NCBI GenBank assembly: GCA_049999805.1
Contig: JBNGIO010006317.1
Coordinates: forward strand, 127,315-191,314
Source: Folioceros fuciformis
Taxonomy: Eukaryota
Length of the DNA: 64,000 nucleotides
Direction of reading: 5' to 3'
In this document: positions 1 through 64,000 of the stretch, piece after piece
How positions within the stretch are numbered: the stretch's first letter is position 1
Layout: every line of letters starts with the position of its first letter
The notes under the pieces: model-generated
Seen by the model: the letters and a program-made list of their open reading frames with translations, nothing else
What the model was told of the DNA's origin: nothing
The model's database searches: none
Program-made: the position numbers and the translations under genes

Positions 1-693
1 GTCGATGGAGGCCTGCACCTCGGCCTCGGTGAGATTATGGCCCAAGAGGCGCAACGACGTGCCGAGCTCGGTGGCCGTGATCCTGCCGTCGCCGTCCCGA
101 TCGAACGCCGCGAACACTTCCCGGTAGCGAGCCACCTGCTGCGGCATGGGCCCAACGCCCGATTCCCGGTGCAGATGCCGCGCCATGAGGTGCAGGAACT
201 CGGTGAAGTCCAGGCGCCCGTTGCCGTCCACGTCCTCGCTGTTGATGAGCGCCTGGGCCTCGGGCTCCGTCACCGTTTCTCCTAAAAGGCGCATGGCGGT
301 CACCAGCTCCCGGGCCGTGATGCTGCCGTCGCCGTCACCGTCGAAGAGGAGGAACATGTCCCGGAACTTGGCCATCTGGTCCGGCCGGAGCTGCGACACC
401 TCATGCCGCTGCACCTGTTGGTTCAGCCGCGCCGCCAGGGCCAGGAATGTGGCCAGATCCAGAGCCTCGTTCTCGTCCTTCTCGCCTATCCCGGCCTGCC
501 CCAGCATCTGCTGCACCTGCGCTTCCGTGAAGTTTCGCCCCAGCAGCTTCATCGCTGTGCCCACCTCTGCCGCCGCAATCCGCCCGTCGCCATCCCTGTC
601 GAACACGCGGAACACCTCCTCGTACCTTTTCACCCGCTCCTGGCTCAGCTGCGGGATGGCGGTCTCCTCCCCACCTCTCCGTGGCCGGGCCAT
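1..693 (-). CDS. Calmodulin-like multi-EF-hand protein, copy 2 (runs off the window's left edge)
   Basis: Absent from the ORF track because it has no stop in the window. Manual translation from ATG at 693: MARPRRGGEETAIPQLSQERVKRYEEVFRVFDRDGDGRIAAAEVGTAMKLLG...FRDMFLLFDGDGDGSITARELVTAMRLLG...EDVDGNGRLDFTEFL...YREVFAAFDRDGDGRITATELG. Repeated DxDGDG EF-hand loops. Confidence 0.85.
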   Translation of the reverse strand, partial: MARPRRGGEETAIPQLSQERVKRYEEVFRVFDRDGDGRIAAAEVGTAMKLLGRNFTEAQVQQMLGQAGIGEKDENEALDLATFLALAARLNQQVQRHEVSQLRPDQMAKFRDMFLLFDGDGDGSITARELVTAMRLLGETVTEPEAQALINSEDVDGNGRLDFTEFLHLMARHLHRESGVGPMPQQVARYREVFAAFDRDGDGRITATELGTSLRLLGHNLTEAEVQASID

Positions 694-876
694 GAATTCC
701 GACGCCGGATTCACGTACTTCCCGCGGGCGTGCTGGATGCAACATTTCACGGCGGTCCCCCACGACAGCACAGTCTGGGCCATGGCAATGCTGAACTGTG
801 CACACGTTCTGGATGCTATATTTGTGGGGAGAACGTGCTCGTGGCATATGTTTCACATGAGTTCGTCAAGCAACAA

Positions 877-1713
877 TCACTCCCTGTCTGTTTCTGCATC
901 TACTTCTACATCTGCATCGGCATCTACTGCGTCTGCTTCTCCTTCGGCATCGACTTCCAATTCGAGCCTAGCCACAAAGGTGCAAAATTCTGCCAGATCG
1001 ATGGTGCCGTCGCCGTCCGCATCGGCAGCCTGAAGCATCTCCCGGACCTCGCTTTCGCTGGGGCTGTAGCCCATGGACTGCATGGCCGCGCTCAGCTCCA
1101 GGGCCGTGATCCGCCCGTCGCCGTTGCTGTCCAGCACGGAGAACGCCTCCTTGTACCTTTCCTCCATCTCCTCCATCTGCTGCTTGCTCAGGCCATGCGA
1201 GACCTCGGGATGGGACTGGGACTGGTGCATCTGGAGCCTGTCCGTGAGGATGAGGAACTCCGCCAAGTCCAGGCTCCCGTTCCCGTCCAGGTCGCCGGCG
1301 TCGATCAGGGCCTGGACCTCCTGCTGGGACATCTCGTGGCCCAGGAGCTTCATGGCGTGCTCCAGCTCCTCGGTCGTGATGCGGCCATCGCCGTCCTTGT
1401 CGTAGAGGGCAAAGGCGTCCTTGTACGGGGCGAGCTGCTGGGCGGTGAAATTGGGTAGCTCTCCAGGCCCCAGATGCCAGCCCAGGATAATGAGGAACTC
1501 TGCGAAGTTCAAGTGCCCATCTCCGTCCAGATCGCCCTTGCTCACCATCTCCTGCACCTCCTGTTCAGTGACATCCAGGCCAAGCACTCCCATTGCGATA
1601 CCCACCTCCTTGCCGGTGATGCTACCGTCGCCATCGCTGTCCACCCGACGAAAGGCCTCCTTGAAGCGTGTCATCTTTTCCTTGGTGAGCTCCTGTCGCC
1701 CAGTTGCAGCCAT
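877..1713 (-). CDS. Calmodulin-like protein with 6 EF-hands (three lobe repeats) and acidic tail
   Basis: 278-aa ORF with loops DSDGDGSITGKE, DLDGDGHLNFAE, DKDGDGRITTEE, DLDGNGSLDLAE, DSNGDGRITALE, DADGDGTIDLAE. Confidence 0.92.
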   Translation of the reverse strand: MAATGRQELTKEKMTRFKEAFRRVDSDGDGSITGKEVGIAMGVLGLDVTEQEVQEMVSKGDLDGDGHLNFAEFLIILGWHLGPGELPNFTAQQLAPYKDAFALYDKDGDGRITTEELEHAMKLLGHEMSQQEVQALIDAGDLDGNGSLDLAEFLILTDRLQMHQSQSHPEVSHGLSKQQMEEMEERYKEAFSVLDSNGDGRITALELSAAMQSMGYSPSESEVREMLQAADADGDGTIDLAEFCTFVARLELEVDAEGEADAVDADADVEVDAETDRE

Positions 1714-1957
1714 GCTGACAATCGAAGGAAATGAAAGGGAAGGAACAGGACGCTCAATGGAAAAGGAAGCTCAATTTCTTCGTCCGGACTCCTTTACAAG
1801 AAGGAAGAGCAACAACTGTAGCTGGCTGGCTTCAGAGCACGTTCGAACCACAGTTGTCTCAGACAACAGTGTTGAATCTACTAACTATATACGTGTAATT
1901 TGTCGCTTCCTGCTGGGGTGACTTTTGTTCAACGGCAGGGCAGTGCAGGGTAGACAG

Positions 1958-4795
1958 CTATTCTGCCTGGGGTGTCCGGAGATGCTCAAAACCAATTGCT
2001 CCCAAGCTCATGTCGCGTACCTGCTGTTGTGCAACCCAACGCCAATAGCCAGACGTAGGACTGAGAAATTCGTACAGGGAGTAGTCCTGCTCCAAGTTGA
2101 CCTTCACTTCCTGGTTGGTAGACTGCATGGCCACAGTCGGGTACAGAAGGCCCCCCTTCAAGGTGTTTGATACACATCCAACTACAGTGCCGTTTTTGAC
2201 GAAGAAGAGGTTGTTCGTACCATAGTGGATTCCCACGCCCACCGTATCACCCGTGCGGAATGTGGCACCTAAAGGCTCCAACACGTCGTGCATGTGGACA
2301 ATGCCGTCGTCACCGTGGTAACCACAAGTGTTGACTGCCCATCCTGGTTGCTGGTCATCTTCGAAGTGCACCTTGTCGGTAAAGCCGATCCCTACAGCAG
2401 AGTCTTCTCCACCACATAGAATGGTCACCTCGAAATAATACAGGTGCGTCCGGCAAGGTGCAGGTAGGTTGGCTTGGAGGGCCACAACTTCCCTCACATT
2501 GCGTCGTCTCTTACGCACATGCCTGTCCATTTTCAAACACCATTTTGTGAACCGAACTTGTGACCAGTCAGCCAACAAATGTAAGGTTTCGGAGCGCACA
2601 TAGCTGCCTTACCTTGCTGTTAACCGATCCGGGGAAACAGCTACCAAGGTGGAGTCGCCTATTGTGTCATGGAAGTAGGATGGTAGAGGCTCTTCGGTGA
2701 AACTCCAGTTTCCGAAGTTGAGCAATACTTGGGCGTGCCTACTCCTTAGGCCGATGGTGGGAACCAACTGGCTGGCACCATCCACACTGTTGGCCATGTC
2801 CAGGGCCCCCAACAGCTGACCTTTGTGGGTGAAAAAAATCTGCTGGCTGCTGTGCAGGATTCCTGCACCCACGATATCACCTGTCCCGAATTTCGGGCCC
2901 TGCGCAACATCTGCCTCACTACCCCATGACCCATCCAAGCTGTGGTATCCCCAGGAGCCCCGATACAGCCCAGGTAGGTGATTAGGCCAAAAGGATGAGT
3001 CGCTGGTGAATCCTATTGTGATGCTCCCGTCGTTGGTTCCCTTGTTCTCGACCTTCATCTCGAAGTATGACACCATATGCTGGTGTGAGAGAGGTCGATT
3101 AGCCTGCACGGCAACTGCATCAGCCTCAGTGGGCTTCAGGTACTTCACTGCTAGTTGGTCGCTGGAAACAGTCATCCATCGTGGATTACAGTTGGTGCTG
3201 TTGAGAAACGGAAGTTGGTTGTTGATCTGACTTCCCTCTGATGAGGGTTCTCTCCATGATAGGTCCCGCATCCTCCTGACCACGTTCTCAACTCCTGTCC
3301 CACCTGCCGTTGGTGAGTGTTATAATGCACTGGAGCACTGCTCCATCCGGATACGAAGCGACAACAAAGACCACCATCGGGATCACTCACCTGGGGGCAG
3401 GTCTCCATGCTTGGAAACAAGACGCTGAATCTCATCACGTTTAGAGATGCACTCAAGGTCATCTTCCGCCCACGACAAAACATGGTTCAGCCTCACAAGG
3501 GCCTCAACATACAAGCCTTGCCTGGCTTTATCCAGGGCATTTTGTCGGTACTCCATACGCAGCAACCTATATTTCTCTTCCTGTTGCGGGAACTTCGCAA
3601 ACAGCCTGCTCCTCACGTCAAAGTCATCAAAAGCAATCTTTAGGGGACGATCTTCCCTTGGATCGAAGGGACTCTTGGTAATATTGTAGGTCAACAGGGT
3701 CCATCTGTCATAAGTCCTCCCGTCAGAGCCCTTCACTGGATCACACATTATCTCCCACGTGATTGGATCATGGTACCATTTGTGTGGGTTGGCCGCTTGC
3801 GTAGACACTAAGGCCTGCTGATGAGGTCTGGCGTGTATCTTAGCCCTCTCTCTCTCCATCTCTACCATGACCTGAAGCCACAAGCATTCAACAGGGATTC
3901 TCAGGAATATCATGCAGAACTCCAACATCATCACTGGTAGCCCTTACAGCATGGAAGAATTCCCTGATGGCATCCGTTTGTGCGTCTGCAGCTTTGACAA
4001 AGCAAATAACTCCTTCCAGGAACATGCCAGGATATGCCTGAACTTCAGCACGCAAAGGTTTCCACACTGCTTGCAACTGCTGTCGAAGAGCCTCATGGGA
4101 TGTTGACGAAGAGGTCCCAGTGTAGGTTCTGAGCATAGTCTGCAGCTGCGACAGAGCCAACTGGAACTCGTCCCGCTGTGCCATGCTCTCCACTGCCGCC
4201 TGACGCCCCATGCACACAGTCGAGAAATAAAAACAGGGTGCTACGAAGGAGCATCACTGTCATCAAAAGGCTACACACAGGCTGCATAGCATCACTGTCA
4301 TCAAAAGGCTACACACAGGCTGCATACTTCGAGGAAAGTAATGAACAGCGTGGTTTGAAAGAAAATCATCACACGCTGTCGGAGCGAGTGAAGTTCAGAA
4401 AGTGTCTGGCTGGCGTCCCAGTGCGCCTCTAAAAACCCCATACCCAGAATTTTGTGCCCATCCTTGATTGCGTGCCGAAGTTCCTGTTCCAAGGCCCCTA
4501 CACAATGGCAGACACAAGTTCACTCTCATCAGTGACTGCACCGCATACACCAGTATCAGAGGCAGCAAACAATTACGCAACTGCTTGCAAGACACATGCC
4601 AAGAGCCCAAGCTGCTGTGTTCCTGCGACAAAACTGGTTGCCGCCCAGCGCCATCATGTTGTGTTCCAAGTTCTTTTCCAGCAGGCTCAGCTCCGCAGCC
4701 ACTTGACAGCTCTGGCTTTTGGGAGCCCACAAGTCGTGCGCCAACAAAACCACCTTGAGCAGGACCTGGGCCGCAGCCATCGCGAGTTCTGCCAT
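1958..4795 (-). CDS. Multi-exon putative E3 ligase: N-terminal helical bundle (MLKL/UND-like) + U-box + TPR-like helices + two RanBP9-type SPRY domains
   Basis: U-box: WYHDPITWEIMCDPVKGSDGRTYDRWTL...KSPF. SPRY1: VQANRPL...YFEMKVENKG...ITIGF...PG...SWGYHSLDG...GPKFGTGDIVGAGI...IFFTHKG. SPRY2: LQANLPAP...YYFEVTI...VGIGF...PGW...GYHGDDG...FRTGDTVGVGI...FFVKNG. Phase-compatible introns at about 3947-3872, 3390-3304 and 2612-2523. The 5' exons are less certain. Confidence 0.8.
4250..4325. repeat. 38-bp direct tandem duplication (intronic)
   Basis: agcatcactgtcatcaaaaggctacacacaggctgcat occurs twice back-to-back. Confidence 0.9.
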
Positions 4796-5765
4796 CCTGA
4801 TAGAAATCCCAGCACAGCCCTGATGCCACCAAATAGATCCTGAGTTTACGCATCCTCGCAACCCACACAGTCTCAACCAGTACACCCACTCTCCTCTTGG
4901 ACACGAAAACCGCCAGGAAGCCAGCCGGAAGGCGGTGAGGTGACAAGTTGTTCTAGAACTTAGCAGCCTGCTCCCGCACCGACATAAATTCCATGGAGTA
5001 CATAAATTGCAAGACGAGGGTGAACTCTGAGCTCTCTACGTCTGGACAGTGAGGTCTGCAGCTGACGTCTTCACAAGATATTTTTATGCCCAAAATTTTG
5101 CAGCCCAGGTCCAAACCCGGCGCGGTGGCCATGGTGTCGAGGGATAGGGCCATTCACCGTCCAATGTACATAACTGTAGCTACCTCACCAGCTCACGTGG
5201 GCCCACCGAGAGACAGGATCTGAGGACCACGGAGAGAGTACAGGTACATACGTCTCCTGTCGTGTCCGCGTTCCGATGCCGCAGATGCTGCTAGAACCGT
5301 GGTTGAAGCTACACTTTTCCATCACAACGTTCGATAATGGAGCCCCCATGACCGCGTCATGACCCGGCACAAGTGAGGCTTCGTACTGTAGTCCAAACCA
5401 TCTGGAGCCTTCACGTTCAGATGACTGTCGCTTGAAGCTTACACGAGAGAAGAACCAGTCCTACATTCAGTGTCGGTAAGTGTATCACTGATGATAAGTG
5501 GCCTGCTTGGTCGTAGAGAAAAGCAAGCAGTTGTAACGGTTGTTTGCAACCTGGTTCGGGATGAGGAGGAGGACACCAGGGGGCGCAATGTGCACATGAC
5601 GAAACCTGGTTCACGTGCACCTCGCACGCATTCCTATGGCGATGGCGAATCGCAGCCGTCGTAAGCCCTCCCTGCGGTCGTCGCGCGTCTTGTCTGGCTT
5701 CCAGCGTCTGCTCTGGAGGGACTCGCTGAGGACGCTGTTGAGTCGCATTGGCAGGTTTCGAGGTC

Positions 5766-7035
5766 ATGGGAGCAGTCTGGCCCTTGCAGTGGTGGATTGC
5801 AGTGGTTGCAACTTCTACATTGTTGAGCTTGTCTACAGGACGGCATCCGGATCCAGAAGTGGAGCTAGCACCAACATTCGAGAGCATCCCAGGGCAGAGC
5901 TACGCGATTTGGCAGATCCCGAGCAAGCCGGTGGCATTGCTGCTGGTGGCGCATGGGCTGCACCACGGGGCAGGATCGTTTTGGGATGCTGATCCCGGCT
6001 GCGAAGTCTGCTCGCCGCTGCCGGAGGAGAGGCTGGTGACCAAGGCGGCTTTGGCGCGGGGGTATGCTGTTATCACCGTCCAGGGAGGGAGCAAGGACAG
6101 GGGATGGAATTTGGAGACGGATCTGAAGATCAATCCCGACTTTCTGCGAGTTTCGGAGTTCTTGCGGTCGTGGAGGAGACGTCACGATCTGGCGAGTCTT
6201 CCCCTCCTCGCTTTTGGACTGTCGAGGGGAGGGGATTTCGTGTCGGTGTTGCCATTGGGGATGAGAGTGTCCGGCGTTGTGCTTATGGTCAGCCCCGGCT
6301 TGGAGGCAGCCGCTGAGCTGGCTGCGGTCCCATCTGTGGCTGGTTTGAGGATTTGGCCTTATCCTCCCACGCTCTTTGTTCACGTAAGTGCACCGATTTG
6401 TTGCAAGCCAGCTCTCTTCTGCAGCAATCTTGATGCTTCGTGATGATTGTGGAATCGTGTAGGTGGATGAAGAAGCGTCTGTCAGATTTGTAGGTGTTGA
6501 TCAAATGCTGGCTCATCGGTTGCAGATGCCGAAGGACAGTGCCACAAGCCAATCCGTGCAACGCCAGATGGCTTCGTTGTCCGCCAAGGGTCTCATAACG
6601 GGCGAGATTAGGTGCTATGCCTTTCCCGTGTATGAATCCTTGTTTTCGGACAGGATTCCGGGGCTGCACTGGAACGTATCTTCCGCCATTTGGGAGGGTC
6701 TGAAAGCAGAGGGATACCTAACGCCAGATGGCTTCTTGAATCAGCCAGATCCAGTGGACTGGGAAACCTATGGAGACTGGGACTGGACTGCGGTGGTGCA
6801 GTCTCTGAAGCAGGTCGAAATTCCCCAAGCTAATGGCACCGACTCCCAGGTCTGGATAGGGGCAGTGGCCGAGGAGATGAGTCTTAGTTATGGCTTCCAC
6901 TCCTGTTCCAGCCTGCCATCCGTCGAGATTATGGACTGGCTAGACCGGACTTGGAGGCACTCTCCGCATGCCTGGATAGAGGGGGACGCCGGGTCTGATA
7001 TCGGCAACCTCAGTCACGGCCAATCAGATGCCTAG
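5766..7035 (+). CDS. Secreted/membrane alpha/beta-hydrolase-fold protein of an uncharacterised plant family (2 exons)
   Basis: Hydrophobic N-terminus, LLLVAHG, CEVCSPLPEE and a GLSRGG nucleophile elbow (GxSxG). Intron 6384(GTAAGT)-6525(CAG) joins to give PTLFVH|MPKD. C-terminal YGFH is a candidate catalytic His. Confidence 0.75.
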
Positions 7036-7323
7036 CAAGCTCCTAATCACTCCAACATAAAGAAATGTTTCTGAATTTGTCAAGGCAGCTGAGCTGAGGT
7101 TTGATTCCTGCATTCTTCATTCCAGTGGACACAGTTTGTCACAGCAAGAGGTATAGGAATATCCGCAGAGCAGGATGCGGGCTCGACCAAAAACTATGGC
7201 GGGGATACTATGCAGAAGCCTACTTACGACTGCTGGAAAGTGCAACTCATATCCTCAAGCCGCCCATGTTCAGGAGAACACTATCGTCAGTCCATCTAGC
7301 AGTCTACACACTGCCGTGATCCA

Positions 7324-8351
7324 TCACACGCAATGTGGTAACTTAAACTCAAAATTGGCATTTGCAAAGTCCGCGGACTGCCTCAGCGCTGCTTCCTTGG
7401 ACGCCAATGCAGCATTGAAATGAGACACCACCTGGCGGGTGGTGTAGGGGAAGGAGCTGCCGCCGGCGCTGAGCGAGTTGAGGTAGGCGGCGGTTCCCTG
7501 GCGTGCAAGTTGGCGGAACCCGTTGTCGGACTTGTCTTGCAGGGCCTCAATGAAGGTGAGCTCATTTCCGAAGACGGGCACAGCGCTATCCCCAAACACA
7601 TTCGCGATAGTGGAGGCGCCAGAAGTGAGCGAAGCAACTTGGGAGTCGTTTGATTCCCACCACCTAAACACATCAACACTCACAACGTCACGACGCAAAT
7701 ATGGAACACTCGGAACAGTACAAGTCGTCACAAATTCAAGATCCACGACAACGTCTGAAATAGACGACACAAGCCTGGCCCTCATCGGAGCATATGGATG
7801 TTTTATCTTACTCGCACGTTCCTGCGCAGTCCTTCCCATGGCCTCCACCTCCGGGAACCAGGCCTCCTGGACCGGAGCCTCCTGGACCGGAGCCTCCAGG
7901 GCCGCCGCCACCTCCAGGAATGAGACCGCCAGGTCCAGAACTGCCGCCTCCAGGAATGAGGCCGCCAGGTCCAGAACCGCCGCCTCCAGGAACGAGGCCG
8001 CCCGGTCCAGACCCGCCACGTCCAGGAATCAGGCCGCCTGGCCCAGATCCGCCGCCTCCAGGCACCAGGCCTCCCGGCCCTGAGCCGTCGACGCCAGGGA
8101 AGTTCAAACCTCCTGCACCTGCAGCAAGCAGACGAGCAGACGTCTCAGAAAAAGCGGGAAACGGACTCAAATCAATCAGCCAATGGCTTGCATTGCAACG
8201 CAGTGCAGTAAACGTGCTAATAGGGTGAACCTGGTAGCGCGGGGCCAGGGTGAGGCTCCGACAGTCCAATGAAACTGGCAATAGCAAGGGCGAGAACGCC
8301 GAAGAAAATCAAGGAAGGTCGACTCACGCCATCCTGACCCGGGGGAGCCAT
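7324..8351 (-). CDS. Protodermal factor 1-like secreted Gly/Pro-rich protein (3 exons)
   Basis: Signal-like LIFFGVLALAIASFIG and GGGSGPGGL(V/I)P repeats. C-terminal PDF1-type domain: GTC...W...FG...LTFIEAL...LARQGTAAYLNS...FPYTTRQVVSHFNAALAS...QSADFANAN. Confidence 0.8.
7850..8090 (-). repeat. 39-bp coding tandem repeat (PGGGGSGPGGL[VI])
   Basis: Repeated 13-aa units in ORF 7808..8287; ccgccaggtccaga / ccgcctccagga motifs recur. Confidence 0.85.
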
Positions 8352-9289
8352 GTTGTGGGAGAAGGGGGTGCAGGGGGAGGAAAGGGAGAACAGCAGGAAG
8401 GAGAAGATCAGAAGATGGCCGAGGCTTCGTGGAGGATTGGATTTAACATCGGTGTGAAGAAGCAGTTTCAGAGCTCCAGTGTACTGCGCCATTAAAGAGA
8501 AGCATGGTAGCTCTGTTCCAGGCTCCAGCTACCCGTCCTCGCTGCCATTTGAGTTACGGTGGTTCACATGGCTCATCTCACCAGTACTAATCTGCCTTGA
8601 ATGCAGCAATTAGAGTGCCCGCCTCAAAATCTTCCTCAAATCTGAAGGCCGTGAGTGTACCATAGCGTTCCTAAATGCACACTGTATGTATCTATACCAC
8701 TGCTTATATAACATTCTCTTCAACTCCAAAAGAAGGTTTTGGGCATGCGATCCATTGTGGTTCTTCCCCCAGAACCCGAGTGGACTACAACTAAGTTGTT
8801 GTAAACTGCATGCATCCAGTAGTCGATTTTGCCATGTGATTGCAATTATGTAAGATTGTGATGGAACTAGGCCTTCGCATCATAAGTTAATCCTAAATAC
8901 TAAGTTAGGCTTTTATTGACTATAGCAGGTTAGTTCCTTGTGTCCCTATCACTATTTATCTCCTTCGTCAAGTGTAGATGGATTTTTTTATCTTATTTTT
9001 CTAAAATAAATATTAAGTTTTTTAATTTTTTGTAATACATCTTACAATCTTCTATACTAAAAATAAATCAAATTTACCCTTAAAGAAACGATCATATTTT
9101 GGGAGCTAAGTAGGAATCTCTTCCTCCCTTGCACACCCTCACCTTTTTTTCACACTTTGTACTCTAAGAATGATCGAATTAAGTATCGTTAGCAGACTAA
9201 GACTAGGTTTCACGTACTAATATGTATACAATGAGACTGATAGTCACGAGGATTGTCGTGTTGGCTCTAAAAGCTTTTCCTAAGCTATT

Positions 9290-9295
9290 GGCCCA
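9290..9295. promoter_or_regulatory. Site II element (GGCCCA) upstream of RPS28
   Basis: GGCCCA about 190 bp upstream of the RPS28 ATG. Site II motifs are typical of plant ribosomal-protein promoters, but this is a single short motif. Confidence 0.35.
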
Positions 9296-9483
9296 TTGCT
9301 AAAGCGGCTGGCTGCTGCATCTTTTTGTGTGCGTCTTGCTCGCGCTGTAGTATCTGGTTGTCCTGGTGAGATCTTAGTTCCTGAAGATGGTTACAATCTC
9401 GAATTTTTTCTCTTTGCAGTGAATGGTTCTGATTCCGCGCGCTGTGGTTTGGATGTTGGGTGAATTGCAGCAATCTGTAAGCC

Positions 9484-9681
9484 ATGGATTCGTCTGTCAA
9501 GCTGGCGGTCGTGGTTAAGGTGATCGGGCGCACGGGTTCCAGGGGACAGGTCACCCAGGTGCGTGTGAAGTTTCTGGATGACCAGAACCGGCTGATCATG
9601 AGAAACGTGAAGGGGCCGGTCCGAGAAGGCGATATTCTGACTCTGCTTGAGTCGGAGAGGGAAGCAAGGAGGCTCCGGTGA
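9484..9681 (+). CDS. RPS28: 40S ribosomal protein S28 (eS28)
   Basis: [65 protein letters not shown]. Confidence 0.98.
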
Positions 9682-10649
9682 CGCGGGAGTGCCGGATGCG
9701 AAGACTAGGGTTTTGGTGCACTTGTCGGTGCGAGCGGCGATGATGCGATGGAGATGTAGTCCATGCAAGAATTGGTGATGGGATAGCTCAGCTCCGGAGC
9801 TGGATATGGTGGTTAGGGGTTTCATAGGGACGAACCGGGGTCGTTCTGCAACACTTTGATTCTTGTGTTATTTTTGTGGTTGCCTGGAAGGACAGTCAGA
9901 GGATTCGAGGAATGCGACTTTGCAGCCTTGTTGTCTATCTAAGGCCGGACGGTGTGGTACGCCTCATTCATTATCATTCGACGATGATTGGGTCTTCGGG
10001 TGTGTCCGAGTTTAGCGATTAGGGTTTGTTTCTTTTGAATCCCTTCAAGCACGTCCTTCTCTGAGGTACGCAACTAAGTGGAGTAGGTGGTGATCAGCAA
10101 CTATATGTCATGAAACAAGCGGTTGCATTTGTACTTGGCTGCGTTGAACGAGGCTGCGTTCGTTACCATCCTTTGTTTACCACTTCTTCTCGAGTCTACT
10201 AGGTGATCATGTGCGGACAGCCTTGTGTAGAAACATATCGAATTGCTGGAGCCTTCAACAGGAAGTGATGAAATAAAACACTCAACTGTATTGAATTACC
10301 CATGCGTACCTCATGAGGCTGTTTGTGGTCCATTGATTGAGGTGGCTATTCTGTACAACCTGGCTTCTTTATTGAATCAGTTGGAATGTACACAGTATGG
10401 AATGAATACCTTAAAGGCTTGTTAAACTAGTACGAAAGCGCAGCAGTGGTGTCTGGCTTCGCGTGTTATGTGACTCATCAGTATCTCAACCTCTCGTGAG
10501 AGGTCAGGTCGGATGGAACGGCAGGAGGTGCGATGGTGTCTTGCTTTGTCTCCTCAGGTTACGACATGTAGGTTGCAGCAACGAGCTTTCTTTGAAGCTC
10601 GCAACTGAACTCCACCTGCGGACAAGTACCAGAAGGTACCATGCCCTCG

Positions 10650-12467
10650 TCAGGTCCATTGAGCGACAAGTACTTTGAACCATTTGCCAGGGAAGACCTC
10701 TTGATCTACCACCCTCACTGTATCATTCACCTTCTCAAAGAGAGTAGCCAGGTCTTGGACACCAAGGGCAGTTAAATCTAGATGTCTTGAGAATTTTGCG
10801 TGATACACATCTAGAAAGCCAGGTACTAGGAGCTTTAAGTTATGGCTTACAAGAAGCTCTTGTAGCTCCATTTTGAAAAACTGAAGTCTAACGTTGAGAG
10901 CGTGCTCCTTCGCCCTCATCGCTACTAGCAACTGCTCTCCGTTCTCCACCTCGTAATTCACTCTCAGAGAACCTGAACCGAAGTCAGGCAGAGTAGGTTT
11001 CCTTGTCTGCGGTGCATCCCGTGCTGTGCCTTGAAAATCCTTCACGCCGCCCTCACTTGCTGCGCGCACATCCTCGGGCACACTTGCCATCCTGTCATCA
11101 AGATCTCTTACATTCCTATCTGCCGTATCTCGTGTATTCCCACCATCAACATCTCTTTCATTCCTATGATCAACATCTCCTGCACTCCTATCAACATCCC
11201 GTGCATTCCTATCACCATCTCTTGAAGACCTTTCATCCACATCTTTTGCTGCATTTGCTAAAGCGGCCCGAATCGGTTCTAAGTCCAGTTCTTCATTTAA
11301 CCCAGCATTCAGACACTCTGAACTAGCTTCAGATTCCAAGACTGTATTTCCTCGATCACTCGTGGTTCCGTCCTGATGCCGCCCCTTCACTCGATACACA
11401 GTTCTGCTCTGATGCCGCCCCTCCACTCGTACAACGTCCGACATCTTCCCCAGCAGGCCAGCCAGGCTAGCGCTGTTATAATCGTCCAGAAGCAGTTTTC
11501 TTCTGAAGACCTTCAAATAAGCCCCAGGGACGTTAGGAAATGCGAGCTTCCCACCATGCAGATCCAGAAGCTTTTGTAGTTCAACTTTCAGGACCTCAAT
11601 ATCTCCTGGCTCACTCTTGGCAGCAGAAGGTCCTGACTCTTGGCCTTCTTCCTGACTCGTAGTGGAAGAGACAAAATCACCCCCAGCGGTTGGTGTCTTC
11701 CTTCCGCACGGCACCAGCGGCTCAGCATCAACCAAGGAGACCGACGTCGTACAGGACCTCATGTCACTGACGGTGACTTCTGGACAGAAACCCGTTTCCG
11801 TCATGGTTACAGGATCCACATCCTCAGCAGCCTCATCGATCATGACTCCTATGTGCCTGCACCCGATTTTCACCTTCTCCTCTCGAGGGACATTCACAGG
11901 CAATGCAACAGGACGTCCTTTTGCAAGCATGGGCCAGGCAAAAACACACTCAGCCGCTTGGTTAAGGGGAGCTGGAAGGGATCCTAAGGGTGCGGCCACA
12001 AGCACCCGGTATCCCCTGTGCTTCAACTTGTGCAGCGCATGAGCAAAATCAGAATCCCCTGATATCAAGAGGATGGTTGCGGGAGGTGGGTTGTCCATAG
12101 CGAACAGGAACATATCAGACAGAATAGCCTTGTCAGCAGCATCCTTCCTCCCCGTCGGAACATCAATGAGATTCACACCAGTTCGCTGATATCCCTCTCT
12201 GTTCCTGTAGGACATGCGGGCAGTGTCACCATAAGCTGAGAACGTAGTCACAGGACCCAGTACAGACTGCAAGTGCAAGGCGTTCAAAATGTTCGTAGCC
12301 ACAACCCCAGGAAGCACATCACTCGGAACGCGACAATTTTCGATGTCCCACAGGATGGCCACTGGCTCTGCGAGCTCATGATGAGGTCGGGGCAGAGGTG
12401 TAGGAAACTGTTGGATCACTCGGGGCTCCATGGTGATCTGCCTGTAACGGGGCCCATGAAGTGCCAT
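10650..12467 (-). CDS. NYN-domain ribonuclease with two LOTUS/OST-HTH domains (MARF1/limkain-like)
   Basis: Intronless 605-aa ORF. NYN motifs AILWDIENC, FSAYGD, GRKDAADKAIL, LLISGDSDF. Two OST-HTH-like segments: ELQKLL...YLKVFRRKL...LAGLLGKM and ELQELL...YHAKFSRHLDL...LATLFEKV. Confidence 0.9.
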   Translation of the reverse strand: MALHGPRYRQITMEPRVIQQFPTPLPRPHHELAEPVAILWDIENCRVPSDVLPGVVATNILNALHLQSVLGPVTTFSAYGDTARMSYRNREGYQRTGVNLIDVPTGRKDAADKAILSDMFLFAMDNPPPATILLISGDSDFAHALHKLKHRGYRVLVAAPLGSLPAPLNQAAECVFAWPMLAKGRPVALPVNVPREEKVKIGCRHIGVMIDEAAEDVDPVTMTETGFCPEVTVSDMRSCTTSVSLVDAEPLVPCGRKTPTAGGDFVSSTTSQEEGQESGPSAAKSEPGDIEVLKVELQKLLDLHGGKLAFPNVPGAYLKVFRRKLLLDDYNSASLAGLLGKMSDVVRVEGRHQSRTVYRVKGRHQDGTTSDRGNTVLESEASSECLNAGLNEELDLEPIRAALANAAKDVDERSSRDGDRNARDVDRSAGDVDHRNERDVDGGNTRDTADRNVRDLDDRMASVPEDVRAASEGGVKDFQGTARDAPQTRKPTLPDFGSGSLRVNYEVENGEQLLVAMRAKEHALNVRLQFFKMELQELLVSHNLKLLVPGFLDVYHAKFSRHLDLTALGVQDLATLFEKVNDTVRVVDQEVFPGKWFKVLVAQWT

Positions 12468-13139
12468 GTCCTCTATAGCTAGAATTCAATACCTCAAGCT
12501 ATTTCCAAGAGCCCTGGCCCCTTAAAGCATCACGCGAAAAATATAACTCTGCTCTCCGCAAGGATACTTACACAATTCACAAGGAAGCAGCTCAGAATCA
12601 ACCACGTGGCTTGCAGGACACCCTATTTGCGACACCACCACAGCTGCATCAAGTTGCTCTTATCTCCAAATTTGCAGCCCTCCAGTCCAGAGAATTCCCC
12701 TGCACTGTCGCCGACACTACCACCCTCATTCACCTCCCGACACCGGGGCTGCGGAGTCAACTCGGAACATCCTGAAGGCAGCTCACAGGTCCCATTATAC
12801 CATCGCCCACCATCCCGTGGCTTCTACCAGGCTTCCTCTCCTCTCAATGCTACAGTCCACGATACGAGAGTGGAGATCGCTCCTGATGACACTGCACAGC
12901 CAGAATCCGAACCCCTGCGACTGTTGACGCGTCCCTTTGCCACAAGTGGCAGGTGAAACCAAGGACGCTTGACGAAATGCTCGTCTGTAAATCCAAAGCG
13001 TGGAGTACTGGATTTTTGAATGTTGAAAACCAAGGGGATTCCGATACTGTCACGCGATGCCCAGGGCCCGAGTGACAAGCCTACACCTGGGCACTCCTAC
13101 CTGCCTTTGAAAAAAGGCAGACTTCGCCCGTTGGCCGGG

Positions 13140-13177
13140 AAGGCAAGGCAAGGCAAGGCAAGGCAAGGCAAGGCAAG
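13140..13177. repeat. (AAGGC)n pentanucleotide microsatellite in the divergent intergenic region
   Basis: About 7 copies of aggca. Confidence 0.9.
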
Positions 13178-13845
13178 GGAAGATAGATCGACAGCGCCTC
13201 GCCCTACGCTGCGGAAGATATCTCCAGTCCGTGGCAACGCACGTGCCGGCGCTGCGAATGGTACGTGGGGCGACACTCTGGTGGGTGGCGATGTCGGAAG
13301 TTTTCGGGAACCCCGTTTTGCGGTTGAGGGGGCAGCTGTGGCCAGGCAGAGCTTAGGATGCTGGACGAGACTGGTGTGTTCGGAGGGACCGGGTTTGGTG
13401 CATTTCTGCGTTGTGGGTGGTGATCTGGATGGACGATGTGGTTGTGGGCACTAGACATGGCACGATTCTGCCTGCGGTTATGAGGGGAAAAGTGGCGTTG
13501 AGGTGACGGGTTCCATGTCCGGCTTATGGGTGTCCATTGCCCTTGAGGATTTAGCTGTCTTAGGAATCTGGAGATTCGCGGGCCCTGGCAGTGGCTGCAT
13601 CGTGGGTATCGGAGTGCCGTCTAAGGGCCGTGTTTCCAAGCTAGGAGGACATATGTTTCGGAAAATGCACTGGATGCCGAAGTGGTTCTGACTTGTGGTG
13701 TTAGGTAGTGGTGTGTGGCGGAATTCAGATTTGATGCAGTGCTTCGGTGTTCGTCCCAGTAGTTGTCGAGGGCGTGAGCAGGAGGATTTCAGCACACATT
13801 GGTTGTGTTATGTGATTGTGATCCACCCTCTGGCCCTACAGGGCA

Positions 13846-15343
13846 ATGGGGTCCTTGGATGAGTTAGGGGACCATGGAGACTACCTGGAAGCACAACTGC
13901 TCACAGATCCTGTGTCTCAGCCTGAGGATACCAGTGGATCGGACACGGGTAGAGTTTTATACAGGGCTTCGTTCGAGGATCTCGAGCGCAGTCATATGAA
14001 TTATGACACGATTCAGTGGTTCCTCATATCGTTGGTACTTATTCTAGCTTATGGGGTTGGATTGCTTATGATTTTATATATACCTGTGAGGCGGTATGTG
14101 ATGAGGAAGGATATCAGGTCCCGGAAGCTCTATGTAACATCTACTGCTGTGGTTTACCAGGTTGGATCACTGGGCATAAAACTTGTGTGAAAAGGAATGG
14201 AAGCCAATCTTTAGGGCAGTTCAGAGAGCAGAAAGCAGTCCAAATGTTTGCTGCCCACTCTGTTGGTTGTGCATTGGGGTATAGAAATTGATGGCAACTG
14301 CACGTGGTGGGTCGCAGGTGGAACGTCCTATATTTCTACCTTGTTTTGGCGTGTATAAGAGGGAAAAGCATGTTCTTCTACATCTAGTCAGTGACATCGT
14401 CATTGAGCAAGGTTTGGAAATGTGTGGAGTAGCCGCTGAAGTCTGATGCTGTTCAAATGTGTAGGAGGACAGACAGGAGTACGGGCATGGGTTTCTGACT
14501 TGTATGCAGGACTTATTAAGCTTGTGCTATATGATCCTGCAGGCTGTCTACAGTCTTACTTTGGCATCTCAGCTGTCCGCATTGAGAGCGTTGGTCACAA
14601 CAGGGCCGGGCCAGATGAAGTTCGAATACAGGGAATATCAAATCCCAAACTATTTAGGCAGGTGTGAGTCGGATTCGCTACTCCCGGCCCAATCCGCTTC
14701 CGATTCGGTGTTGCTCTTCTCACATTCTCCCTTGACTTGTTGGAAATGGTAGGTGGTGCTGATGACAGCAGCCAGTTTAAGGCAACAACGAGGGAATGCC
14801 TTCGTTGATGGCTCGAACGAGGATGAGATGATTCAGGTGGAGGACTTGCAGCCACGAAACCCTCAACCACCTCGGGAGTCACGAGTGTGGGCCTGGCAGC
14901 CGGCCACAGCAGGAGTGACTTCATGGCAGGTCAGGTGTCGTCTCAAGGTGTGCGATATCTGTGTGGCTCGTAGAAGTGCCTGACAGGTTCTGGAATGTGA
15001 TGCATTTGTAACATTTGCATATGGGCTGCGCAGCCAGGGTATTCGAAGCTCAGCGGTGGGCAGATTGAATCAGGGTCATCTACTTCCAGTCCCAGAGATA
15101 CAGTTTACAGAAAGTTGGAAGAGGTCGAGAAGTCCCTGAAGGTACGTAAGGGTCTTCACTGGGCTGTCATCATCGTTAGGGTGAGCTGGCCTTCTCGATC
15201 CTGAACCTTGTTGCGGGATGCAGAGGCTCGAGAGTCTGCTCGCCACAAGGCCGTTCCCAGCTGAGCATTCCACCCCGCTTCTCCAACTTCAGGCTCAATC
15301 TCAAAATGCTGAACCACAGGGGGCAACCACTCTGGAAAGCTAA
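13846..15343 (+). CDS. Conserved plant membrane protein with bacterial-PH-like domain and C-terminal coiled coil (about 6 exons)
   Basis: Spliced model: VLYRASFEDL...WFLISLVLILAYGVGLLMILYIPVRRYVMRKDIRSRKLYVT...Q|VERPIFLPCFGVYKREKHVLL..VSDIVIEQ|GCLQSYFGI..VRIES...EVRIQGISNPKLFRQ|VVL...RKLEEVEKSLK|RLESLL...TAA at 15341-15343. Confidence 0.75.
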
Positions 15344-17282
15344 GAAACGCCAAGATCTTCTTCTGTAGAATTTCGTGATCCAAGGAGTTAGTTATATATT
15401 AATCACCCGCCACCTGCTTTCAAGCTGCTCGTGGTGTATACATACAATATTCGAGAGGAGCACGACGTTGCTACAGGTGACTACTTGCGCGTTTCACCCT
15501 AACCGTCAGCCCACAGTGTGAGATGCCTGCTAGTCTGTCCTTAGGAGCAAGCCCACGGCATGGGGCAAAGCCCGGACGCCTCGTTCGGTTTCTTGATTGA
15601 TGAGGAAAAGAATGCACCGGGACAACCTGGGGATGGCCTTGTCCAGTATGTCACAAGTATCGTACTTTCAGGAGACGCGACCATCAATCTATTGTCGGTG
15701 CGCGTGTCTTGCAACAACAGCATCTAGGCGCTTGTCACGTAGCCAGATTAGGTCAGACCTCCAAGCCTGGCCCCCTGTTCTGTCAGTGCCAGGTGGAAGA
15801 GCACTTGTACAAGATCTGGAGGAGGCAGACAAAAAGATGAAAGCTCCTTTACCTCTAAAGACCACTGAATCTAAACACAGGTGAAAATCCCTGTTTTATC
15901 GACTTTCTCGCACGGCTGCCGGACACTCCCTCGCGCAATCCAGATTGCGCCCCGTCTGGGTCATGACCCCCACGCGTACATGTCTTGTCTGATCGCTGTA
16001 CTTGGAGAGGGGATCATCTTGGGGGGAGGAACAAGCGAGCATGATGGTCCCAACGTATCCCAACCGGCGGGCCGCCCCCCCTCCACAGCCTCTTTGTCCA
16101 ACACGGTGCCAGCGCCAGCACCAAAAGAGAGAGCTTCCGAAATTAGGGTTTCATGCGGAGCACATCAATGTCATAGCCGCCGTCCCGTACTTCATGGAGT
16201 GGAGCAAAGGTCGCCACTCAACATGACTCAATCGTGGCCGGAACACCCTGGCATTCCACGATCCCAAACCCTAAGCCATGGCATTCCACGATCACGGGCA
16301 AAATGGCCGAGGGAGGCCTTTTGTCGACATGCATCCCCAGATCGGGCCCATTGCCGCCGATAGGAAACGAAAGAGAACAGTGACCATGGATGGCCAATGC
16401 AGAGCGGGTAACTAGGGAGGGTTTTGGCGCTGCGTAGGGAGGGTTTTGGCGCTGCGCAAGGGGATAGTGGAAAAGAGCAGTTGTGCGTTTGAAGCCGTGT
16501 TGTCCAGGTGCAACCATATGCAGGCAAATGCCTGAGGCGGTGGAGGATGGAGAGGAAGCAAACCTTGCACCTTGTCACTCGACCTGGCGGCCTGGTCTGG
16601 CCTTTGCAACCAGAGGCACAGTGCGGGGACGGGAAGATGTGAGTCACATGTGTGCGAGACGATTCGAGAACGGGTGCGGGTGCGCACACAACCAAACGCG
16701 AATGCGCGTTCCAGCTCCAGCTGCCGCGCTGCAGCAGATCGCGTTCCAGCGCAGACGTAGAGGCGCCGGAAAGCTGTGTGCCGGCGGGCAGGCGATAGCG
16801 CTCGCCACCGCCAGGGTTGTGTCTGGTACGAACGCATGTACTTACTTACAAACGGTGGGACGGCGACCTGGTCCACAGCACGTTGTGGGTAGAACCGGGA
16901 CGGGGTGCCATCAGAAGCACATGCAGGGGAAGGGGCAAGGTAAGTTGAAGGGTTCCTGCTCACCACGCTTTCCACCGCTCTCGGTTCAGCATCTCCCTCT
17001 GGAGGGCAGTGTCAGGCCGGGTAAAGACGCAACTTTAAGAAGCCGATTCACCGCGTCTCTCACTGGGTGTATTGGCTGGATCTGCGTTGGGAGCTCCGAT
17101 TTTGGTACGTAAACAACACGTGAGGCTTCTCAAGCTTGGTACAGCGATGGAGAGCTGGAATCCCAAGGAAGGCACTTGTCACTTCCGCGTCTGTCCCGCG
17201 CGCGTGCCTACAAAACGTCGAGCCGCCTGGTCGGGACGTCTGGAATGGAGGCTCGTCTCGGTAGTGGGTGACACGCTCGGAC

Positions 17283-18200
17283 ATGGTGGAGAAGGTGTAT
17301 TCTCCTCGGCAGCGGTCTACGTCGTTCGGGAGCTGCAGGTGCAGCCATCCACCGCCCACCAAGCTGCGGCGGGTGGGCGATCGGGACGGGCCGACGGCGC
17401 TGCCGTGCGGCTATGACGGCCCGGCTGATTCCGAGGAGCTGAAGGAGGAGGTGGTGGAGGAGGAAGTGTTAGAGGAGGAGCAACCGAAACAGGAACAGGA
17501 GGGTGCAACGGGATCGGGATCGGGATCGGCATCAGTGTCAGGATCAGGATCGGGGGTAACGGAAGGGGCTGGGAGGGAACGGAGGCGGGCGCGGCCGACG
17601 GCAGCAGATGCGGAGACGAGGCATCCGGTGTACCGGGGAGTGCGAAGGAGGAGCTGGGGGAAATGGGTTTCGGAAATTCGAGAGCCCAGGAAGAAGTCGA
17701 GGATTTGGCTGGGTTCATTCACCAACCCGGAGATGGCCGCGCGGGCGTACGACGTGGCCGCCCATTGCCTCAAGGGCCCGGAGGCCGTGCTCAATTTCCC
17801 AGAATGCCGCACATCTCTCCCTTGCCCGGCCTCCATGTCGCCCAAATCCATCCAGGCCACAGCGGCCCGGTACGCGTCGGATTCGGGAACGCTGCACCGT
17901 GATGGGCGGAGGGCCGGCGAGGGAGATTCTGGAGGTGGCTCGAGTCGCTTGCAGGAAGAGGAATCCGCCGGCGCATCGGGCTCCCAGGAAACACAATCAG
18001 AGCAAAAGGAGGTCCTGGATTGGCAGCCGCAGCCCTGCCCGGAGTACTTGGACGAGGACTCCATTTTCGACATGCATAATGTGCTCAAAGGAATGGCCCA
18101 GGCGATGCTGCTGGATCACAGCTGCCCGCTTTCCTACGACGAGGCATGCCTTGACGACGACGATGACGACGCTGCCTGGGATCCCGGCTTGTGGGACTGA
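17283..18200 (+). CDS. AP2/ERF transcription factor, DREB subfamily (TINY/A-4-like)
   Basis: [60 protein letters not shown] with DREB V14/E19. Also [22 protein letters not shown] and a terminal LWD. Confidence 0.95.
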
Positions 18201-18984
18201 AAACTGCCTTCCCCTTCACCAATGCGTCTACAATTCTAACCAGTTTCTTCCATCTCTTCATTTCTTTGAGCTCCGGGAAGGAGATTGCTGCATTGCGATT
18301 CCACCGCAATGCATGTGCAATGCCAGGAAATTTGGCCATGCGTTTCTTTTGGTGTCCAGCGACGTAGGCTGATCGATTATTGCGCGAGCATGTGGTTGGT
18401 ATGGACCTGAAGAGTAGGAGACACTCGGCTGGACGATCCGGTGTGGGTATCACACCCAATTAAGCCTCCCTATTCATTTTGCGTAGCGTTGTCCGCAATC
18501 TATGTAAGAAAGGAGTTTTGTAATCGCAAGTGAATTTCTTCTAATATCAAAAGGTTGGTGTGTCTGGATGCCAACCACCGCTTGCGCAATGTCGGACAGC
18601 AGCCACGAAAGCATTGCCGGAAGCTGGAAACCAAAATATGGTCTTTACGTAGTGCTGCAGCTGCCAAATATTCCTGCAACCCTTCCCGCATTCGCTCATA
18701 TGGCATAATGGCACACGCTTGATTCTCACAATCCATGCACCCAGAATTTGTTGATATTTGGAAAGTCTGCCCACTCGCTCCGAGCCCTGCAGAAGCAACC
18801 ACAGGAGAGCTCAGACAGAGGGGGTTCTGACAATGCTGTATACAACGAATCGGATCAAGTGTTGACCACGAGACGTACACTACGGGATAGAGAAGAGACC
18901 AATAGCTCCCTGACAGTGGACATCCAACTCGTTGAATAACGCCAAAATACACTACTCGGGCACACAAAAGTAATCTCCGTGAAT

Positions 18985-19492
18985 GGAGCAGAGACATCCT
19001 GGTTACGTCCACATGGGACGGCTAGCGGTCAAAGATTGGTCCTCTGTTTCGTCACGTCCAGTTGGGACCCAGCTGCTTCAATGTCATTTACATTGTCAGT
19101 CCCAACAGCAACACGTTTAGAACTGAGCAGAAATGGATCAGAAACACCCTCGTAAGGTCCACACACGAGTGTCAGCGACGAGTAGTACAATTTTTATTTC
19201 ATCAAGTCCAGTTCGCGCCTCAGGGCTTCCTTGTGATGCTACACCCGTCACTCCACATACCATCCCCTGGAAGAGCTGATCAGAAATGGATCAGGAACAG
19301 CCTCATGAGGTCCGCATGAAAAGTTTCAGTGGGAAGTCAATAGTTTTCTGTATCGTCAAGTCCAGTTGGGGCCCAGCTGCTTCACTATTATCCTACACAG
19401 TCAGTGCACACACCATCACCAGGTAGATCTGAGCAGAAATGGTGACGAAGCGGATCCGAAACAGCCTCATCATGTCCACATCCCCTCCCTGT
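18985..19492. repeat. Degenerate ~152-bp tandem repeat (3 copies plus partial)
   Basis: gtccagttggg.cccagctgcttca-like blocks at about 19057, 19206 and 19360. cagaaatggatcag.aaca.cctc...gtcc.ca-like blocks at about 19128, 19281 and 19434. Confidence 0.75.
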
Positions 19493-19946
19493 TCAGTGGA
19501 CCTGTTCAGTGGAAAGTCCATATAACTTGTTTCATCACCTCCACTTGCTATCCACCACTGAAACAGCCTAACTTGCCTGCTACTACTCTAGTGAACAAGG
19601 TGCATCAAGGAGATCAAAAGAAGCAAACCCTAATCACCGAATCTGAGACACCATAACACGCAATCGTCTTTAAATCACCAAACCGTGTACCCAGCACGCC
19701 ATGAATTCGAACGGAAACAACCCGCCAAATCACATTCCTAAATTTCTCTGGCTGACTTTCCACGCAACCAGCAGAATAATTCACGACAAGAAACAAAATG
19801 TTCCCGACGCCTCAGCCTATTGACCATGAAACTCCTAACCACGGTCCACAGCTCCGACCGTGCTCTTTCAGGTCGCCAATTAAGAAAAGGACTTCTTCCG
19901 TCCATAGCCCTAGCCCCTCGCAACGGCTAGTATACTAGAACCCGCA

Positions 19947-20144
19947 TCACCGGAGCCTTCTTGCCTCCCTCTCCGACTCCAGCAGAGTCAGAATGTCACC
20001 CTCTCGTACCGGCCCCTTCACGTTCCTCATGATCAGCCGGTTTTGGTCATCCAGAAACTTGACCCGCACCTGGGTGACCTGTCCCCTGGAACCCGTGCGC
20101 CCAATCACCTTAACCACGACCGCCAACTTCACAGATGAGTCCAT
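19947..20144 (-). CDS. RPS28: 40S ribosomal protein S28, second copy
   Basis: Protein identical to the 9484..9681 copy. Confidence 0.98.
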
Positions 20145-21216
20145 GGCTTACCAACTCCAGCACCTGATCCAACATCCAAACACAACAAGGGGATCCAGTT
20201 ACGACGCCAGCAAAACTCCTCATCTAGAAACACTGCGAAAATTTCACGCAAGGGACTCACCAGCGGCAGGAATGTGATGCAGCGGGCGGGAGACTGAATC
20301 ACGATTCACTGAGCACTGTCTCAGAGACGGCCTGAAACACGGCCTTTCACTGACTTAGCCGCGGAAACCCTACCCGGCCGGGAGAGGAGGCGACAACGTT
20401 TGACAGTCCGGCAGCAGATAGTGATTCCTCGACACCGCTACATATGTATATGTCTGTACATACATACATCTGTAGTCCATAAACACAGAAGATGCTAAAC
20501 GAGGCGAATAAATAAACAATCATCTTCATACGAGGGCGATCAAATAAATAAGACCACAAATAGGAGTCGTTGTCTGGATAGTGTGTACTTGGTGATCTCG
20601 CTCCTTAGAGCCCGTGGGGTTTGGATCGGTCCATAAGTACACGACCTTTTCACGTACGCCGCACGCATGCCGCCTGTCAGCCTAGCATATTTTACCGAAG
20701 ACCATATGAGCCTCAAAATTTCCTGCCAACGAACGCAGCCTTCTCGTTCCGGAGATCCACATCGTGGTCCATCCAGACTCGGGATTTCTCAAGCTCTTAG
20801 ATGAAGTACCTGCCTCTGAGAGTTCACCCACACTTGTTGTTCAGCTGTCTCATGAATCCCTGTCTAGACCTTGTGTCTGGAAGTTTTGTCTCTATCTTGG
20901 GCGTTTCATAATATCCTCATCTTGTTAGGAGCTTGTGTCCGGACGTTTTGTTTCGGTCTTGGGCATCTCATGAAATCCTCCCCTTGGCAGGGCCTTGTGT
21001 CCTGGCTGCGGAGCAGTGGTGGAGTGAACACTTCACAACTAGAGACCTACTTCCAAAGGCGAGCTTTGTGATGCATCCTGCCAGTCTACATAAAAAATAC
21101 TATGGCAGAGAGTATCTGCTGGCGTCCTGCAGTCATGAGATGGGTTCAGATAGGTCAGGTTCAAGAAGTGAAGGCACAGGTTGTTCCAAAATCGTGGTCC
21201 AAGAACTTTTAGGTGG

Positions 21217-24200
21217 TCACGTGGGGAATGGACCAAACAGAGGGATAAGCATCAGCTCAAACCAAGCTCCAAAGCCAAAAGAGAGCATTATCATTTGCGC
21301 TAAGGCAAGAGCCCCAACAGTCACGAGCTGGTCTTCGAAATCCGACTTGCTCATGCTCCTTGCTTGCAACTCTTCCATCTAGGACGCAACAACATGACAG
21401 TGATTGAGGTTGCGATCCAAGAAGAGATTGCAAGGGAGGCCAGGTGAGCTGAGCTGACAAATGGATTCCAACCTCATGTGTTAAAACCTGGATCTTGGCC
21501 TCTTCCACCAACCTGCGGCTCTCCCCTTGGCTCAAGGGTTCCTCCAACTGAGACCCCGAGCCGGAGGATGCCATTCCCAGTGGACCGCCCTGCGACTGTT
21601 CCAGCATGCGCAAACATTCTTCCAACTCTTGTTGCATGTCCCGTTGTTTTACCAACTCGACCTCCAGCATTTCATACTGCTGGTTCAAGGATCTCATCAA
21701 CTCGTCATTGCCTACTGGGACAGGAGCAGGCGCGAGGGTAGCCTGCTGCTTCCTCACCACCTCTTGCAAGTCAGCGTACTTCTTCTGCAAGCTATGGTAT
21801 GACTCCAAGAGCTGGCCGAGCTTGTCCGGGTCGACTGCAAGCCCCTTCCCCTTCAAGTTGTCCCTTGCCATCCCCTCCTCCTCCTTGGTGGGTGAGAAGA
21901 GGTAATTGTCTATCACCCAGTTGTAGTCCTCAAAATCAACCTTGCTCGTGCTACCATCGGCCGTAGCTTCACCTGGTCTTGCACTTGCACTTAGGTCTTC
22001 CGACTCCCTCATTCTACTCCTCAAGTCGCTCATCTACAGGCATGGCATTTCATGGGTTTCAACCACAATCCATATCAAAACCTCCAAAGCCATCAACAGG
22101 GCATGATTCATGAATGATTCAAGCAACCACCACCCAAGCAACCAACCTCTTGCATTAATTTGCCAACTTCCAACTCGACTTCGGCTCTGCGGCCAACTTC
22201 CTGCTGCAATCGCCCCAGCAGGGACATGTTCTCCTGCGACAGCTGCTCCACGGCAGAGTCTAAACGAGACATACTACTCATTTGCAACTCCAACTGCTCA
22301 CGGAGGCCCCTCTCATGCTCCACCTGCTGTCTGTACATCTCTGCTTGCTCGGCGGCAGAGTCTGAACCAGACATGCTCCTCAATCGCAACTCTAGCTGCT
22401 CACGGAGGCCCCTCTCATGCTCTACCTGTTGTCTGTACATCTCTGCTTGCTCCGCGGCAGAGTCTGAACCAGACATGCTCCTCAATTGCAACCCCAACTG
22501 CTCACGGAGGCCCCTCTCATGCTCCACCTGCTGCCTATACATCTCTGCTTGCTCAGCAGCAGAGTCTGAACCAGACATGCTCCGTACTTGCGACTCCAAC
22601 TGTGCACGGAGGCCCCTCTGATGCTCTGCCTCTTGCTTGTAAACCTCGACCTGTTGTCTGTAAATCTCTGCCTGCTCCGCGGCTTTCATCTTCTCCTCGT
22701 AGTCCATCAGCTTCTTCTCCATTTCCTTCACTTTGGCCTCGTACTCTTTGAGGTCGGCATTGCCGCTTTGCAGTTTGTCCTGGTACTTGTCGATCTGCTG
22801 CTGAAGCTCCACTATCTTCCTGGAGGATTGCTCTGCATACCACTCCAAACCAGAGGGCTTCGTCGGAGCCCGCTTCTTCTCCTCCACAGCGGCAACAGCA
22901 GCTTTCTTCTCGCTCCCACTGCGTATACTTTGTTCCAACCACGACCTGTCACTCTGCATCTCACGCATTCTCTTCTCCTGATCTGTCAACAGGTCATCGC
23001 GCCCCTGCAATTCTTTCTCGTACTGCTGCATTCTCTTCTCTTGCCCCATCAATATCTGACCCCGATTCTGCAACTGCTGCTCGAACCCCTGGAGCTCTAG
23101 TTGCTTCTGTCGCAGCTTCGCCTTCTCTTGATGCAACTGCTTCTGCTCCTCTTCCAATTTTTCCTTCCGATCTTCCGAAACCTCATTCCTTTGAGCAGCC
23201 ACTTGCACGGATCGCCTCTCCAGCGCTGCAACCTGCGCTACCACATAATGTCATTCATCATCTCATGAATGACTCTTATGCCACCATGAATCTCCTCTGA
23301 ATCAGATGCTCGTGCCTTGTTGCGAGATGAGAAAAACTCTCATAGCACCATCTCCTGTGACATGCTTTTGCCTTCCTGGAAGCGCAAAGTCTGACACAGT
23401 TCCGGACCTGCTCTCTTAGCCTTTGAGCCTCGTCCTCAGCAGCACGGCGACGAGCCCTCTCCTGGCCTGCGACCGCCATCTGGTGGCTGACAACCTTCAA
23501 GACCTCCCGCTCCTCGGCCGATACAGGCTTAACCTGAATTGTCCTCTCCGGCTGAGGGCCTCCTTTCAGACCCGCCACAGCGAAGTACTGCGTACGGACG
23601 GCCATGTTCCTGCCCCGGTCCTCTGTCTTGATTATGGCGGGGAGCGTCACCAAGGACATGTCATTCTCGGAGCCTTCATCAATCCTGTAGCTTCTCCCAG
23701 CCGCGTCCGACTGACTACTCTCACCCGCCTCATCCTTCCCTTGAGCGGGGAAGTGGATGTCAGGCTTCTCGAATGCCACAGCCGGTCCTCCCCCCTCCTG
23801 GTCCTGGTCTGCTTCTTCCAGCTGGGGAAACATCCTCCCTTCCTTGAACTTCCCGAAGGCCCCTTCTAGGATCTTCTCCACCAGCTCCGGGGGCGCATCC
23901 TTGGGGAACTCTGTCTCAACCTCTGTGCTGTACACCGTGGCCTCCACAGTAGAGCCCGGTGTGAGCTTGTCCAGTAGAGGCTGAATCAGGGCTTCCGCAA
24001 TGGGACCCTGCTTCCTGGGGCTGGCAGCTGCCCCGTTCCAGGCCCCCTCTGGACTACCTAACTGCATCGCTTCCGCGCTCTTGCTTCTGCTCCTCGCCTT
24101 GGTCGGAGAGTCCGATCCGGACGGCGAGAGCGGTCCGCTTGCCGGCCCCTTCCCCCGAGACCAGAATGCCCAGTTCCAAGGCGGCCGGCTCTCCACCATC

Positions 24201-24934
24201 TGTTTTGACTCTGCAGATCCTCGTCGAGAAGACGACTCCGTGGGTGATCCATTCCCGCCTGAGCCGCGCCGCGACGGCGGGCCGAGGGCGGCCGCTGGAA
24301 GTTCCAACCGTGGGATCTCTTCCACTCCGCGAGATTCTCGACTCTGTGGCGACCCGGAAGAGGCTGGGGACAGAAGCGCCAACCTCCCTACCTTCATCGG
24401 ACCGGCGCTTTGGTTTCTTGCCCTGATCCGTTTCTGTCTAGCGGAAGTGCTATTCGTTGCTGCAGTTGGCGGCGCCCTGTCCCTTGGTGGTGACACTGAT
24501 CTCTCACGCCACTCCGCATAGCTTGGATCTTCCTTCCTCACCTGTCTGCCCAGGGGTTGCCTTGAGGTGATCGGAGACCCTGATCTGTCACGTCTCACGC
24601 TCTTCTCCCCAACAAAAGATTTCTGTGGCACACCGGGGGCGGCGATGGGATACGGAGCAGCTGCTTCCTCGAAGGGAGCTGCAAGTGCAGCCTCTTCATT
24701 TGCTGCAGGGGCGCCTACTTCCTCCCTGACGTTTTTCCATCTTTCCCTAGGTGGAGACCGTGATCTATCACGGCCCGGAGAACTGCTGCTCCTCATTTTG
24801 GGTGACAAATCGGATGCTGGTCTAGACACCTTGCTGAACTTGTCTTTTGAACGTGTCCTCATTGCAGACAACTCAGCCACCTTCTTGCCCCTCTCATTAC
24901 TTCTGTCAGGCTTGGGGATGAACTCGCTGGCCAT
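21217..24934 (-). CDS. Large coiled-coil tail-anchored protein, candidate plant KASH (WIP-like), about 1110 aa, 4 exons
   Basis: Exons 24934-23408, 23232-22147, 22033-21473 and 21378-21217 join in phase 0 at GT-AG sites. S/R/P-rich disordered N-half, then long E/Q/K coiled coils. Last exon: MEELQARSMSKSDFEDQLVTVGALALAQMIMLSFGFGAWFELMLIPLFGPFPT*. The start codon is uncertain. Confidence 0.75.
22251..22640 (-). repeat. 102-bp (34-aa) coding tandem repeat, 3 copies plus partial
   Basis: SMSGSDSAAEQAEMYRQQVEHERGLREQLxLxLR units; cggcagagtc recurs at 22251, 22353 and 22455. Confidence 0.92.
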
Positions 24935-25149
24935 GGGTGCATCGTGGGCACCTGATTCCGAAGGTTGGATATCCCATCTTCTTCCTTGGATTCTGACTCT
25001 TACGGGTTGCAGCCATACACCTGCATCACCTCCCACAACGGGAAACTGGAGACATGAAATCTTGTTCACCACCTGGCATTAAGCTTGCTGCTTTCTCCCC
25101 ACCACCATACAACAAAGTGTACATGTCTTCATTCCAAATCTCTGCTAGT

Positions 25150-27150
25150 AGCTTGAGCCATACTTGAGCTACGGGGAGCACCATGGAAAGAAGGCCCCAA
25201 CCTCATCCACAGTTCAATGCGGTTCAAGGAATTCAGGCATCCACAACCTGATGCTGAGGGCCTTGGAGAACATTAATCCTTTACAGTGCTGACAACAACA
25301 ATTCAGTTGATTGACATCCATGTGACTGATAATGGTTGAGCCTCCTCCGCATTGAGCAGTCTCATCACCTTTCTCTCCAAACAAACTTGTGCATTCTCAA
25401 TCATAAATTCGAATCGTATTCAACATATTGAAAGCCAATATCACAAAACAATGTTTCTCTAAACTTCTCCTCCCAACTATCATTATTCATTTATAGATAT
25501 TGCGATTCTTTTTTCTTTTTCTTAATTTTTAGACGCATCCCATTCTTATGAAAACTTTGTCTACTTCCCTTATGGGTTCAAAATATTATTTTATAACTAA
25601 TATAAAATATACTCTTTTTTCAAAACCTTGATCTCAAATCTTGTATTGACACAATAATCTCAATTTTTGTCCATAGAAGAAATAAAATCTTATTTATTCA
25701 TTAAACAATCTTGAATTTTTGTACCACATGAAAATTTGATTGATTCTTTGTATCTTTGGTAACTTTTACTTAGAATCTTTCTTAGTCCCTCTAGATCTCA
25801 AATATTTTTTTATCTATTTTAGAAAAACAACATGAAAAAACTCATCTACACATAGAAAGAAGACCGTAAAACATCATGCTCTCTCAATACTTTGCAATCC
25901 TTTTCCATATCTCTTAGCATTTTTAATGATTTGAGTGAGAAATAGAAGTCACTTGTGAACTAAGCACAGAGAATGTAGAAAAGGTTTCTAATGACATTTT
26001 TTTAATAAGCACAAGTATCTAGATTAAGAAAAAAAAAATGAAGGAAAGAAGGAAGAAAGAAAGATAGAAATCCACACTCTCAACTAGTTTATCTTAGAAA
26101 ATAATATATTATTTTTATTTTTATTTTATCATTTTTATCTATTTATTTTTATAAATTCAATCACGTACCATCTTCTCTTCCAAATCGCAAATACAAGTGG
26201 GTAATATAAGAAGATCTCATTTTTCATAGGAAGATCATTTTTATTTAATACCCTTTGTATATGCCAATCTCTCATTGTATCAAATTAGAATAAAAAATAT
26301 CATAAACATAAGTGAATTTTTGTTCTCATCTTCTTTCCCTTCTATTTTCAACTTGTATTTTTTTATCTATTTTTATTTTTTAATCTAAAATAAATAATTA
26401 TGTTTTATAACAGTCTNNNNNNNNNNNNNNNNNNNNNNNNNNNNNNNNNNNNNNNNNNNNNNNNNNNNNNNNNNNNNNNNNNNNNNNNNNNNNNNNNNNN
26501 NNNNNNNNNNNNNNNNATAACAGTCTTCAATAGATCCCTTCATTGATACAGGGACCTTCATACATTTTTTTCAATCATATCTTTTATCTTTGTCTTTGTT
26601 GTAATTCCAATATCACATGAAGATTTATTTCATGCTTTCATGCTTAACTCTAGTTTGAAAACCATTTTAATAGAGGTGGTCCAACAAATAAACAAAGATG
26701 GTCGAAATATAGAATGTGACAACATCTTTGCTCATTACATGAAATCCTCATTCTCATCTAATCTAATTTAAATATAGAGAAATAAAAGAGAAAATAATTA
26801 ATACAAGTAAATATAAATATTTAGAGGTAAAAATATATATATATTTATTCTATCAAAATTTACCTTCTTCTTTTCATTTCTATTCACTCATCTATGTTTA
26901 GTATATAGAGATCCTTGTTCGAATTAAATTATTTAATATAGTTATATTTCCAACATCTCATCCGTGCTTAAAAGGTCTGGTTCACAATAACCAGGTATTT
27001 CACCTCACGAAGTATGTACAAGTCAAAAATCAATCCCATTGATATACAGTTTAACATATTTAAGATTGAAATCTTAATTTAATTAAAAAAAACCTCTTAT
27101 GTTTATATTATTTAAAAGTCATTTCGTCTATGACATAAACGACTAGCACG
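25150..27150 (-). mobile_element. AT-rich, highly decayed retroelement-like relic (possible LINE ORF2 remnants)
   Basis: Sharp drop in GC and no ORFs. Minus-strand scraps such as LPKIQRINQIFMW and RYLCL weakly resemble LINE RT C-terminal motifs. Confidence 0.3.
26417..26516. other. Assembly gap (100 N)
   Basis: Run of N, with ataacagtct on both sides. Confidence 0.99.
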
Positions 27151-27393
27151 TTACCCAAAGCTTGGAAGAGGACTACTGTCGGCAGGCTTGCCGGGAATGC
27201 TGATGTTCATGTGGTGCCGATGTAGGAGCTGGATTGGAGAGGTGGCATGCCTGTCCATGCACCTTCGAATTACCTACAGGCCCGTCTGGCGGGGTCTCAC
27301 AATTTGGTAGCTTGCAGAATGCGTGGGCATGCATGATACCGGGGCCACTCTGCCATCGTCTTTTAGACACAACCCGACCTCGGTCCCTGAACG

Positions 27394-30300
27394 ATGGCCA
27401 CAGTATGGCAACTGGACCCGTTCTGTGTCCAGCAAATTGGTGCGTCTCCAGGGATTATTCCACGAGGAGCTGCTGCTCACCTGATGGTAGGGAGCCAGCC
27501 CCTGGCGAAGAATGCCTTCAGGTGCAGCAGTGCGAGGAGCTCGGCAGCTCCGCTTCCAGGAAGATCTGTACATGGGGACGGGATTTTAAGTGATGGTCGT
27601 TGCCAGGAGCAGGAGCAATTGTGGGAACGATTTTTTATGGAACCGACCATGTGGTGGGACAACAGACGAGATAAGAGGAGCTCCCGTTCGCCTGACTTCC
27701 GGCGTAAGGGGTCCGGTGAGGTCCTGTGGTTGAACAGCATGTTCAAGCCAGCTTGGGTTGATGAGCAGCTCGTTTCCTTGGATACGCAGATGGGTCGCGG
27801 TGGCTCTCTTTCCGAGTCCAGCGCTACGGACAAGCCTGGATCTGGGGGGTGTGGAGGGTTGGGAATGGGCGTCGTAACGGATGCAACCGTGAGCATGTTG
27901 TGTCAGCAGGGGGAGCTCTCTGAGGCTGTTGGAGCCCTGGAATCTCTGGTGCAGACAGATTCTGCGGTTTCTCAGTCTCTGCTTTACACTGTGTTGAAGC
28001 TGTGTACAGCTAAGAGGGATCTGGCTGCGGGACGACGAGTTCATCGTCTCACTGCCAAACTGGGGTTCGAGTCGAGCGCGTACTTGGGGAACCATATCTT
28101 GCGCATGTATTCATCTGGAGGTAGGCTGCAGGAGGCCATGGATGTGTTCACCAAGGTGGAAAAACCAAATGTGTTCATGTGGTTTTCCATAATCTCTGCC
28201 CATGCTAAGCACGGGAAACCTAAGGAGGCCATACAGCTGTACCATGACATGCGTAGGTCAGGAGTGAAGGCGAATGGTCACGTCTTTGTGGCTGCCCTGC
28301 AGGCTTGCGCAGGTGCTGCCGACTTGGAATCTGGGAGAGAAGTGCACTGTGATGTGTTGCACAGTGGCACTCCCACTGACTTGTTTGTTGGCAACGGCCT
28401 GGTGGTCATGTATGTAAAATGTGGTGAGATGAAAGATGCTCGCCAGGTTTTCGAGAGCATGGCCTCGAAGGATGTGGTGACATGGACGGCGCTGGTATCT
28501 GGTTATGCAAAACGTGGTGAACTTGAAGATGCTCGCCAGGTTTTCGACAGCATGAGCACGAAGAATGTTGTGACATGGACTGCGCTGATAGCTGGGTACG
28601 CCGAGCTAGGGCTCGAACAGGAGGCGCTTGTTTTGTATGGACAAATGGAGCAGGAGGGCCTCGTTTTGGCTGACCGTGTTGCTTTTGCTTGCCTTCTGAA
28701 GTGCTGTGGAGGCGCCGGTGCCTTACAGAAGGGCAGGCAGTTGCACTCACAGATAGTCGAAAGAGGGCTGCTGGATGACGTAGTGGTTGGCAACTGCCTG
28801 GTGGACATGTATGCCAAATGTGGCGAACTGGAAGATGCACGCCAGGTTTTTGACAGCATGAACACGAGGGACGTGGTGACGTGGACCGCCCTGATATCCG
28901 GGTATGCACATCAGGGACTCGGTCGAGAAGCACTTGCTGTGTATGATGAAATGGAGGAGGAGGACGTTATTGTGGCTAACCATGTTACTTTTGCTTGCCT
29001 TCTGAAGGCCTGTGGAAGCGCAGGTGCCTTACAGAAGGGCAGGCAGCTACACTCACTGATTGCCAAACGAGGGTTGCTGGATAACGTAGTGGTGGGCACC
29101 TGCCTGGTGGACATGTATGTAAAATTTGGTGAACTGGATGACGCACGCCAGGTGTTTAACAGCTTGGCCACAAAGAATGTGGTGACATGGACTGCGTTGA
29201 TTGCTGGGTATGCACAGCAAGGACTTGGCCAAGAGGCGCTTGTTGTGTATGGGCAAATGGAGGAGGCGGGCCTCATTTTGGCTGACCAGGTTACGTTTGC
29301 TTGCCTTCTGAAGGCCTGTGGAAGCACTGGTGCCTTACAGAAGGGCAGGCAGCTGCACTCACAGATTGTCAGAAGAGGACTGCTGGATGATATAGTGCTG
29401 GGCAACTGCTTGGTGGACATGTATGCAAAATGTGGCGAACTGAAAGATGCACTCCAGATTTTTGACGGCATGAGCACGAAGGATGTGGTGACATGGACCG
29501 CCCTGATATCTGGGCATGGCAGCTGTGATGAGGGTCACAAGGCACTTACTTGTTTTGAGGAGATGTTAGTTGCCGGTATTCAGCCAAATGATGCTACTTT
29601 TACTTGTCTTTTAGTAGCATGCAGTCATGAGGGACTGGTTGAGGAGGGTCGCAACCTCTTTGATTCTATGGGCGAACAGCATGGCACCAGACCTACTGTT
29701 GAGCATTACACTTGCATGATTGATCTGCTTGGGCGCGCTGGCCACTTAGATGAGGCAAAGGACATGCTGTTATCATGTGAGGGCCAAAGTAATGTTGTAG
29801 GGTTGACATCTTTGTTGACTGCCTGCCAAAGTCACGGGGATCTAGAAAGGGCAATCTGGTGTTTTGAAAGCATTGTTAAGCTTGACCCCCAGGAGGGACC
29901 CGCCTATGTGCTCATGGCCAATGCCTATGCAGACGCAGGCAGGTGGGCCGATGTAGACAGAATTGAAACACAGAGAAGGGCAGCAGGAGCTAACAAGAAA
30001 CCTGCACTGGCGACCATTGAGGTGAACAAAGAGGTACAGAGATTTCTGGTGGGAGAAAGGAGAGACGATATTGCGCTGAAGGTGGAGAGCACAAATGCTC
30101 GTCTGAAGCAGGAAGGAGGCCACGTACCTCACACAAAGTTGGTATTGAAGCCACTATGTGAGAAGGAGAAGGAAGATCTCCTTTGTGGGCATGCTGAGAA
30201 GCTAGCTCTGGCGTATGGTCTCTTGAACACTCCGAGTGGCACACCTCTGATGGTAACCAAAAATCTCCGCATGTGCAGTGACTGCCACAGCTCCACGGAG

Positions 30301-30399
30301 ATCATGTCAAGGCTTGAACAAAGAGACATTGTTGTAAGGGATGGGTACCGTGTGCATCGATTTGCAGCTGGGTGTTGCAGTTGTAAGGGTCGGCCGTGA
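27394..30399 (+). CDS. PLS-class PPR-E1-E2-DYW:KP protein (GRP-ending), candidate organellar U-to-C editing factor, with N-terminal PDF motif
   Basis: Intronless 1001-aa ORF: transit-peptide-like N-terminus, about 18 P/L/S motifs, E1/E2, then KKPALATIEV...HAEKLA...KNLRMCSDCH...HRF...CSCKGRP*. Confidence 0.95.
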   Translation: MATVWQLDPFCVQQIGASPGIIPRGAAAHLMVGSQPLAKNAFRCSSARSSAAPLPGRSVHGDGILSDGRCQEQEQLWERFFMEPTMWWDNRRDKRSSRSPDFRRKGSGEVLWLNSMFKPAWVDEQLVSLDTQMGRGGSLSESSATDKPGSGGCGGLGMGVVTDATVSMLCQQGELSEAVGALESLVQTDSAVSQSLLYTVLKLCTAKRDLAAGRRVHRLTAKLGFESSAYLGNHILRMYSSGGRLQEAMDVFTKVEKPNVFMWFSIISAHAKHGKPKEAIQLYHDMRRSGVKANGHVFVAALQACAGAADLESGREVHCDVLHSGTPTDLFVGNGLVVMYVKCGEMKDARQVFESMASKDVVTWTALVSGYAKRGELEDARQVFDSMSTKNVVTWTALIAGYAELGLEQEALVLYGQMEQEGLVLADRVAFACLLKCCGGAGALQKGRQLHSQIVERGLLDDVVVGNCLVDMYAKCGELEDARQVFDSMNTRDVVTWTALISGYAHQGLGREALAVYDEMEEEDVIVANHVTFACLLKACGSAGALQKGRQLHSLIAKRGLLDNVVVGTCLVDMYVKFGELDDARQVFNSLATKNVVTWTALIAGYAQQGLGQEALVVYGQMEEAGLILADQVTFACLLKACGSTGALQKGRQLHSQIVRRGLLDDIVLGNCLVDMYAKCGELKDALQIFDGMSTKDVVTWTALISGHGSCDEGHKALTCFEEMLVAGIQPNDATFTCLLVACSHEGLVEEGRNLFDSMGEQHGTRPTVEHYTCMIDLLGRAGHLDEAKDMLLSCEGQSNVVGLTSLLTACQSHGDLERAIWCFESIVKLDPQEGPAYVLMANAYADAGRWADVDRIETQRRAAGANKKPALATIEVNKEVQRFLVGERRDDIALKVESTNARLKQEGGHVPHTKLVLKPLCEKEKEDLLCGHAEKLALAYGLLNTPSGTPLMVTKNLRMCSDCHSSTEIMSRLEQRDIVVRDGYRVHRFAAGCCSCKGRP

Positions 30400-32783
30400 G
30401 AATTTAGATAAGCAGCCTGTGCTCAAGTGTGTAGACTAGACACATTGCTTTGCTGCGGGGGTCAACATACTTTTTTAACCCCACACCTGTCCGAACTGAG
30501 ACATGGACATGGGTGACTCATACTGGACTTGGCATCCAGAATCAGAAGCGAGCGGCGCATCGAACTTGGGGCGACTGCCCCTTCTGGATGCACTCACAAT
30601 CTCGCCGGGTCACGGAAATCAGGAATCCGGGGTGCAAGCCTGGAATTTGGCTCATCCGGTGAATTGCAAGGCTCTGCAATTGCCACCTTAAGAACCCAGT
30701 GCTTTCAAAGGGCTTCACAAAGGCAAGTAAATGTAATGTGGTCAGGCAAACATGAGACCCTCCTCTTCCCTCCGTCCATACACAACAATCCCCTGGGGCC
30801 CAGTCCTTGCTGTGCACAGGGGCAACTGCTGTGGACAGGAGCCGGATCAGAGCATCACTCGGAGTTCAGGCCGGTTAGTTAGGTTGCCCTGAGATGCCTC
30901 CTGTTCTGATGCTAGCAGTGACTGGAACTCGAGATTTTAAATTTCAAAAACTGCGTGCCCCGTCTCTGAACATGAGGAGCAGCACATCAAACAATCTCTT
31001 GAGGCTGTAGAAGGACTGTCCCGACTTCTCCTCTAACCGTTTACTGTCCACGGGTCAGCCTCATTCAAAATGGTAGGACAGGTGATAAAGCCCACATGCC
31101 GTCCAAAATCTTGGTCGTGCAGAATGACTGCGTCTCAATCTCCGAAGCCATGAATGCTTTCACTCGTGTTAAAGCCTACGTGGCATGCCGTCCCCCATCC
31201 ATCCAAAGAACTTCATACGCCTAAGGCTAACCAGCACACATACGCTTTTGCCGCGATGCATTGTGCCATAACCCTCAGCGCGGTTGGCCTCCCTCTTCCC
31301 CGATCTCTCTTCCTCTCCTCCCGCCCTCGTTGAGATTTCGATTTCTTCACTCCGCTGCCGTGCATTTGATGGGGGAGGATTACTCAGATACATTTGTTTG
31401 CATCTTCGCTTCCATTGAAGGCAGAATTGTACACATTCAGATCAGGTTTCAAACTCCTCTGCAGATGCCAATCGTAACCCACATTTCCTATCATGTACAT
31501 ATATCGTCTCAGATCAGGCAATGGTGCGCGGGCTGGTAGTGAGTCCTGCCAGCCTCGTTCAAACGATGGAGCTTTCTCAATTGAAACGTAAATCCACTAC
31601 TCCCTGCCAACCGTGCTTCAGCCAAGTTTGGCCTGCGAAAGCAAGCGTGCTGCATTCCATGGACTGCAGAGGACTGACGTGGAGGGACGACCAGACGCGG
31701 GTGGGATCGTGTATGCTTCGTTCAGCCCGTCCGGTCCTATTGCCCTGCGGCGCTGACGCTGATAACGCAACGCCGTAAAAACCGTATGTGAGCTGATTGA
31801 GAGAATGTGAGCTGATTGAGCCGTCGGAGATCGAGAAACAGGCGTGCAGACTGGAGCACGTCCGTGGTGCATTAAATTCGCTTCTGTGGCACCTCTGGTG
31901 GTCCCCATGTTCCTTTTCGGAGGCATAAAGGCAACAGGAGCAGAAGCAGAGTACCGAGGCGATTTCTAAATTACGTAGGAAGTAGGACCGCCTTCATCGG
32001 GTGGGACAAAACCACGCACTTGGAAGCAAAAGCAAGAGTGATAATTAAACACTAGCCCGCCCTCCAGCCCTCCGCTCTCTTTGGGGTGCTTCGGGTTCTA
32101 TTATTGCCAACACCTTTTTGTTTTTTATTTGGTCAGAGTACTATATTCCATTCTGTAGTACTCACCCCCGGTTGCCACAATGGAGAGTCCGTGCGTCTTC
32201 ATAGCCCTTCTGAGGACGCTATGGAGACAGAAATCCATCGAATACTTGCCCGTTCACAGCCGAAGCTTGCAAGGGCCACACCATTCGCAAGAATTTGCGA
32301 CTTCTGATGCCACCCCAGATTCCATTCCTGACCCCAGGAAAGCTGCAAAACCTGGACATCATGTTGCCAAGGAATGGTAGATGGGGGAGCACGTCTCTTC
32401 GCTGTCATGCCATGTGTCCACCTGGGTCTCTTCCACCCAGCCATATTTTAGGCATCTTAGTGAATCTGGAGGTTCAGGAGTTTGTTGTCGCTGGAAATGG
32501 TTGTTCTTTTCCGGGGAGACAATGTATTGGACGCCCTTGAGGGACCCATTAGTCGTACCGATCGAGTACGGAACACAGTCTCTCTCTAGACAGACTGTCC
32601 CATCAGAAACTCGTCTCTCAGAAGCATCGTCGTGTGTGAGTGCTGCAAAAATGTGATTGCATGGTTCCGGGAATCCGAGTGGTGTGCAAGCTTGCATCAC
32701 ACACTCTTGAAGCATGAGGACTTTTTATGAGGTGGGAATAAAGAATAAATGCAGTATCCGACGACGTGCTGCGATTGCTACTG

Positions 32784-34260
32784 TTATCTGGCAGCTCGCT
32801 GATGCTTGTCGGCCTTGCCAGCGCCTGTCTTGAGGTACGAGGGTCCCGACGGCTTGTAGGTCACCCAAGGGTTGTCTACTTGTTGAAATGTGTAGCCCAG
32901 CAGATCAGAATTGAGGCTCTCGGCCACAGTCACCCTCACAATCTCACCGAATTCGTCGTAGAAGTAGAAGGCAGCATCCAGCCAATCGGGGTCGTCGAAA
33001 TTCCTCCTCCCATCCAGGCCCTGCACTCCACCAAGGGCATGGCATAGATCAGACCTTCTCACCTGAAACCAAGTGCCCAACAAAGAGGAAGGAAGGGAGG
33101 ACGGTAGGAGGAGCAAGCTCGCTACTCACCTGCCAGACATTCCAGAGCCGATCTACATTTGCGTGGTGGGTGAAAAAGAGAGGATCCCTCACAGCCACAG
33201 CAGCAACTCCCATGTCCGCATACTGTCGGTCGCCGTCTCCAACCCAGAAATGCACTGCGGTGTGCGCCAGGCCCTCGAAGGTGACATCGGCCGTGTCCCA
33301 GTTGAACAGGTTGGGCGCATTCTCTCCTGCCCTCAGCGGGTATGACATGAAAGGCTCTCTCTCACCCCCAGCCGTGCTGTTCACAATCACACTCCACAAA
33401 TGCTCGTTGTTCAGCTCTCGGGCTTCATCTTCGTCCTCAATCACTGTATTCCTCCTCACCGACTCCTTGATGAGATTGATGATGTCAGGCGGGGCTCCCG
33501 GCGCGTGCCTCGCATCCCTGTTCTTGTGGTACAGCGCGGGGTATTTCTCCGGGTCCCGGAAGTAGTGAGGCATCACATTGGGAAGAAACCCATCCCCTGG
33601 ACGCTGATCATCCCAGTTCCAGAACGGAAGCGCAAAACTCTCATCTCCAAGCAGCTTGGCCAGAATCCGCTCGTGGAAGAAAGTCTGCCTGTAGGCTCCA
33701 TTGCCACACCACACAAGCCTTCAACACCCCACTTGACAGCACAAACAGCAACCCAACAGCCAGCCAGAATCAACCAACGCTTCGGCATACCATCTGTGGA
33801 AGGGGAAGAAGAGCCAGTTCATGTGGATGAGGTAGTTGAGATCGGCCCGCCCCGCTTGATGGCTCACCCCGGAGCTCCCATACATGCAGTGGAAGTTGCT
33901 CTGCTGCTCGACAGAGCGGGGATCGGTGGGCGGCAGATCCTTCAGCAGTTGATAAGCCCTGTCCAGCTGCACGAGATACGTCTCGTTCCCCGCCACCAAA
34001 TGCGCCGCGGCCCTCACCCGCGGCGGCCTCGGGAGCGGGCTCTGCCGCAGATACTGCTCCCAGGTCTTGTAGGTCGGGACGGGCTGCATCAGCGCCTCCA
34101 GACTGCAGCAGTTCAGATTGCGGTCCCCCGACGGGCCGGCCACCGCAGACGGCAGGCGCATGAGCTTGCAGACGGAGAAATCGGGCTCCAAGGGGGCTCC
34201 ATTCCCGGCAGTCACAGCCCACAGAAGAGCGAGGAGCGTCCAGGCAGCCCGCAGATCCAT
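32784..34260 (-). CDS. PPO: Polyphenol oxidase (type-III copper), short secretory form, 3 exons
   Basis: Signal peptide. CuA: HCMYG...IHMNWLFFPFHRW|QTFFHERIL. ALPFWNWD. CuB: AHTAVH...DMG...RDPLFFTHHANVDRLW. DWL domain: DPDWLDAAFYFYDE...LGYTF. Introns 33790-33689 and 33129-33021. Confidence 0.93.
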
Positions 34261-36752
34261 CTGATGCCACTCTTGCTCCTCCAGTTCTGCTTCTCGGCTC
34301 TCCAGCTCCTGCCGCTTGTCGCAGGAATGCAGGTCTTATTGCACACTATACTTGCGGTAATATTAGAAAATGTTGGCTGAGCTGTTGGGATGTGCTGAAG
34401 GGTGGACATTTGGGACCGAGGATCGGAGAACCGCCACTCCAGCATGAAGACTGTGAAGCGAGTACGTGTATTTTCTGTACGTTTGGTCTTTTCGATACAA
34501 TCAGAGAGACTCTGGTACTCACTGTACTGTCAGCACGCTTTTCACTAAGAAATGGTGTTCCTTGCTCTGTTCAGAGGCCAGGCTGCCACGCTCGCAGTGC
34601 CTGCAATCGGAGGGAGGCCGACACCGGCTCCTTCAGGTAACCAAGAGTGCAATACAGCATGTTGTGTTGGTGATTCTTGCTTGATGCACACATGTACTTA
34701 CTTACCTTGGTGCTTATGTCCTGTAGATCAATGAACTCGGAAGGCCTGATCGCTTTCGGGGTGGTGAAGATTTTATGACAGAGGACGTGTCAAATTTCAT
34801 CTTCCCCTCTCTTGGTGCTGCCTTGCTTTCGTTCTCTTGTGTTTTGTTTGAACGACGTGACGACGTCAGCATTAAGGACGGGGTGCGTGCAGATGTCTTT
34901 TACCTCACATCATCTGATCCACAACCTCCCCATATGCTGGCACTTGTGAGTCTTTGTTACACCCAGTCCTTCATGCGTATCCTGTGAGGAGGGGCTGCCA
35001 TAATGCCTTAAGCCTACCAGGATAGGACTCCTATCTGAGGAGCAATAAGTGATGTCTAGACATCTCATCTTAGAAGCCAGTCATACCCCGCTGTCAGGAG
35101 ATGGCGGCAGAGGACTCTGGTTTAATCTGATGGCCAGAGTTTTCGGCTGTGAGATCATGAGAAAGTCCTCCGTTGTACATAGAAAGAAGTGCTAGTCCTG
35201 TAGACTGCTGGGATCGGATTCCCTGTTTGAGTACACGTCAAACTAACGGGCTGTTGTTGGCAACGTCACAGTTGAGTGTGCTACTGTTAGAAGAAGAAGA
35301 AGGATTCCATTAGAGTCCACGAAGGACGGATTTCCGTCTTGGAACTTGGTAGGCTCGGCTGCTATAACACTGAGTGGGCACTCGACTGACTGCTGTCCTG
35401 GACATGGAACATGATGAAACCTCTTCTGGACTGCCTGATCGACAACCTATGACTGCAGTTGCCTGCCCTTCTGTAAGGAACCAGTGCTTGCACAAGCGCC
35501 TAGAAGGCATGGGGCATCTGCTGTAGGCAACCTACCTACATGGTGCTTGGATGTCAATCTGCATTCTCATGGCGGAATGGTCCTAAGCCTACATGCCGTC
35601 ACCTATCCACCACCAAGTCTTGGCCTCCATAACGACCTGCAATGTCCCCATTGCTTCTGGGGATACGTGGGCAAGGGGACTTGGCAATACCTTGCCAATT
35701 TAGTCCTAAGCCTGAGAAATCTTAGCCATACCTCGCTCATGAACTCGTGAGCCTGAACAAGCGAAATGGCACCACCGCCTGGTAGGATCTTCTCTTTCGA
35801 AGTTCCAGCAAAGGGAAGTACATGCACTCGGCTTCTTCTGTTGTTGCAGGAATTGTCGTGTAAAGTCATCTGGATTCATGGAGACGGCACACCTCTATGA
35901 TTGGCTCCATCTTTAGTATCATAGGAGTCGGCATGGCAAACAGGGTTGTGGGCTCCATGGCAGCGGCTATCGGGAGCTTTTGCTGGTGGAATTGGGAACT
36001 AGCTGATCCTCCGAAATGTGGCTTTCGTGATCTCATCACGAAAGCGGGGGTAATGTGATGGAACCGATCGTGCTTGCTTAATGCTCCGGCAAGCAAACAT
36101 TTGGGTCTTGAGACCTTCCATCCCTGCCGCGTCGCTCCTCCTGAAGGACGAACAATCCCTCAGATTGAGGAGTTGATGAAAGCCTTGCCGTCCTCCCTGC
36201 TCCCACAGTACTGAAAGGAAGGTGATGTGATGGTGGCGTCACCTTGCAGGTTTACTGACTTGGCCTGAAACCGACTCATCGGGAGAAGCTCCAGAATCGG
36301 TCACAGTTCTGCAAAATGTGAAGGTAGACAGAAAAATCAGGACAAGAGCGGAACAGGCGAACAATGACATTTCATGTAGCTGCAGGAGCCTGGAGTACGT
36401 ACATGATATTTCTTGCCTCCAGAATATCTGGTACACCCCAGGAGGAGTGATAAACTTCTATGAGAGACACCCACCCATTGACGAGAGGGTGCCTTTGTGC
36501 CTGATTTGCAGCTCCAATTGTGCCAAAAATAGACAACATGAGGTTCAGGCTTGTGGCATTGGCCTTTCTGCAGCCTGACCTTCCGCCTCCTTTCATGCTC
36601 AGTCCCAGTCTTCGATATATGTATGTCTTGGGACTCGATTCACTGCACTCCCACGTCTACTTCCGCCCTGCTTTTCCCTACATCCGAGCACGCAACAGGC
36701 AGCTGTAGGTCAGGTGCACACATTTCTTGTAAGGCCAGATCTCGGAGTAAGG

Positions 36753-38053
36753 ATGGCAGAAGACGGATACATTTTTCTGGACGGCTCCCAGATCCGCAAG
36801 GCTCTGCCGGAGCTGGAGCCCCGGGTGGCCAAGAGGTTTGCCGATCTGGATGTGGAGGGAAAGGGCTTGCTCATCGGGAAGCAAGCAAAAGAGGTAGCAG
36901 ACGCAGAGGCTACTATTCTGCTGCTGGGAGTTGAGCTGCCCGCTGAGCGTCTGGACGGGCTGTTTGAAGGCATTGTCGGGCCGCAGGATGAACTGAAGCT
37001 GGAGGAGTTCTGGAGTGTTGTGGAAAAGTATTTGGGGGCGCTGGCAGATGATCTGGAAGGTAGATCCTTCCATCAGGCGAACGACGTCGAAGAGTTGACT
37101 GGATTAGAAAGAAATGGTATTCGATCTTAAGCCCACCACTGGTGCTAACGGATTGCTTTCGGTGGTGGCAGGGAATCGACTGGTGGTGTCAGCCTTAGAC
37201 GGATCAGCTATCAGAGACCTGCTGGAAGATGAAGATGACTTTGCAGTTTTAGCTGAAACTCTGTTCACCAAACTGGATCTGGACGAGAACGGCAAGCTAA
37301 GCCGGAGTGAGCTTCAACCGGCCCTTCTCCAGCTGGGTGTGGAGCTGGGTGTCCCAACTCCAGCAGGTGAGTAAGACAAACAATTTGGTCCCTTTGTGAC
37401 GACAGAAAAAAAAAATCCATCCATACGTTACCTAAGTCATTCCATCCATATCTTTGCAGAGAAGCCTGAGGCAGAATCATTACTGACCGATCTGTTCAAG
37501 AAACATGGGGCGGAAGGGGAGGACGAGATCGGGCAGACGCAGTTCGCAAATCTGCTTCAGGATATGTTGGAAGATCTGGCCAGCACCCTGGAGGCGAACC
37601 CCGTGATTGTACAACACCCTGGGTTCGATCCAGAAAGATGTGTCAAGGCTCCAGCTTTGGAAGAGGTAAGTCCACCAAACACTTTCCGTCAAGGCGTGAT
37701 CCCACGCCCTCTGACCTTCCCCTAACATGGCCTTCATTAACTTGCTGCTGTTCTTGCAGATGCTGGCAGACGATGCTAAGGTGAACGAAATTGCGGAGGG
37801 GTTTTTCAGGGCTCTCGATGTGAACCAAGATGGGAAACTAGACAGAGAAGAGGTGAAGCCCTTGTTCATGGTGAATAGCCAGGGCTTGCCTCCTATGGTC
37901 GCCGAGCAGCAAGCAGAACATCAAATTGATACCATCTTCCCCGAAGAGAACGCACAAATCAAGGGCGAGATAAACAAGGACGACTTCAAGAAATTTGTGG
38001 GCACCGTTTTGGAAGGCTACTTAGCGATAGAACAGGATTCCGGGAGACAGTGA
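36753..38053 (+). CDS. Plant calcium-binding EF-hand family protein (repeated LDGS units), multi-exon
   Basis: IFLDGSQIR; ALDGSAIRDLLEDEDDFAVLAETLFTKLDLDENGKLSRSEL...LGVELGVP; DVNQDGKLDREE. Several GT-AG introns; exact boundaries approximate. Confidence 0.82.
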
Positions 38054-38566
38054 GAGAGACTTCAAAACTTCCATACCGGATTGTAGCATGGACGTGGTCC
38101 AGATGATATGACAGCACGACATTTGTCCATGATTCCATCCTAGTTCAGGAGACCGTCATTTCTCATGATACGTATGAAGGAACCTGTTTCAAGAATGTAC
38201 AGCACTGACGTCGTCTAAACCGACCCTCATCAAGCATCAGGCGATTCTGTCAGAGACCCTGGCAGTCAGCCAAATCCGACTACCAGAATATCCTTGGATG
38301 AGGGATTGGACAAAACTCGCCTCGTTCTCGCAGCGATTAGTTCTTGATCTTGCAGCAGGCGCAAGATAGGTACGCTCACTCAGCTTCTCCTCCGCAAGTA
38401 GGCTCCCGAGGTGTTGTGAGTTATGAAATCGCGATATGTACTTCCAGGTAGGCCAAAGGTGGAGAGCGAGCGTGTGTGAAATTTCTGCTGGGACGCCCGG
38501 TGTTCTACCGTCTTCCAAGGGATACGGCGTGCAAACCCGGAGGTGAAGGTTACGGCGGTGTCTGCC

Positions 38567-39602
38567 ATGACGGACTCCACCAACGGAGGAAAAGGAGAAG
38601 ACGGGGGAGCAACCGCTATTTCCTCACACACGGACCCAGCCACGCCGGCAACAGCTCCGCCTTCTTCTGCATCCTCTCCATCGAAAGTAGGTTAATTGGT
38701 GCCAGCTGCTCAGCAAGATAACCAGAACCTAAGCATGGCCTGTGGTTGTGGAGGCATCGGAAGCAGGGGAACTATGGTTACTGTTTCCCCGCTGTGACCG
38801 TGCCAGCGCTCCTTTTCCTTCGCTTGCTGCTTGCAGTTCGCCATTTCAATACTTTGTGGTGATGATTGATCCGCGACACTAGGGTTTACATCCTGTCGAG
38901 GTAGAGCTGAGGCTACTAGAGGCTTTGGAAATATACCACCCTGCCAAACTTCAAGGTATACTGTCAGTCTGTTCCATCACTACCGCCGCTTGTCTTCTGG
39001 CAGCTCGGAGTGTGTTACCAGTAGCATTTAGGCTGCCATGAACATTGCTGTTCGTGCTGGTAGCTATGCTTTCATCATAGTGTGGAGCGAAGTGTCTCTA
39101 ACGAAACCAGGCTGTAGGCTGTGTGTTTGGCTCGTCACTTGGAGGGCCAGAATTTTAGCATCTGAACTGCTCTTCTCTTCTCTGACTATTTCAGTGCCTG
39201 CAGGGATGCATAGACACTTCATCCTGTACGGGCTTATGGAAAATCTGGAGAAAAGGTTTTATTCCCCATTCTCTCCACACCTTTGCATTGTTCATTTGCT
39301 TTGCTGTGCCATCAGCCCTAGAGTCGAAGGAAGTCCTCAACTCAAACACGTCTACTTTGTCTGCAGACTCAACCAACGGTTCACCCCTGAGGATGTCCTA
39401 CAACTGCTCGAGCGTTTCTACAATCTGGAAATGCTGGTTAGCACGCCCCCCTGCCGGTGCTATCCCTCTCATACGTGCTCCATACCACGTCTCACATTCT
39501 CATATTCAGAAACCCGACGACGAGGAGATGGAGCTTCTGAGCCAGCAAGAAGAATTCTCCCTGCCCTCCTCCATGTTCGTAGCCTCGGAGGACTCATCGT
39601 AA
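38567..39602 (+). CDS. EAF7: Chromatin modification-related protein EAF7/MRGBP (NuA4 subunit), about 5 exons
   Basis: Spliced: MTDSTNGG...|VELRLLEALEIYHPAKLQ|GMHRHFILYGLMENLEKR|LNQRFTPEDVLQLLERFYNLEML|KPDDEEMELLSQQEEFSLP. Confidence 0.85.
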
Positions 39603-40694
39603 CACTCCATCGGACGTGGGCGGTGTCGAGGGTGCGTGCCGCGTCGCTCGCCGTCCATGTGAGCTTCGTCCGTGCATCATTGTTTGAAGATTTTTCTTGG
39701 GTCCACACAAAAGTTGCCCACAGTACTAAACTATTTTTTCATGTGCAGATATGGTCCAGAGTGGTCCAACAGGGTCCTCTCGATTGTTCATCAATCCTCC
39801 TTCCCGCGGTTGGTGGGCAGACGATTGAGGGTCTGGCTCATGAGAGATTCGCTTGAATCCAGTACCTACCGTTTGGCAGGACTGGGTCCCCTTGACCCAT
39901 GCCCTACTCGGTCTCTCCAGCACGCCTCATTTAGGTGGCCGCGACGATGAAGTGTACCGTGTCCTACCGTAGGAACCGTGACGCCTCCATCTGTACGTGT
40001 CGAAGAAACAAATGTATCTCGGGCAGTGACTTGGTTAGCTGTTTCCCAGTTGAGTATCTGCCTTGCCATCTTCGCTGGCTCATCTTCATAGGTTGGTGGG
40101 TTCATAGCGAAGCTAGCCTTCCCGCACGTGGTCCAGACCGGCTTCGGACCGAACAACGTGCCGCTGCCTTGTCATGCCAATCAGCGGGGGCTCGCGGTGG
40201 TAACATAATCCGGGAAAGGGGTGTGCAGGAGGGGCCATTGTCTGGTAGCACAGTGGATTCTTTGTCAGAGACGGAACTGGAAGACAAAACATAGTTGCAG
40301 ACGCACAAACTAGCGCCGCTAACGACGTACGTAGGTGGGAAGATAACCGTGCGGATGAAAGTCGTGACTCCAAGTGTGCGCATCAAGGTAACCTTGTCAT
40401 GCATTGTTGACCATGGGCATCCCGACTTGCAACTTCCTGGAGGATGCCTTGCCTTTTCTTAGATTGCGTCAGCGTCTTTTCTTCCCTCTCCATTCACCCA
40501 CCGATCTGCATCCGCTTCTGCTATTTGAACGAGGCAGCCTGCGGGCATCCAGCCCCTCCTCGGATCCAGGATCCTCAGGGCTGGGAAGTTGTTTCGTGCT
40601 GGAAAGTCGGGATTTTCCGAGCATTCGTTTGCTGTCGTGGTTGTTTGGGGACCACAATGCGACTCTGTGTTCGCCTTGGATCAGCTGGCTCACT

Positions 40695-40766
40695 GTAGCA
40701 GGAGCAGTAGCAGTAGCTTAAACAGAAGCAGAAGCAGTAGCAGTAGCAGAAACAGAAGCAGAAGCA
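40695..40766. repeat. (AGCAGT/AGCAGA)n simple repeat, likely 5' UTR
   Basis: gtagcaggagcagtagcagtagc...agaagcagaagcagtagcagtagcagaaacagaagcagaagcag. Confidence 0.8.
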
Positions 40767-40809
40767 GTGTTGGGAGCGCTGTGTCTGCTCTCTGATTGTA
40801 GGTCCGTTG

Positions 40810-43785
40810 ATGATGGACAAAAGACCAAAGCAAGTAGTGTTCAAGTCGCCTGACACAGGTGAGGATGAGCTCCGGAAGACATCGACTTCGAAGAGGACTA
40901 AGAAAGACCGTAAACTTGGGGTACCCCTCTTCAGCCTCCGCTTCTCAAAACGCTCCGATGTTTGCAGGTCGCCGCATCCTTACAGCCCAGGAGTGTGGTC
41001 CACTACTACCCCTGGCAGTTCGACTGGATCAGTTGAGATGAACAAGGGCGAGGCCGTACTCACGGTAGACAGAGATCCGGAGGCGGTGGAAGAGCCTGTT
41101 GATGAGACAGATTTGGATGAAGATGAGGATTTCAAGTGGTATGGGCGAAAGGATAAGCTGGCTCCGGAAACTGCAATCACACTGTTTGCTCTCAGATTGG
41201 CGGCTCTGGAGAAGACAGCCAGCAATCTAGGGACCCTTGCATTTTTGTGGGCGACTGTCGTGTTGTTGGGTGGGTTTGCTACCACTGCCAAATCCATTGA
41301 TTTCTGGGTTGTCGCGGTGTTGCTCTTCACCGAAGGGATAAGGATATTTGCCAGAAGCCATGAGCTGGAGTGGCAGCATGTCGCATCCAAGGCCACGAAG
41401 GCGTTTACCGAAAGGGCCAAAAGGGCGACCACCACCGTATACAAGGTGCTGTGGTCCTGGAATTGATTCCCTACATGCTTGGCAGTAGCAGACTGTTTCC
41501 TTTGTTTAGGATGGATAACGATGACTGACAGCTCCCGTGACATGCAGGTTGGATCTGATGTTATGCAGAGGAGCTCACAAATGGTGAGGACGGTTCTGCA
41601 TTCTCTTGTTTACAAGCCTGAGAATGCCGAGCATGGCGTGGATCATGCAGTACTTGAAGGGGATGGCCTTGAGTTGGGACCAATCCCAACACCGCAGAAA
41701 ATTGATCAGAGAAAAATCCCGAAATTAAAACATGAAGATAGGACCATCAGCACCCTGAAGCAGGCTGCAGCGGCACCTAGTGGGAATCCGGGGTTGATGA
41801 AGCGAACATGGTCCAGCACACTTGTTCCTTTCATACCTTTCTCCCGGCTGACCCTCTTTTCTGCTCAAGCAATCAGTCTCTATCTCTACTGGATGCAGAT
41901 ATGTTCAGCAATCTCGAGTGTTGGCTTGTCGAGTTGGCGACTGTACCACCATGACTTCATTGACCCGTCCTCTGATCTCGGGAAAGCTGCCAACAATCTT
42001 ATTCTTGCGCTGGACCTGTTCTACGGCTTGGCCCTTGCTGAGGCTGCCGTCTTCCTTTTGGAAAGGTTCTACTGGGAGGTGAAGCTCACCCACGAACAGT
42101 TGATCGTGAAGGTGAGCAAGGACTACAAGTTGCAGAACAAGGAGATGCAAGACGTGGTCAAGGCTTTCTTCTACGAGGTTTACAGCAAGAGCTTAGAAGG
42201 GAGCTTGTTCACAGGGCTAGACATGGACCTGGTAGCGTATTCCATCGATCTCATCCAGAAAGATTCCCCCAAGGACCAGCTAGCAGGCTCCCAGCTGCTC
42301 AAAGCATTGCTCGACGATAAAAGCTCTGCCGAAGACACCCTCCGTCGTCTCGGCTCCACACCCAGGGTGTTTGAGCGGCTTGTGGAAATGCTGTCATGGC
42401 ATAATCAGCACGAGGAGCAGATCCGTATCTCAGCTGCTGAGATTGTGCACAAACTGGTGCTCTTCAGCCGTAACACATTCCGCATTGCCAGCATAGCTGG
42501 TGCTCTGGAGAGCATAGTGTCCCTGCTGGGTGTTTCGGAGTTGACGGGACTGGAGAACATGGACACCACGGATGATGCCACCACGCTCCGGCTCTCAGGG
42601 CTGCGCATCTTGAAATACTTGGCCCGTGATTACAACAACAGGGCCAGAATCGGGGCCACCAGGAGCTTGCTTCCTATCCTCGTGTCCTTCACGCACGTCA
42701 AGACGAAGCCTGAATTAGATCTCCAGGTATCTGAAGTACCTGCTGGCAAGGTGTTTAAGAAATCGTTGCAAATTCTGAGCATGCTGGCATCCACTCCGGG
42801 TACTACAGGGACCCAGCTGCGGGCATCCATCATCCACGTGATCTTCGCTGTGCGGAACATCAGGGACATTCTACAATATGGGTCGCGCAATCTCCCAATG
42901 CAGGCGTGTGCTGTGGACCTCCTTATCAACTTGGCTATGGACGATGACATCAAGGTGCGGGAAAGCCTGGGCGGCACGGGAGGTTTGATACGCCATCTTA
43001 TTGCGCTCCTGCTGTTCAAAAAGACCTTGCAACCAGAAGAGACAATGCTGCAGGAGCAACTCCGGCTAGCCGAGAAGGCAGGAAAGTCGCTCAACCTGCT
43101 TGCTCTGCAAAACGAGAAAAACTGCCGCAGAATGATCCAGCTGCGGGATCTGGAAACAGGGCAGAAAATCCCGACTCTGCAATACTTGATGGAGCTGGTG
43201 CCAGACGTCGAGCTCGGGGCCACATCCGCCAACATACTGCGCTCCTTCTGCGTGTATGCGAATCCGGAAGACAAGGCACAGCTGACAACCATCATCCCTG
43301 CTGCCTTCGTCATTGTCATGACGAAGGACGGGAAACACCAGGAATCCGCACTAGGCCTGGCTGCTCAGGCTCTTTCATATACCGTGGCCACCGGAGAATA
43401 CGGTGCTGCAGAGCTGGACAGAGTCTTCTCAAAGATCGAAGTGGACAAGCACATGTTCGTCCACAAGCTTATGACACTCATCCCGTCCAAGACTTCTCGG
43501 CCAAGGCTGAGGCGTCATGCCGTGGAGCTCATGAACGCTCTCATGGATGCGGATCCATGTTTTGTGCACAAGTTCCGGGAAGCTGACCTAGAGAAGAAGC
43601 TGCATTTCTTGCTGGAGACGATATGGGACATCGAAAACTACTACACTTTCTCCGGCCATGTAGGGCTCACACGCCACCAGCAGGACATGGAAGACTTGGT
43701 CCGTAGCGCCCAAGATAGACTGCTTCCATTTCAATCTCCAGGAGCTGCCTCACCGATGTCAGGACTGCAGCGATCCATGTCCTGA
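40810..43785 (+). CDS. BLE2-like protein: N-terminal transmembrane segments plus ARM-repeat region (2 exons)
   Basis: ALRLAALEKTASNLGTLAFLWATVVLLGGF...DFW...TEGIRIFARSHELEWQH and LDLFYGLALAEAAVFLLE, followed by a long ARM-like helical region. Intron about 41446-41547. Confidence 0.8.
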
Positions 43786-43959
43786 TGCCATGGATACTGA
43801 AGCCAGGACTCTTAATTGGTGGACACTACACTGCGAGAGAGAGCAAGTACTTGCACACAAAGCACTCGTATGTGTACTAGAACTCAAGACAACCGTCTTA
43901 AATACAGGAATGTCTGGTTCAGATATAGCGTAACCTCCGCGTGTGACTGAATGCTAGCC

Positions 43960-44260
43960 GATGAACCAATGTCAGCGTAATTTACGCTTCTATCACCTCC
44001 CTCCTGCAGCCGTGGTTGCACCTATGGTGTGAAGCATCACTGTTTTGTCCAAGGAGGGCTTCAGGATTGATCGTGCCCTCTTGTCCTTCTGCTGCCAAGC
44101 TACGACAACTTCTGGTGGAGCTGTAGGGATAGCTGCAGAACCATCTACAATATGTATCAACTCATGTTCTTCAAAAATTCGTGTCAGACTCTTTCATGGA
44201 CCAGATAGCATAATGGGTCCCATTGAATCTTTCCTTACGAGAGGGATGGTAGTAACTGTA
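43960..44260 (-). mobile_element. Ty1/copia gag N-terminal fragment (frameshifted relic)
   Basis: Minus strand reads ERFNGTHYAIWSMK, then after a frameshift IFEEHELIHIVDGSAAIPTAPPEVVVAWQQKDKRARSILKPSLDKTVMLHTIGATTA, matching the copia gag (UBN2-type) pattern. Confidence 0.75.
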
Positions 44261-45218
44261 GGACTATGTGAACAAGTACCGCCGCCTGACATGCTTGCTA
44301 AGAGAGTATCATGCACTGACATGAAGAGTGACCTGACCTTTGAAGGTAGTATTTCCTGAACTGCCTGAGGAGAGAAATCGAAAGGTGAGAATGTTTCAGT
44401 GTGTGACTCGAAAACCAAGGAGGCCAGATCAATTATCTCGCCTTCCTGATCAGAATAATGATCTGAATGCGTACTGTTAAACTAAGTCAGCAGTGACTGG
44501 AAGAGAAAGGGCGAGGTTTCCTACAGGGATGACCACCTTCCGCAGTACATGAACGAAGGTTCAGGCACAACTTGTTACATGGTTGTATCATATCCGCGAT
44601 GTGCTCAATGAGTTCTGCTTGCGCATGCATTTGACGGTGAGCACGGGCTGAAATGCTGAAGGGTGGCTCGTCAGAATCACAAGCTGCAGGAGTGCACAGG
44701 GCTTCAAAGACATTTTTGCTGGGCTGCAAATCACCGCAGGAATGAGTTCAATGTAGAGATGCTGTCTCTCACGCATGCATGTAAGTGTCTTTGATCGATG
44801 CCCTAACTGAACGAGAAGAAAGCTTACCATCTTCACAAATTGAGATTAGATTGCGCGTTAAAGAGGAAGGTGGACGTGCACAAAGCCCGTCACTCTACGC
44901 CTCGGCATCTTGAGAACTTGATCGCCTACTGCTCATGCGCACTGTCCCGAGCTCTAGTACGTGGCAGCGATCCATGTCGTGATGCCACGGATACTCGGGA
45001 CAGGACTCGAAGTACCCAGGACTATGCCCACAAACATGGGAAGAATCTGGTAGGATATTGATTGTATTGCTTTTAAAAAGAATTCCAGTCATTACATACC
45101 ATATGGCTAGTCTTGTGGTTTATGGGTGATGTGATAAAGTGGCATGATATTTCACGTTGTGTCTAAGCAAGTGACTCGATATCTCCGGAGTTCACCACCT
45201 GCCTTATCTAAAGCCAAA

Positions 45219-46066
45219 TGATACCAATGTTGAACAAAACCACATCACAAACTAAAGATCTTGGTGATCATAGAGATCTATGCGTAGCTTATTGCAAGCT
45301 AGTTCGATGCCAACTTATGTTATCTTCCAAAGTGCTTGTGGGTGCTTAATGAGTATATCACCAGCTAAGTGGCCTAGGTTCATGATGGAGGATACACTCT
45401 CTTGGAGTTCGGTGAGTCCATGGTTAAGACAATAGACTCCTGTTAACTCTTGTTGCCCATCCTAGCCATCGATGATGAACAGATGAAGAACCTCATTCTT
45501 CACGGTCTCTTACAGAGTCTGGGTGACAACAATGACCAATGGGGAAGCATGTTGTTGTTGTCATCAGATAGAGACTTGACCTTAGCACGTGACCCTCAGA
45601 AGCTTTTGGCAAAGTCAGTAGCCTTTAGCTTCCACCTCCTTGACCTACTAGTGGAAGAATATAAAGAATGAAATGCTAACAAAGGGCAGCTCTAGGGAAG
45701 AACAAAATATCTAGGTTATGCACATTAGAATTAGAGACAATCCACTTGAGCATACTTGGATATGGAACAAATGCTTATAGTAGGATAGATGTTGGAGGAT
45801 CTAAAGCTTTCACAATGCAATAAATTAACCAGCTTCTACATTTAGCGTTATCCGACTTAAGACCAACTAGCTTATCCAACATTAAGATCAAAAAGTTGTA
45901 TCCAACATTAAGACCTACCAACTTTTTGATCCACTTGGATGTCTATGATTAGCCAACTTTAAGACCAACTAGCTTCTACATTTATGATGATCTAACTTTA
46001 GTACCAGCTTTGATATCGAGTCAATATCCTATTCTATGTCTACTAAGCAAAAAAGCTATGTCAACA
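45219..46066 (-). mobile_element. Possible degenerate LTR with adjacent partial tRNA-iMet primer binding site
   Basis: TGTTGA (45228) ... TCAACA (46061-46066). The neighbouring tgatacca (45219-45226) reads TGGTATCA on minus and faces the copia gag fragment. No second LTR seen. Confidence 0.3.
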
Positions 46067-47317
46067 TAATGAAATTGGATGATGGTGATGTCCGAAGAGG
46101 GGAACTAAGCGCCATCACGGTCCTCTCAAAGTCTGTGCGCGCAGGGCGGTACTGCACTCAAGTTGAACGTTCAAATGGGTCGCAAACCCCAGTCAAACCA
46201 GTCGTGCGATGTTGGTTTAGGCTTGCTGAAAATTGGGATTTGGCCTTAAGACTAGATCTCTACAAGTGGCCTTGGAAGCCAGGGTGCAAGGCGGTCAACC
46301 TTTGGTCCTTCTTTAACTTCCCAACGGCGGACATCTTCCTCTGGATGGTACTAGCGCAGAAACTCAAGCAACGGCAACAAATGGCTCTCAGGCTACAGTT
46401 ATCTATGAGGCGACAAAGGGAAGCTATCAAGTTGCTTTGGAAGTCAGTAGGTATTCCTCCCAAGGGTTAGGGCGACGGTTTGGTGCTTTTTTCAAGCTTA
46501 TTTCCTTAATGCGAATCGTTGGGATGGGCTGTTGGTTGCTGCGGGAGAAGACCAGTGTCGACTGTGCTCCTCTGGTGCCCTAAACAAAAGCCAGCACATG
46601 TTCTTCCATTGCAGGTTCGCCCAAGAGGTATGGAGTGAGGTGGGCAATTGGTTGCAGAGGATTCTCCCTGGCACTAGCCTCAGGATCACAAAACAAACTA
46701 CCCTCTTTGGGTTGGATTCAACCTCGGGCAAAGCTCTACTTCAGGTGCAATGGTGGGGTTTACTGTGGTCTTCTTGCCTTTTTCATCTTTGGGTTAACTG
46801 GTCTGCCGTGGTCTATGGAAGTAAGGTGCTAGCCTTGTCTAAGGCTCTACTTTGGTGCCTTTGGGAGCATATGCTGATTGCGGCAGAAAGTTTGAGGCAG
46901 TCCCATCAGAAACAGTTCAAGCGGAGCGAATGGAGGTCGGCAGGCTTCCTAGTTACTGGGAATGACAATCATTCGAATCACGCATGCCCTTGGGGAAGGT
47001 GAGCCCCATGGCCCTCAAGAGGTTTTGAGGGTTAAGACTGGATGGTCTTTGTAGTCTTTTATTATCAGGGTGGCGGGGAGCCTTTTCCTCGCCTGTTCAG
47101 AGGGCTGGGCACAAGGTCATTTTTTCTCCCGATCCTTTGCTCATGGTGGGGAGCCTTTTCCTCGCCCTGTTCAGAGGGCTGGGCACGAGGTCGTTTTTTC
47201 TCCCGATCCTTTGCTCATGCTATGTAAATATGTAGGCAGGGGTCCCCTTAGTATTGTAAGAGGACGATAATATTAATCTGAATATTTTCTTCGCGAACAA
47301 AAAAACATAATGAAATT
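46063..47317 (+). mobile_element. 5'-truncated L1-like LINE with 14-bp target-site duplication
   Basis: AACATAATGAAATT at 46063-46076 and 47304-47317, the second preceded by a short A-run. zf-RVT-like CRLC...QHMFFHCRFAQEVW. Tandem duplication of about 75 bp in the 3' UTR (47069-47218). Confidence 0.85.
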
Positions 47318-48508
47318 CAGAATTCACTTGAGCTTGATTTGCTGTGGGTTTTTTTGGGGATAATAATCCCAATAATAAGATTATCGTTCTACCTAACGGT
47401 AGGCAAAAAATACAGATAAAATTTTATTGGAGAAAAATAATCATGTAATATATTTTCTTAAAGAGTAATAATCGAGTTCCTGGCGCTCTGCAGGGCAGGG
47501 TTTCTTCTTTTCAAATAATTTTGGTGTGGATGGACTCATCCAGAAACATATGAGGCCGCAATATCCAACCATGTCAAAGAGATATACAGTTCTCCAGCTG
47601 CATTTCCAGTCTCGTCACATGTGTGCTGTCTGTCAACGAAGAAGATCTTGCTTATAAATAATTCATCATTTACAGAGAGCACACACATATCGTCTTGTCA
47701 GTGTGGTCAGAAGCACTCCAAGGAGCTCGCGATCCAAGACTCTCGTTCCGCAGGCACAGTCAGACCCCACCTCTAGTGGGCCCAAGCCTCGGCGGAATCT
47801 AAGCACTGGGAAATACATAAACTTCTGCAATCTCTAATCTCGCCAATCAAACGCTTCCATGTTACGGAAGCGATTGTGATGAAACCAGGAATACAGAATC
47901 TGTTGCTGAAAAAGTCGAGTCCGGGAGTGATCGACAATGCATCAGCCACAGGGATGATTACTGGCGTACGTCAACTAGTTAGGACTGCCATCACCCAAGT
48001 CCGACCAAGATGCTCCTGTGTGCACTGTTACCAACTGGGATGAAAGTCACCGAAATTATTTTACACAACTTTACAGGGTAGTTGGTACAGGATGTGGAAG
48101 CTTCCCACCTAGATTTGAAGCTGATTCTGTCCTGCTTGTGGATCACCTAAAAGTTTTAGATGCGGGACAGGAGGGCAAATTACTTTGCACCCAGGGCATG
48201 AACCATCTAGCCTTGCACTGCTGCGTCACTTAACGGACAATGCACATGATACTATTCCGAGCCCGACTGACAACTCGTTTCCATCTTGTCTGATGAACGG
48301 CTGCAGCCTGCGTCTTCCGAGACCTGAAGAGTCTCAACACCAACCACCTGACCTACCGCAGATGCACGCTGCGGACATTCAACATCAACAACATCTTCAT
48401 GTGCCTGTACCTTCCAACAAATCAGTGGACGAGATGCAAACCTCAAACGATAGTCTATATTGCCCTCTCCTGTAATAGGAATGGAAAGAGACTTCTCTTG
48501 GCGTCTTC

Positions 48509-50319
48509 TCACCATGCCTCCACACGTTCACTTTGTTGATCTATAGTGCTCACAAGCCTTCCACCTCTGTTCTTCGACTTGCCACGCGGCTTGGATTGAG
48601 CTTTCCGGTGAGTGTAGTCCTCATACTCCGATTTCGGCTCCCTCAAGCTACTATCTCGAGAAGTGAAACCATTGAGCAGAGCACCCCCATAATCATTGTC
48701 CCGACTATCTTCATGAGTTTCCTCGGGCCGAGAGGAGGTGGGATGTGGATCAAGAGCAGCCTCCTGTCGCTCTCGTAAGGTCCTTAAGATCAAAGTCTTC
48801 AGAAAATTCATCACTTGGACAGCATGCATCAGCGCAGTTAGGGGATCTGCCATCTGCAAGAGAGAAAGAAGATGGGTGAGGCCTAGTGAACCTTCCAGGC
48901 AATTCTGGGAGATACGTCAACTAAGAAGCCACCGTAACTAATACTGGAGCCAAGTGAAGAGAGTAAGATTGAGGGTAGAGTGGCTTGAAGAAGTACCTGC
49001 GTCATGTTTGGGGCAAACACCATAGCAATATTTCGTGCGTTCATCTTGTTGGTGGCCTCCTCTTGCACAACGTCGGCCATAAGATTGACAGCCCAGTCTA
49101 GGAGAGCTGCTTGTGTGGGTGGGAGCTCCTTCACCAGATCCACACACTGCTCCTCAGTGTGGCATTGTAGAACTTGTTCGGGAGTCAAGGAGTCTAGGAC
49201 TCCCCTTGGTAGTTCTCGAAACCAAGCCTGTAAATAGAGCAACTCCAGCATGAGACCAAGCAGATAACATTTCCAGAGAACAATCTGTTCTCACAAGCTG
49301 CTGCGCCTTCTCTTACCTTTATAAGTCCAGCTAAGCAGTGTAGATCGATGTCATACGGGACAAGGCCTTTGTTCAGCTGATCCCGTACATGTTCTTCGTG
49401 GCTATTTTCAGCATTTATTCTGAAGATCCCCTCTGCCTGGGAACAAAGCCAGCACAACATCAACAAAGAGTGCTTATGCTGGCTGACAAAGACTTGGACA
49501 ACATAGATGCGTCCAACGAGACGTAACTGCAAACGTGAACACAGTGACTGATCTATACCTTGAGACCACCCTGGTTGTACAACTGTTCTTGCATCAGAAG
49601 CAGGATGGTTGGCACACTGTTGCCCTTCATGTCATAAGAGCATTGCATAGATTCCGCCGAAACTCCAAAGACACTTGCGCTGCCATTTTTGGAAGGCCAC
49701 GGTGAGGAAAGCTTACAACAGTTGGAAGCAGAAGGGCGAGACTTGTTCCACAACCACGAAGTGTGCACAGTCAATCTCACCTTGCACTTGGCGCTCTCCT
49801 TGGGATCTCAACTTCAAATTCCACTGGGAGTCCAAGAAAGCCGTTGAAGCGATCAAACGTCACATGAGCTACATGTTGCACATTAGTGGGCCACCCGATG
49901 TCCATTCCGTCTTCAGGTCCCGTGTTGCACGTGAGCAATGACCTCCGGACAGCTGCTATCATGAGAGCTAACATAGACAGTTCGGCGCTTTCCTGGTCAG
50001 ACCTCACCATCAGGTCTCCACCGTGTCTGCCAGCTCCTCTTCCACCTTGTCTGCTGTTCTCCGCCGCACGGCTTGTGCTCTCGTAAGGGCGCGCATTATC
50101 ATCGTCTGTCTCTGATGCATGAGTTATGAGGGGGGAGACGGCAGTGTTGCAGTAATCAGACGCATATTCATCCGACTCTCTGTTGTTGTCTGAGTTCAAG
50201 GTGAACCTAGTCATCCGGGAACTCATCGGCGAAGAACCTGGCCCGCTGAAATCGAACATGGCGTCATCGGAGTCGGGACTGTCCGATATGTAATGCCGAG
50301 GTGGTAAAACCTCGGCCAT
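48509..50319 (-). CDS. ROPGAP: ROP GTPase-activating protein (CRIB + RhoGAP), 5 exons
   Basis: CRIB: MDIGWPTNVQHVAHVTFDRFNGFLGLP. Then SASVFGVSAESMQCSYD, AEGIFRINAEN (Arg finger), AWFRELP, NKMNARNIAMVFAPN, MADPLTALMHAVQVMNFL; ends ERVEAW*. Confidence 0.95.
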
Positions 50320-53300
50320 TTTCCTGAGCAGAAATTTGCGTAACGACTCCAGCTACACCAACTCGCAGGCTGCTGTTTCTTCCCCCACAAGGAAAGCTAT
50401 CCTAGGTCTCAAGTCAAAGACGCCCGCTCAGCGTCTGAGCTCCCAGACTGTATTTCTCCAAGAACATCTGCACGGTACGTCGCAGCATAAGAAGAGACAG
50501 ATGGAACACATCGGTAGTTCCACCCCAGAAACCGTCTAACTCCCCGGGCCGAGGGAAGGAAAGTGCGCGACACTTTCGACGCGGCCACAACCAACAAGCT
50601 TGCCGAGGACAGGTGGGGACACGACAGTACAGGAGGGGCAGGGCCAAGCAAGTCCTATTCCAACTCAAGCCGGCCTCAGCAGTCAAGATTGGCACAACAG
50701 AGAAGAGCAGACAAAGCAAGTGCCGGTGGCTCTTGAAAAATCAGTCCAAGACGCTTGACAAAGGAGGGGGAGACGCACTTCCCGACGCAGTGCGGCGAGC
50801 GAAATTGAAACCCGACGAGTATGGACACTGACACCTAACTACAATTGCGACTCTCCTCCAATCCCTCCCAGAGAGGGAACAAGGCGCCACGGCACATTTC
50901 ATGAGAAGAGCAAACAGAAAATGGAGCAAACCTGCTACACGCGGATCGTCGCAACTCCAAAGAATTGCTCATGAGCGCCTCAAATGAAGCTGTCGTGCAA
51001 GCTGGTGGCCTCACTTCCTGCCGTGACTCCAACACCCGAGTCCCCCTCGACTGGAAATTGGACACGGGCATTCAGGTTCAGCGGCGGGGCCGAATTGAAG
51101 CGTCCAACAAGACGCGACAAGAAGGCTGGCAGGCCGGAAGCTCAAGAGGAGGGCGGGGCAGGCAAAGACGAAAGACCGCATGTAGGACAAACAAGAATCA
51201 CCGTCATGGGAGCAAACCCCGGGTGAACCAAGCTACGAGCAACGGTGGAGCGAAGTGCGCAAGAAGAGGGCAAGGAGTGCGGACCAAGGCAGTCAAAGAA
51301 AAGAAGGAGGCCGCGCCGAGGGGCAGCAAGACTCGGGAGCGGGAGCAGGCAAGTTTGATGCCGCGAGAGGAGGAGAAAGGCGTGTGCTCGCCGGCGAGGT
51401 CCGGAGTTCTCAGAGCAGCGGCAGCGGAATACGGAATGGAAGCAAGGGAAGCGAGGTGGCAGAGAAAGCGAATCCAAGTGACGTCGAGCCAGGAAGCCAA
51501 GCAGGGTTGAGAGTCCTCGTGCAGCCAGTCAGAGAAGGGGAATTCCGAGAGGTCCAAGAAGAACGTCCATCCGTGCCGCTTTCAACCCAGGATCAAAGCG
51601 CTGTAGCAGCAAGCAAGCACGGAGGAGAGAGACGAGTGTGGCCAAGCCAGGCCAAGCCAAGCCAAGCAGCCAGGCTGCATATCCAACCTTCCTACCTTCC
51701 TTCCAAGCCCCGACACTTGCCACAAGCATCCCCGCAAGAAGCAGCGAAACTCAACAGGAGCAAGCTGTACCAACCTGGCACGGAAGACGAGGCCAAATCG
51801 CCTCCTCCATCGCCGCTCCACGTAAGTTCGCGTTCCACAGTAGAACAACAACGAGGCAAGGCTATGCTGGGCAGGGCAAGGCAACGCTAGGCTAGGCTGT
51901 ATGCCGTCACGCAAGCAAGAAGGCGGGGCCAGCGGGGACGACAAACCCCACAGATCGGAACGCACAGCCGCAGAGAAAAGCACGGGCGCAGTTGCCGGGG
52001 GGCACGTCCTGGAACGTGCGCGTTTCCCTTTGTCTTCTTTACCCCGCCATGGCCCGCTGTGTGGCGCACACCTCCATTACCCTATCTGCCCTCTTCAACT
52101 GGTAGCCGTCGGGTCGACTAGTGGCCCGACCCCGGCAGTGCCCAACCCAGGCCACACCCAAAACTAATATAATTTCACTGACCGGGCGTAACACCGAGGA
52201 AAGCAGCAGAGCTGGCTGGCGCCACGCGCATCTGCAGCTCTCGTCTCCTCTGCGCTGCGCTGCTCTGCTCTGCTCTGAACTGCACTGAGAGTCCGCGTTT
52301 CTGGCCGGTTGCTGTATGTATGCCCTTGACAGACGGGTAACCAACGCACTTGACACTTGTGCTTGCTTGCTTGGTCAAGTGCAAGGCAGCCTGAAACGGG
52401 CCGTCCGTCCCGTCCCTTCCCTGGCCCGCATTCATGGTGGCCCGCCTCATCATCTCCCACATTCCCGCAACACCCGCCCGGCTTGCATATTCCACCTTTC
52501 CCAAAAGCCCAACAATGTTTTTCGGATTCCCGTTTACCGTTAAGCTAGATATTCAAAATTCCGAACACTCGGCTTAACTTTGGGCACAAGCGTGACACAA
52601 GCGTGAGCTAAGTCTCGCTCGCATCCCATCCATCCCATCCTATGTGGTGTCCTGTCGTGTCGTCTCCTCTCGTCCGTCCGCCTCTTGGAGAGTGGGTATC
52701 TGTGCCTTCACTGCAGGATAGACGGGAGTGCTCGTTTTTAGCCAAGGCACATATGGGTTTCCGTGCCTGGAGACGCAAGAAGCACACAAGAAAGGTGTGA
52801 GATTCAAATTCATGGTTCCTAAGTGGGTTCCTTAGGAACCCGCTTCTGCTTTTCCCGCAACAGCGTCCGCTACGAAACAGAAGCGCTTCGGATTTAATGC
52901 TGTGGTTTACGGCATAATCAGGTGATGTGGTGTACTGCGCTTGGAGGATTAGTAATGAGGTGGGCTTTTGTTTGCGTAAACTGGGGCATCATGTTGCCAA
53001 GCGTGAGGGCAGCGCAGCGCAGTGCAGGGCAGGGATCTTCAAGAACAAGAAGGAAGCCAGAAGCCCGCATGAATTAAACATACTCTTGTATGTCTGCGGA
53101 GACAGGCACGACAGACCCGGATTTCGTCACAGAAAGTTGGAGTTTATTTAAGAGAGGCGAGGAGGGCGAGCAGGCAGCCTTGATGGCCACGTTGTGGGGA
53201 TCCGGATTTCCGTAAAAGGCTGCGGGCGGCAGCGAGAAAAGGGAGGCAGGTCCGCCGGACATGCATAGTCGTTGCACGCCGGGGGAACGAGGGGAACAAG

Positions 53301-53534
53301 TGTTGGCCATGAAAACGCGGACGGCCCCCAGCCTGGCTTGGCCTCTCCTCGCCTTGCCCCATCATGCATCCTCATGCCATGCATTCGCCATGACAACACC
53401 CGATTTCAACATTATCCCGCAGTAACTGCCAAAGATCCACGGCGCGTGAAACATGAAACGTGAAACATGTACAGACGGGACCGGGAACCGGGGAACAACC
53501 GGGCCCGCCAGACCTAACCCGCACCAAACGGAAC

Positions 53535-53600
53535 CCAACCTAACCTAACCCAGCCTGACCTAACCCGACCCAGCCTGACCTAACCCGACCTTCCTTGACC
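53535..53600. repeat. C-rich pentamer/20-mer repeat
   Basis: cctaacctaacccagcctgacctaacccgacccagcctgacctaacccgacc. Confidence 0.75.
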
Positions 53601-54009
53601 TGACTGGAAAGGTACTGTAGCGACAGTACGTAGCTAGCTAGTTCCCCTCCTCCAGGTCGGGTTGAGTAACAGAACAGGCCACCGACTCGCCTTCCCAAAC
53701 GGATTCCCGACTCTTCCGTGGGTTTGAACGGCGTGTGGCCGCGCCCGCTGGTCGCGGGAGCCAAGTTAAGAATACAAACCCGGATTACGCGTGCGGTAAC
53801 GGAAAGATAACCAGACTGTAAGCAGGCAGCGGCCCCACCTAACCCTATCCCAATCTTTGTTGGGGCTAAATTGGCGTAAAGGATGGCGGGTGGGGCCGGC
53901 GGCCGGCCGCCAGCACGGGTCTTGAATGGGGTTCTGGATGCTTCCCTTCGCCGTCCCTTCTCTTCCCTTCTCCCGTCCCATGCCTTTCCTTTTCCCTTTT
54001 CCTTTCCCT

Positions 54010-54173
54010 GATATATATATAGATATATATGTACACACAGTACATGGTCCATGAACCGTCTCGTACTGCGTACACGTACAGGAAAAGGTATTGTATTGTG
54101 CGGCCGGCCGCGGCTACACGCTTTTGCTCTGACTCCCACGAGAACGTACAGTACAGGGAGATATGTACTGTAC
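54010..54173. promoter_or_regulatory. TATA-like (TA)n tract plus cluster of nine GTAC cores (candidate SBP/SPL-binding or copper-response module)
   Basis: GTAC at 54031, 54040, 54063, 54070, 54076, 54146, 54151, 54165 and 54170. Confidence 0.5.
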
Positions 54174-56710
54174 ACCGTATCGGGGGTTGCGAGACCGTAT
54201 TTTGTGGGCAACGAGGTGCTGCTGCCACTGCAGTTTTGGTGTCGTGCGAGTCGAGGGTGTTTCTTGTTCTTGACTTGCGCATCTCGGGTTTAGAGCTTTC
54301 GATCGAGGACCCGGGGCCCGGGTCTCAGCCAATGCCGACTACTCCTCCGCCACGCCCGCCCACTGCTCCTTGCTCCTCCGCACAGTCCAAGTTTCTATGT
54401 ACTCTGACGGACCACTGTGGCACTGAACCTTGAAGCTGGCCAGCCAGGGAGGAAGAAGAAAAGAAGTCTATGAGAGACAGTCAGAGGAGGGAAGAGACAT
54501 TCGTCATGGCAGATTCTCATGGCGCCAAGTGGTAGCCTGCCTGCAGGGTATAGGAAGCCGGTCGCACCAGGGCAGACGCGCTCTCGGAGGAGGACAGGGC
54601 ACCAGCCCTTGTGAGCAAGTGCATGTACCGACAGGTGGTGGTGCATTAGGGTTTGAAGTGTGAGCTTTTTGAACTGCGGGGAGGGAGGGACGGAGGGAAG
54701 GAGGAAGGATAGGGCTGGTTCTGGGGGCTCGGTCCGGGCGGAAGTTGGGCAGAGTGCGAGAGCTCGGGGACCGAGCAACGGGCCCCCCGGACCAGCGGTC
54801 GCCCGAGGCTGACGAGGGGGTCTCTGTCGGGTAGTGGAAGTCGAGAAAGGGGTCTGGTCTGGCCTGGCCTGGCACACGAGCCATGGATTTTTGAAAACGG
54901 AAGATTGTGGTGAGGAGAGGTGATGAGAGTCTGTGCAGAGAGAGCAGCCGGGAGTGCCGGGTGGACCATGGCAGGCCAGGGGGAGCCCGGAAACGGAGTT
55001 GAGATATGGAGCGCTGCCGGCTTCCGACCCGCCGGGTCCTCCGCCGGCCAGTGACCCTGGGCTGCACAGTTGCATTCAATGGCCATTAAAACTTGAATGC
55101 CGGCAGCAGCCGGCCTGGCACTCTGCAGCTTTGCTTGGCTGATGTGCAAACAAACGATTACCCGCACCATATACTAATGCTCAATGTACTTGAGGTGATC
55201 TCTCGGGGCTGGCGCCCTACCGCCGGGCGCCGCCCTCGTGACCGCGCCAACCCGCGGTCACGGGCCCAAGTGACCGCGGTACAGTACATGGCACCCGGGG
55301 CCCTTATTGCTTGCTGCCCCTCCCGGGGTTTCTACCCCACAGCCCAGTGCTCCTGCCGCTGCCACCCTGCCACACTGTCACCCTGCTCAACGTCCTGTGC
55401 CTGCGATTGTGAGTCACGACCTGACCGCTCGACGCGGTTAAGATAACGGGGGTTAGGCCGGGGTGGTTGCTGCCGTGCTGCACACTCCAGCTGTGCCACG
55501 TCCGACGCGATGGTGGCGACATTGGAGATACAGGACAGACCGATCCGGGCTGTTTGATGCCATCTCCGCACGTCGGGCCCGAGAGCACTGTGTGCCAGAC
55601 AGGGATTCGCTGGAAGGGATTTGTGCGGCCAAAATTAGGGACGGCGGCACGAACCGCCAGATTTGGAGGCTGGTGCGTGAGAGGTGGAAGTTTTAGCTGA
55701 GGTCTGGAGTCGGGAAGGGAGGCGGCATGTTTGCATGCGCGTGAGAGGATGAGGTGGATCCACATCCGGACGGACACGAGGAGCACAGCTCCTTGCTGCC
55801 TGCTGCTTGCTGCTTGCTGCTTGTGTTGTTGCTTTCTTTCTTCATTGTTCCCGGACTACAATATACTGCCCGCACCAGCTGTTGCCGTCCTGCTAGTTGT
55901 GCGATCCTTTCGGGACAGTTGGTGAGGACCGGGTGAGAACTTGGTGTGTAAGAAGTTTCCGTGATTCAGTTGAATTGAGCCTGTGTTGCATGCAGTGCAT
56001 GCCTGTGTACATATGTGTGACTGGAGTGTGTTGCGTTTATGGGTGTGCGGATATATATGTACATACAATGCTTCTGCCAGATGTGTACAGCCCTGGGATG
56101 CAAGTGATCAGTCTGCAGTGTTGCAGACTTTTAAAAGGAGAGCTATATCAGGTCGGACCTGTTCCAGGAGGAGGTGAAACCAGCTGGCTGCAACTGTAGC
56201 ATGTGAGGTCGGGATCGGATCTGGGATATGTCGTATGGTGTACTGGTGCTTCCACTTGCAACAGTCTTTCAGGGGGCACTCGTTTGCTGGACACTGCCAA
56301 TTCGCAGATGAGGGATGGAGTCGGAGGAGAGGGATTGCGTGTGAGATGAGAGCATTGTTCACTTCAGAAAGAAATGTTAATTTTAGGGTCACAACTGTAA
56401 GTCCCTGGGCTTTGCTGGCCAATGTACTTGAAAGTGTACAAGAGCCTCGAGTCAGGGCTTCCTGTGCTCTAGGGAAGCTTCGGTGACTGTCGGCATGTAT
56501 GTACGCCGGCAGGTATCAGTACCATTAAGACAGTCGCTTTCACCAGTTCAAATCAAATTTTCTGTTTCCCTTTGGTACAAAAGCTCCCGGCACCAGCAAT
56601 ACATAGTTTGTTGTGGGACTGCCATGGGCACACGCAACCTGTCTCAATGACTTGTTGGACACGCTCCATGCCGTCCCACAGACCGAACCACGGAATTTAG
56701 GACACGCGAA

Positions 56711-58501
56711 TTAGGATCCGGCAGCACAGTCCCACCGGGTTGCGAGAGCAGGAAGCCTTTCCTGAATCACCTTCCACACGCTCTGCAGTTCCTCGTCTGC
56801 GGCCTTGAGCATCTGTATCATCCTGCGCAGGAGAACCGGTTTGCTGTCTCCCAGGCACTTCTTAGCCACATTCATGTACTGGTATATCTCGTCTGGGCTG
56901 AGGGTGGATAAGAGATTGGGGAGTAGATGGGAATGAGATGACTCCATCACACACAAAGATTTTGTAACCAACACTTCCTGATGCTTTACTCCTAGTCCCG
57001 CCTGTTGCAGTACAGGTAGTAGCTTGCTTTCCTCCTCCTCAAAGTGATCTGTAGTTTGCTCCTGCATGTCATTCCACGTAAGATGAAAGCCATCCAAGTG
57101 CTGAGCAAATTTACCACGAATTTCAGCAATATGCACAAAGGCTGCCAACCACAGTTGCCTCCGTATGTCATATAGTTTGTTACCCAAAACTTTCGCAGAC
57201 GGATGGCTAGAGCGTGAAGGGCCTCATCACGAACAGGGCTGCGCATTTCCAGAGCAGCTATTGACTTGATATCCTCTCGAATGCCATTCATGATGGGGAG
57301 CTGTCTTGCATGTTCATTGTCAGCCATCTGGGTAACACCTGCGACCAGAGCTTGTCAGCCTCCAGCAATTTACTTGTTCAGGAGGAAAATGCAAGCCCTG
57401 CTGCACCAGACGATGTATCACATTTAACGCTTAGCATGAACCTACCAACCTGACTCAACACTTAGCATGAACCTACCAACCTGACTCAACATTCTCCAGC
57501 GCAGGGAAAACAAATCTCTCCTCCATCTGTGCATGTTCCTGCATGATCTCCACGAGCTGACCATACTTTTTTGACAGGAGTCTCATCTGGCTTAGGCCCT
57601 GTTGCTGGTTTGTTGCCACCAGACCCTGTTTCCGACCCGCTAGCTCATCAGCAAGCTGCACAACCCTATCCAAGTGAGCCAATATGCTCTTATGCTGCAA
57701 AGTTATGACGATCAGCACCGGTGGAGGAGCTCCGTCCAACAGCGTTTTGGCAATGGACAACTTCAACACAGCGATGTCCAACTTCACCGGAATATGCACC
57801 GAAAAACTCTCCATCTTCTTGCTATACGACAGTAGACGAGAGTAACTGGAGCTGATTTCTATTCCCCGGAAATACGTGAGAAGCTGAACCAGATCTAGGA
57901 ACGGAATCAAGTACACATCAGTCATGGTAAACTGGGATCCAAAGAAGAACGGGCCTCCTTCACCGTTCAACCACATGGCATGGTCCAGCCTTCCAAACAC
58001 TGCATCCAACCTCGGCACAAGCTCCTGCTGACTGGCCTCGCTCCCATCACACAAAAGCTGGCTCACTAGCGGGCTGAACTTGTCCCGGACATAGGATGTC
58101 CACTCTCGGACAGGTCCTTCAACATCTCCGGAGGGAATCAAGGGCGGCTCCCTGAACGTCTCATCTATGTACTCAATTATGGCATCTGGAGATCCCTTCA
58201 CCATCCGTTCTCCATGCTGCAAGGCCAGAACCTTCTGGCTAGTTCTTGCAGCGCCCACCCAATCAAAGTTGAACCAATTCTCAGTCCCAGGCTCCCAAGC
58301 TTGCTCAAATTTTACTCCCTTAGCTTGAATTGCCAGACGGACTCTTGCCGTGAAAGGACACAACCTGAAGCCAAACAGCCGATTCTGATTGGGAATCACA
58401 GGCTGCTGAGCCTTCGCAGAAGCTGGAATGTTAGCTGATGCTTTCTGATTTTCAGGCTTGATGCAATCAGATTTTGCCTGCTTCGCCAAGCATGAACCCA
58501 T
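56711..58501 (-). CDS. GSTH: Hemerythrin-class glutathione transferase (GST-N, GST-C, hemerythrin domain), 3 exons
   Basis: Cys-GST motif CPFTARVRLAI; AIIEYIDETF.EPPL; GPFFFGSQFTMTDVYLIPF; hemerythrin motifs LQHKSI, EHAQMEERFVFP, EHARQLPIMNGIREDIK, DHFEEEESKLLP. N-terminus MGSCLAK. Confidence 0.9.
57430..57491. repeat. 31-bp tandem duplication spanning the exon-1 splice donor of GSTH
   Basis: cttagcatgaacctaccaacctgactcaaca occurs twice. Confidence 0.92.
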
Positions 58502-60199
58502 TGTCTCCTTTCGCTCACCTCCTGACTATGTACACCTCCCAAACCTCCGACCTCTCCGTTGCAGCGTCGTTCTGCATGCAAGATTGCCTTATCTTTCTCC
58601 ACAGTAGCTCAGGCAACTACGTACATTTCTTTCCCCCAATGCGCCATGGCTAATCTACATCCTGGAATTCTACATCACAAAACAATTTGCATCATGCGCA
58701 CATTGGCCACTGAAGATTGGCAAAGAAATCCAAGATGGCTCTCCCGCCAAACTTTGAGCTCTTCAAGTAATGATTTGTTTGTTGGTTGGCACGTGGTCAG
58801 ACTTCCATCCGGCCGGAGGTGCGTATGTTGTAGGAAATTATTTTTCCTAACGTGTATTTACGCCTACTTGGTACCCATTAGCTTCTGGTGATAAAGTAAT
58901 GTAAACAAAAAGCTTTTTACAAGCCTCTATATTTACCAAACTAAAAGTTAAAATTATCTATTTTTAAATGGATCACAAGGGCCAAAAAGAGGGCCCTAAA
59001 ATTGTAGTGGTGAGGAGTACTTTGGAGCTACCGATGACAATTGTGGGAGAAATTTTTGGATACTTAGTGTTAAATGACTCTTTCTAAGGCAATATTATTC
59101 GAGCAAGATCTTGAGCAACATGCATATATTCATATGGGCAGACGAAGACGGGCTCACCTTAGGATGAGTCTTCGTGATCATAGCTTTCAAGCACCACATC
59201 TTGGATACCCACAAAATGGAGGAAGAGACCCAAAAACAAAGTTCAAGCCATGGTCTAGCTAAGCTTTCTCTACATTTAGTCATCATAAGACATTCTTTTG
59301 CACATTTTTGGCTTCATACACATGCATTGAGTCCTCTTAAATCTAATGCACTCATCCTTGAAAACGCATTGTAAACATTGAGTTCTCTTAAATCTAATGC
59401 ATTCATTCATTCTTGCAAACGCATTGTAAGCACAGTTTCGGCAAAGCTCTCTCAGCATGCGGGCCTTTATACAAATCTAAAACATCTTCTCACATTAAGG
59501 ATTGTTTTTGCAAAGGGAGCAATGTTTCACACGGATAAATAAACTTAGGAAAGGTGGAAGGAAATGTTTCTTTTTAGGTGGGTGGCAATTGCATTGTTCT
59601 TTGGGACGAACTTTATAATAATAAGAGGATGCTTTTTTCTTGACCTCCCTAATACCCAACAACTTGGTGATAGTTCTCTTCAAGTGAGTGGAAGTTGCAT
59701 TGTTATTTGTGACTAACTCTACATTAATAAAAGAATGCTTTTTTCATAACTTCCCTAATACCCAACAACTTGGTGTGAAATGACCTATAGAATAAGCCAA
59801 ACTTTGATAAAAGGATGAGGTACAAGTGTTAATTGGCCTAATGAAGAATCATTGTTGTCTCATTGCTCTCTAAGGCCAAAACAAGAGGATGAGTATTTAC
59901 AATTGATGGTCGAACTAAATCCTAATGAATGAATGGCCGTCATGGAACTAAAAGAATTGATGTATATCATTGAAAAAGAGACACAAAATTTCATCTACCC
60001 CAAAGATGACTAGGAACAACCCACAGAGGGCCAAAGGCTAAAAGAGAGACTAGGCCTCTCCAAGATGCTCCCAAAATGATATGATGTGAAATAACAAAAG
60101 CCTACTCTATAACTACAACATGCTCCCAAAATGTCATGATGCGAAATAACAAAAGCCTTCTTTATAACCACAACATGTGCCCAAAGAATCGCTTGCACT

Positions 60200-60640
60200 T
60201 GGTGCTATTCTAAAGAATGCATCGATCAACACTCTTTGCAAATCGATGGATACATGATGTCGAAAGAAGGCCACCACCAAGGAAAGAGGAAGAAACCCTT
60301 TCCTTTTACTTTGATATACCTTAAAGTTTGACACTCCTTGATGAGCCTTAACAAGTCTATGCCCATGGCACCATGGGTCTCGAAAGTAAGGGGGATGATG
60401 AGGGGGATGAAAATATGCTCTACGAGTGAATACTTATTGACTTTGGCACTCACACGACTCTTAGCTACACATCCTAGGGGTTGATGATAAAATGCTCACG
60501 AATGGAATCCCTAGTGGAATCCATGACAACCACATTAATGACACAAATATGTTCCCCTTGTGAGAAAAAGGTTGGCGCTAAACAAAACTCCATTGAAAAA
60601 GGTTGGCGCTAAACAAAACTCCATTGTACGAAGTGCATGA
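60200..60640 (-). mobile_element. Relic of an RLE-type non-LTR retrotransposon C-terminus
   Basis: Minus-strand CVINVVVMDST ... AKVNKYS...FIPLIIPLTFETHGAMG resembles the DVtv...K..KY...F.P...ET.G signature of restriction-like endonucleases. Lies in AT-rich DNA with short tandem duplications (e.g. 31 bp at 60564-60625). Confidence 0.5.
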
Positions 60641-61344
60641 AAGTACAAGGAAAACCACAGTCCCTATCCATTGAGAACATGACATTCTAGATTGCATTAT
60701 GGGTGGCAATGTGCTACTCTCTAGGAGGAGAACATGGTAGATAGGATCATGTGTTGACAATGGTAGCCCCACAATTGCATATAGAGACAAAAAGGTAGTT
60801 GCTAGTGCAATTTGAAACACTTTGAACACAAAGTTGAGTCAAAAGTCAAGAGCTTGCACTTTCACCTAATTAAGAGCGAATATAAGCCTGGAAAGATATA
60901 AGGATGGATGAGTATATGGTTAATGCCTAGGTGTATTGCTTTTCTAGGAGGAGATATGACGACCCCTCCACCTTTCCCTACAAACGGAGGTGAAAGGAGG
61001 CCATGCTTCTCAAGCCTCCAAAAGTAAATAGTGCTTCACTTGCTTGAGAGACACCTATAAAGGAAAACCCTTTTTCTCAACTCTGAAGATGAAGTCCCCA
61101 AAAAATGAGAGGAGGGGAATTTTGGAGTAAAAAATGAGAAGCTAAATTTGGAGTTAAGAAAACCCAACTACCGAGGAAAGCAAGTGGGCATAGGCCCCAT
61201 GGCTGAAAGGCCAATACCTTGAAGGTGCCAGCTTTTGAGACTTCATAAAAAAGCTAGATTGAATTCCTTGGGACTTGATAAGGAAGATAGAAAGGTAACA
61301 GAATTCTAGTGAGATAATTTGGACACCACACAAAGCAGGAAACC

Positions 61345-62310
61345 TAACTAAATCCTAATCCGGCCCTAATGAGCACTGTATGGAGAAATTTTATCAAAAC
61401 TTTGAACCATGGTGCATCCCAATTGATAGTGTACGTTGGTGGTTGGAGAAAGAGCGTGTGTTGGTACATAAGGAAGACCAAAAAGGTAAGAGATGCTTGC
61501 ACATATCCAGCCATACCAATGAACGAGAGTTGCCCATCTTCCAATTCTGGCACCCACCTTTGACAAGGTTGTGACAGGCCCGTAACACAACTGTCCGGAC
61601 GTCCTTCTTCCACTCATGGCTGGAAGGGGAACTGTCATCCCGGTACACATTAAGTCTCTGCTTTGGAGGTGGTAAGCTATATAAATAAACATGAAATAAG
61701 GATTCGTCATTGTGACGGACAAATTTTGGGTACTCATTTGCCCAGTGTCCATGACCTTTGCCAAGTCGACAATCTAGCACAATATTCAGAACATGATGCG
61801 CAGAGGCCAGGCATTTAGCGTTCCTGGAGAGGTTCACAGGGCACAAAAATTCCACAAAAGTGTGCGATTGGACGGCCAAATACCTGAATTACAGGATCCT
61901 TGTCAGGCTCAAGGAAGTGCACTTTCCGGCCTGCACAGTCAATGTCAAAACTCAAAATGCGAAACGTTGTCATCTTGGACCACTGTCCAGCTGGATGGCC
62001 TGTCAAGTCACTGTACCTGTGCGATGTGGAGGAGAAAGTAGTACACAAGACAAACCGTAATGTAATGACCAAAGCATTTCCAGTGAAGACAACAAATTGA
62101 TTGGATACATCTCTTTGACTTCAATCCGGCAGTACAGAATGGATGTTTCTGTGTAGTGGTGGTATCTTCGACCTGGAAGTTCAACCCAGATTTCACCGGG
62201 AACATGACAATGAATCATAAACCGTAAAGCAAAAATCACGTTGCTTACATAAGTCAAGAAACTCTTGTGCCCGAGACCATCAACTTGTATGCCCTTTTCA
62301 AAAATTCCTG
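61345..62310 (-). pseudogene. POLD1: DNA polymerase delta catalytic subunit fragment (N-terminal/exonuclease region), degenerate
   Basis: GIFEKGIQVDGLGHKSFLTYVSNVIFALRFMIHC..PGEIWVELPGRRY and GQWSKMTTFRILSFDIDCAGRKVHFLEPDKDPVIQV. Downstream segments are frameshifted and no polymerase domain follows. Confidence 0.82.
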
Positions 62311-63114
62311 CAGAATCCGCAGATATTTGAAGCTACCTTCTCTGAGGCATGCGAACCCCACAAGATGCACGCACCTGTGCGTATCTCAACGTCATGAGAG
62401 AATGTGAGGACGAGACAGCCCATGATAAGAGGGCTCAGATCTCTGAAACTGCAACCATGGTACGAAATGCAACAAATGTTTTCAGAAAAAGCCTGCTGTT
62501 CTGCTGCTGAAAGGAAAAGCGACTTCTGGCCTGTACAATGTCAATCCTTGGTGTATCATGCTTTAAGCCAGTCTCCAGGTCGGCGTCCACCATGCGACTG
62601 CTTGCCTAACTCGAGACTCGTAAACAGACAATCAACATCCAGAGTTAACAAAAATTTTGAAGCAGACGTCCACTCTAAGGCATCTGAACATGTCCCGGAA
62701 CCGACTGGAGGGACCATAGACAAGAGCTGAGACAGGCAAACACATAATATTTTCCCCCAGTGTGCAGCCTTCCGTTCAGAATTTCAGTCTGCCGCAACTC
62801 AGCAATAGCGATGTCAGCCACACAGAAACAACGTTGACAGACAGGAAAAGCTCTTACAACAAAAGAAGTGCTTTGGGACCGATCAGCATGTCAAATAGAG
62901 ATGCCTGTTAATCACATCACAGCTTGCACATGTTTGACAAGCGTAAAATCCGAGGGACATGAATACAACAAACTCAGACGATGACATCATCGATTTGAAT
63001 CACATCTTTTTCCAGAATGATCAAAGAACAAACATATACAAAAAAAAAACCGTGTAGCACGAAATGGTTTCCCTCAAACTCTAAGCTCTTGGACTAGTCA
63101 AAGAAGAAGCTTGT

Positions 63115-64000
63115 GGACTGTTTGCCGGATCTTCTGCTCTCTGGATATTGGATGTGTTTCCTGAACAACGATTTCGCCAGAATGGACTGCTTGAACTCTC
63201 CTTGAACAATGCCCTTCAAACAGCAAATCTTCGTCATAGCCCAAAATTCAACCCATACTACACGATTGAATCATGGCCCCACATATCACACGAGTGGCTC
63301 CTAAGCTGGTGCCCATGCCATCGGCACACCCGGGGCATAAGTCTAGTGCCCGCAAGTCATGGTGACGAGTCTGCGCCGATGAACCCCGCAGATGAAACAG
63401 ATGTGCACTGCTCTTGCAGTCTTGAAACAATAAGCTTGTCACCTCCTCATCTGGTGTCGGAGGTACTTAAGATTCCCGGACTCGCTAGACAAGGGAGGTC
63501 ACGGTGCCACACAAGCTACACTTCAATGATATCGGAGGCACTTGCGATCTCAGGACTCGCAAGGGGAAAAGGAGGCTACGGTGCCACACAAAATACACTC
63601 CAATGCTCGCACATGACAAAAAACATGCTCTCTGCTTCATCTGAATGGCATGCACGCACACGCGTCTAGCAAACATAGTGCTCAAGGGTAGGTTTTGATG
63701 CCATGGCGTTCAGCCCTAGCATTCAAGTCCTTGCGACCCTCTATTCAAGAGTCCGTCATGACTGCATGCTACTAAAAGGGGAACAAAAGTAACATCAGGC
63801 TGGATACTGGCGACCAGCATCTGCTCAAAAGAAGCGTCATCACAGGCACCACACTCAGCTATCAGGGCATTCCATGTCAACAAATCCTTCACAGGCAAAA
63901 TGTCGAAAACCCAGCTGAATCTTCCAATGCACCATATTATGAGTACATTTCCACCAAACAGTTTGCCTACCAGAATGTAATCCCCCTAGCCTCTTCCGAC
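63115..64000 (-). pseudogene. Decayed PLS-PPR(-E/DYW) gene fragment, running off the right edge
   Basis: VFDILPVKDLLTWNALIAECGACDDASFEQMLVASIQPDVTFVPLLVACSHDGLL is a P2-L2 remnant with deletions, similar to the 27394 PPR. Stops and frameshifts follow; weak DYW traces (EIVV). Confidence 0.7.

What the first reader, a model, noticed from the sequence alone, without database searches (positions are those of the whole stretch)
1958..4795. Unusual E3 architecture: MLKL/UND-like bundle - U-box - TPR-like - SPRY - SPRY
Seen: fragments scattered in the ORF track splice in phase into one gene with a U-box and two RanBP9/RanBPM-type SPRY domains. The N-terminus (MAELAMAAAQVLLKVVLLAHDLWAPKSQSCQVAAELSLLEKNLE...ALEQELRHAIKDGHKIL...ASQTLSELHSLRQR) has the helical pattern of MLKL/HeLo/U-box N-terminal four-helix bundles. 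Known: plant U-box classes usually carry ARM, kinase, WD40 or TPR domains; I do not recognise U-box plus tandem SPRY as a described class. Inference: a single-chain ligase analogous to animal TRIM/SPRY ligases, possibly linked to immunity or cell death.
Basis: partly seen in the sequence, partly recalled or inferred. Interest (0 to 1): 0.72.

Follow-up and report, generated by a model that had tools for sequence, protein, structure and literature searches.

The report
Modular seed-free-plant U-box–SPRY ligase
This gene encodes a probable protein-tagging (ubiquitin) enzyme made of a four-helix bundle, an unusual U-box and two SPRY target-binding domains; it belongs to a mix-and-match family of bryophytes and ferns whose parts also turn up in immune-receptor-like proteins, but its function is untested.

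Summary
The architecture is real. Six exons (4795→1958, − strand) give a 781-aa bundle–U-box–TPR hairpin–SPRY–SPRY protein, probably in a hornwort.

It is not unique. It aligns nearly end to end (34%) with unannotated Adiantum proteins, and Ceratodon has a 3×SPRY+ubiquitin version. The bundle is a divergent UND/MCAfunc-type four-helix domain, as in ordinary plant U-box ligases, so it is not MLKL proper. The U-box lacks the PUB tryptophan (0 of 64 family cassettes).

The family swaps tails (SPRY, ARM, TPR, kinase, EF-hand, ZZ), and the same U-box–TPR cassette sits in liverwort hydrolase–NB-ARC gene models. All named hits are liverworts, mosses or ferns.

One contig also continues into a downstream EF-hand ORF.

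Best reading: a self-associating single-chain E3 using SPRY for substrates. An immune role is plausible but untested. Seven literature searches found no description; key supplements were unreadable. This scan had not noted this family, only a bundle–U-box protein in a giant virus.

The parts
4600..4795 (-). Exon 1 (aa 1-65), helices 1-2 of the four-helix bundle; hydrophobic first helix
   Evidence: family HMM hit 18.6 bits; RNA contig 4599-4852
4498..4599 (-). Intron 1, GC-AG, phase 1; spliced and read-through forms both seen
   Evidence: joint 4496→4599 and a contig over 4469-4628; same position in paralogues L007, L008
4328..4497 (-). Exon 2 (aa 66-122), helices 3-4 of the bundle, holds the invariant Trp and Phe of the family
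   Evidence: HMM hit 70.9 bits, exon itself in the alignment; RNA contig 4327-4498
4200..4327 (-). Intron 2, GT-AG, phase 0; holds a 38-nt tandem duplication; if retained the frame stops at 4303-4301 after 130 aa (bundle alone)
   Evidence: joint 4198→4327
3948..4199 (-). Exon 3 (aa 123-206), helical extension after the bundle (brace-like)
   Evidence: HMM hit 25.5 bits
3872..3947 (-). Intron 3, GT-AG, phase 0, 76 nt; position shared with paralogues but read through in the one RNA library, giving a stop at 3890-3888 (225 aa)
3590..3781 (-). Atypical U-box (aa 237-300) within exon 4 (3871-3391)
   Evidence: Pfam 37.5 bits; fold matches OsCIE1, E4B and CHIP U-boxes; family profile closest to E4A/E4B
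3413..3550 (-). Single TPR-like helical hairpin (aa 314-359)
   Evidence: model helices 96-117, 121-134, 139-154; APC6 TPR Z 8.4, rmsd 1.1, 50 aligned, with many other TPR rows
3295..3390 (-). Intron 4, GT-AG, phase 1; a second in-frame acceptor lies 9 nt upstream
   Evidence: two joints, 96 and 87 nt skipped
2699..3193 (-). SPRY domain 1 (aa 401-565), RanBP9/10 type, in exon 5 (3294-2613)
   Evidence: Pfam 44.2 bits; RanBP9 E 5.7e-16
2523..2612 (-). Intron 5, GT-AG, phase 2
   Evidence: bridged by a 2361-nt contig
2084..2653 (-). SPRY domain 2 (aa 581-740), split by intron 5; stop codon at 1960-1958
   Evidence: Pfam 63 bits
877..1713 (-). Downstream 278-aa ORF with six canonical EF-hands, 244 nt after the stop and out of frame; on the same RNA contig as the SPRY exons (contig ends at 847)
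   Evidence: best other match in the genome is the EF-hand tail of paralogue L007
1..783 (-). Second multi-EF-hand ORF, open at the window start where the assembly reads N; almost no RNA cover

Best explanation
The gene encodes a single-chain ubiquitin ligase of an apparently undescribed seed-free-plant subfamily of UND–U-box proteins. Shown: domain order, folds, family membership, tail swapping. Inferred mechanism: (1) the tandem RanBPM-type SPRY domains bind a target protein or peptide; (2) the four-helix bundle and the helix behind it let copies self-associate on that target; (3) the U-box, held by a one-repeat TPR spacer, recruits an E2 and ubiquitinates the target or itself. This is TRIM-like logic built from plant parts. 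The conserved unit is the U-box–TPR cassette, with interchangeable heads (bundle, or alpha/beta-hydrolase with or without NB-ARC) and tails. That pattern points to stress or pathogen surveillance rather than housekeeping (inferred). In this species intron-3 retention limits the full-length protein in at least the one library seen.
For: Pfam and fold support for each domain. Bundle HMM matches the UND of a canonical UND–U-box–ARM gene in the same genome at 31.4 bits, against 6.7 for the best of 500 shuffles and 11.6 reversed; that UND passes the MCAfunc, PUB10_N and RPW8 cut-offs. Collinear homologues in a fern and a moss. The window protein sits in an 11-row clade (98/97) in which 4 rows carry SPRY tails, spread over both main branches. 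Eleven U-box/TPR columns are invariant in 28 aligned sequences. The family profile's top four solved matches are E4A/E4B U-boxes. Four copies of the P0015 N-terminus scored 0.41 against a best control of 0.00, with contacts at residues 111-151; runs agreed in at least 33% of contacts, pLDDT at least 48, alignment not used. That mark was reached by 21 of 30 microbial self-pairs and 0 of 23 single chains, and by 17 of 29 and 0 of 30 in eukaryotes, but by only 1 of 7 with no older solved relative.
Against: No activity data. The helix tryptophan of canonical PUBs (11 of 11 aligned from this genome) is absent in 0 of 64 family cassettes. The position of E4B R1143, on the E2-binding surface (PMC5655547, passages), is Arg in 21 of 64 and Pro in this protein. 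Intron 3 is read through in the only RNA library. Paralogue L023 has bundle plus SPRY with no U-box between them, so the bundle–SPRY pair can persist without a ligase domain. The self-association model is of a homologue, has an uncertain fold, and used four copies, unlike the calibration.
Confidence: 0.55

Rival explanations
1. Immune receptor-executor: the four-helix bundle is a membrane-damaging or signalling domain as in CC-NLRs and MLKL, kept off by the U-box (self-ubiquitination) and switched on when the SPRY tail meets a pathogen effector. Intron retention could release the bare bundle (130 or 225 aa).
For: Best natural fold match is the potato Rx CC domain (Z 10.1, rmsd 2.1, 105 aligned), with MLKL at Z 6.9, MLA13 6.6 and HET-S 6.3. 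MLKL_N is the commonest weak Pfam hit (4 of 24 members, best E 5e-4). The cassette occurs behind hydrolase–NB-ARC in 3 of 33 hits. A Riccia gene model joins the bundle to a hydrolase–NB-ARC–LRR. Tandem clusters occur in Adiantum and Riccia. The first helix here is the most hydrophobic of the 13 family members tested. The self-association model passes weakly.
Against: Z under about 13 for helical bundles can be a common arrangement. Canonical PUB UNDs have equally hydrophobic first helices (1.69 and 1.89 against 1.86), and some family members have polar ones. No NB-ARC or kinase in this gene. The NLR-like fusions are unverified gene models. Truncated transcripts carry early stops and may simply be degraded.
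Confidence: 0.17
2. The U-box no longer binds E2. The U-box–TPR cassette is a conserved protein-interaction or dimerisation module, and the protein is an adaptor that links SPRY ligands to another complex.
For: Family-wide loss of the PUB tryptophan, a new invariant Trp right after the conserved Arg (60 of 64), a shortened helix and an acidic pair in place of the Pro-Asn of canonical PUBs. Pfam scores of 29-39 bits for the five family members in this genome, against up to 91 for canonical ones.
Against: E4A/E4B also lack that Trp (His instead, as in 20 of 64 family cassettes). The hydrophobic residue and the Pro-Phe matching E4B L1107 and F1141 are kept. A linchpin residue is not required in all RING/U-box complexes (PMC12919000, passages).
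Confidence: 0.15
3. This copy is decaying or mostly non-productive. The family is real, but here the 5' half splices poorly, and the RNA serves mainly a bundle-less U-box–SPRY ORF (ATG at 3868, 574 aa), the downstream EF-hand ORF, or nothing.
For: Intron 3 read through, intron 1 partly read through, GC donor at intron 1 where two paralogues have GT, a 38-nt duplication in intron 2. A broken copy (L011) and a copy with no bundle hit upstream (L009) exist in the genome. One contig runs through the EF-hand ORF to 847.
Against: All six exons are open and in phase with intact splice signals. The branch length (0.57) is within the family's range. Eleven ATGs precede the first ATG in the U-box frame. 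There is only one library, and contigs drop minor forms.
Confidence: 0.13

Closest known systems
UND–U-box–ARM plant U-box ligases (MCAfunc + U-box + Arm, type I of PMC8049495; AtPUB13-like)
   Same: Homologous N-terminal four-helix domain followed by a U-box; some liverwort family members also end in ARM repeats; partner swapping around the MCAfunc domain is already described (PMC8049495, passages).
   Different: Tandem SPRY in place of ARM; a TPR hairpin after the U-box; U-box lacks the PUB Trp and resembles E4A/E4B; no seed-plant names among the hits.
Adiantum capillus-veneris GOP47_0027308-0027316 cluster and Ceratodon purpureus KC19_4G163100 (hypothetical proteins)
   Same: Same bundle–U-box–TPR–SPRY order; 34% identity over more than 730 columns to the fern proteins.
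   Different: Two or three SPRYs; the moss protein adds a C-terminal ubiquitin-like domain; no functional description found.
Animal TRIM/B30.2-SPRY ligases
   Same: N-terminal E3 domain and C-terminal SPRY on one chain; possible self-association (analogy from established knowledge).
   Different: U-box instead of RING, no B-box, RanBPM-type rather than TRIM-type SPRY, two SPRYs in tandem; not homologous as a whole.
MLKL (animal and plant) and CC/Cbl-N NLR N-terminal domains
   Same: Four-helix bundle with following helices; weak MLKL_N profile hits.
   Different: No pseudokinase or NB-ARC in this gene; profile hits below cut-off; killing activity untested.
RanBPM/RanBP9 (CTLH ligase subunit)
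   Same: SPRY domains are of this type; 38-39% identical to the SPRY of the genome's RanBPM-like gene L021.
   Different: No LisH/CTLH/CRA hit; carries its own U-box.

Membership tests
UND–U-box–ARM plant U-box ligases | U-box domain over the Pfam cut-off | tested here: met
   37.5 bits against 21.4; U-box fold
UND–U-box–ARM plant U-box ligases | UND/MCAfunc-type N-terminal domain | tested here: met
   family HMM against canonical UND 31.4 bits, shuffles at most 6.7 of 500; that UND passes MCAfunc and PUB10_N cut-offs. The window's own exons do not reach a Pfam cut-off
UND–U-box–ARM plant U-box ligases | ARM repeats after the U-box | tested here: not met
   TPR hairpin and two SPRY domains fill the C-terminal half
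UND–U-box–ARM plant U-box ligases | Conserved Trp in the U-box helix | tested here: not met
   Tyr here; Trp in 0 of 64 family cassettes, 11 of 11 canonical PUBs of this genome
UND–U-box–ARM plant U-box ligases | E2-dependent ubiquitin ligase activity | not testable with these tools
   needs an in vitro assay
MLKL | Four-helix bundle plus brace | tested here: inconclusive
   four helices over 2-123 plus further helices; MLKL Z 6.9, rmsd 2.6, 97 aligned, within the range of common bundles; Foldseek no hit at E 0.001
MLKL | C-terminal (pseudo)kinase domain | tested here: not met
   no kinase hit in any exon frame; some other family members do carry kinases
MLKL | Membrane permeabilisation or cell death by the bundle | not testable with these tools
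   needs an expression assay
TRIM ligases | RING + B-box + coiled coil | tested here: not met
   U-box, no RING or B-box hit
TRIM ligases | C-terminal SPRY domain | tested here: met
   two SPRY domains, RanBP9/10 type
CC(MAEPL)/Cbl-N NLRs | NB-ARC domain | tested here: not met
   none in this gene; present in three Calypogeia proteins that share the U-box–TPR cassette
CC(MAEPL)/Cbl-N NLRs | N-terminal MAEPL motif | not tested
   consensus is in a figure and a supplement that could not be read
RanBPM/CTLH subunits | LisH–CTLH–CRA after the SPRY | tested here: not met
   no such hit in the exon frames

The most novel reading that the evidence does not exclude
Seed-free plants have a second class of three-part immune receptors in which a U-box–TPR cassette takes the place of (or is added to) NB-ARC as the central switch. 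NLR-type heads (CC-like four-helix bundle or alpha/beta-hydrolase) are the effectors, and swappable tails (SPRY, ARM, TPR, kinase, EF-hand, ZZ) are the sensors. In this gene, regulated intron retention would cut the bundle free of its U-box brake.
Probability: 0.15. Interest if true: 0.85.

Novelty: new variant of a known kind. Interest (0 to 1): 0.57.

Why it matters
Plant U-box classes were defined mostly from flowering plants. This gene exposes a family spanning a probable hornwort, liverworts, a moss and ferns, with five or six members in this genome and at least five in Marchantia polymorpha, a transformable model. The family has a distinct U-box and freely exchanged heads and tails. If it is an active ligase, it is a plant-built parallel of TRIM ligases. 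If the bundle signals or kills, it would tie ubiquitin ligases directly to the NLR/MLKL executioner toolkit and give a testable origin for the UND domain's role. Either can be tested with standard assays.

Tried and rejected
In-frame fusion of SPRY2 to the downstream EF-hand ORF: the ORF starts 244 nt after the stop, out of frame. The one strong acceptor (1714) is out of phase with the best donor (2020), and the RNA contig is unspliced from 2521 to 847. A contig across two genes does not show one transcript, so overlap of two RNAs remains possible.

Common origin of the downstream EF-hands and the paralogue's fused EF-hand tail: it is the best other match in the genome (120.5 bits), but calmodulin genes are split by introns and so score lower. 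The lobe tree was unresolved, and its two calmodulin rows were cut across lobes. Left as a lead.

SPRY tree: unresolved, 1 of 12 inner branches starred.

Sequence-profile searches of the bundle against solved structures found nothing meaningful; Foldseek gave no hit at E 0.001 for either model.

My first model ended exon 2 at 4373; RNA and paralogues moved it to 4328. The first N-terminal alignment misplaced exon-1 fragments and was dropped.

The run search listed no holder on record as RNA; X1 proved spliced only when laid. Contig depths were not used to rank exons. A retained form of intron 2 is not among the listed pieces (22 were not shown) and is only suggested by bin depth.

ESM Atlas top hits for the bundle (MCAfunc 0.85, PUB10_N, RPW8, MLKL_N) are under 0.9 and are leads only.

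Norovirus capsid hits rest on a short shared peptide and were dismissed as chance.

MLKL_N searched in the own genome did not hit this gene.
Full report
Setting. The window is G000:C6317:127315-191314 in an 87-Mb assembly; the assembly reads N immediately before window base 1. A PPR-DYW gene at 27391-30399 ends in the residues GRP. PMC9478123 (passages) says this variant is a hornwort subgroup, so the organism is probably a hornwort (inference).

Gene structure. Six exons on the − strand (4795-4600, 4497-4328, 4199-3948, 3871-3391, 3294-2613, 2522-1958) join in phase into 781 aa, with one GC-AG and four GT-AG introns of 76-128 nt. Introns 1 and 3 lie at the same place and phase in paralogues L007 and L008, intron 2 in L007; L008 lacks intron 2 and reads straight across it at the same length. 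The model aligns to Adiantum P0051 and P0012 at 34% over 763 and 731 columns, and to Ceratodon P0005 at 38% over 655.

RNA. Of 3 runs laid, X1 carried the locus (21 contigs, 18 at 99% or more; one study). Joints fall on introns 1, 2, 4 (two acceptors) and 5. Only intron 5 is bridged by a long contig; the others have 24-29 letters on the shorter side. Intron 1 is also read through by one contig. No joint exists for intron 3: an 810-nt contig runs from 4199 to 3390. That form ends at 3890-3888 after 225 aa, just past the helical N-terminal domain, and the U-box–SPRY–SPRY frame would need an ATG at 3931 or later. DNA carry-over is an unlikely cause, because the bins holding intron 5 and the neighbour's intron 6384-6525 show only the spliced contigs' depth (my arithmetic). 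Contigs drop rare variants, so a minor spliced form may exist. A 2361-nt contig runs from SPRY1 through the stop at 1958 and through a six-EF-hand ORF (1713-877) to 847; this does not prove one transcript.

Domains. Pfam gives U-box 37.5 bits and SPRY 44.2 and 63 bits, all over cut-off. SPRY1's best solved relatives are RanBP9 and RanBP10. A model of exon 4 (pLDDT 89) matches the U-boxes of OsCIE1, E4B and CHIP (Z 8.1, rmsd 2.4, 68 aligned for OsCIE1) and, behind it, TPR hairpins (APC6 Z 8.4, rmsd 1.1, 50 aligned). The N-terminus was modelled on homologue P0015 because the window's bundle is split over three exons: pLDDT 87, four long helices over 2-123 and four more to 217. Its best natural match is the Rx CC domain (Z 10.1, rmsd 2.1, 105 aligned), with MLKL 6.9, MLA13 6.6, CBL 6.5, HET-S 6.3 and AtMLKL3 6.0; a designed repeat protein ranks first, and such scores are common for bundles. 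The clearer test is by sequence. The family profile matches the UND of a canonical UND–U-box–ARM gene of the same genome (L033) nearly without gaps at 31.4 bits, against 6.7 for the best of 500 shuffles and 11.6 reversed. It matched 3 of 13 frames tested at E below 1e-4, all UND-bearing, and did not match two other PUB10_N-positive genes or the MCA-like gene. L033's UND passes the MCAfunc, PUB10_N and RPW8 cut-offs. So the bundle is a divergent UND/MCAfunc-type domain.

The U-box is atypical. Canonical PUBs of this genome have Trp six residues after the conserved Arg (11 of 11 aligned). The family never does (0 of 64 cassettes; Asn 24, His 20, Lys 11, Tyr here) and has Trp right after the Arg in 60 of 64 (the 64 include near-identical copies). 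The family profile's top four solved matches are E4A/E4B. PMC5655547 (passages) places E4B L1107, F1141 and R1143 on the E2-binding surface. The first two positions are kept here; the third is Arg in 21 of 64 and Pro in this protein. Activity is therefore plausible but not given.

Family. A bundle profile run against 1.84 billion representatives gave 39 hits at E up to 0.001. Of these, 26 carry names (22 liverwort, 3 fern, 1 moss), 5 are unnamed Logan proteins and 8 were not looked up. A U-box–TPR profile gave 33 hits, 31 named (26 liverwort, 5 fern); that search scored only the top 8000 candidates of 455-2000 aa. No named hit is a seed plant or alga; hornwort and lycophyte proteomes may be poorly represented. 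Tails seen: SPRY ×2-3 (over cut-off in six Adiantum models; Ceratodon with ubiquitin; Logan P0015), ARM, TPR, kinase, ZZ, LITAF-like, EF-hand arrays. Heads seen: the bundle, or an alpha/beta-hydrolase, in three Calypogeia models followed by NB-ARC before the cassette. One Riccia model joins the bundle to hydrolase–NB-ARC–LRR. These are unverified gene models, though one hydrolase–U-box protein comes from a 1769-nt Logan contig. In this genome the U-box exon has 6 matches: L007 fused to EF-hands in one ORF, L008 and L009 with degenerate SPRY-like tails, L010 with unknown repeats, and L011 broken. L023 has the bundle exons and a SPRY with no U-box between. In a core tree of 31 rows the window protein falls in an 11-row clade (98/97) with the fern, moss and Logan SPRY forms, liverwort TPR forms and the EF-hand forms; its sister grouping with the EF-hand forms is 89/94. 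A SPRY tail at the base of that clade is the simplest reading (inference).

Self-association. Four copies of the P0015 N-terminus scored 0.41 against a best control of 0.00; runs agreed in at least 33% of contacts, pLDDT was at least 48, and the alignment was not used. The mark was reached by 21 of 30 microbial self-pairs and 0 of 23 single chains, and by 17 of 29 and 0 of 30 eukaryotic ones, but by only 1 of 7 without an older solved relative. Contacts centre on residues 111-151, which include the invariant Phe114. This is weak support for a coiled-coil-type oligomer through helix 4 and the next helix; the likeness to MLKL's brace is recalled, not tested.

Mechanism. Most likely (0.55) a single-chain E3: SPRY pair binds a target, the bundle region clusters copies, the U-box recruits an E2. 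Rivals: executor-type immune receptor (0.17), catalytically dead adaptor (0.15), decaying copy (0.13). The first helix is hydrophobic, but no more than in two canonical UNDs, so it does not decide between them.

Literature. Searches for U-box with SPRY and Marchantia (0 papers), with fern (4 unrelated by listing), with MLKL/HeLo terms, with moss and hornwort terms (1 paper), for member gene ids and for MpPUB (5 listed) found no description of this family. PMC8049495 (passages; 12 of 21 supplement files searched) describes MCAfunc + U-box + Arm as ancestral with partner swapping and has no SPRY mention in what was searched. PMC11579444 (passages, part of Discussion, 4 spreadsheets) classes 38 Marchantia PUBs in a PDF that could not be read, which may list members. 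PMC11218826 (passages, one section) defines hydrolase and Cbl-N NLR heads and has no U-box mention in its main text; its supplement could not be read. PMC12919000 (passages) was used for the linchpin. PMC7027989 has none of four terms sought. Trenner et al. 2022 is not held. Novelty is therefore 'not found', with these gaps.

Verdict. Observation partly confirmed; interpretation partly supported. A new variant of the UND–U-box ligases, shared across seed-free plants, with an intriguing but indirect tie to NLR-like proteins. Interest 0.57.

Noticed in passing
window 877-1713 and 1-783 (−): Two tandem multi-lobe EF-hand ORFs (six, and at least four, canonical loops). Longer than calmodulin; the first shares an RNA contig with the SPRY exons; the second runs into an N stretch.
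   Followed up: partly
L007:3036-5881 (G000:C5477): Closest paralogue: same bundle–U-box–TPR core fused in one ORF to about five EF-hand lobes, a candidate calcium-regulated ligase; a Logan protein (P0001) has the same layout.
   Followed up: partly
L023:11-2007 (G000:C6575): Bundle exons with the same intron positions, a short helix and a SPRY domain, with no U-box between; cut off by the contig end.
   Followed up: partly
L010:1026-4011 (G000:C6258): Family member whose tail is a many-exon array of Trp/Gly-rich repeats with no Pfam family; the Atlas finds unnamed algal clusters (0.92, low recognition score).
   Followed up: partly
P0070, P0072, P0076 (Calypogeia fissa): Hydrolase–NB-ARC proteins that end in this family's U-box–TPR cassette and a hydrophobic tail, with little or no LRR.
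   Followed up: partly
P0034 (Riccia fluitans R1flu_003287): Gene model with the bundle in front of hydrolase–NB-ARC–LRR; may be a true fusion or two merged genes (neighbour R1flu_003288 has the same bundle).
   Followed up: no
window 27391-30399 (+): Intronless PPR-DYW gene ending in GRP, the variant tied to U-to-C editing in hornworts; it has an extra Trp-rich segment before the PPR tract.
   Followed up: partly
window 56711-58525 (−): Glutathione S-transferase followed by a hemerythrin-like domain (a bryophyte GST class by recall, not checked).
   Followed up: no
window 40747-43785 (+): Two long adjacent frames (239 and 772 aa), hydrophobic then helical-repeat-like by eye, with no Pfam hit at E 0.001.
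   Followed up: no
window 5653-7200 (+): Expressed divergent neighbour with a spliced intron at 6384-6525; hydrolase-like by eye, no Pfam hit in either exon frame.
   Followed up: no
window 10650-12485 (−): 611-aa NYN nuclease with OST-HTH/LOTUS domain.
   Followed up: no
window 4250-4326: Exact 38-nt tandem duplication inside intron 2.
   Followed up: no
L009:136-3187 (G000:C6317): An LRR receptor-kinase-like gene on the opposite strand lies tail to tail with family member L009 (by eye from the reverse frames).
   Followed up: no

What the first reader, a model, noticed from the sequence alone, without database searches (positions are those of the whole stretch)
27613..27771. OSB-type 'PDF' nucleic-acid-binding motif fused in front of the PPR array of a putative U-to-C editing factor
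Seen: between the presumptive transit peptide and the first PPR lies EQLWERFFMEPTMWWDNRRDKRSSRSPDFRRKGSGEVLWLNSMFKPAWVDEQL. Known: this matches the roughly 50-aa PDF motif (LW..F...P..WWDNR..K.....PDF..K..GE.LW.....P.WV) of organellar single-stranded DNA-binding proteins of the OSB family, and it is not a standard part of PLS-PPR editing factors. Inference: an accessory ssDNA/ssRNA-binding module that could tether the editor to nucleoids or nascent transcripts, or supply in cis a helper function. I cannot tell whether this fusion has already been reported.
Basis: partly seen in the sequence, partly recalled or inferred. Interest (0 to 1): 0.8.

Follow-up and report, generated by a model that had tools for sequence, protein, structure and literature searches.

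The report
OSB-type PDF motif on PPR editor
A plant RNA-editing protein of the U-to-C type carries, ahead of its RNA-reading repeats, a small module otherwise known as the DNA-gripping part of organelle genome-maintenance proteins, and the same combination recurs unreported in other seedless plants.

Summary
Confirmed. Window 27394-30399 (+) is one intronless 1001-codon ORF. It reads: presequence, PDF motif (residues 72-134; the finding's 74-126 lie inside), Gly/Ser linker, PLS PPR array, E motif, then a 133-residue DYW:KP domain ending GRP.

- **Homology.** An exhaustive phmmer search gave 638 hits. Of the best 150, 32 have an SSB/OB domain followed by PDF copies, which is the OSB architecture; one of the 30 hits looked up by name is called OSB1-like. 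An HMM built only from those OSB motifs scores the window at 78.9 bits (E 1e-17 for 1.8e9 proteins).
- **Fold.** AlphaFold gives a confident small fold (pLDDT 92.7) with no PDB counterpart.
- **Distribution.** The fusion is not unique. 10 of the 150 hits (ferns, lycophytes, two unnamed) and 8 ORFs on metagenome plant contigs are PDF + PLS-PPR proteins. None of them has a DYW domain, so no link to DYW:KP is shown.
- **Copy number.** In contig sets of three related organisms, dozens of distinct contigs cover the PDF region at 85% identity or more. The motif is therefore family-wide in this lineage.
- **Literature.** No searchable paper links the PDF motif to PPR proteins, but three key papers were not held.
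- **Function.** Untested. The likeliest role is a non-specific single-strand anchor.

The parts
27394..30399 (+). Intronless ORF of 1001 codons plus stop: PDF-PLS-E-DYW:KP(GRP) protein
   Evidence: ORF list and translation. An in-frame TGA sits directly upstream of the ATG. Pfam finds PPR, E_motif and DYW_deaminase.
27394..27606 (+). Residues 1-71: presumptive organelle presequence (inferred)
   Evidence: Composition is 10 A, 8 S, 8 G, 5 R, 1 K, 3 D, 0 E. No Pfam family matches. Poorly conserved presequences of about 40-140 residues also precede the PDF in other PDF-PPR proteins. No targeting predictor was available.
27607..27795 (+). Residues 72-134: PDF motif (the finding's 27613-27771 = residues 74-126 lie inside)
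   Evidence: OSB-only HMM scores 78.9 bits, E 1e-17. phmmer gave 638 hits. All 10 invariant columns are kept. The AF2 model has pLDDT 92.7: helix, two short strands, helix.
27796..27870 (+). Residues 135-159: Gly/Ser-rich linker
   Evidence: Seen in the sequence itself. No family hit.
27871..29832 (+). Residues about 160-813: PLS-class PPR array (boundaries approximate)
   Evidence: Pfam PPR E 2e-95 with 12 stretches; PPR_2 and PPR_1 also match.
28504..29518 (+). 306-nt tandem repeat, 3.3 copies, 80% matches: recently duplicated P-L-S triplets inside the array
   Evidence: Tandem Repeats Finder.
29833..30021 (+). Residues 814-876: E motif (E1/E2)
   Evidence: Pfam PF20431, E 3e-13.
29998..30396 (+). 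Residues 869-1001: 133-residue DYW:KP deaminase-like domain of the GRP subgroup. It has the KP pair, H65-A66-E67, K88, M92, C93..C96, E101 and G131-R132-P133.
   Evidence: Pfam DYW_deaminase E 4.5e-33 over residues 909-999. Family hallmarks come from passages of PMC9478123 and PMC11845758.

Best explanation
The gene encodes a nuclear organelle-targeted RNA-editing factor of the hornwort-type DYW:KP 'GRP' subgroup, a putative U-to-C editor. Behind its presequence it carries one genuine PDF motif, homologous to the ssDNA-binding module of OSB proteins.

The motif is an independently folded unit of about 60 residues (helix, two short strands, helix). It is rich in invariant Trp/Phe and basic residues, and a flexible Gly/Ser linker of about 25 residues ties it to the first PPR.

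Most likely mechanism (inferred): the PDF unit is a sequence-unspecific single-strand anchor. It holds the editor on exposed single-stranded nucleic acid at the organelle nucleoid, either ssDNA of transcribed or replicating DNA or the nascent RNA 5' of the PPR footprint. That raises local concentration and on-rate. The PPR array then supplies site specificity and the C-terminal DYW:KP domain does the chemistry.

Shown here: homology, fold confidence, architecture, recurrence in other seedless plants and in many paralogues.
Inferred: targeting, retention in the mature protein, binding, and any effect on editing.
Odds: identity as a PDF motif at least 0.95; the anchor mechanism about 0.45.
For: **Homology**
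- phmmer gave 638 hits at E<=1e-3.
- 32 of the best 150 carry Pfam SSB N-terminal to the matching copies, which is the OSB architecture.
- P0085 is named 'OSB1, mitochondrial-like' (E 6.6e-15, 51% identity).
- The OSB-only HMM scores 78.9 bits, E 1e-17.
- 10 of 10 invariant columns are kept.

**Fold**
- The AF2 model has pLDDT 92.7 and pTM 0.77.

**Known activity of the motif**
- Review passages say the PDF motif of AtOSB1 is sufficient for ssDNA binding (PMC6963530).
- OSB1 and OSB2 prefer ssDNA over dsDNA or RNA (PMC4166229).

**Recurrence of the fusion**
- 10 of the 150 hits have N-terminal PDF (1-3 copies) plus PPR. They are named from Adiantum, Ceratopteris, Pteridium, Diphasiastrum and Selaginella.
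- 8 of the 10 metagenome ORFs scanned are PDF + PLS-PPR.

**Family-wide in this lineage**
- At 85% identity or more, place 27677 is covered by 55, 61, 71 and 24 distinct contigs in runs X3, X1, X12 and X13, which carry three organism labels.
- Summed depth over 27586-27716 is 3893 in the probable DNA run X1, against 7.1 for the unique flank 27062-27323 and 38 for the presequence bin. The tool warns that summed depth is not a copy number.

**Editor identity**
-, checked against passages. Designer GRP-type proteins KP2 and KP3 edited U to C at 26% and 22% in E. coli (PMC9478123).
Against: - No binding, localisation or editing data exist for this or any PDF-PPR protein.
- Reported OSB PDF activity favours ssDNA over RNA, so a direct role on RNA is not implied.
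- The 18 other PDF-PPR proteins seen (10 library hits, 8 metagenome ORFs) lack a deaminase domain. The module therefore need not serve editing chemistry.
- Designer GRP editors work without it, so it is not essential for catalysis.
- The fold has no solved counterpart to support a nucleic-acid-binding surface. Foldseek's best E is 8.3 and VIA's best Z is 4.1.
- The OSB HMM seeds were collected with the window's motif as query, which biases them towards it. The library-wide E-values do not depend on that.
- The contigs laid are short, so they cannot show that each PDF copy continues into a PPR array.
Confidence: 0.5

Rival explanations
1. The PDF unit acts in cis on the RNA substrate itself. 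Sitting N-terminal of the array, it clamps the RNA 5' of the PPR footprint and raises affinity or keeps the strand unfolded. There is no link to DNA or nucleoids.
For: - The motif sits at the N-terminus, on the 5' side of a PPR-bound RNA; this polarity is established PPR knowledge, recalled.
- In one subtype the motif abuts the first PPR directly, with no linker (L025, L023, L008, L034, P0147).
- Other PPR proteins carry N-terminal RNA-binding domains, for example the RRM in maize PPR4 (PMC9459714 passage).
Against: - Recombinant OSB1 and OSB2 are reported to prefer ssDNA over RNA (PMC4166229 passage).
- In the window protein a flexible linker of about 25 residues separates the motif from the array.
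- No data on RNA binding by any PDF motif were found in the 5 papers that hold the term.
Confidence: 0.28
2. The PDF unit is a protein-protein or oligomerisation module. It could dock onto OSB or other nucleoid proteins, or pair editors, rather than bind nucleic acid.
For: - AtOSB2 is reported to be a tetramer (PMC6963530 passage).
- PDF copies occur in tandem arrays of up to 13 and in varied contexts, as adaptor modules often do.
Against: - The only activity reported for the motif is ssDNA binding.
- The invariant residues are aromatic and basic, which is typical of single-strand binders.
- No partner is known, and no complex prediction was run.
Confidence: 0.1
3. The motif is an inert relic, is removed with the presequence, or the gene copy is not expressed. 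In that case it has no role in the mature protein.
For: - The motif lies close to the N-terminus.
- GRP-type proteins are said to be under-represented in transcriptomes (PMC9478123 passage).
Against: - The 1001-codon ORF is intact.
- All 10 invariant positions are kept and the fold is confident.
- The motif is kept across many paralogue contigs while the preceding presequence bin is not.
- The same order, presequence then PDF then PPR, is seen in ferns, lycophytes and other plant contigs.
Confidence: 0.1
4. Chance resemblance, or an artefact that joins two genes.
For: None beyond the shortness of the motif and the lack of a Pfam model for it.
Against: - E 1e-17 against an OSB-only profile at library size, and 186 hits at E<=1e-10.
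- There is one uninterrupted frame from the ATG to the GRP end.
- A 290-nt contig identical to the window spans 27383-27672 in two runs (records 2 and 25).
- Independent annotated proteins have the same architecture.
Confidence: 0.01

Closest known systems
OSB proteins (Arabidopsis OSB1-4 and relatives): organellar ssDNA-binding proteins with an OB/SSB-like domain plus 1-5 C-terminal PDF motifs
   Same: The same roughly 50-60-residue PDF motif: 78.9 bits against a profile of 52 OSB copies, with all invariant W/P/D/F/R/K positions kept. Both are nuclear-encoded and presumably organellar.
   Different: - The window protein has no OB/SSB domain.
- Its motif is N-terminal, single, and followed by a PPR array and a deaminase-like domain.
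- OSBs act on DNA recombination (PMC13393729 passages), whereas this protein is built as an RNA editor.
- PPR-linked copies share a local signature (LWLNS..KP.WVD) that differs from the OSB consensus.
Hornwort DYW:KP proteins of the GRP subgroup and the designer editors KP2/KP3 based on them (PMC9478123)
   Same: A PLS array, E1/E2 and a 133-residue DYW:KP domain with the KP pair, HAE, Lys88, Met92, Glu at the position of PG Lys103, and a C-terminal GRP (passages).
   Different: In the passages read, the published descriptions and designs begin at the PLS array. No N-terminal PDF module is mentioned there. The original descriptions (Gerke 2020, Gutmann 2020) were not held, so I cannot say they are silent on it.
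Unannotated PDF-PLS-E proteins of ferns and lycophytes (e.g. Adiantum KAI5076972.1, Ceratopteris KAH7415342.1, Diphasiastrum KAJ7570437.1, Selaginella XP_024517303.1)
   Same: N-terminal PDF motif(s) followed by a PLS PPR array; 48-62% identity to the window's motif.
   Different: - They end in or just after the E motif, with no DYW domain.
- Some have 2-3 PDF copies.
- The databases call them only 'hypothetical' or 'PPR-containing' proteins.
PPR proteins with other accessory nucleic-acid domains (RRM in PPR4, SMR, NYN, LAGLIDADG, CBS, SAP)
   Same: A PPR array combined with a second small domain that acts on nucleic acid (PMC9459714 passages).
   Different: Those are P-class proteins with unrelated domains. 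PDF is absent from that list, and here it sits on a PLS-class editor.

Membership tests
PDF motif (OSB-type module) | A motif of about 50 residues with a conserved Pro-Asp-Phe signature | tested here: met
   P100-D101-F102 are present. P35 and F37 of the 69-residue segment are invariant and D36 is at least 90% conserved in 34 sequences. Definition taken from a PMC6963530 passage.
PDF motif (OSB-type module) | Significant profile match to PDF copies taken from proteins with the OSB architecture | tested here: met
   HMM of 52 copies from 32 SSB-bearing proteins: 78.9 bits, E 1e-17 at Z = 1.8e9. The hit named OSB1-like scores E 6.6e-15.
PDF motif (OSB-type module) | Binds single-stranded DNA | not testable with these tools
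   Known only for Arabidopsis OSB1 and OSB2, from review passages.
OSB protein family | A central OB/SSB-like domain N-terminal of the PDF motif(s) | tested here: not met
   Pfam finds no SSB/OB domain in the 1001-residue protein, and nothing in residues 1-189. The motif is followed by PPR repeats. The protein shares a module with OSBs but is not an OSB protein.
PLS-class PPR editing factor | Tandem PPR repeats followed by E motifs | tested here: met
   PF01535 E 2e-95 with 12 stretches; PF20431 E_motif E 3e-13 at residues 814-876.
DYW deaminase domain | DYW_deaminase fold with an HxE...CxxC zinc site | tested here: met
   PF14432 E 4.5e-33 at residues 909-999. H933-A-E935 and C961-S-D-C964 are present.
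DYW:KP subclass | A Lys-Pro pair in place of the PG box at the start of the domain; a domain of 132-133 residues; Ala in HxE; Lys88 | tested here: met
   K869-P870; 133 residues to the C-terminus; HAE; K at domain position 88. Criteria come from passages of PMC11845758 and PMC9478123.
DYW:KP, hornwort GRP subgroup | C-terminal triplet Gly-Arg-Pro; Glu at the position of PG Lys103 | tested here: met
   The protein ends ...CKGRP, and domain position 101 is E. Criteria come from PMC9478123 passages. The alignment of position 101 to PG 103 is my own count, not a tool alignment.
DYW:KP subclass | Catalyses U-to-C editing at a site specified by the PPR array | not testable with these tools
   Shown only for designer proteins. 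No organelle genome or editome of this organism was at hand.

The most novel reading that the evidence does not exclude
The PDF motif is not an oddity of one gene. It is the standard N-terminal module of a large hornwort family of GRP-type U-to-C editors (dozens to hundreds of paralogues) and of an old PDF-PLS clade that reaches ferns, lycophytes and probably mosses. Through it, RNA editors are anchored to single-stranded DNA or nascent RNA at the nucleoid, so that editing in these hyper-editing plants is coupled to transcription. Adding the module would markedly raise the low efficiency of designer GRP editors.
Probability: 0.25. Interest if true: 0.75.

Novelty: new variant of a known kind. 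Interest (0 to 1): 0.6.

Why it matters
PPR editing factors are described as presequence, PPR array, E motifs and DYW domain. A conserved accessory module that elsewhere binds ssDNA would add a new working part.

It would give a concrete hypothesis for how thousands of editing events are organised in hornwort, fern and lycophyte organelles: anchoring at nucleoids or on nascent transcripts.

There is also a practical side. U-to-C designer editors built from GRP-type consensus sequences work at only about 22-26% in E. coli (PMC9478123), and they were designed from the PLS array onwards. The natural N-terminal module is an obvious element to test.

For OSB biology, the result shows that the PDF motif is a mobile module used outside the OSB family.

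Tried and rejected
**Searches that gave nothing**
- Pfam has no model for the motif: 0 families for residues 1-189 and for the 53-mer at E<=1.
- The search for homologous proteins was used 3 of 3 times (53-mer 'longer', region 60-180, residues 1-200). It gave 0 hits each time, although phmmer finds hundreds. I read this as insensitivity of the word index, not absence.
- The ESM Atlas gave a best score of 0.84 (Phage_gp49 clusters), below the tool's 0.9 line. Rejected as chance.
- Fold searches of the confident model found no PDB match: Foldseek best E 8.3; VIA-align over 48,161 chains gave a best Z of 4.1 and none at 5 or above. This shows neither a new fold nor a function.
- No whole genome is held for the window, so paralogues could not be collected. 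The proposed KP-versus-PG enrichment test could not be run in the organism itself.
- The scan's notebook returned nothing in three look-ups.

**Expression**
- No RNA holder is listed. All four runs laid are contigs, and three are only guessed to be RNA.
- In X3 the stretch 26800-27323 has no cover, while 27383-27672 and 30363-30700 are covered by contigs identical to the window. This cannot prove a transcript start or expression.

**Tree**
- A tree of 147 PDF copies (63 columns) is unresolved: 85 of 144 branches are open.
- PPR-linked copies need 8 changes against a shuffled mean of 13.6 (0 of 500 shuffles as low). A single origin is neither shown nor excluded.
- Copies scoring under 40 bits were left out of that tree.

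**Literature**
- 'PDF motif' occurs in 5 papers; 3 concern OSB and none concern PPR.
- 'PDF domain' plus 'pentatricopeptide' gave 0 papers.
- The 2026 OSB family paper has 0 occurrences of PPR or pentatricopeptide.
- Zaegel 2006, Gerke 2020 and Gutmann 2020 are not held, and bioRxiv and PDF supplements are closed. A prior mention there cannot be excluded.

**Not done**
- No complex prediction, second structure job or PPR-code target prediction was run.
Full report
**What is there**

Translation of 27613-27771 (+) gives the quoted 53 residues. They are residues 74-126 of a single uninterrupted ORF, 27394-30399, of 1001 codons. An in-frame TGA lies directly before the ATG.

Pfam finds these features in the protein:
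- PPR repeats, E 2e-95, 12 stretches.
- An E motif at residues 814-876.
- A DYW_deaminase domain at residues 909-999, E 4.5e-33.
- Nothing in residues 1-189.

The window is eukaryotic nuclear DNA. It has 51% G+C and neighbouring multi-exon-looking genes: NYN-LOTUS, GST-hemerythrin and EF-hand. No whole genome is held for it.

**Is the motif real?**

I ran an exhaustive phmmer search of residues 66-134 against 1.84 billion representative proteins. It gave 638 hits at E<=1e-3, 186 at E<=1e-10 and 19 at E<=1e-30. Only the best 150 were listed, and these were the ones I classified with Pfam.

- 32 of 150 carry an SSB domain N-terminal of one to four matching copies. This is the published OSB architecture (PMC6963530 and PMC4166229 passages).
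- 10 of 150 carry PPR repeats.
- 1 of 150 carries a kinesin motor.
- 107 of 150 have no family at E<=1e-5.

I looked up the names of 30 of these hits. One SSB-bearing hit, P0085, is called 'OSB1, mitochondrial-like protein' (E 6.6e-15, 51% identity). An isoform of another is called 'Single-stranded DNA-binding protein'.

A profile built only from 52 motif copies of the 32 SSB-bearing proteins scores window residues 72-134 at 78.9 bits. That is E 1e-17 with the search space set to the whole library. It hits 1 of 937 window ORFs. The seed copies were collected with the window's motif as query, which biases the profile towards it. The library-wide phmmer E-values do not suffer from this.

In an alignment with 33 single-motif homologues, the window shares all 10 invariant columns: W77, P84, W88, D89, R91, K94, P100, F102, L111 and W121. 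It also shares 7 of 8 near-invariant columns.

AlphaFold2 on that alignment gives a confident small domain with pLDDT 92.7. It has a helix at 2-17, strands at 22-24 and 37-39, and a helix at 56-68 of the segment. Neither Foldseek (best E 8.3) nor VIA-align (best Z 4.1) finds a solved counterpart. The fold therefore adds no functional evidence.

**What the host protein is**

Counting from the Lys-Pro pair at 869-870, the C-terminal domain has 133 residues. It carries His65-Ala66-Glu67, Lys88, Met92, Cys93..Cys96 and Glu101, and it ends Gly-Arg-Pro.

Passages I read give these criteria:
[quoted passage not shown] Lys88 is essential for U-to-C editing.
- PMC9478123 says the HxE residue is a conserved alanine in KP proteins.
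- The same paper says hornworts have two KP subgroups, named DRH and GRP after their last three residues.
- It says GRP proteins have Glu where PG domains have Lys103.
- It reports that designer GRP proteins KP2 and KP3 edit U to C at about 26% and 22% in E. coli.

By sequence, the window protein is a GRP-type DYW:KP protein. From that I infer that the window comes from a hornwort nuclear genome. Its own activity and target are untested.

**Anatomy around the motif**

Residues 1-71 have the composition of a plant organelle presequence: 10 Ala, 8 Ser, 5 Arg, 0 Glu. This is an inference, because no predictor was available. The motif is followed by a Gly/Ser-rich linker (residues 135-159) and then the first PPR-like helix pair. 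Inside the array, a 306-nt unit is repeated 3.3 times at 80% identity. These are recently duplicated P-L-S triplets.

**The fusion is not unique**

The 10 PPR-bearing hits have the motif at their N-terminus. Seven have one copy, P0062 and P0122 have two, and P0005 has three.

Eight of the ten have named sources:
- Ferns: Adiantum capillus-veneris (two proteins), Ceratopteris richardii (two genes) and Pteridium aquilinum.
- Lycophytes: Diphasiastrum complanatum (two) and Selaginella moellendorffii.

The other two come from unnamed assemblies.

None of the ten has a DYW domain at E<=1e-5. Nor do 6 longer isoforms at E<=1e-3; five of these end with a Pfam E-motif match. By eye, the C-termini of the others also end in or just after E1/E2.

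A pattern scan of metagenome contigs found 145 stretches that encode a relative of the motif, and 80 were kept. I picked the ten longest ORFs with a motif. Eight are intronless PDF + PLS-PPR ORFs, 3 of them with an E motif and 0 with DYW. Two are SSB + PDF. Some of the eight are near-duplicates, such as L007/L009 and L008/L076. I did not scan the remaining loci with Pfam.

Two junction types appear:
- In one, the motif ends LWLN(S/N)..KP.WVD and a linker follows. This type includes the window, fern proteins, P0005 and P0125.
- In the other, the motif runs straight into the first PPR (..WV..ELAAM.PGTVQ..FSWN..).

A tree of 147 copies is unresolved. PPR-linked copies cluster more than shuffled labels: 8 changes against a mean of 13.6, with 0 of 500 shuffles as low. 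The window's five nearest rows are three PPR-linked copies and two presequence+PDF fragments.

On this evidence the proposed link to DYW:KP is not supported. The window protein is the only PDF-PPR seen here with any DYW domain. The organism's own paralogues could not be examined.

**Family-wide in this lineage**

I laid the contig sets of four public runs, carrying three coded organism labels, on 26800-30700 at 85% identity or more. The motif region proved to be multi-copy. At place 27677 the commoner alternative letter is carried by 55 (X3), 61 (X1), 71 (X12) and 24 (X13) distinct contigs.

In the probable DNA run X1, summed depth by stretch is:

| Stretch | Region | Summed depth |
|---|---|---|
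| 27586-27716 | PDF motif | 3893 |
| 27717-27847 | PDF end and linker | 2622 |
| 27062-27323 | unique upstream flank | 7.1 |
| 27455-27585 | presequence | 38 |
| 29813-30336 | DYW bins | about 4000-9900 |

The tool warns that summed depth is no copy number and that the contigs are short. I take from this only that dozens of distinct PDF-encoding sequences close to this one exist in each organism. The depth stays elevated through the linker and into the array, though it falls about four-fold from the motif bin (3893) to the bin with the linker's end and the first PPR (1066).

One X12 contig 'goes back 183' bases within the motif region. That hints at a paralogue with two tandem copies (tables 5 and 5c).

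**Mechanism**

Review passages state two relevant facts. The PDF motif of AtOSB1 suffices for ssDNA binding, while its OB fold seems to have lost that ability (PMC6963530; PMC6451138). OSB1 and OSB2 prefer ssDNA to dsDNA or RNA (PMC4166229).

The invariant residues here are aromatic and basic. I therefore commit to a sequence-unspecific single-strand anchor that holds the editor at the nucleoid or on nascent RNA (about 0.45).

The rivals are:
- A cis RNA clamp 5' of the PPR footprint (about 0.28).
- A protein-protein module (about 0.1).
- An inert or removed relic (about 0.1).
- Chance or artefact (about 0.01).

None of this is shown. Designer GRP editors work without the module, so it is not needed for catalysis.

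**Novelty**

In the searchable library, 'PDF motif' occurs in 5 papers. Three concern OSB and none concern PPR (the PPR mentions in PMC6963530 concern RNA polymerase). 'PDF domain' with 'pentatricopeptide' gives 0 papers. The 2026 survey of 182 OSB genes never mentions PPR. The Physcomitrium PPR overview lists RRM, LAGLIDADG, SMR, NYN, CBS and SAP as extra domains, and not PDF.

Zaegel 2006, Gerke 2020 and Gutmann 2020 were not held. Their supplements, and those of bioRxiv, could not be seen. A prior mention is therefore possible.

I rate the finding a new variant of a known kind: a known editor class with an unreported, recurrent accessory module. Interest is 0.6.

Noticed in passing
window 28504-29518 (+): A 306-nt unit is repeated 3.3 times at 80% identity inside the PPR array; a 93-nt period also occurs at 28411-28595. 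These are recently duplicated P-L-S triplets, so the RNA-reading code of this editor contains near-identical blocks.
   Followed up: partly
proteins P0007, P0012 (hits): Proteins with 7-9 tandem PDF-like copies occur in dinoflagellates (Effrenium voratum CAJ1451737.1; a Cladocopium protein), with E 1e-50 and 6e-44. [quoted passage not shown] The motif family may therefore reach beyond Viridiplantae.
   Followed up: no
protein P0119: A complete OSB architecture (SSB at 54-148 plus two PDF copies) occurs in a transcript of the chlorophyte genus Pyramimonas. The 2026 OSB survey places the origin of OSB genes after the split from Chlamydomonas.
   Followed up: no
proteins P0003, P0055: A Kingdonia uniflora protein of 1160 residues has 13 PDF stretches and no Pfam family. 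A Coptis chinensis gene model joins PDF copies to a kinesin motor, which may be a gene-model fusion.
   Followed up: no
protein P0005 (unnamed assembly): The hit with the best-scoring single PDF copy (75 bits; 56% identity over its copies) has three tandem N-terminal PDF copies (24-91, 139-205, 219-286). These precede a long PLS array that ends at E1, mirroring the 1-3 copies of OSBs.
   Followed up: partly
window 27324-27454 versus 27455-27585: The bin holding the 5' leader and the first 20 codons has a summed contig depth of 640 in run X1, while the next bin (the rest of the presequence) has 38 and the unique flank 7. A subset of paralogues seems to share the start region but not the middle of the presequence.
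   Followed up: no
window 10653-12485 (-), 57476-58525 (-), 880-1770 (-): The long ORFs nearby are ordinary nuclear genes or exons: NYN + OST-HTH/LOTUS, GST + hemerythrin, and a four-EF-hand protein. The ORFs at 41467-43782 (+) and 23279-25078 (-) have no Pfam family.
   Followed up: partly
window (whole): The window holds 100 N, and its G+C content is 51%.
   Followed up: no
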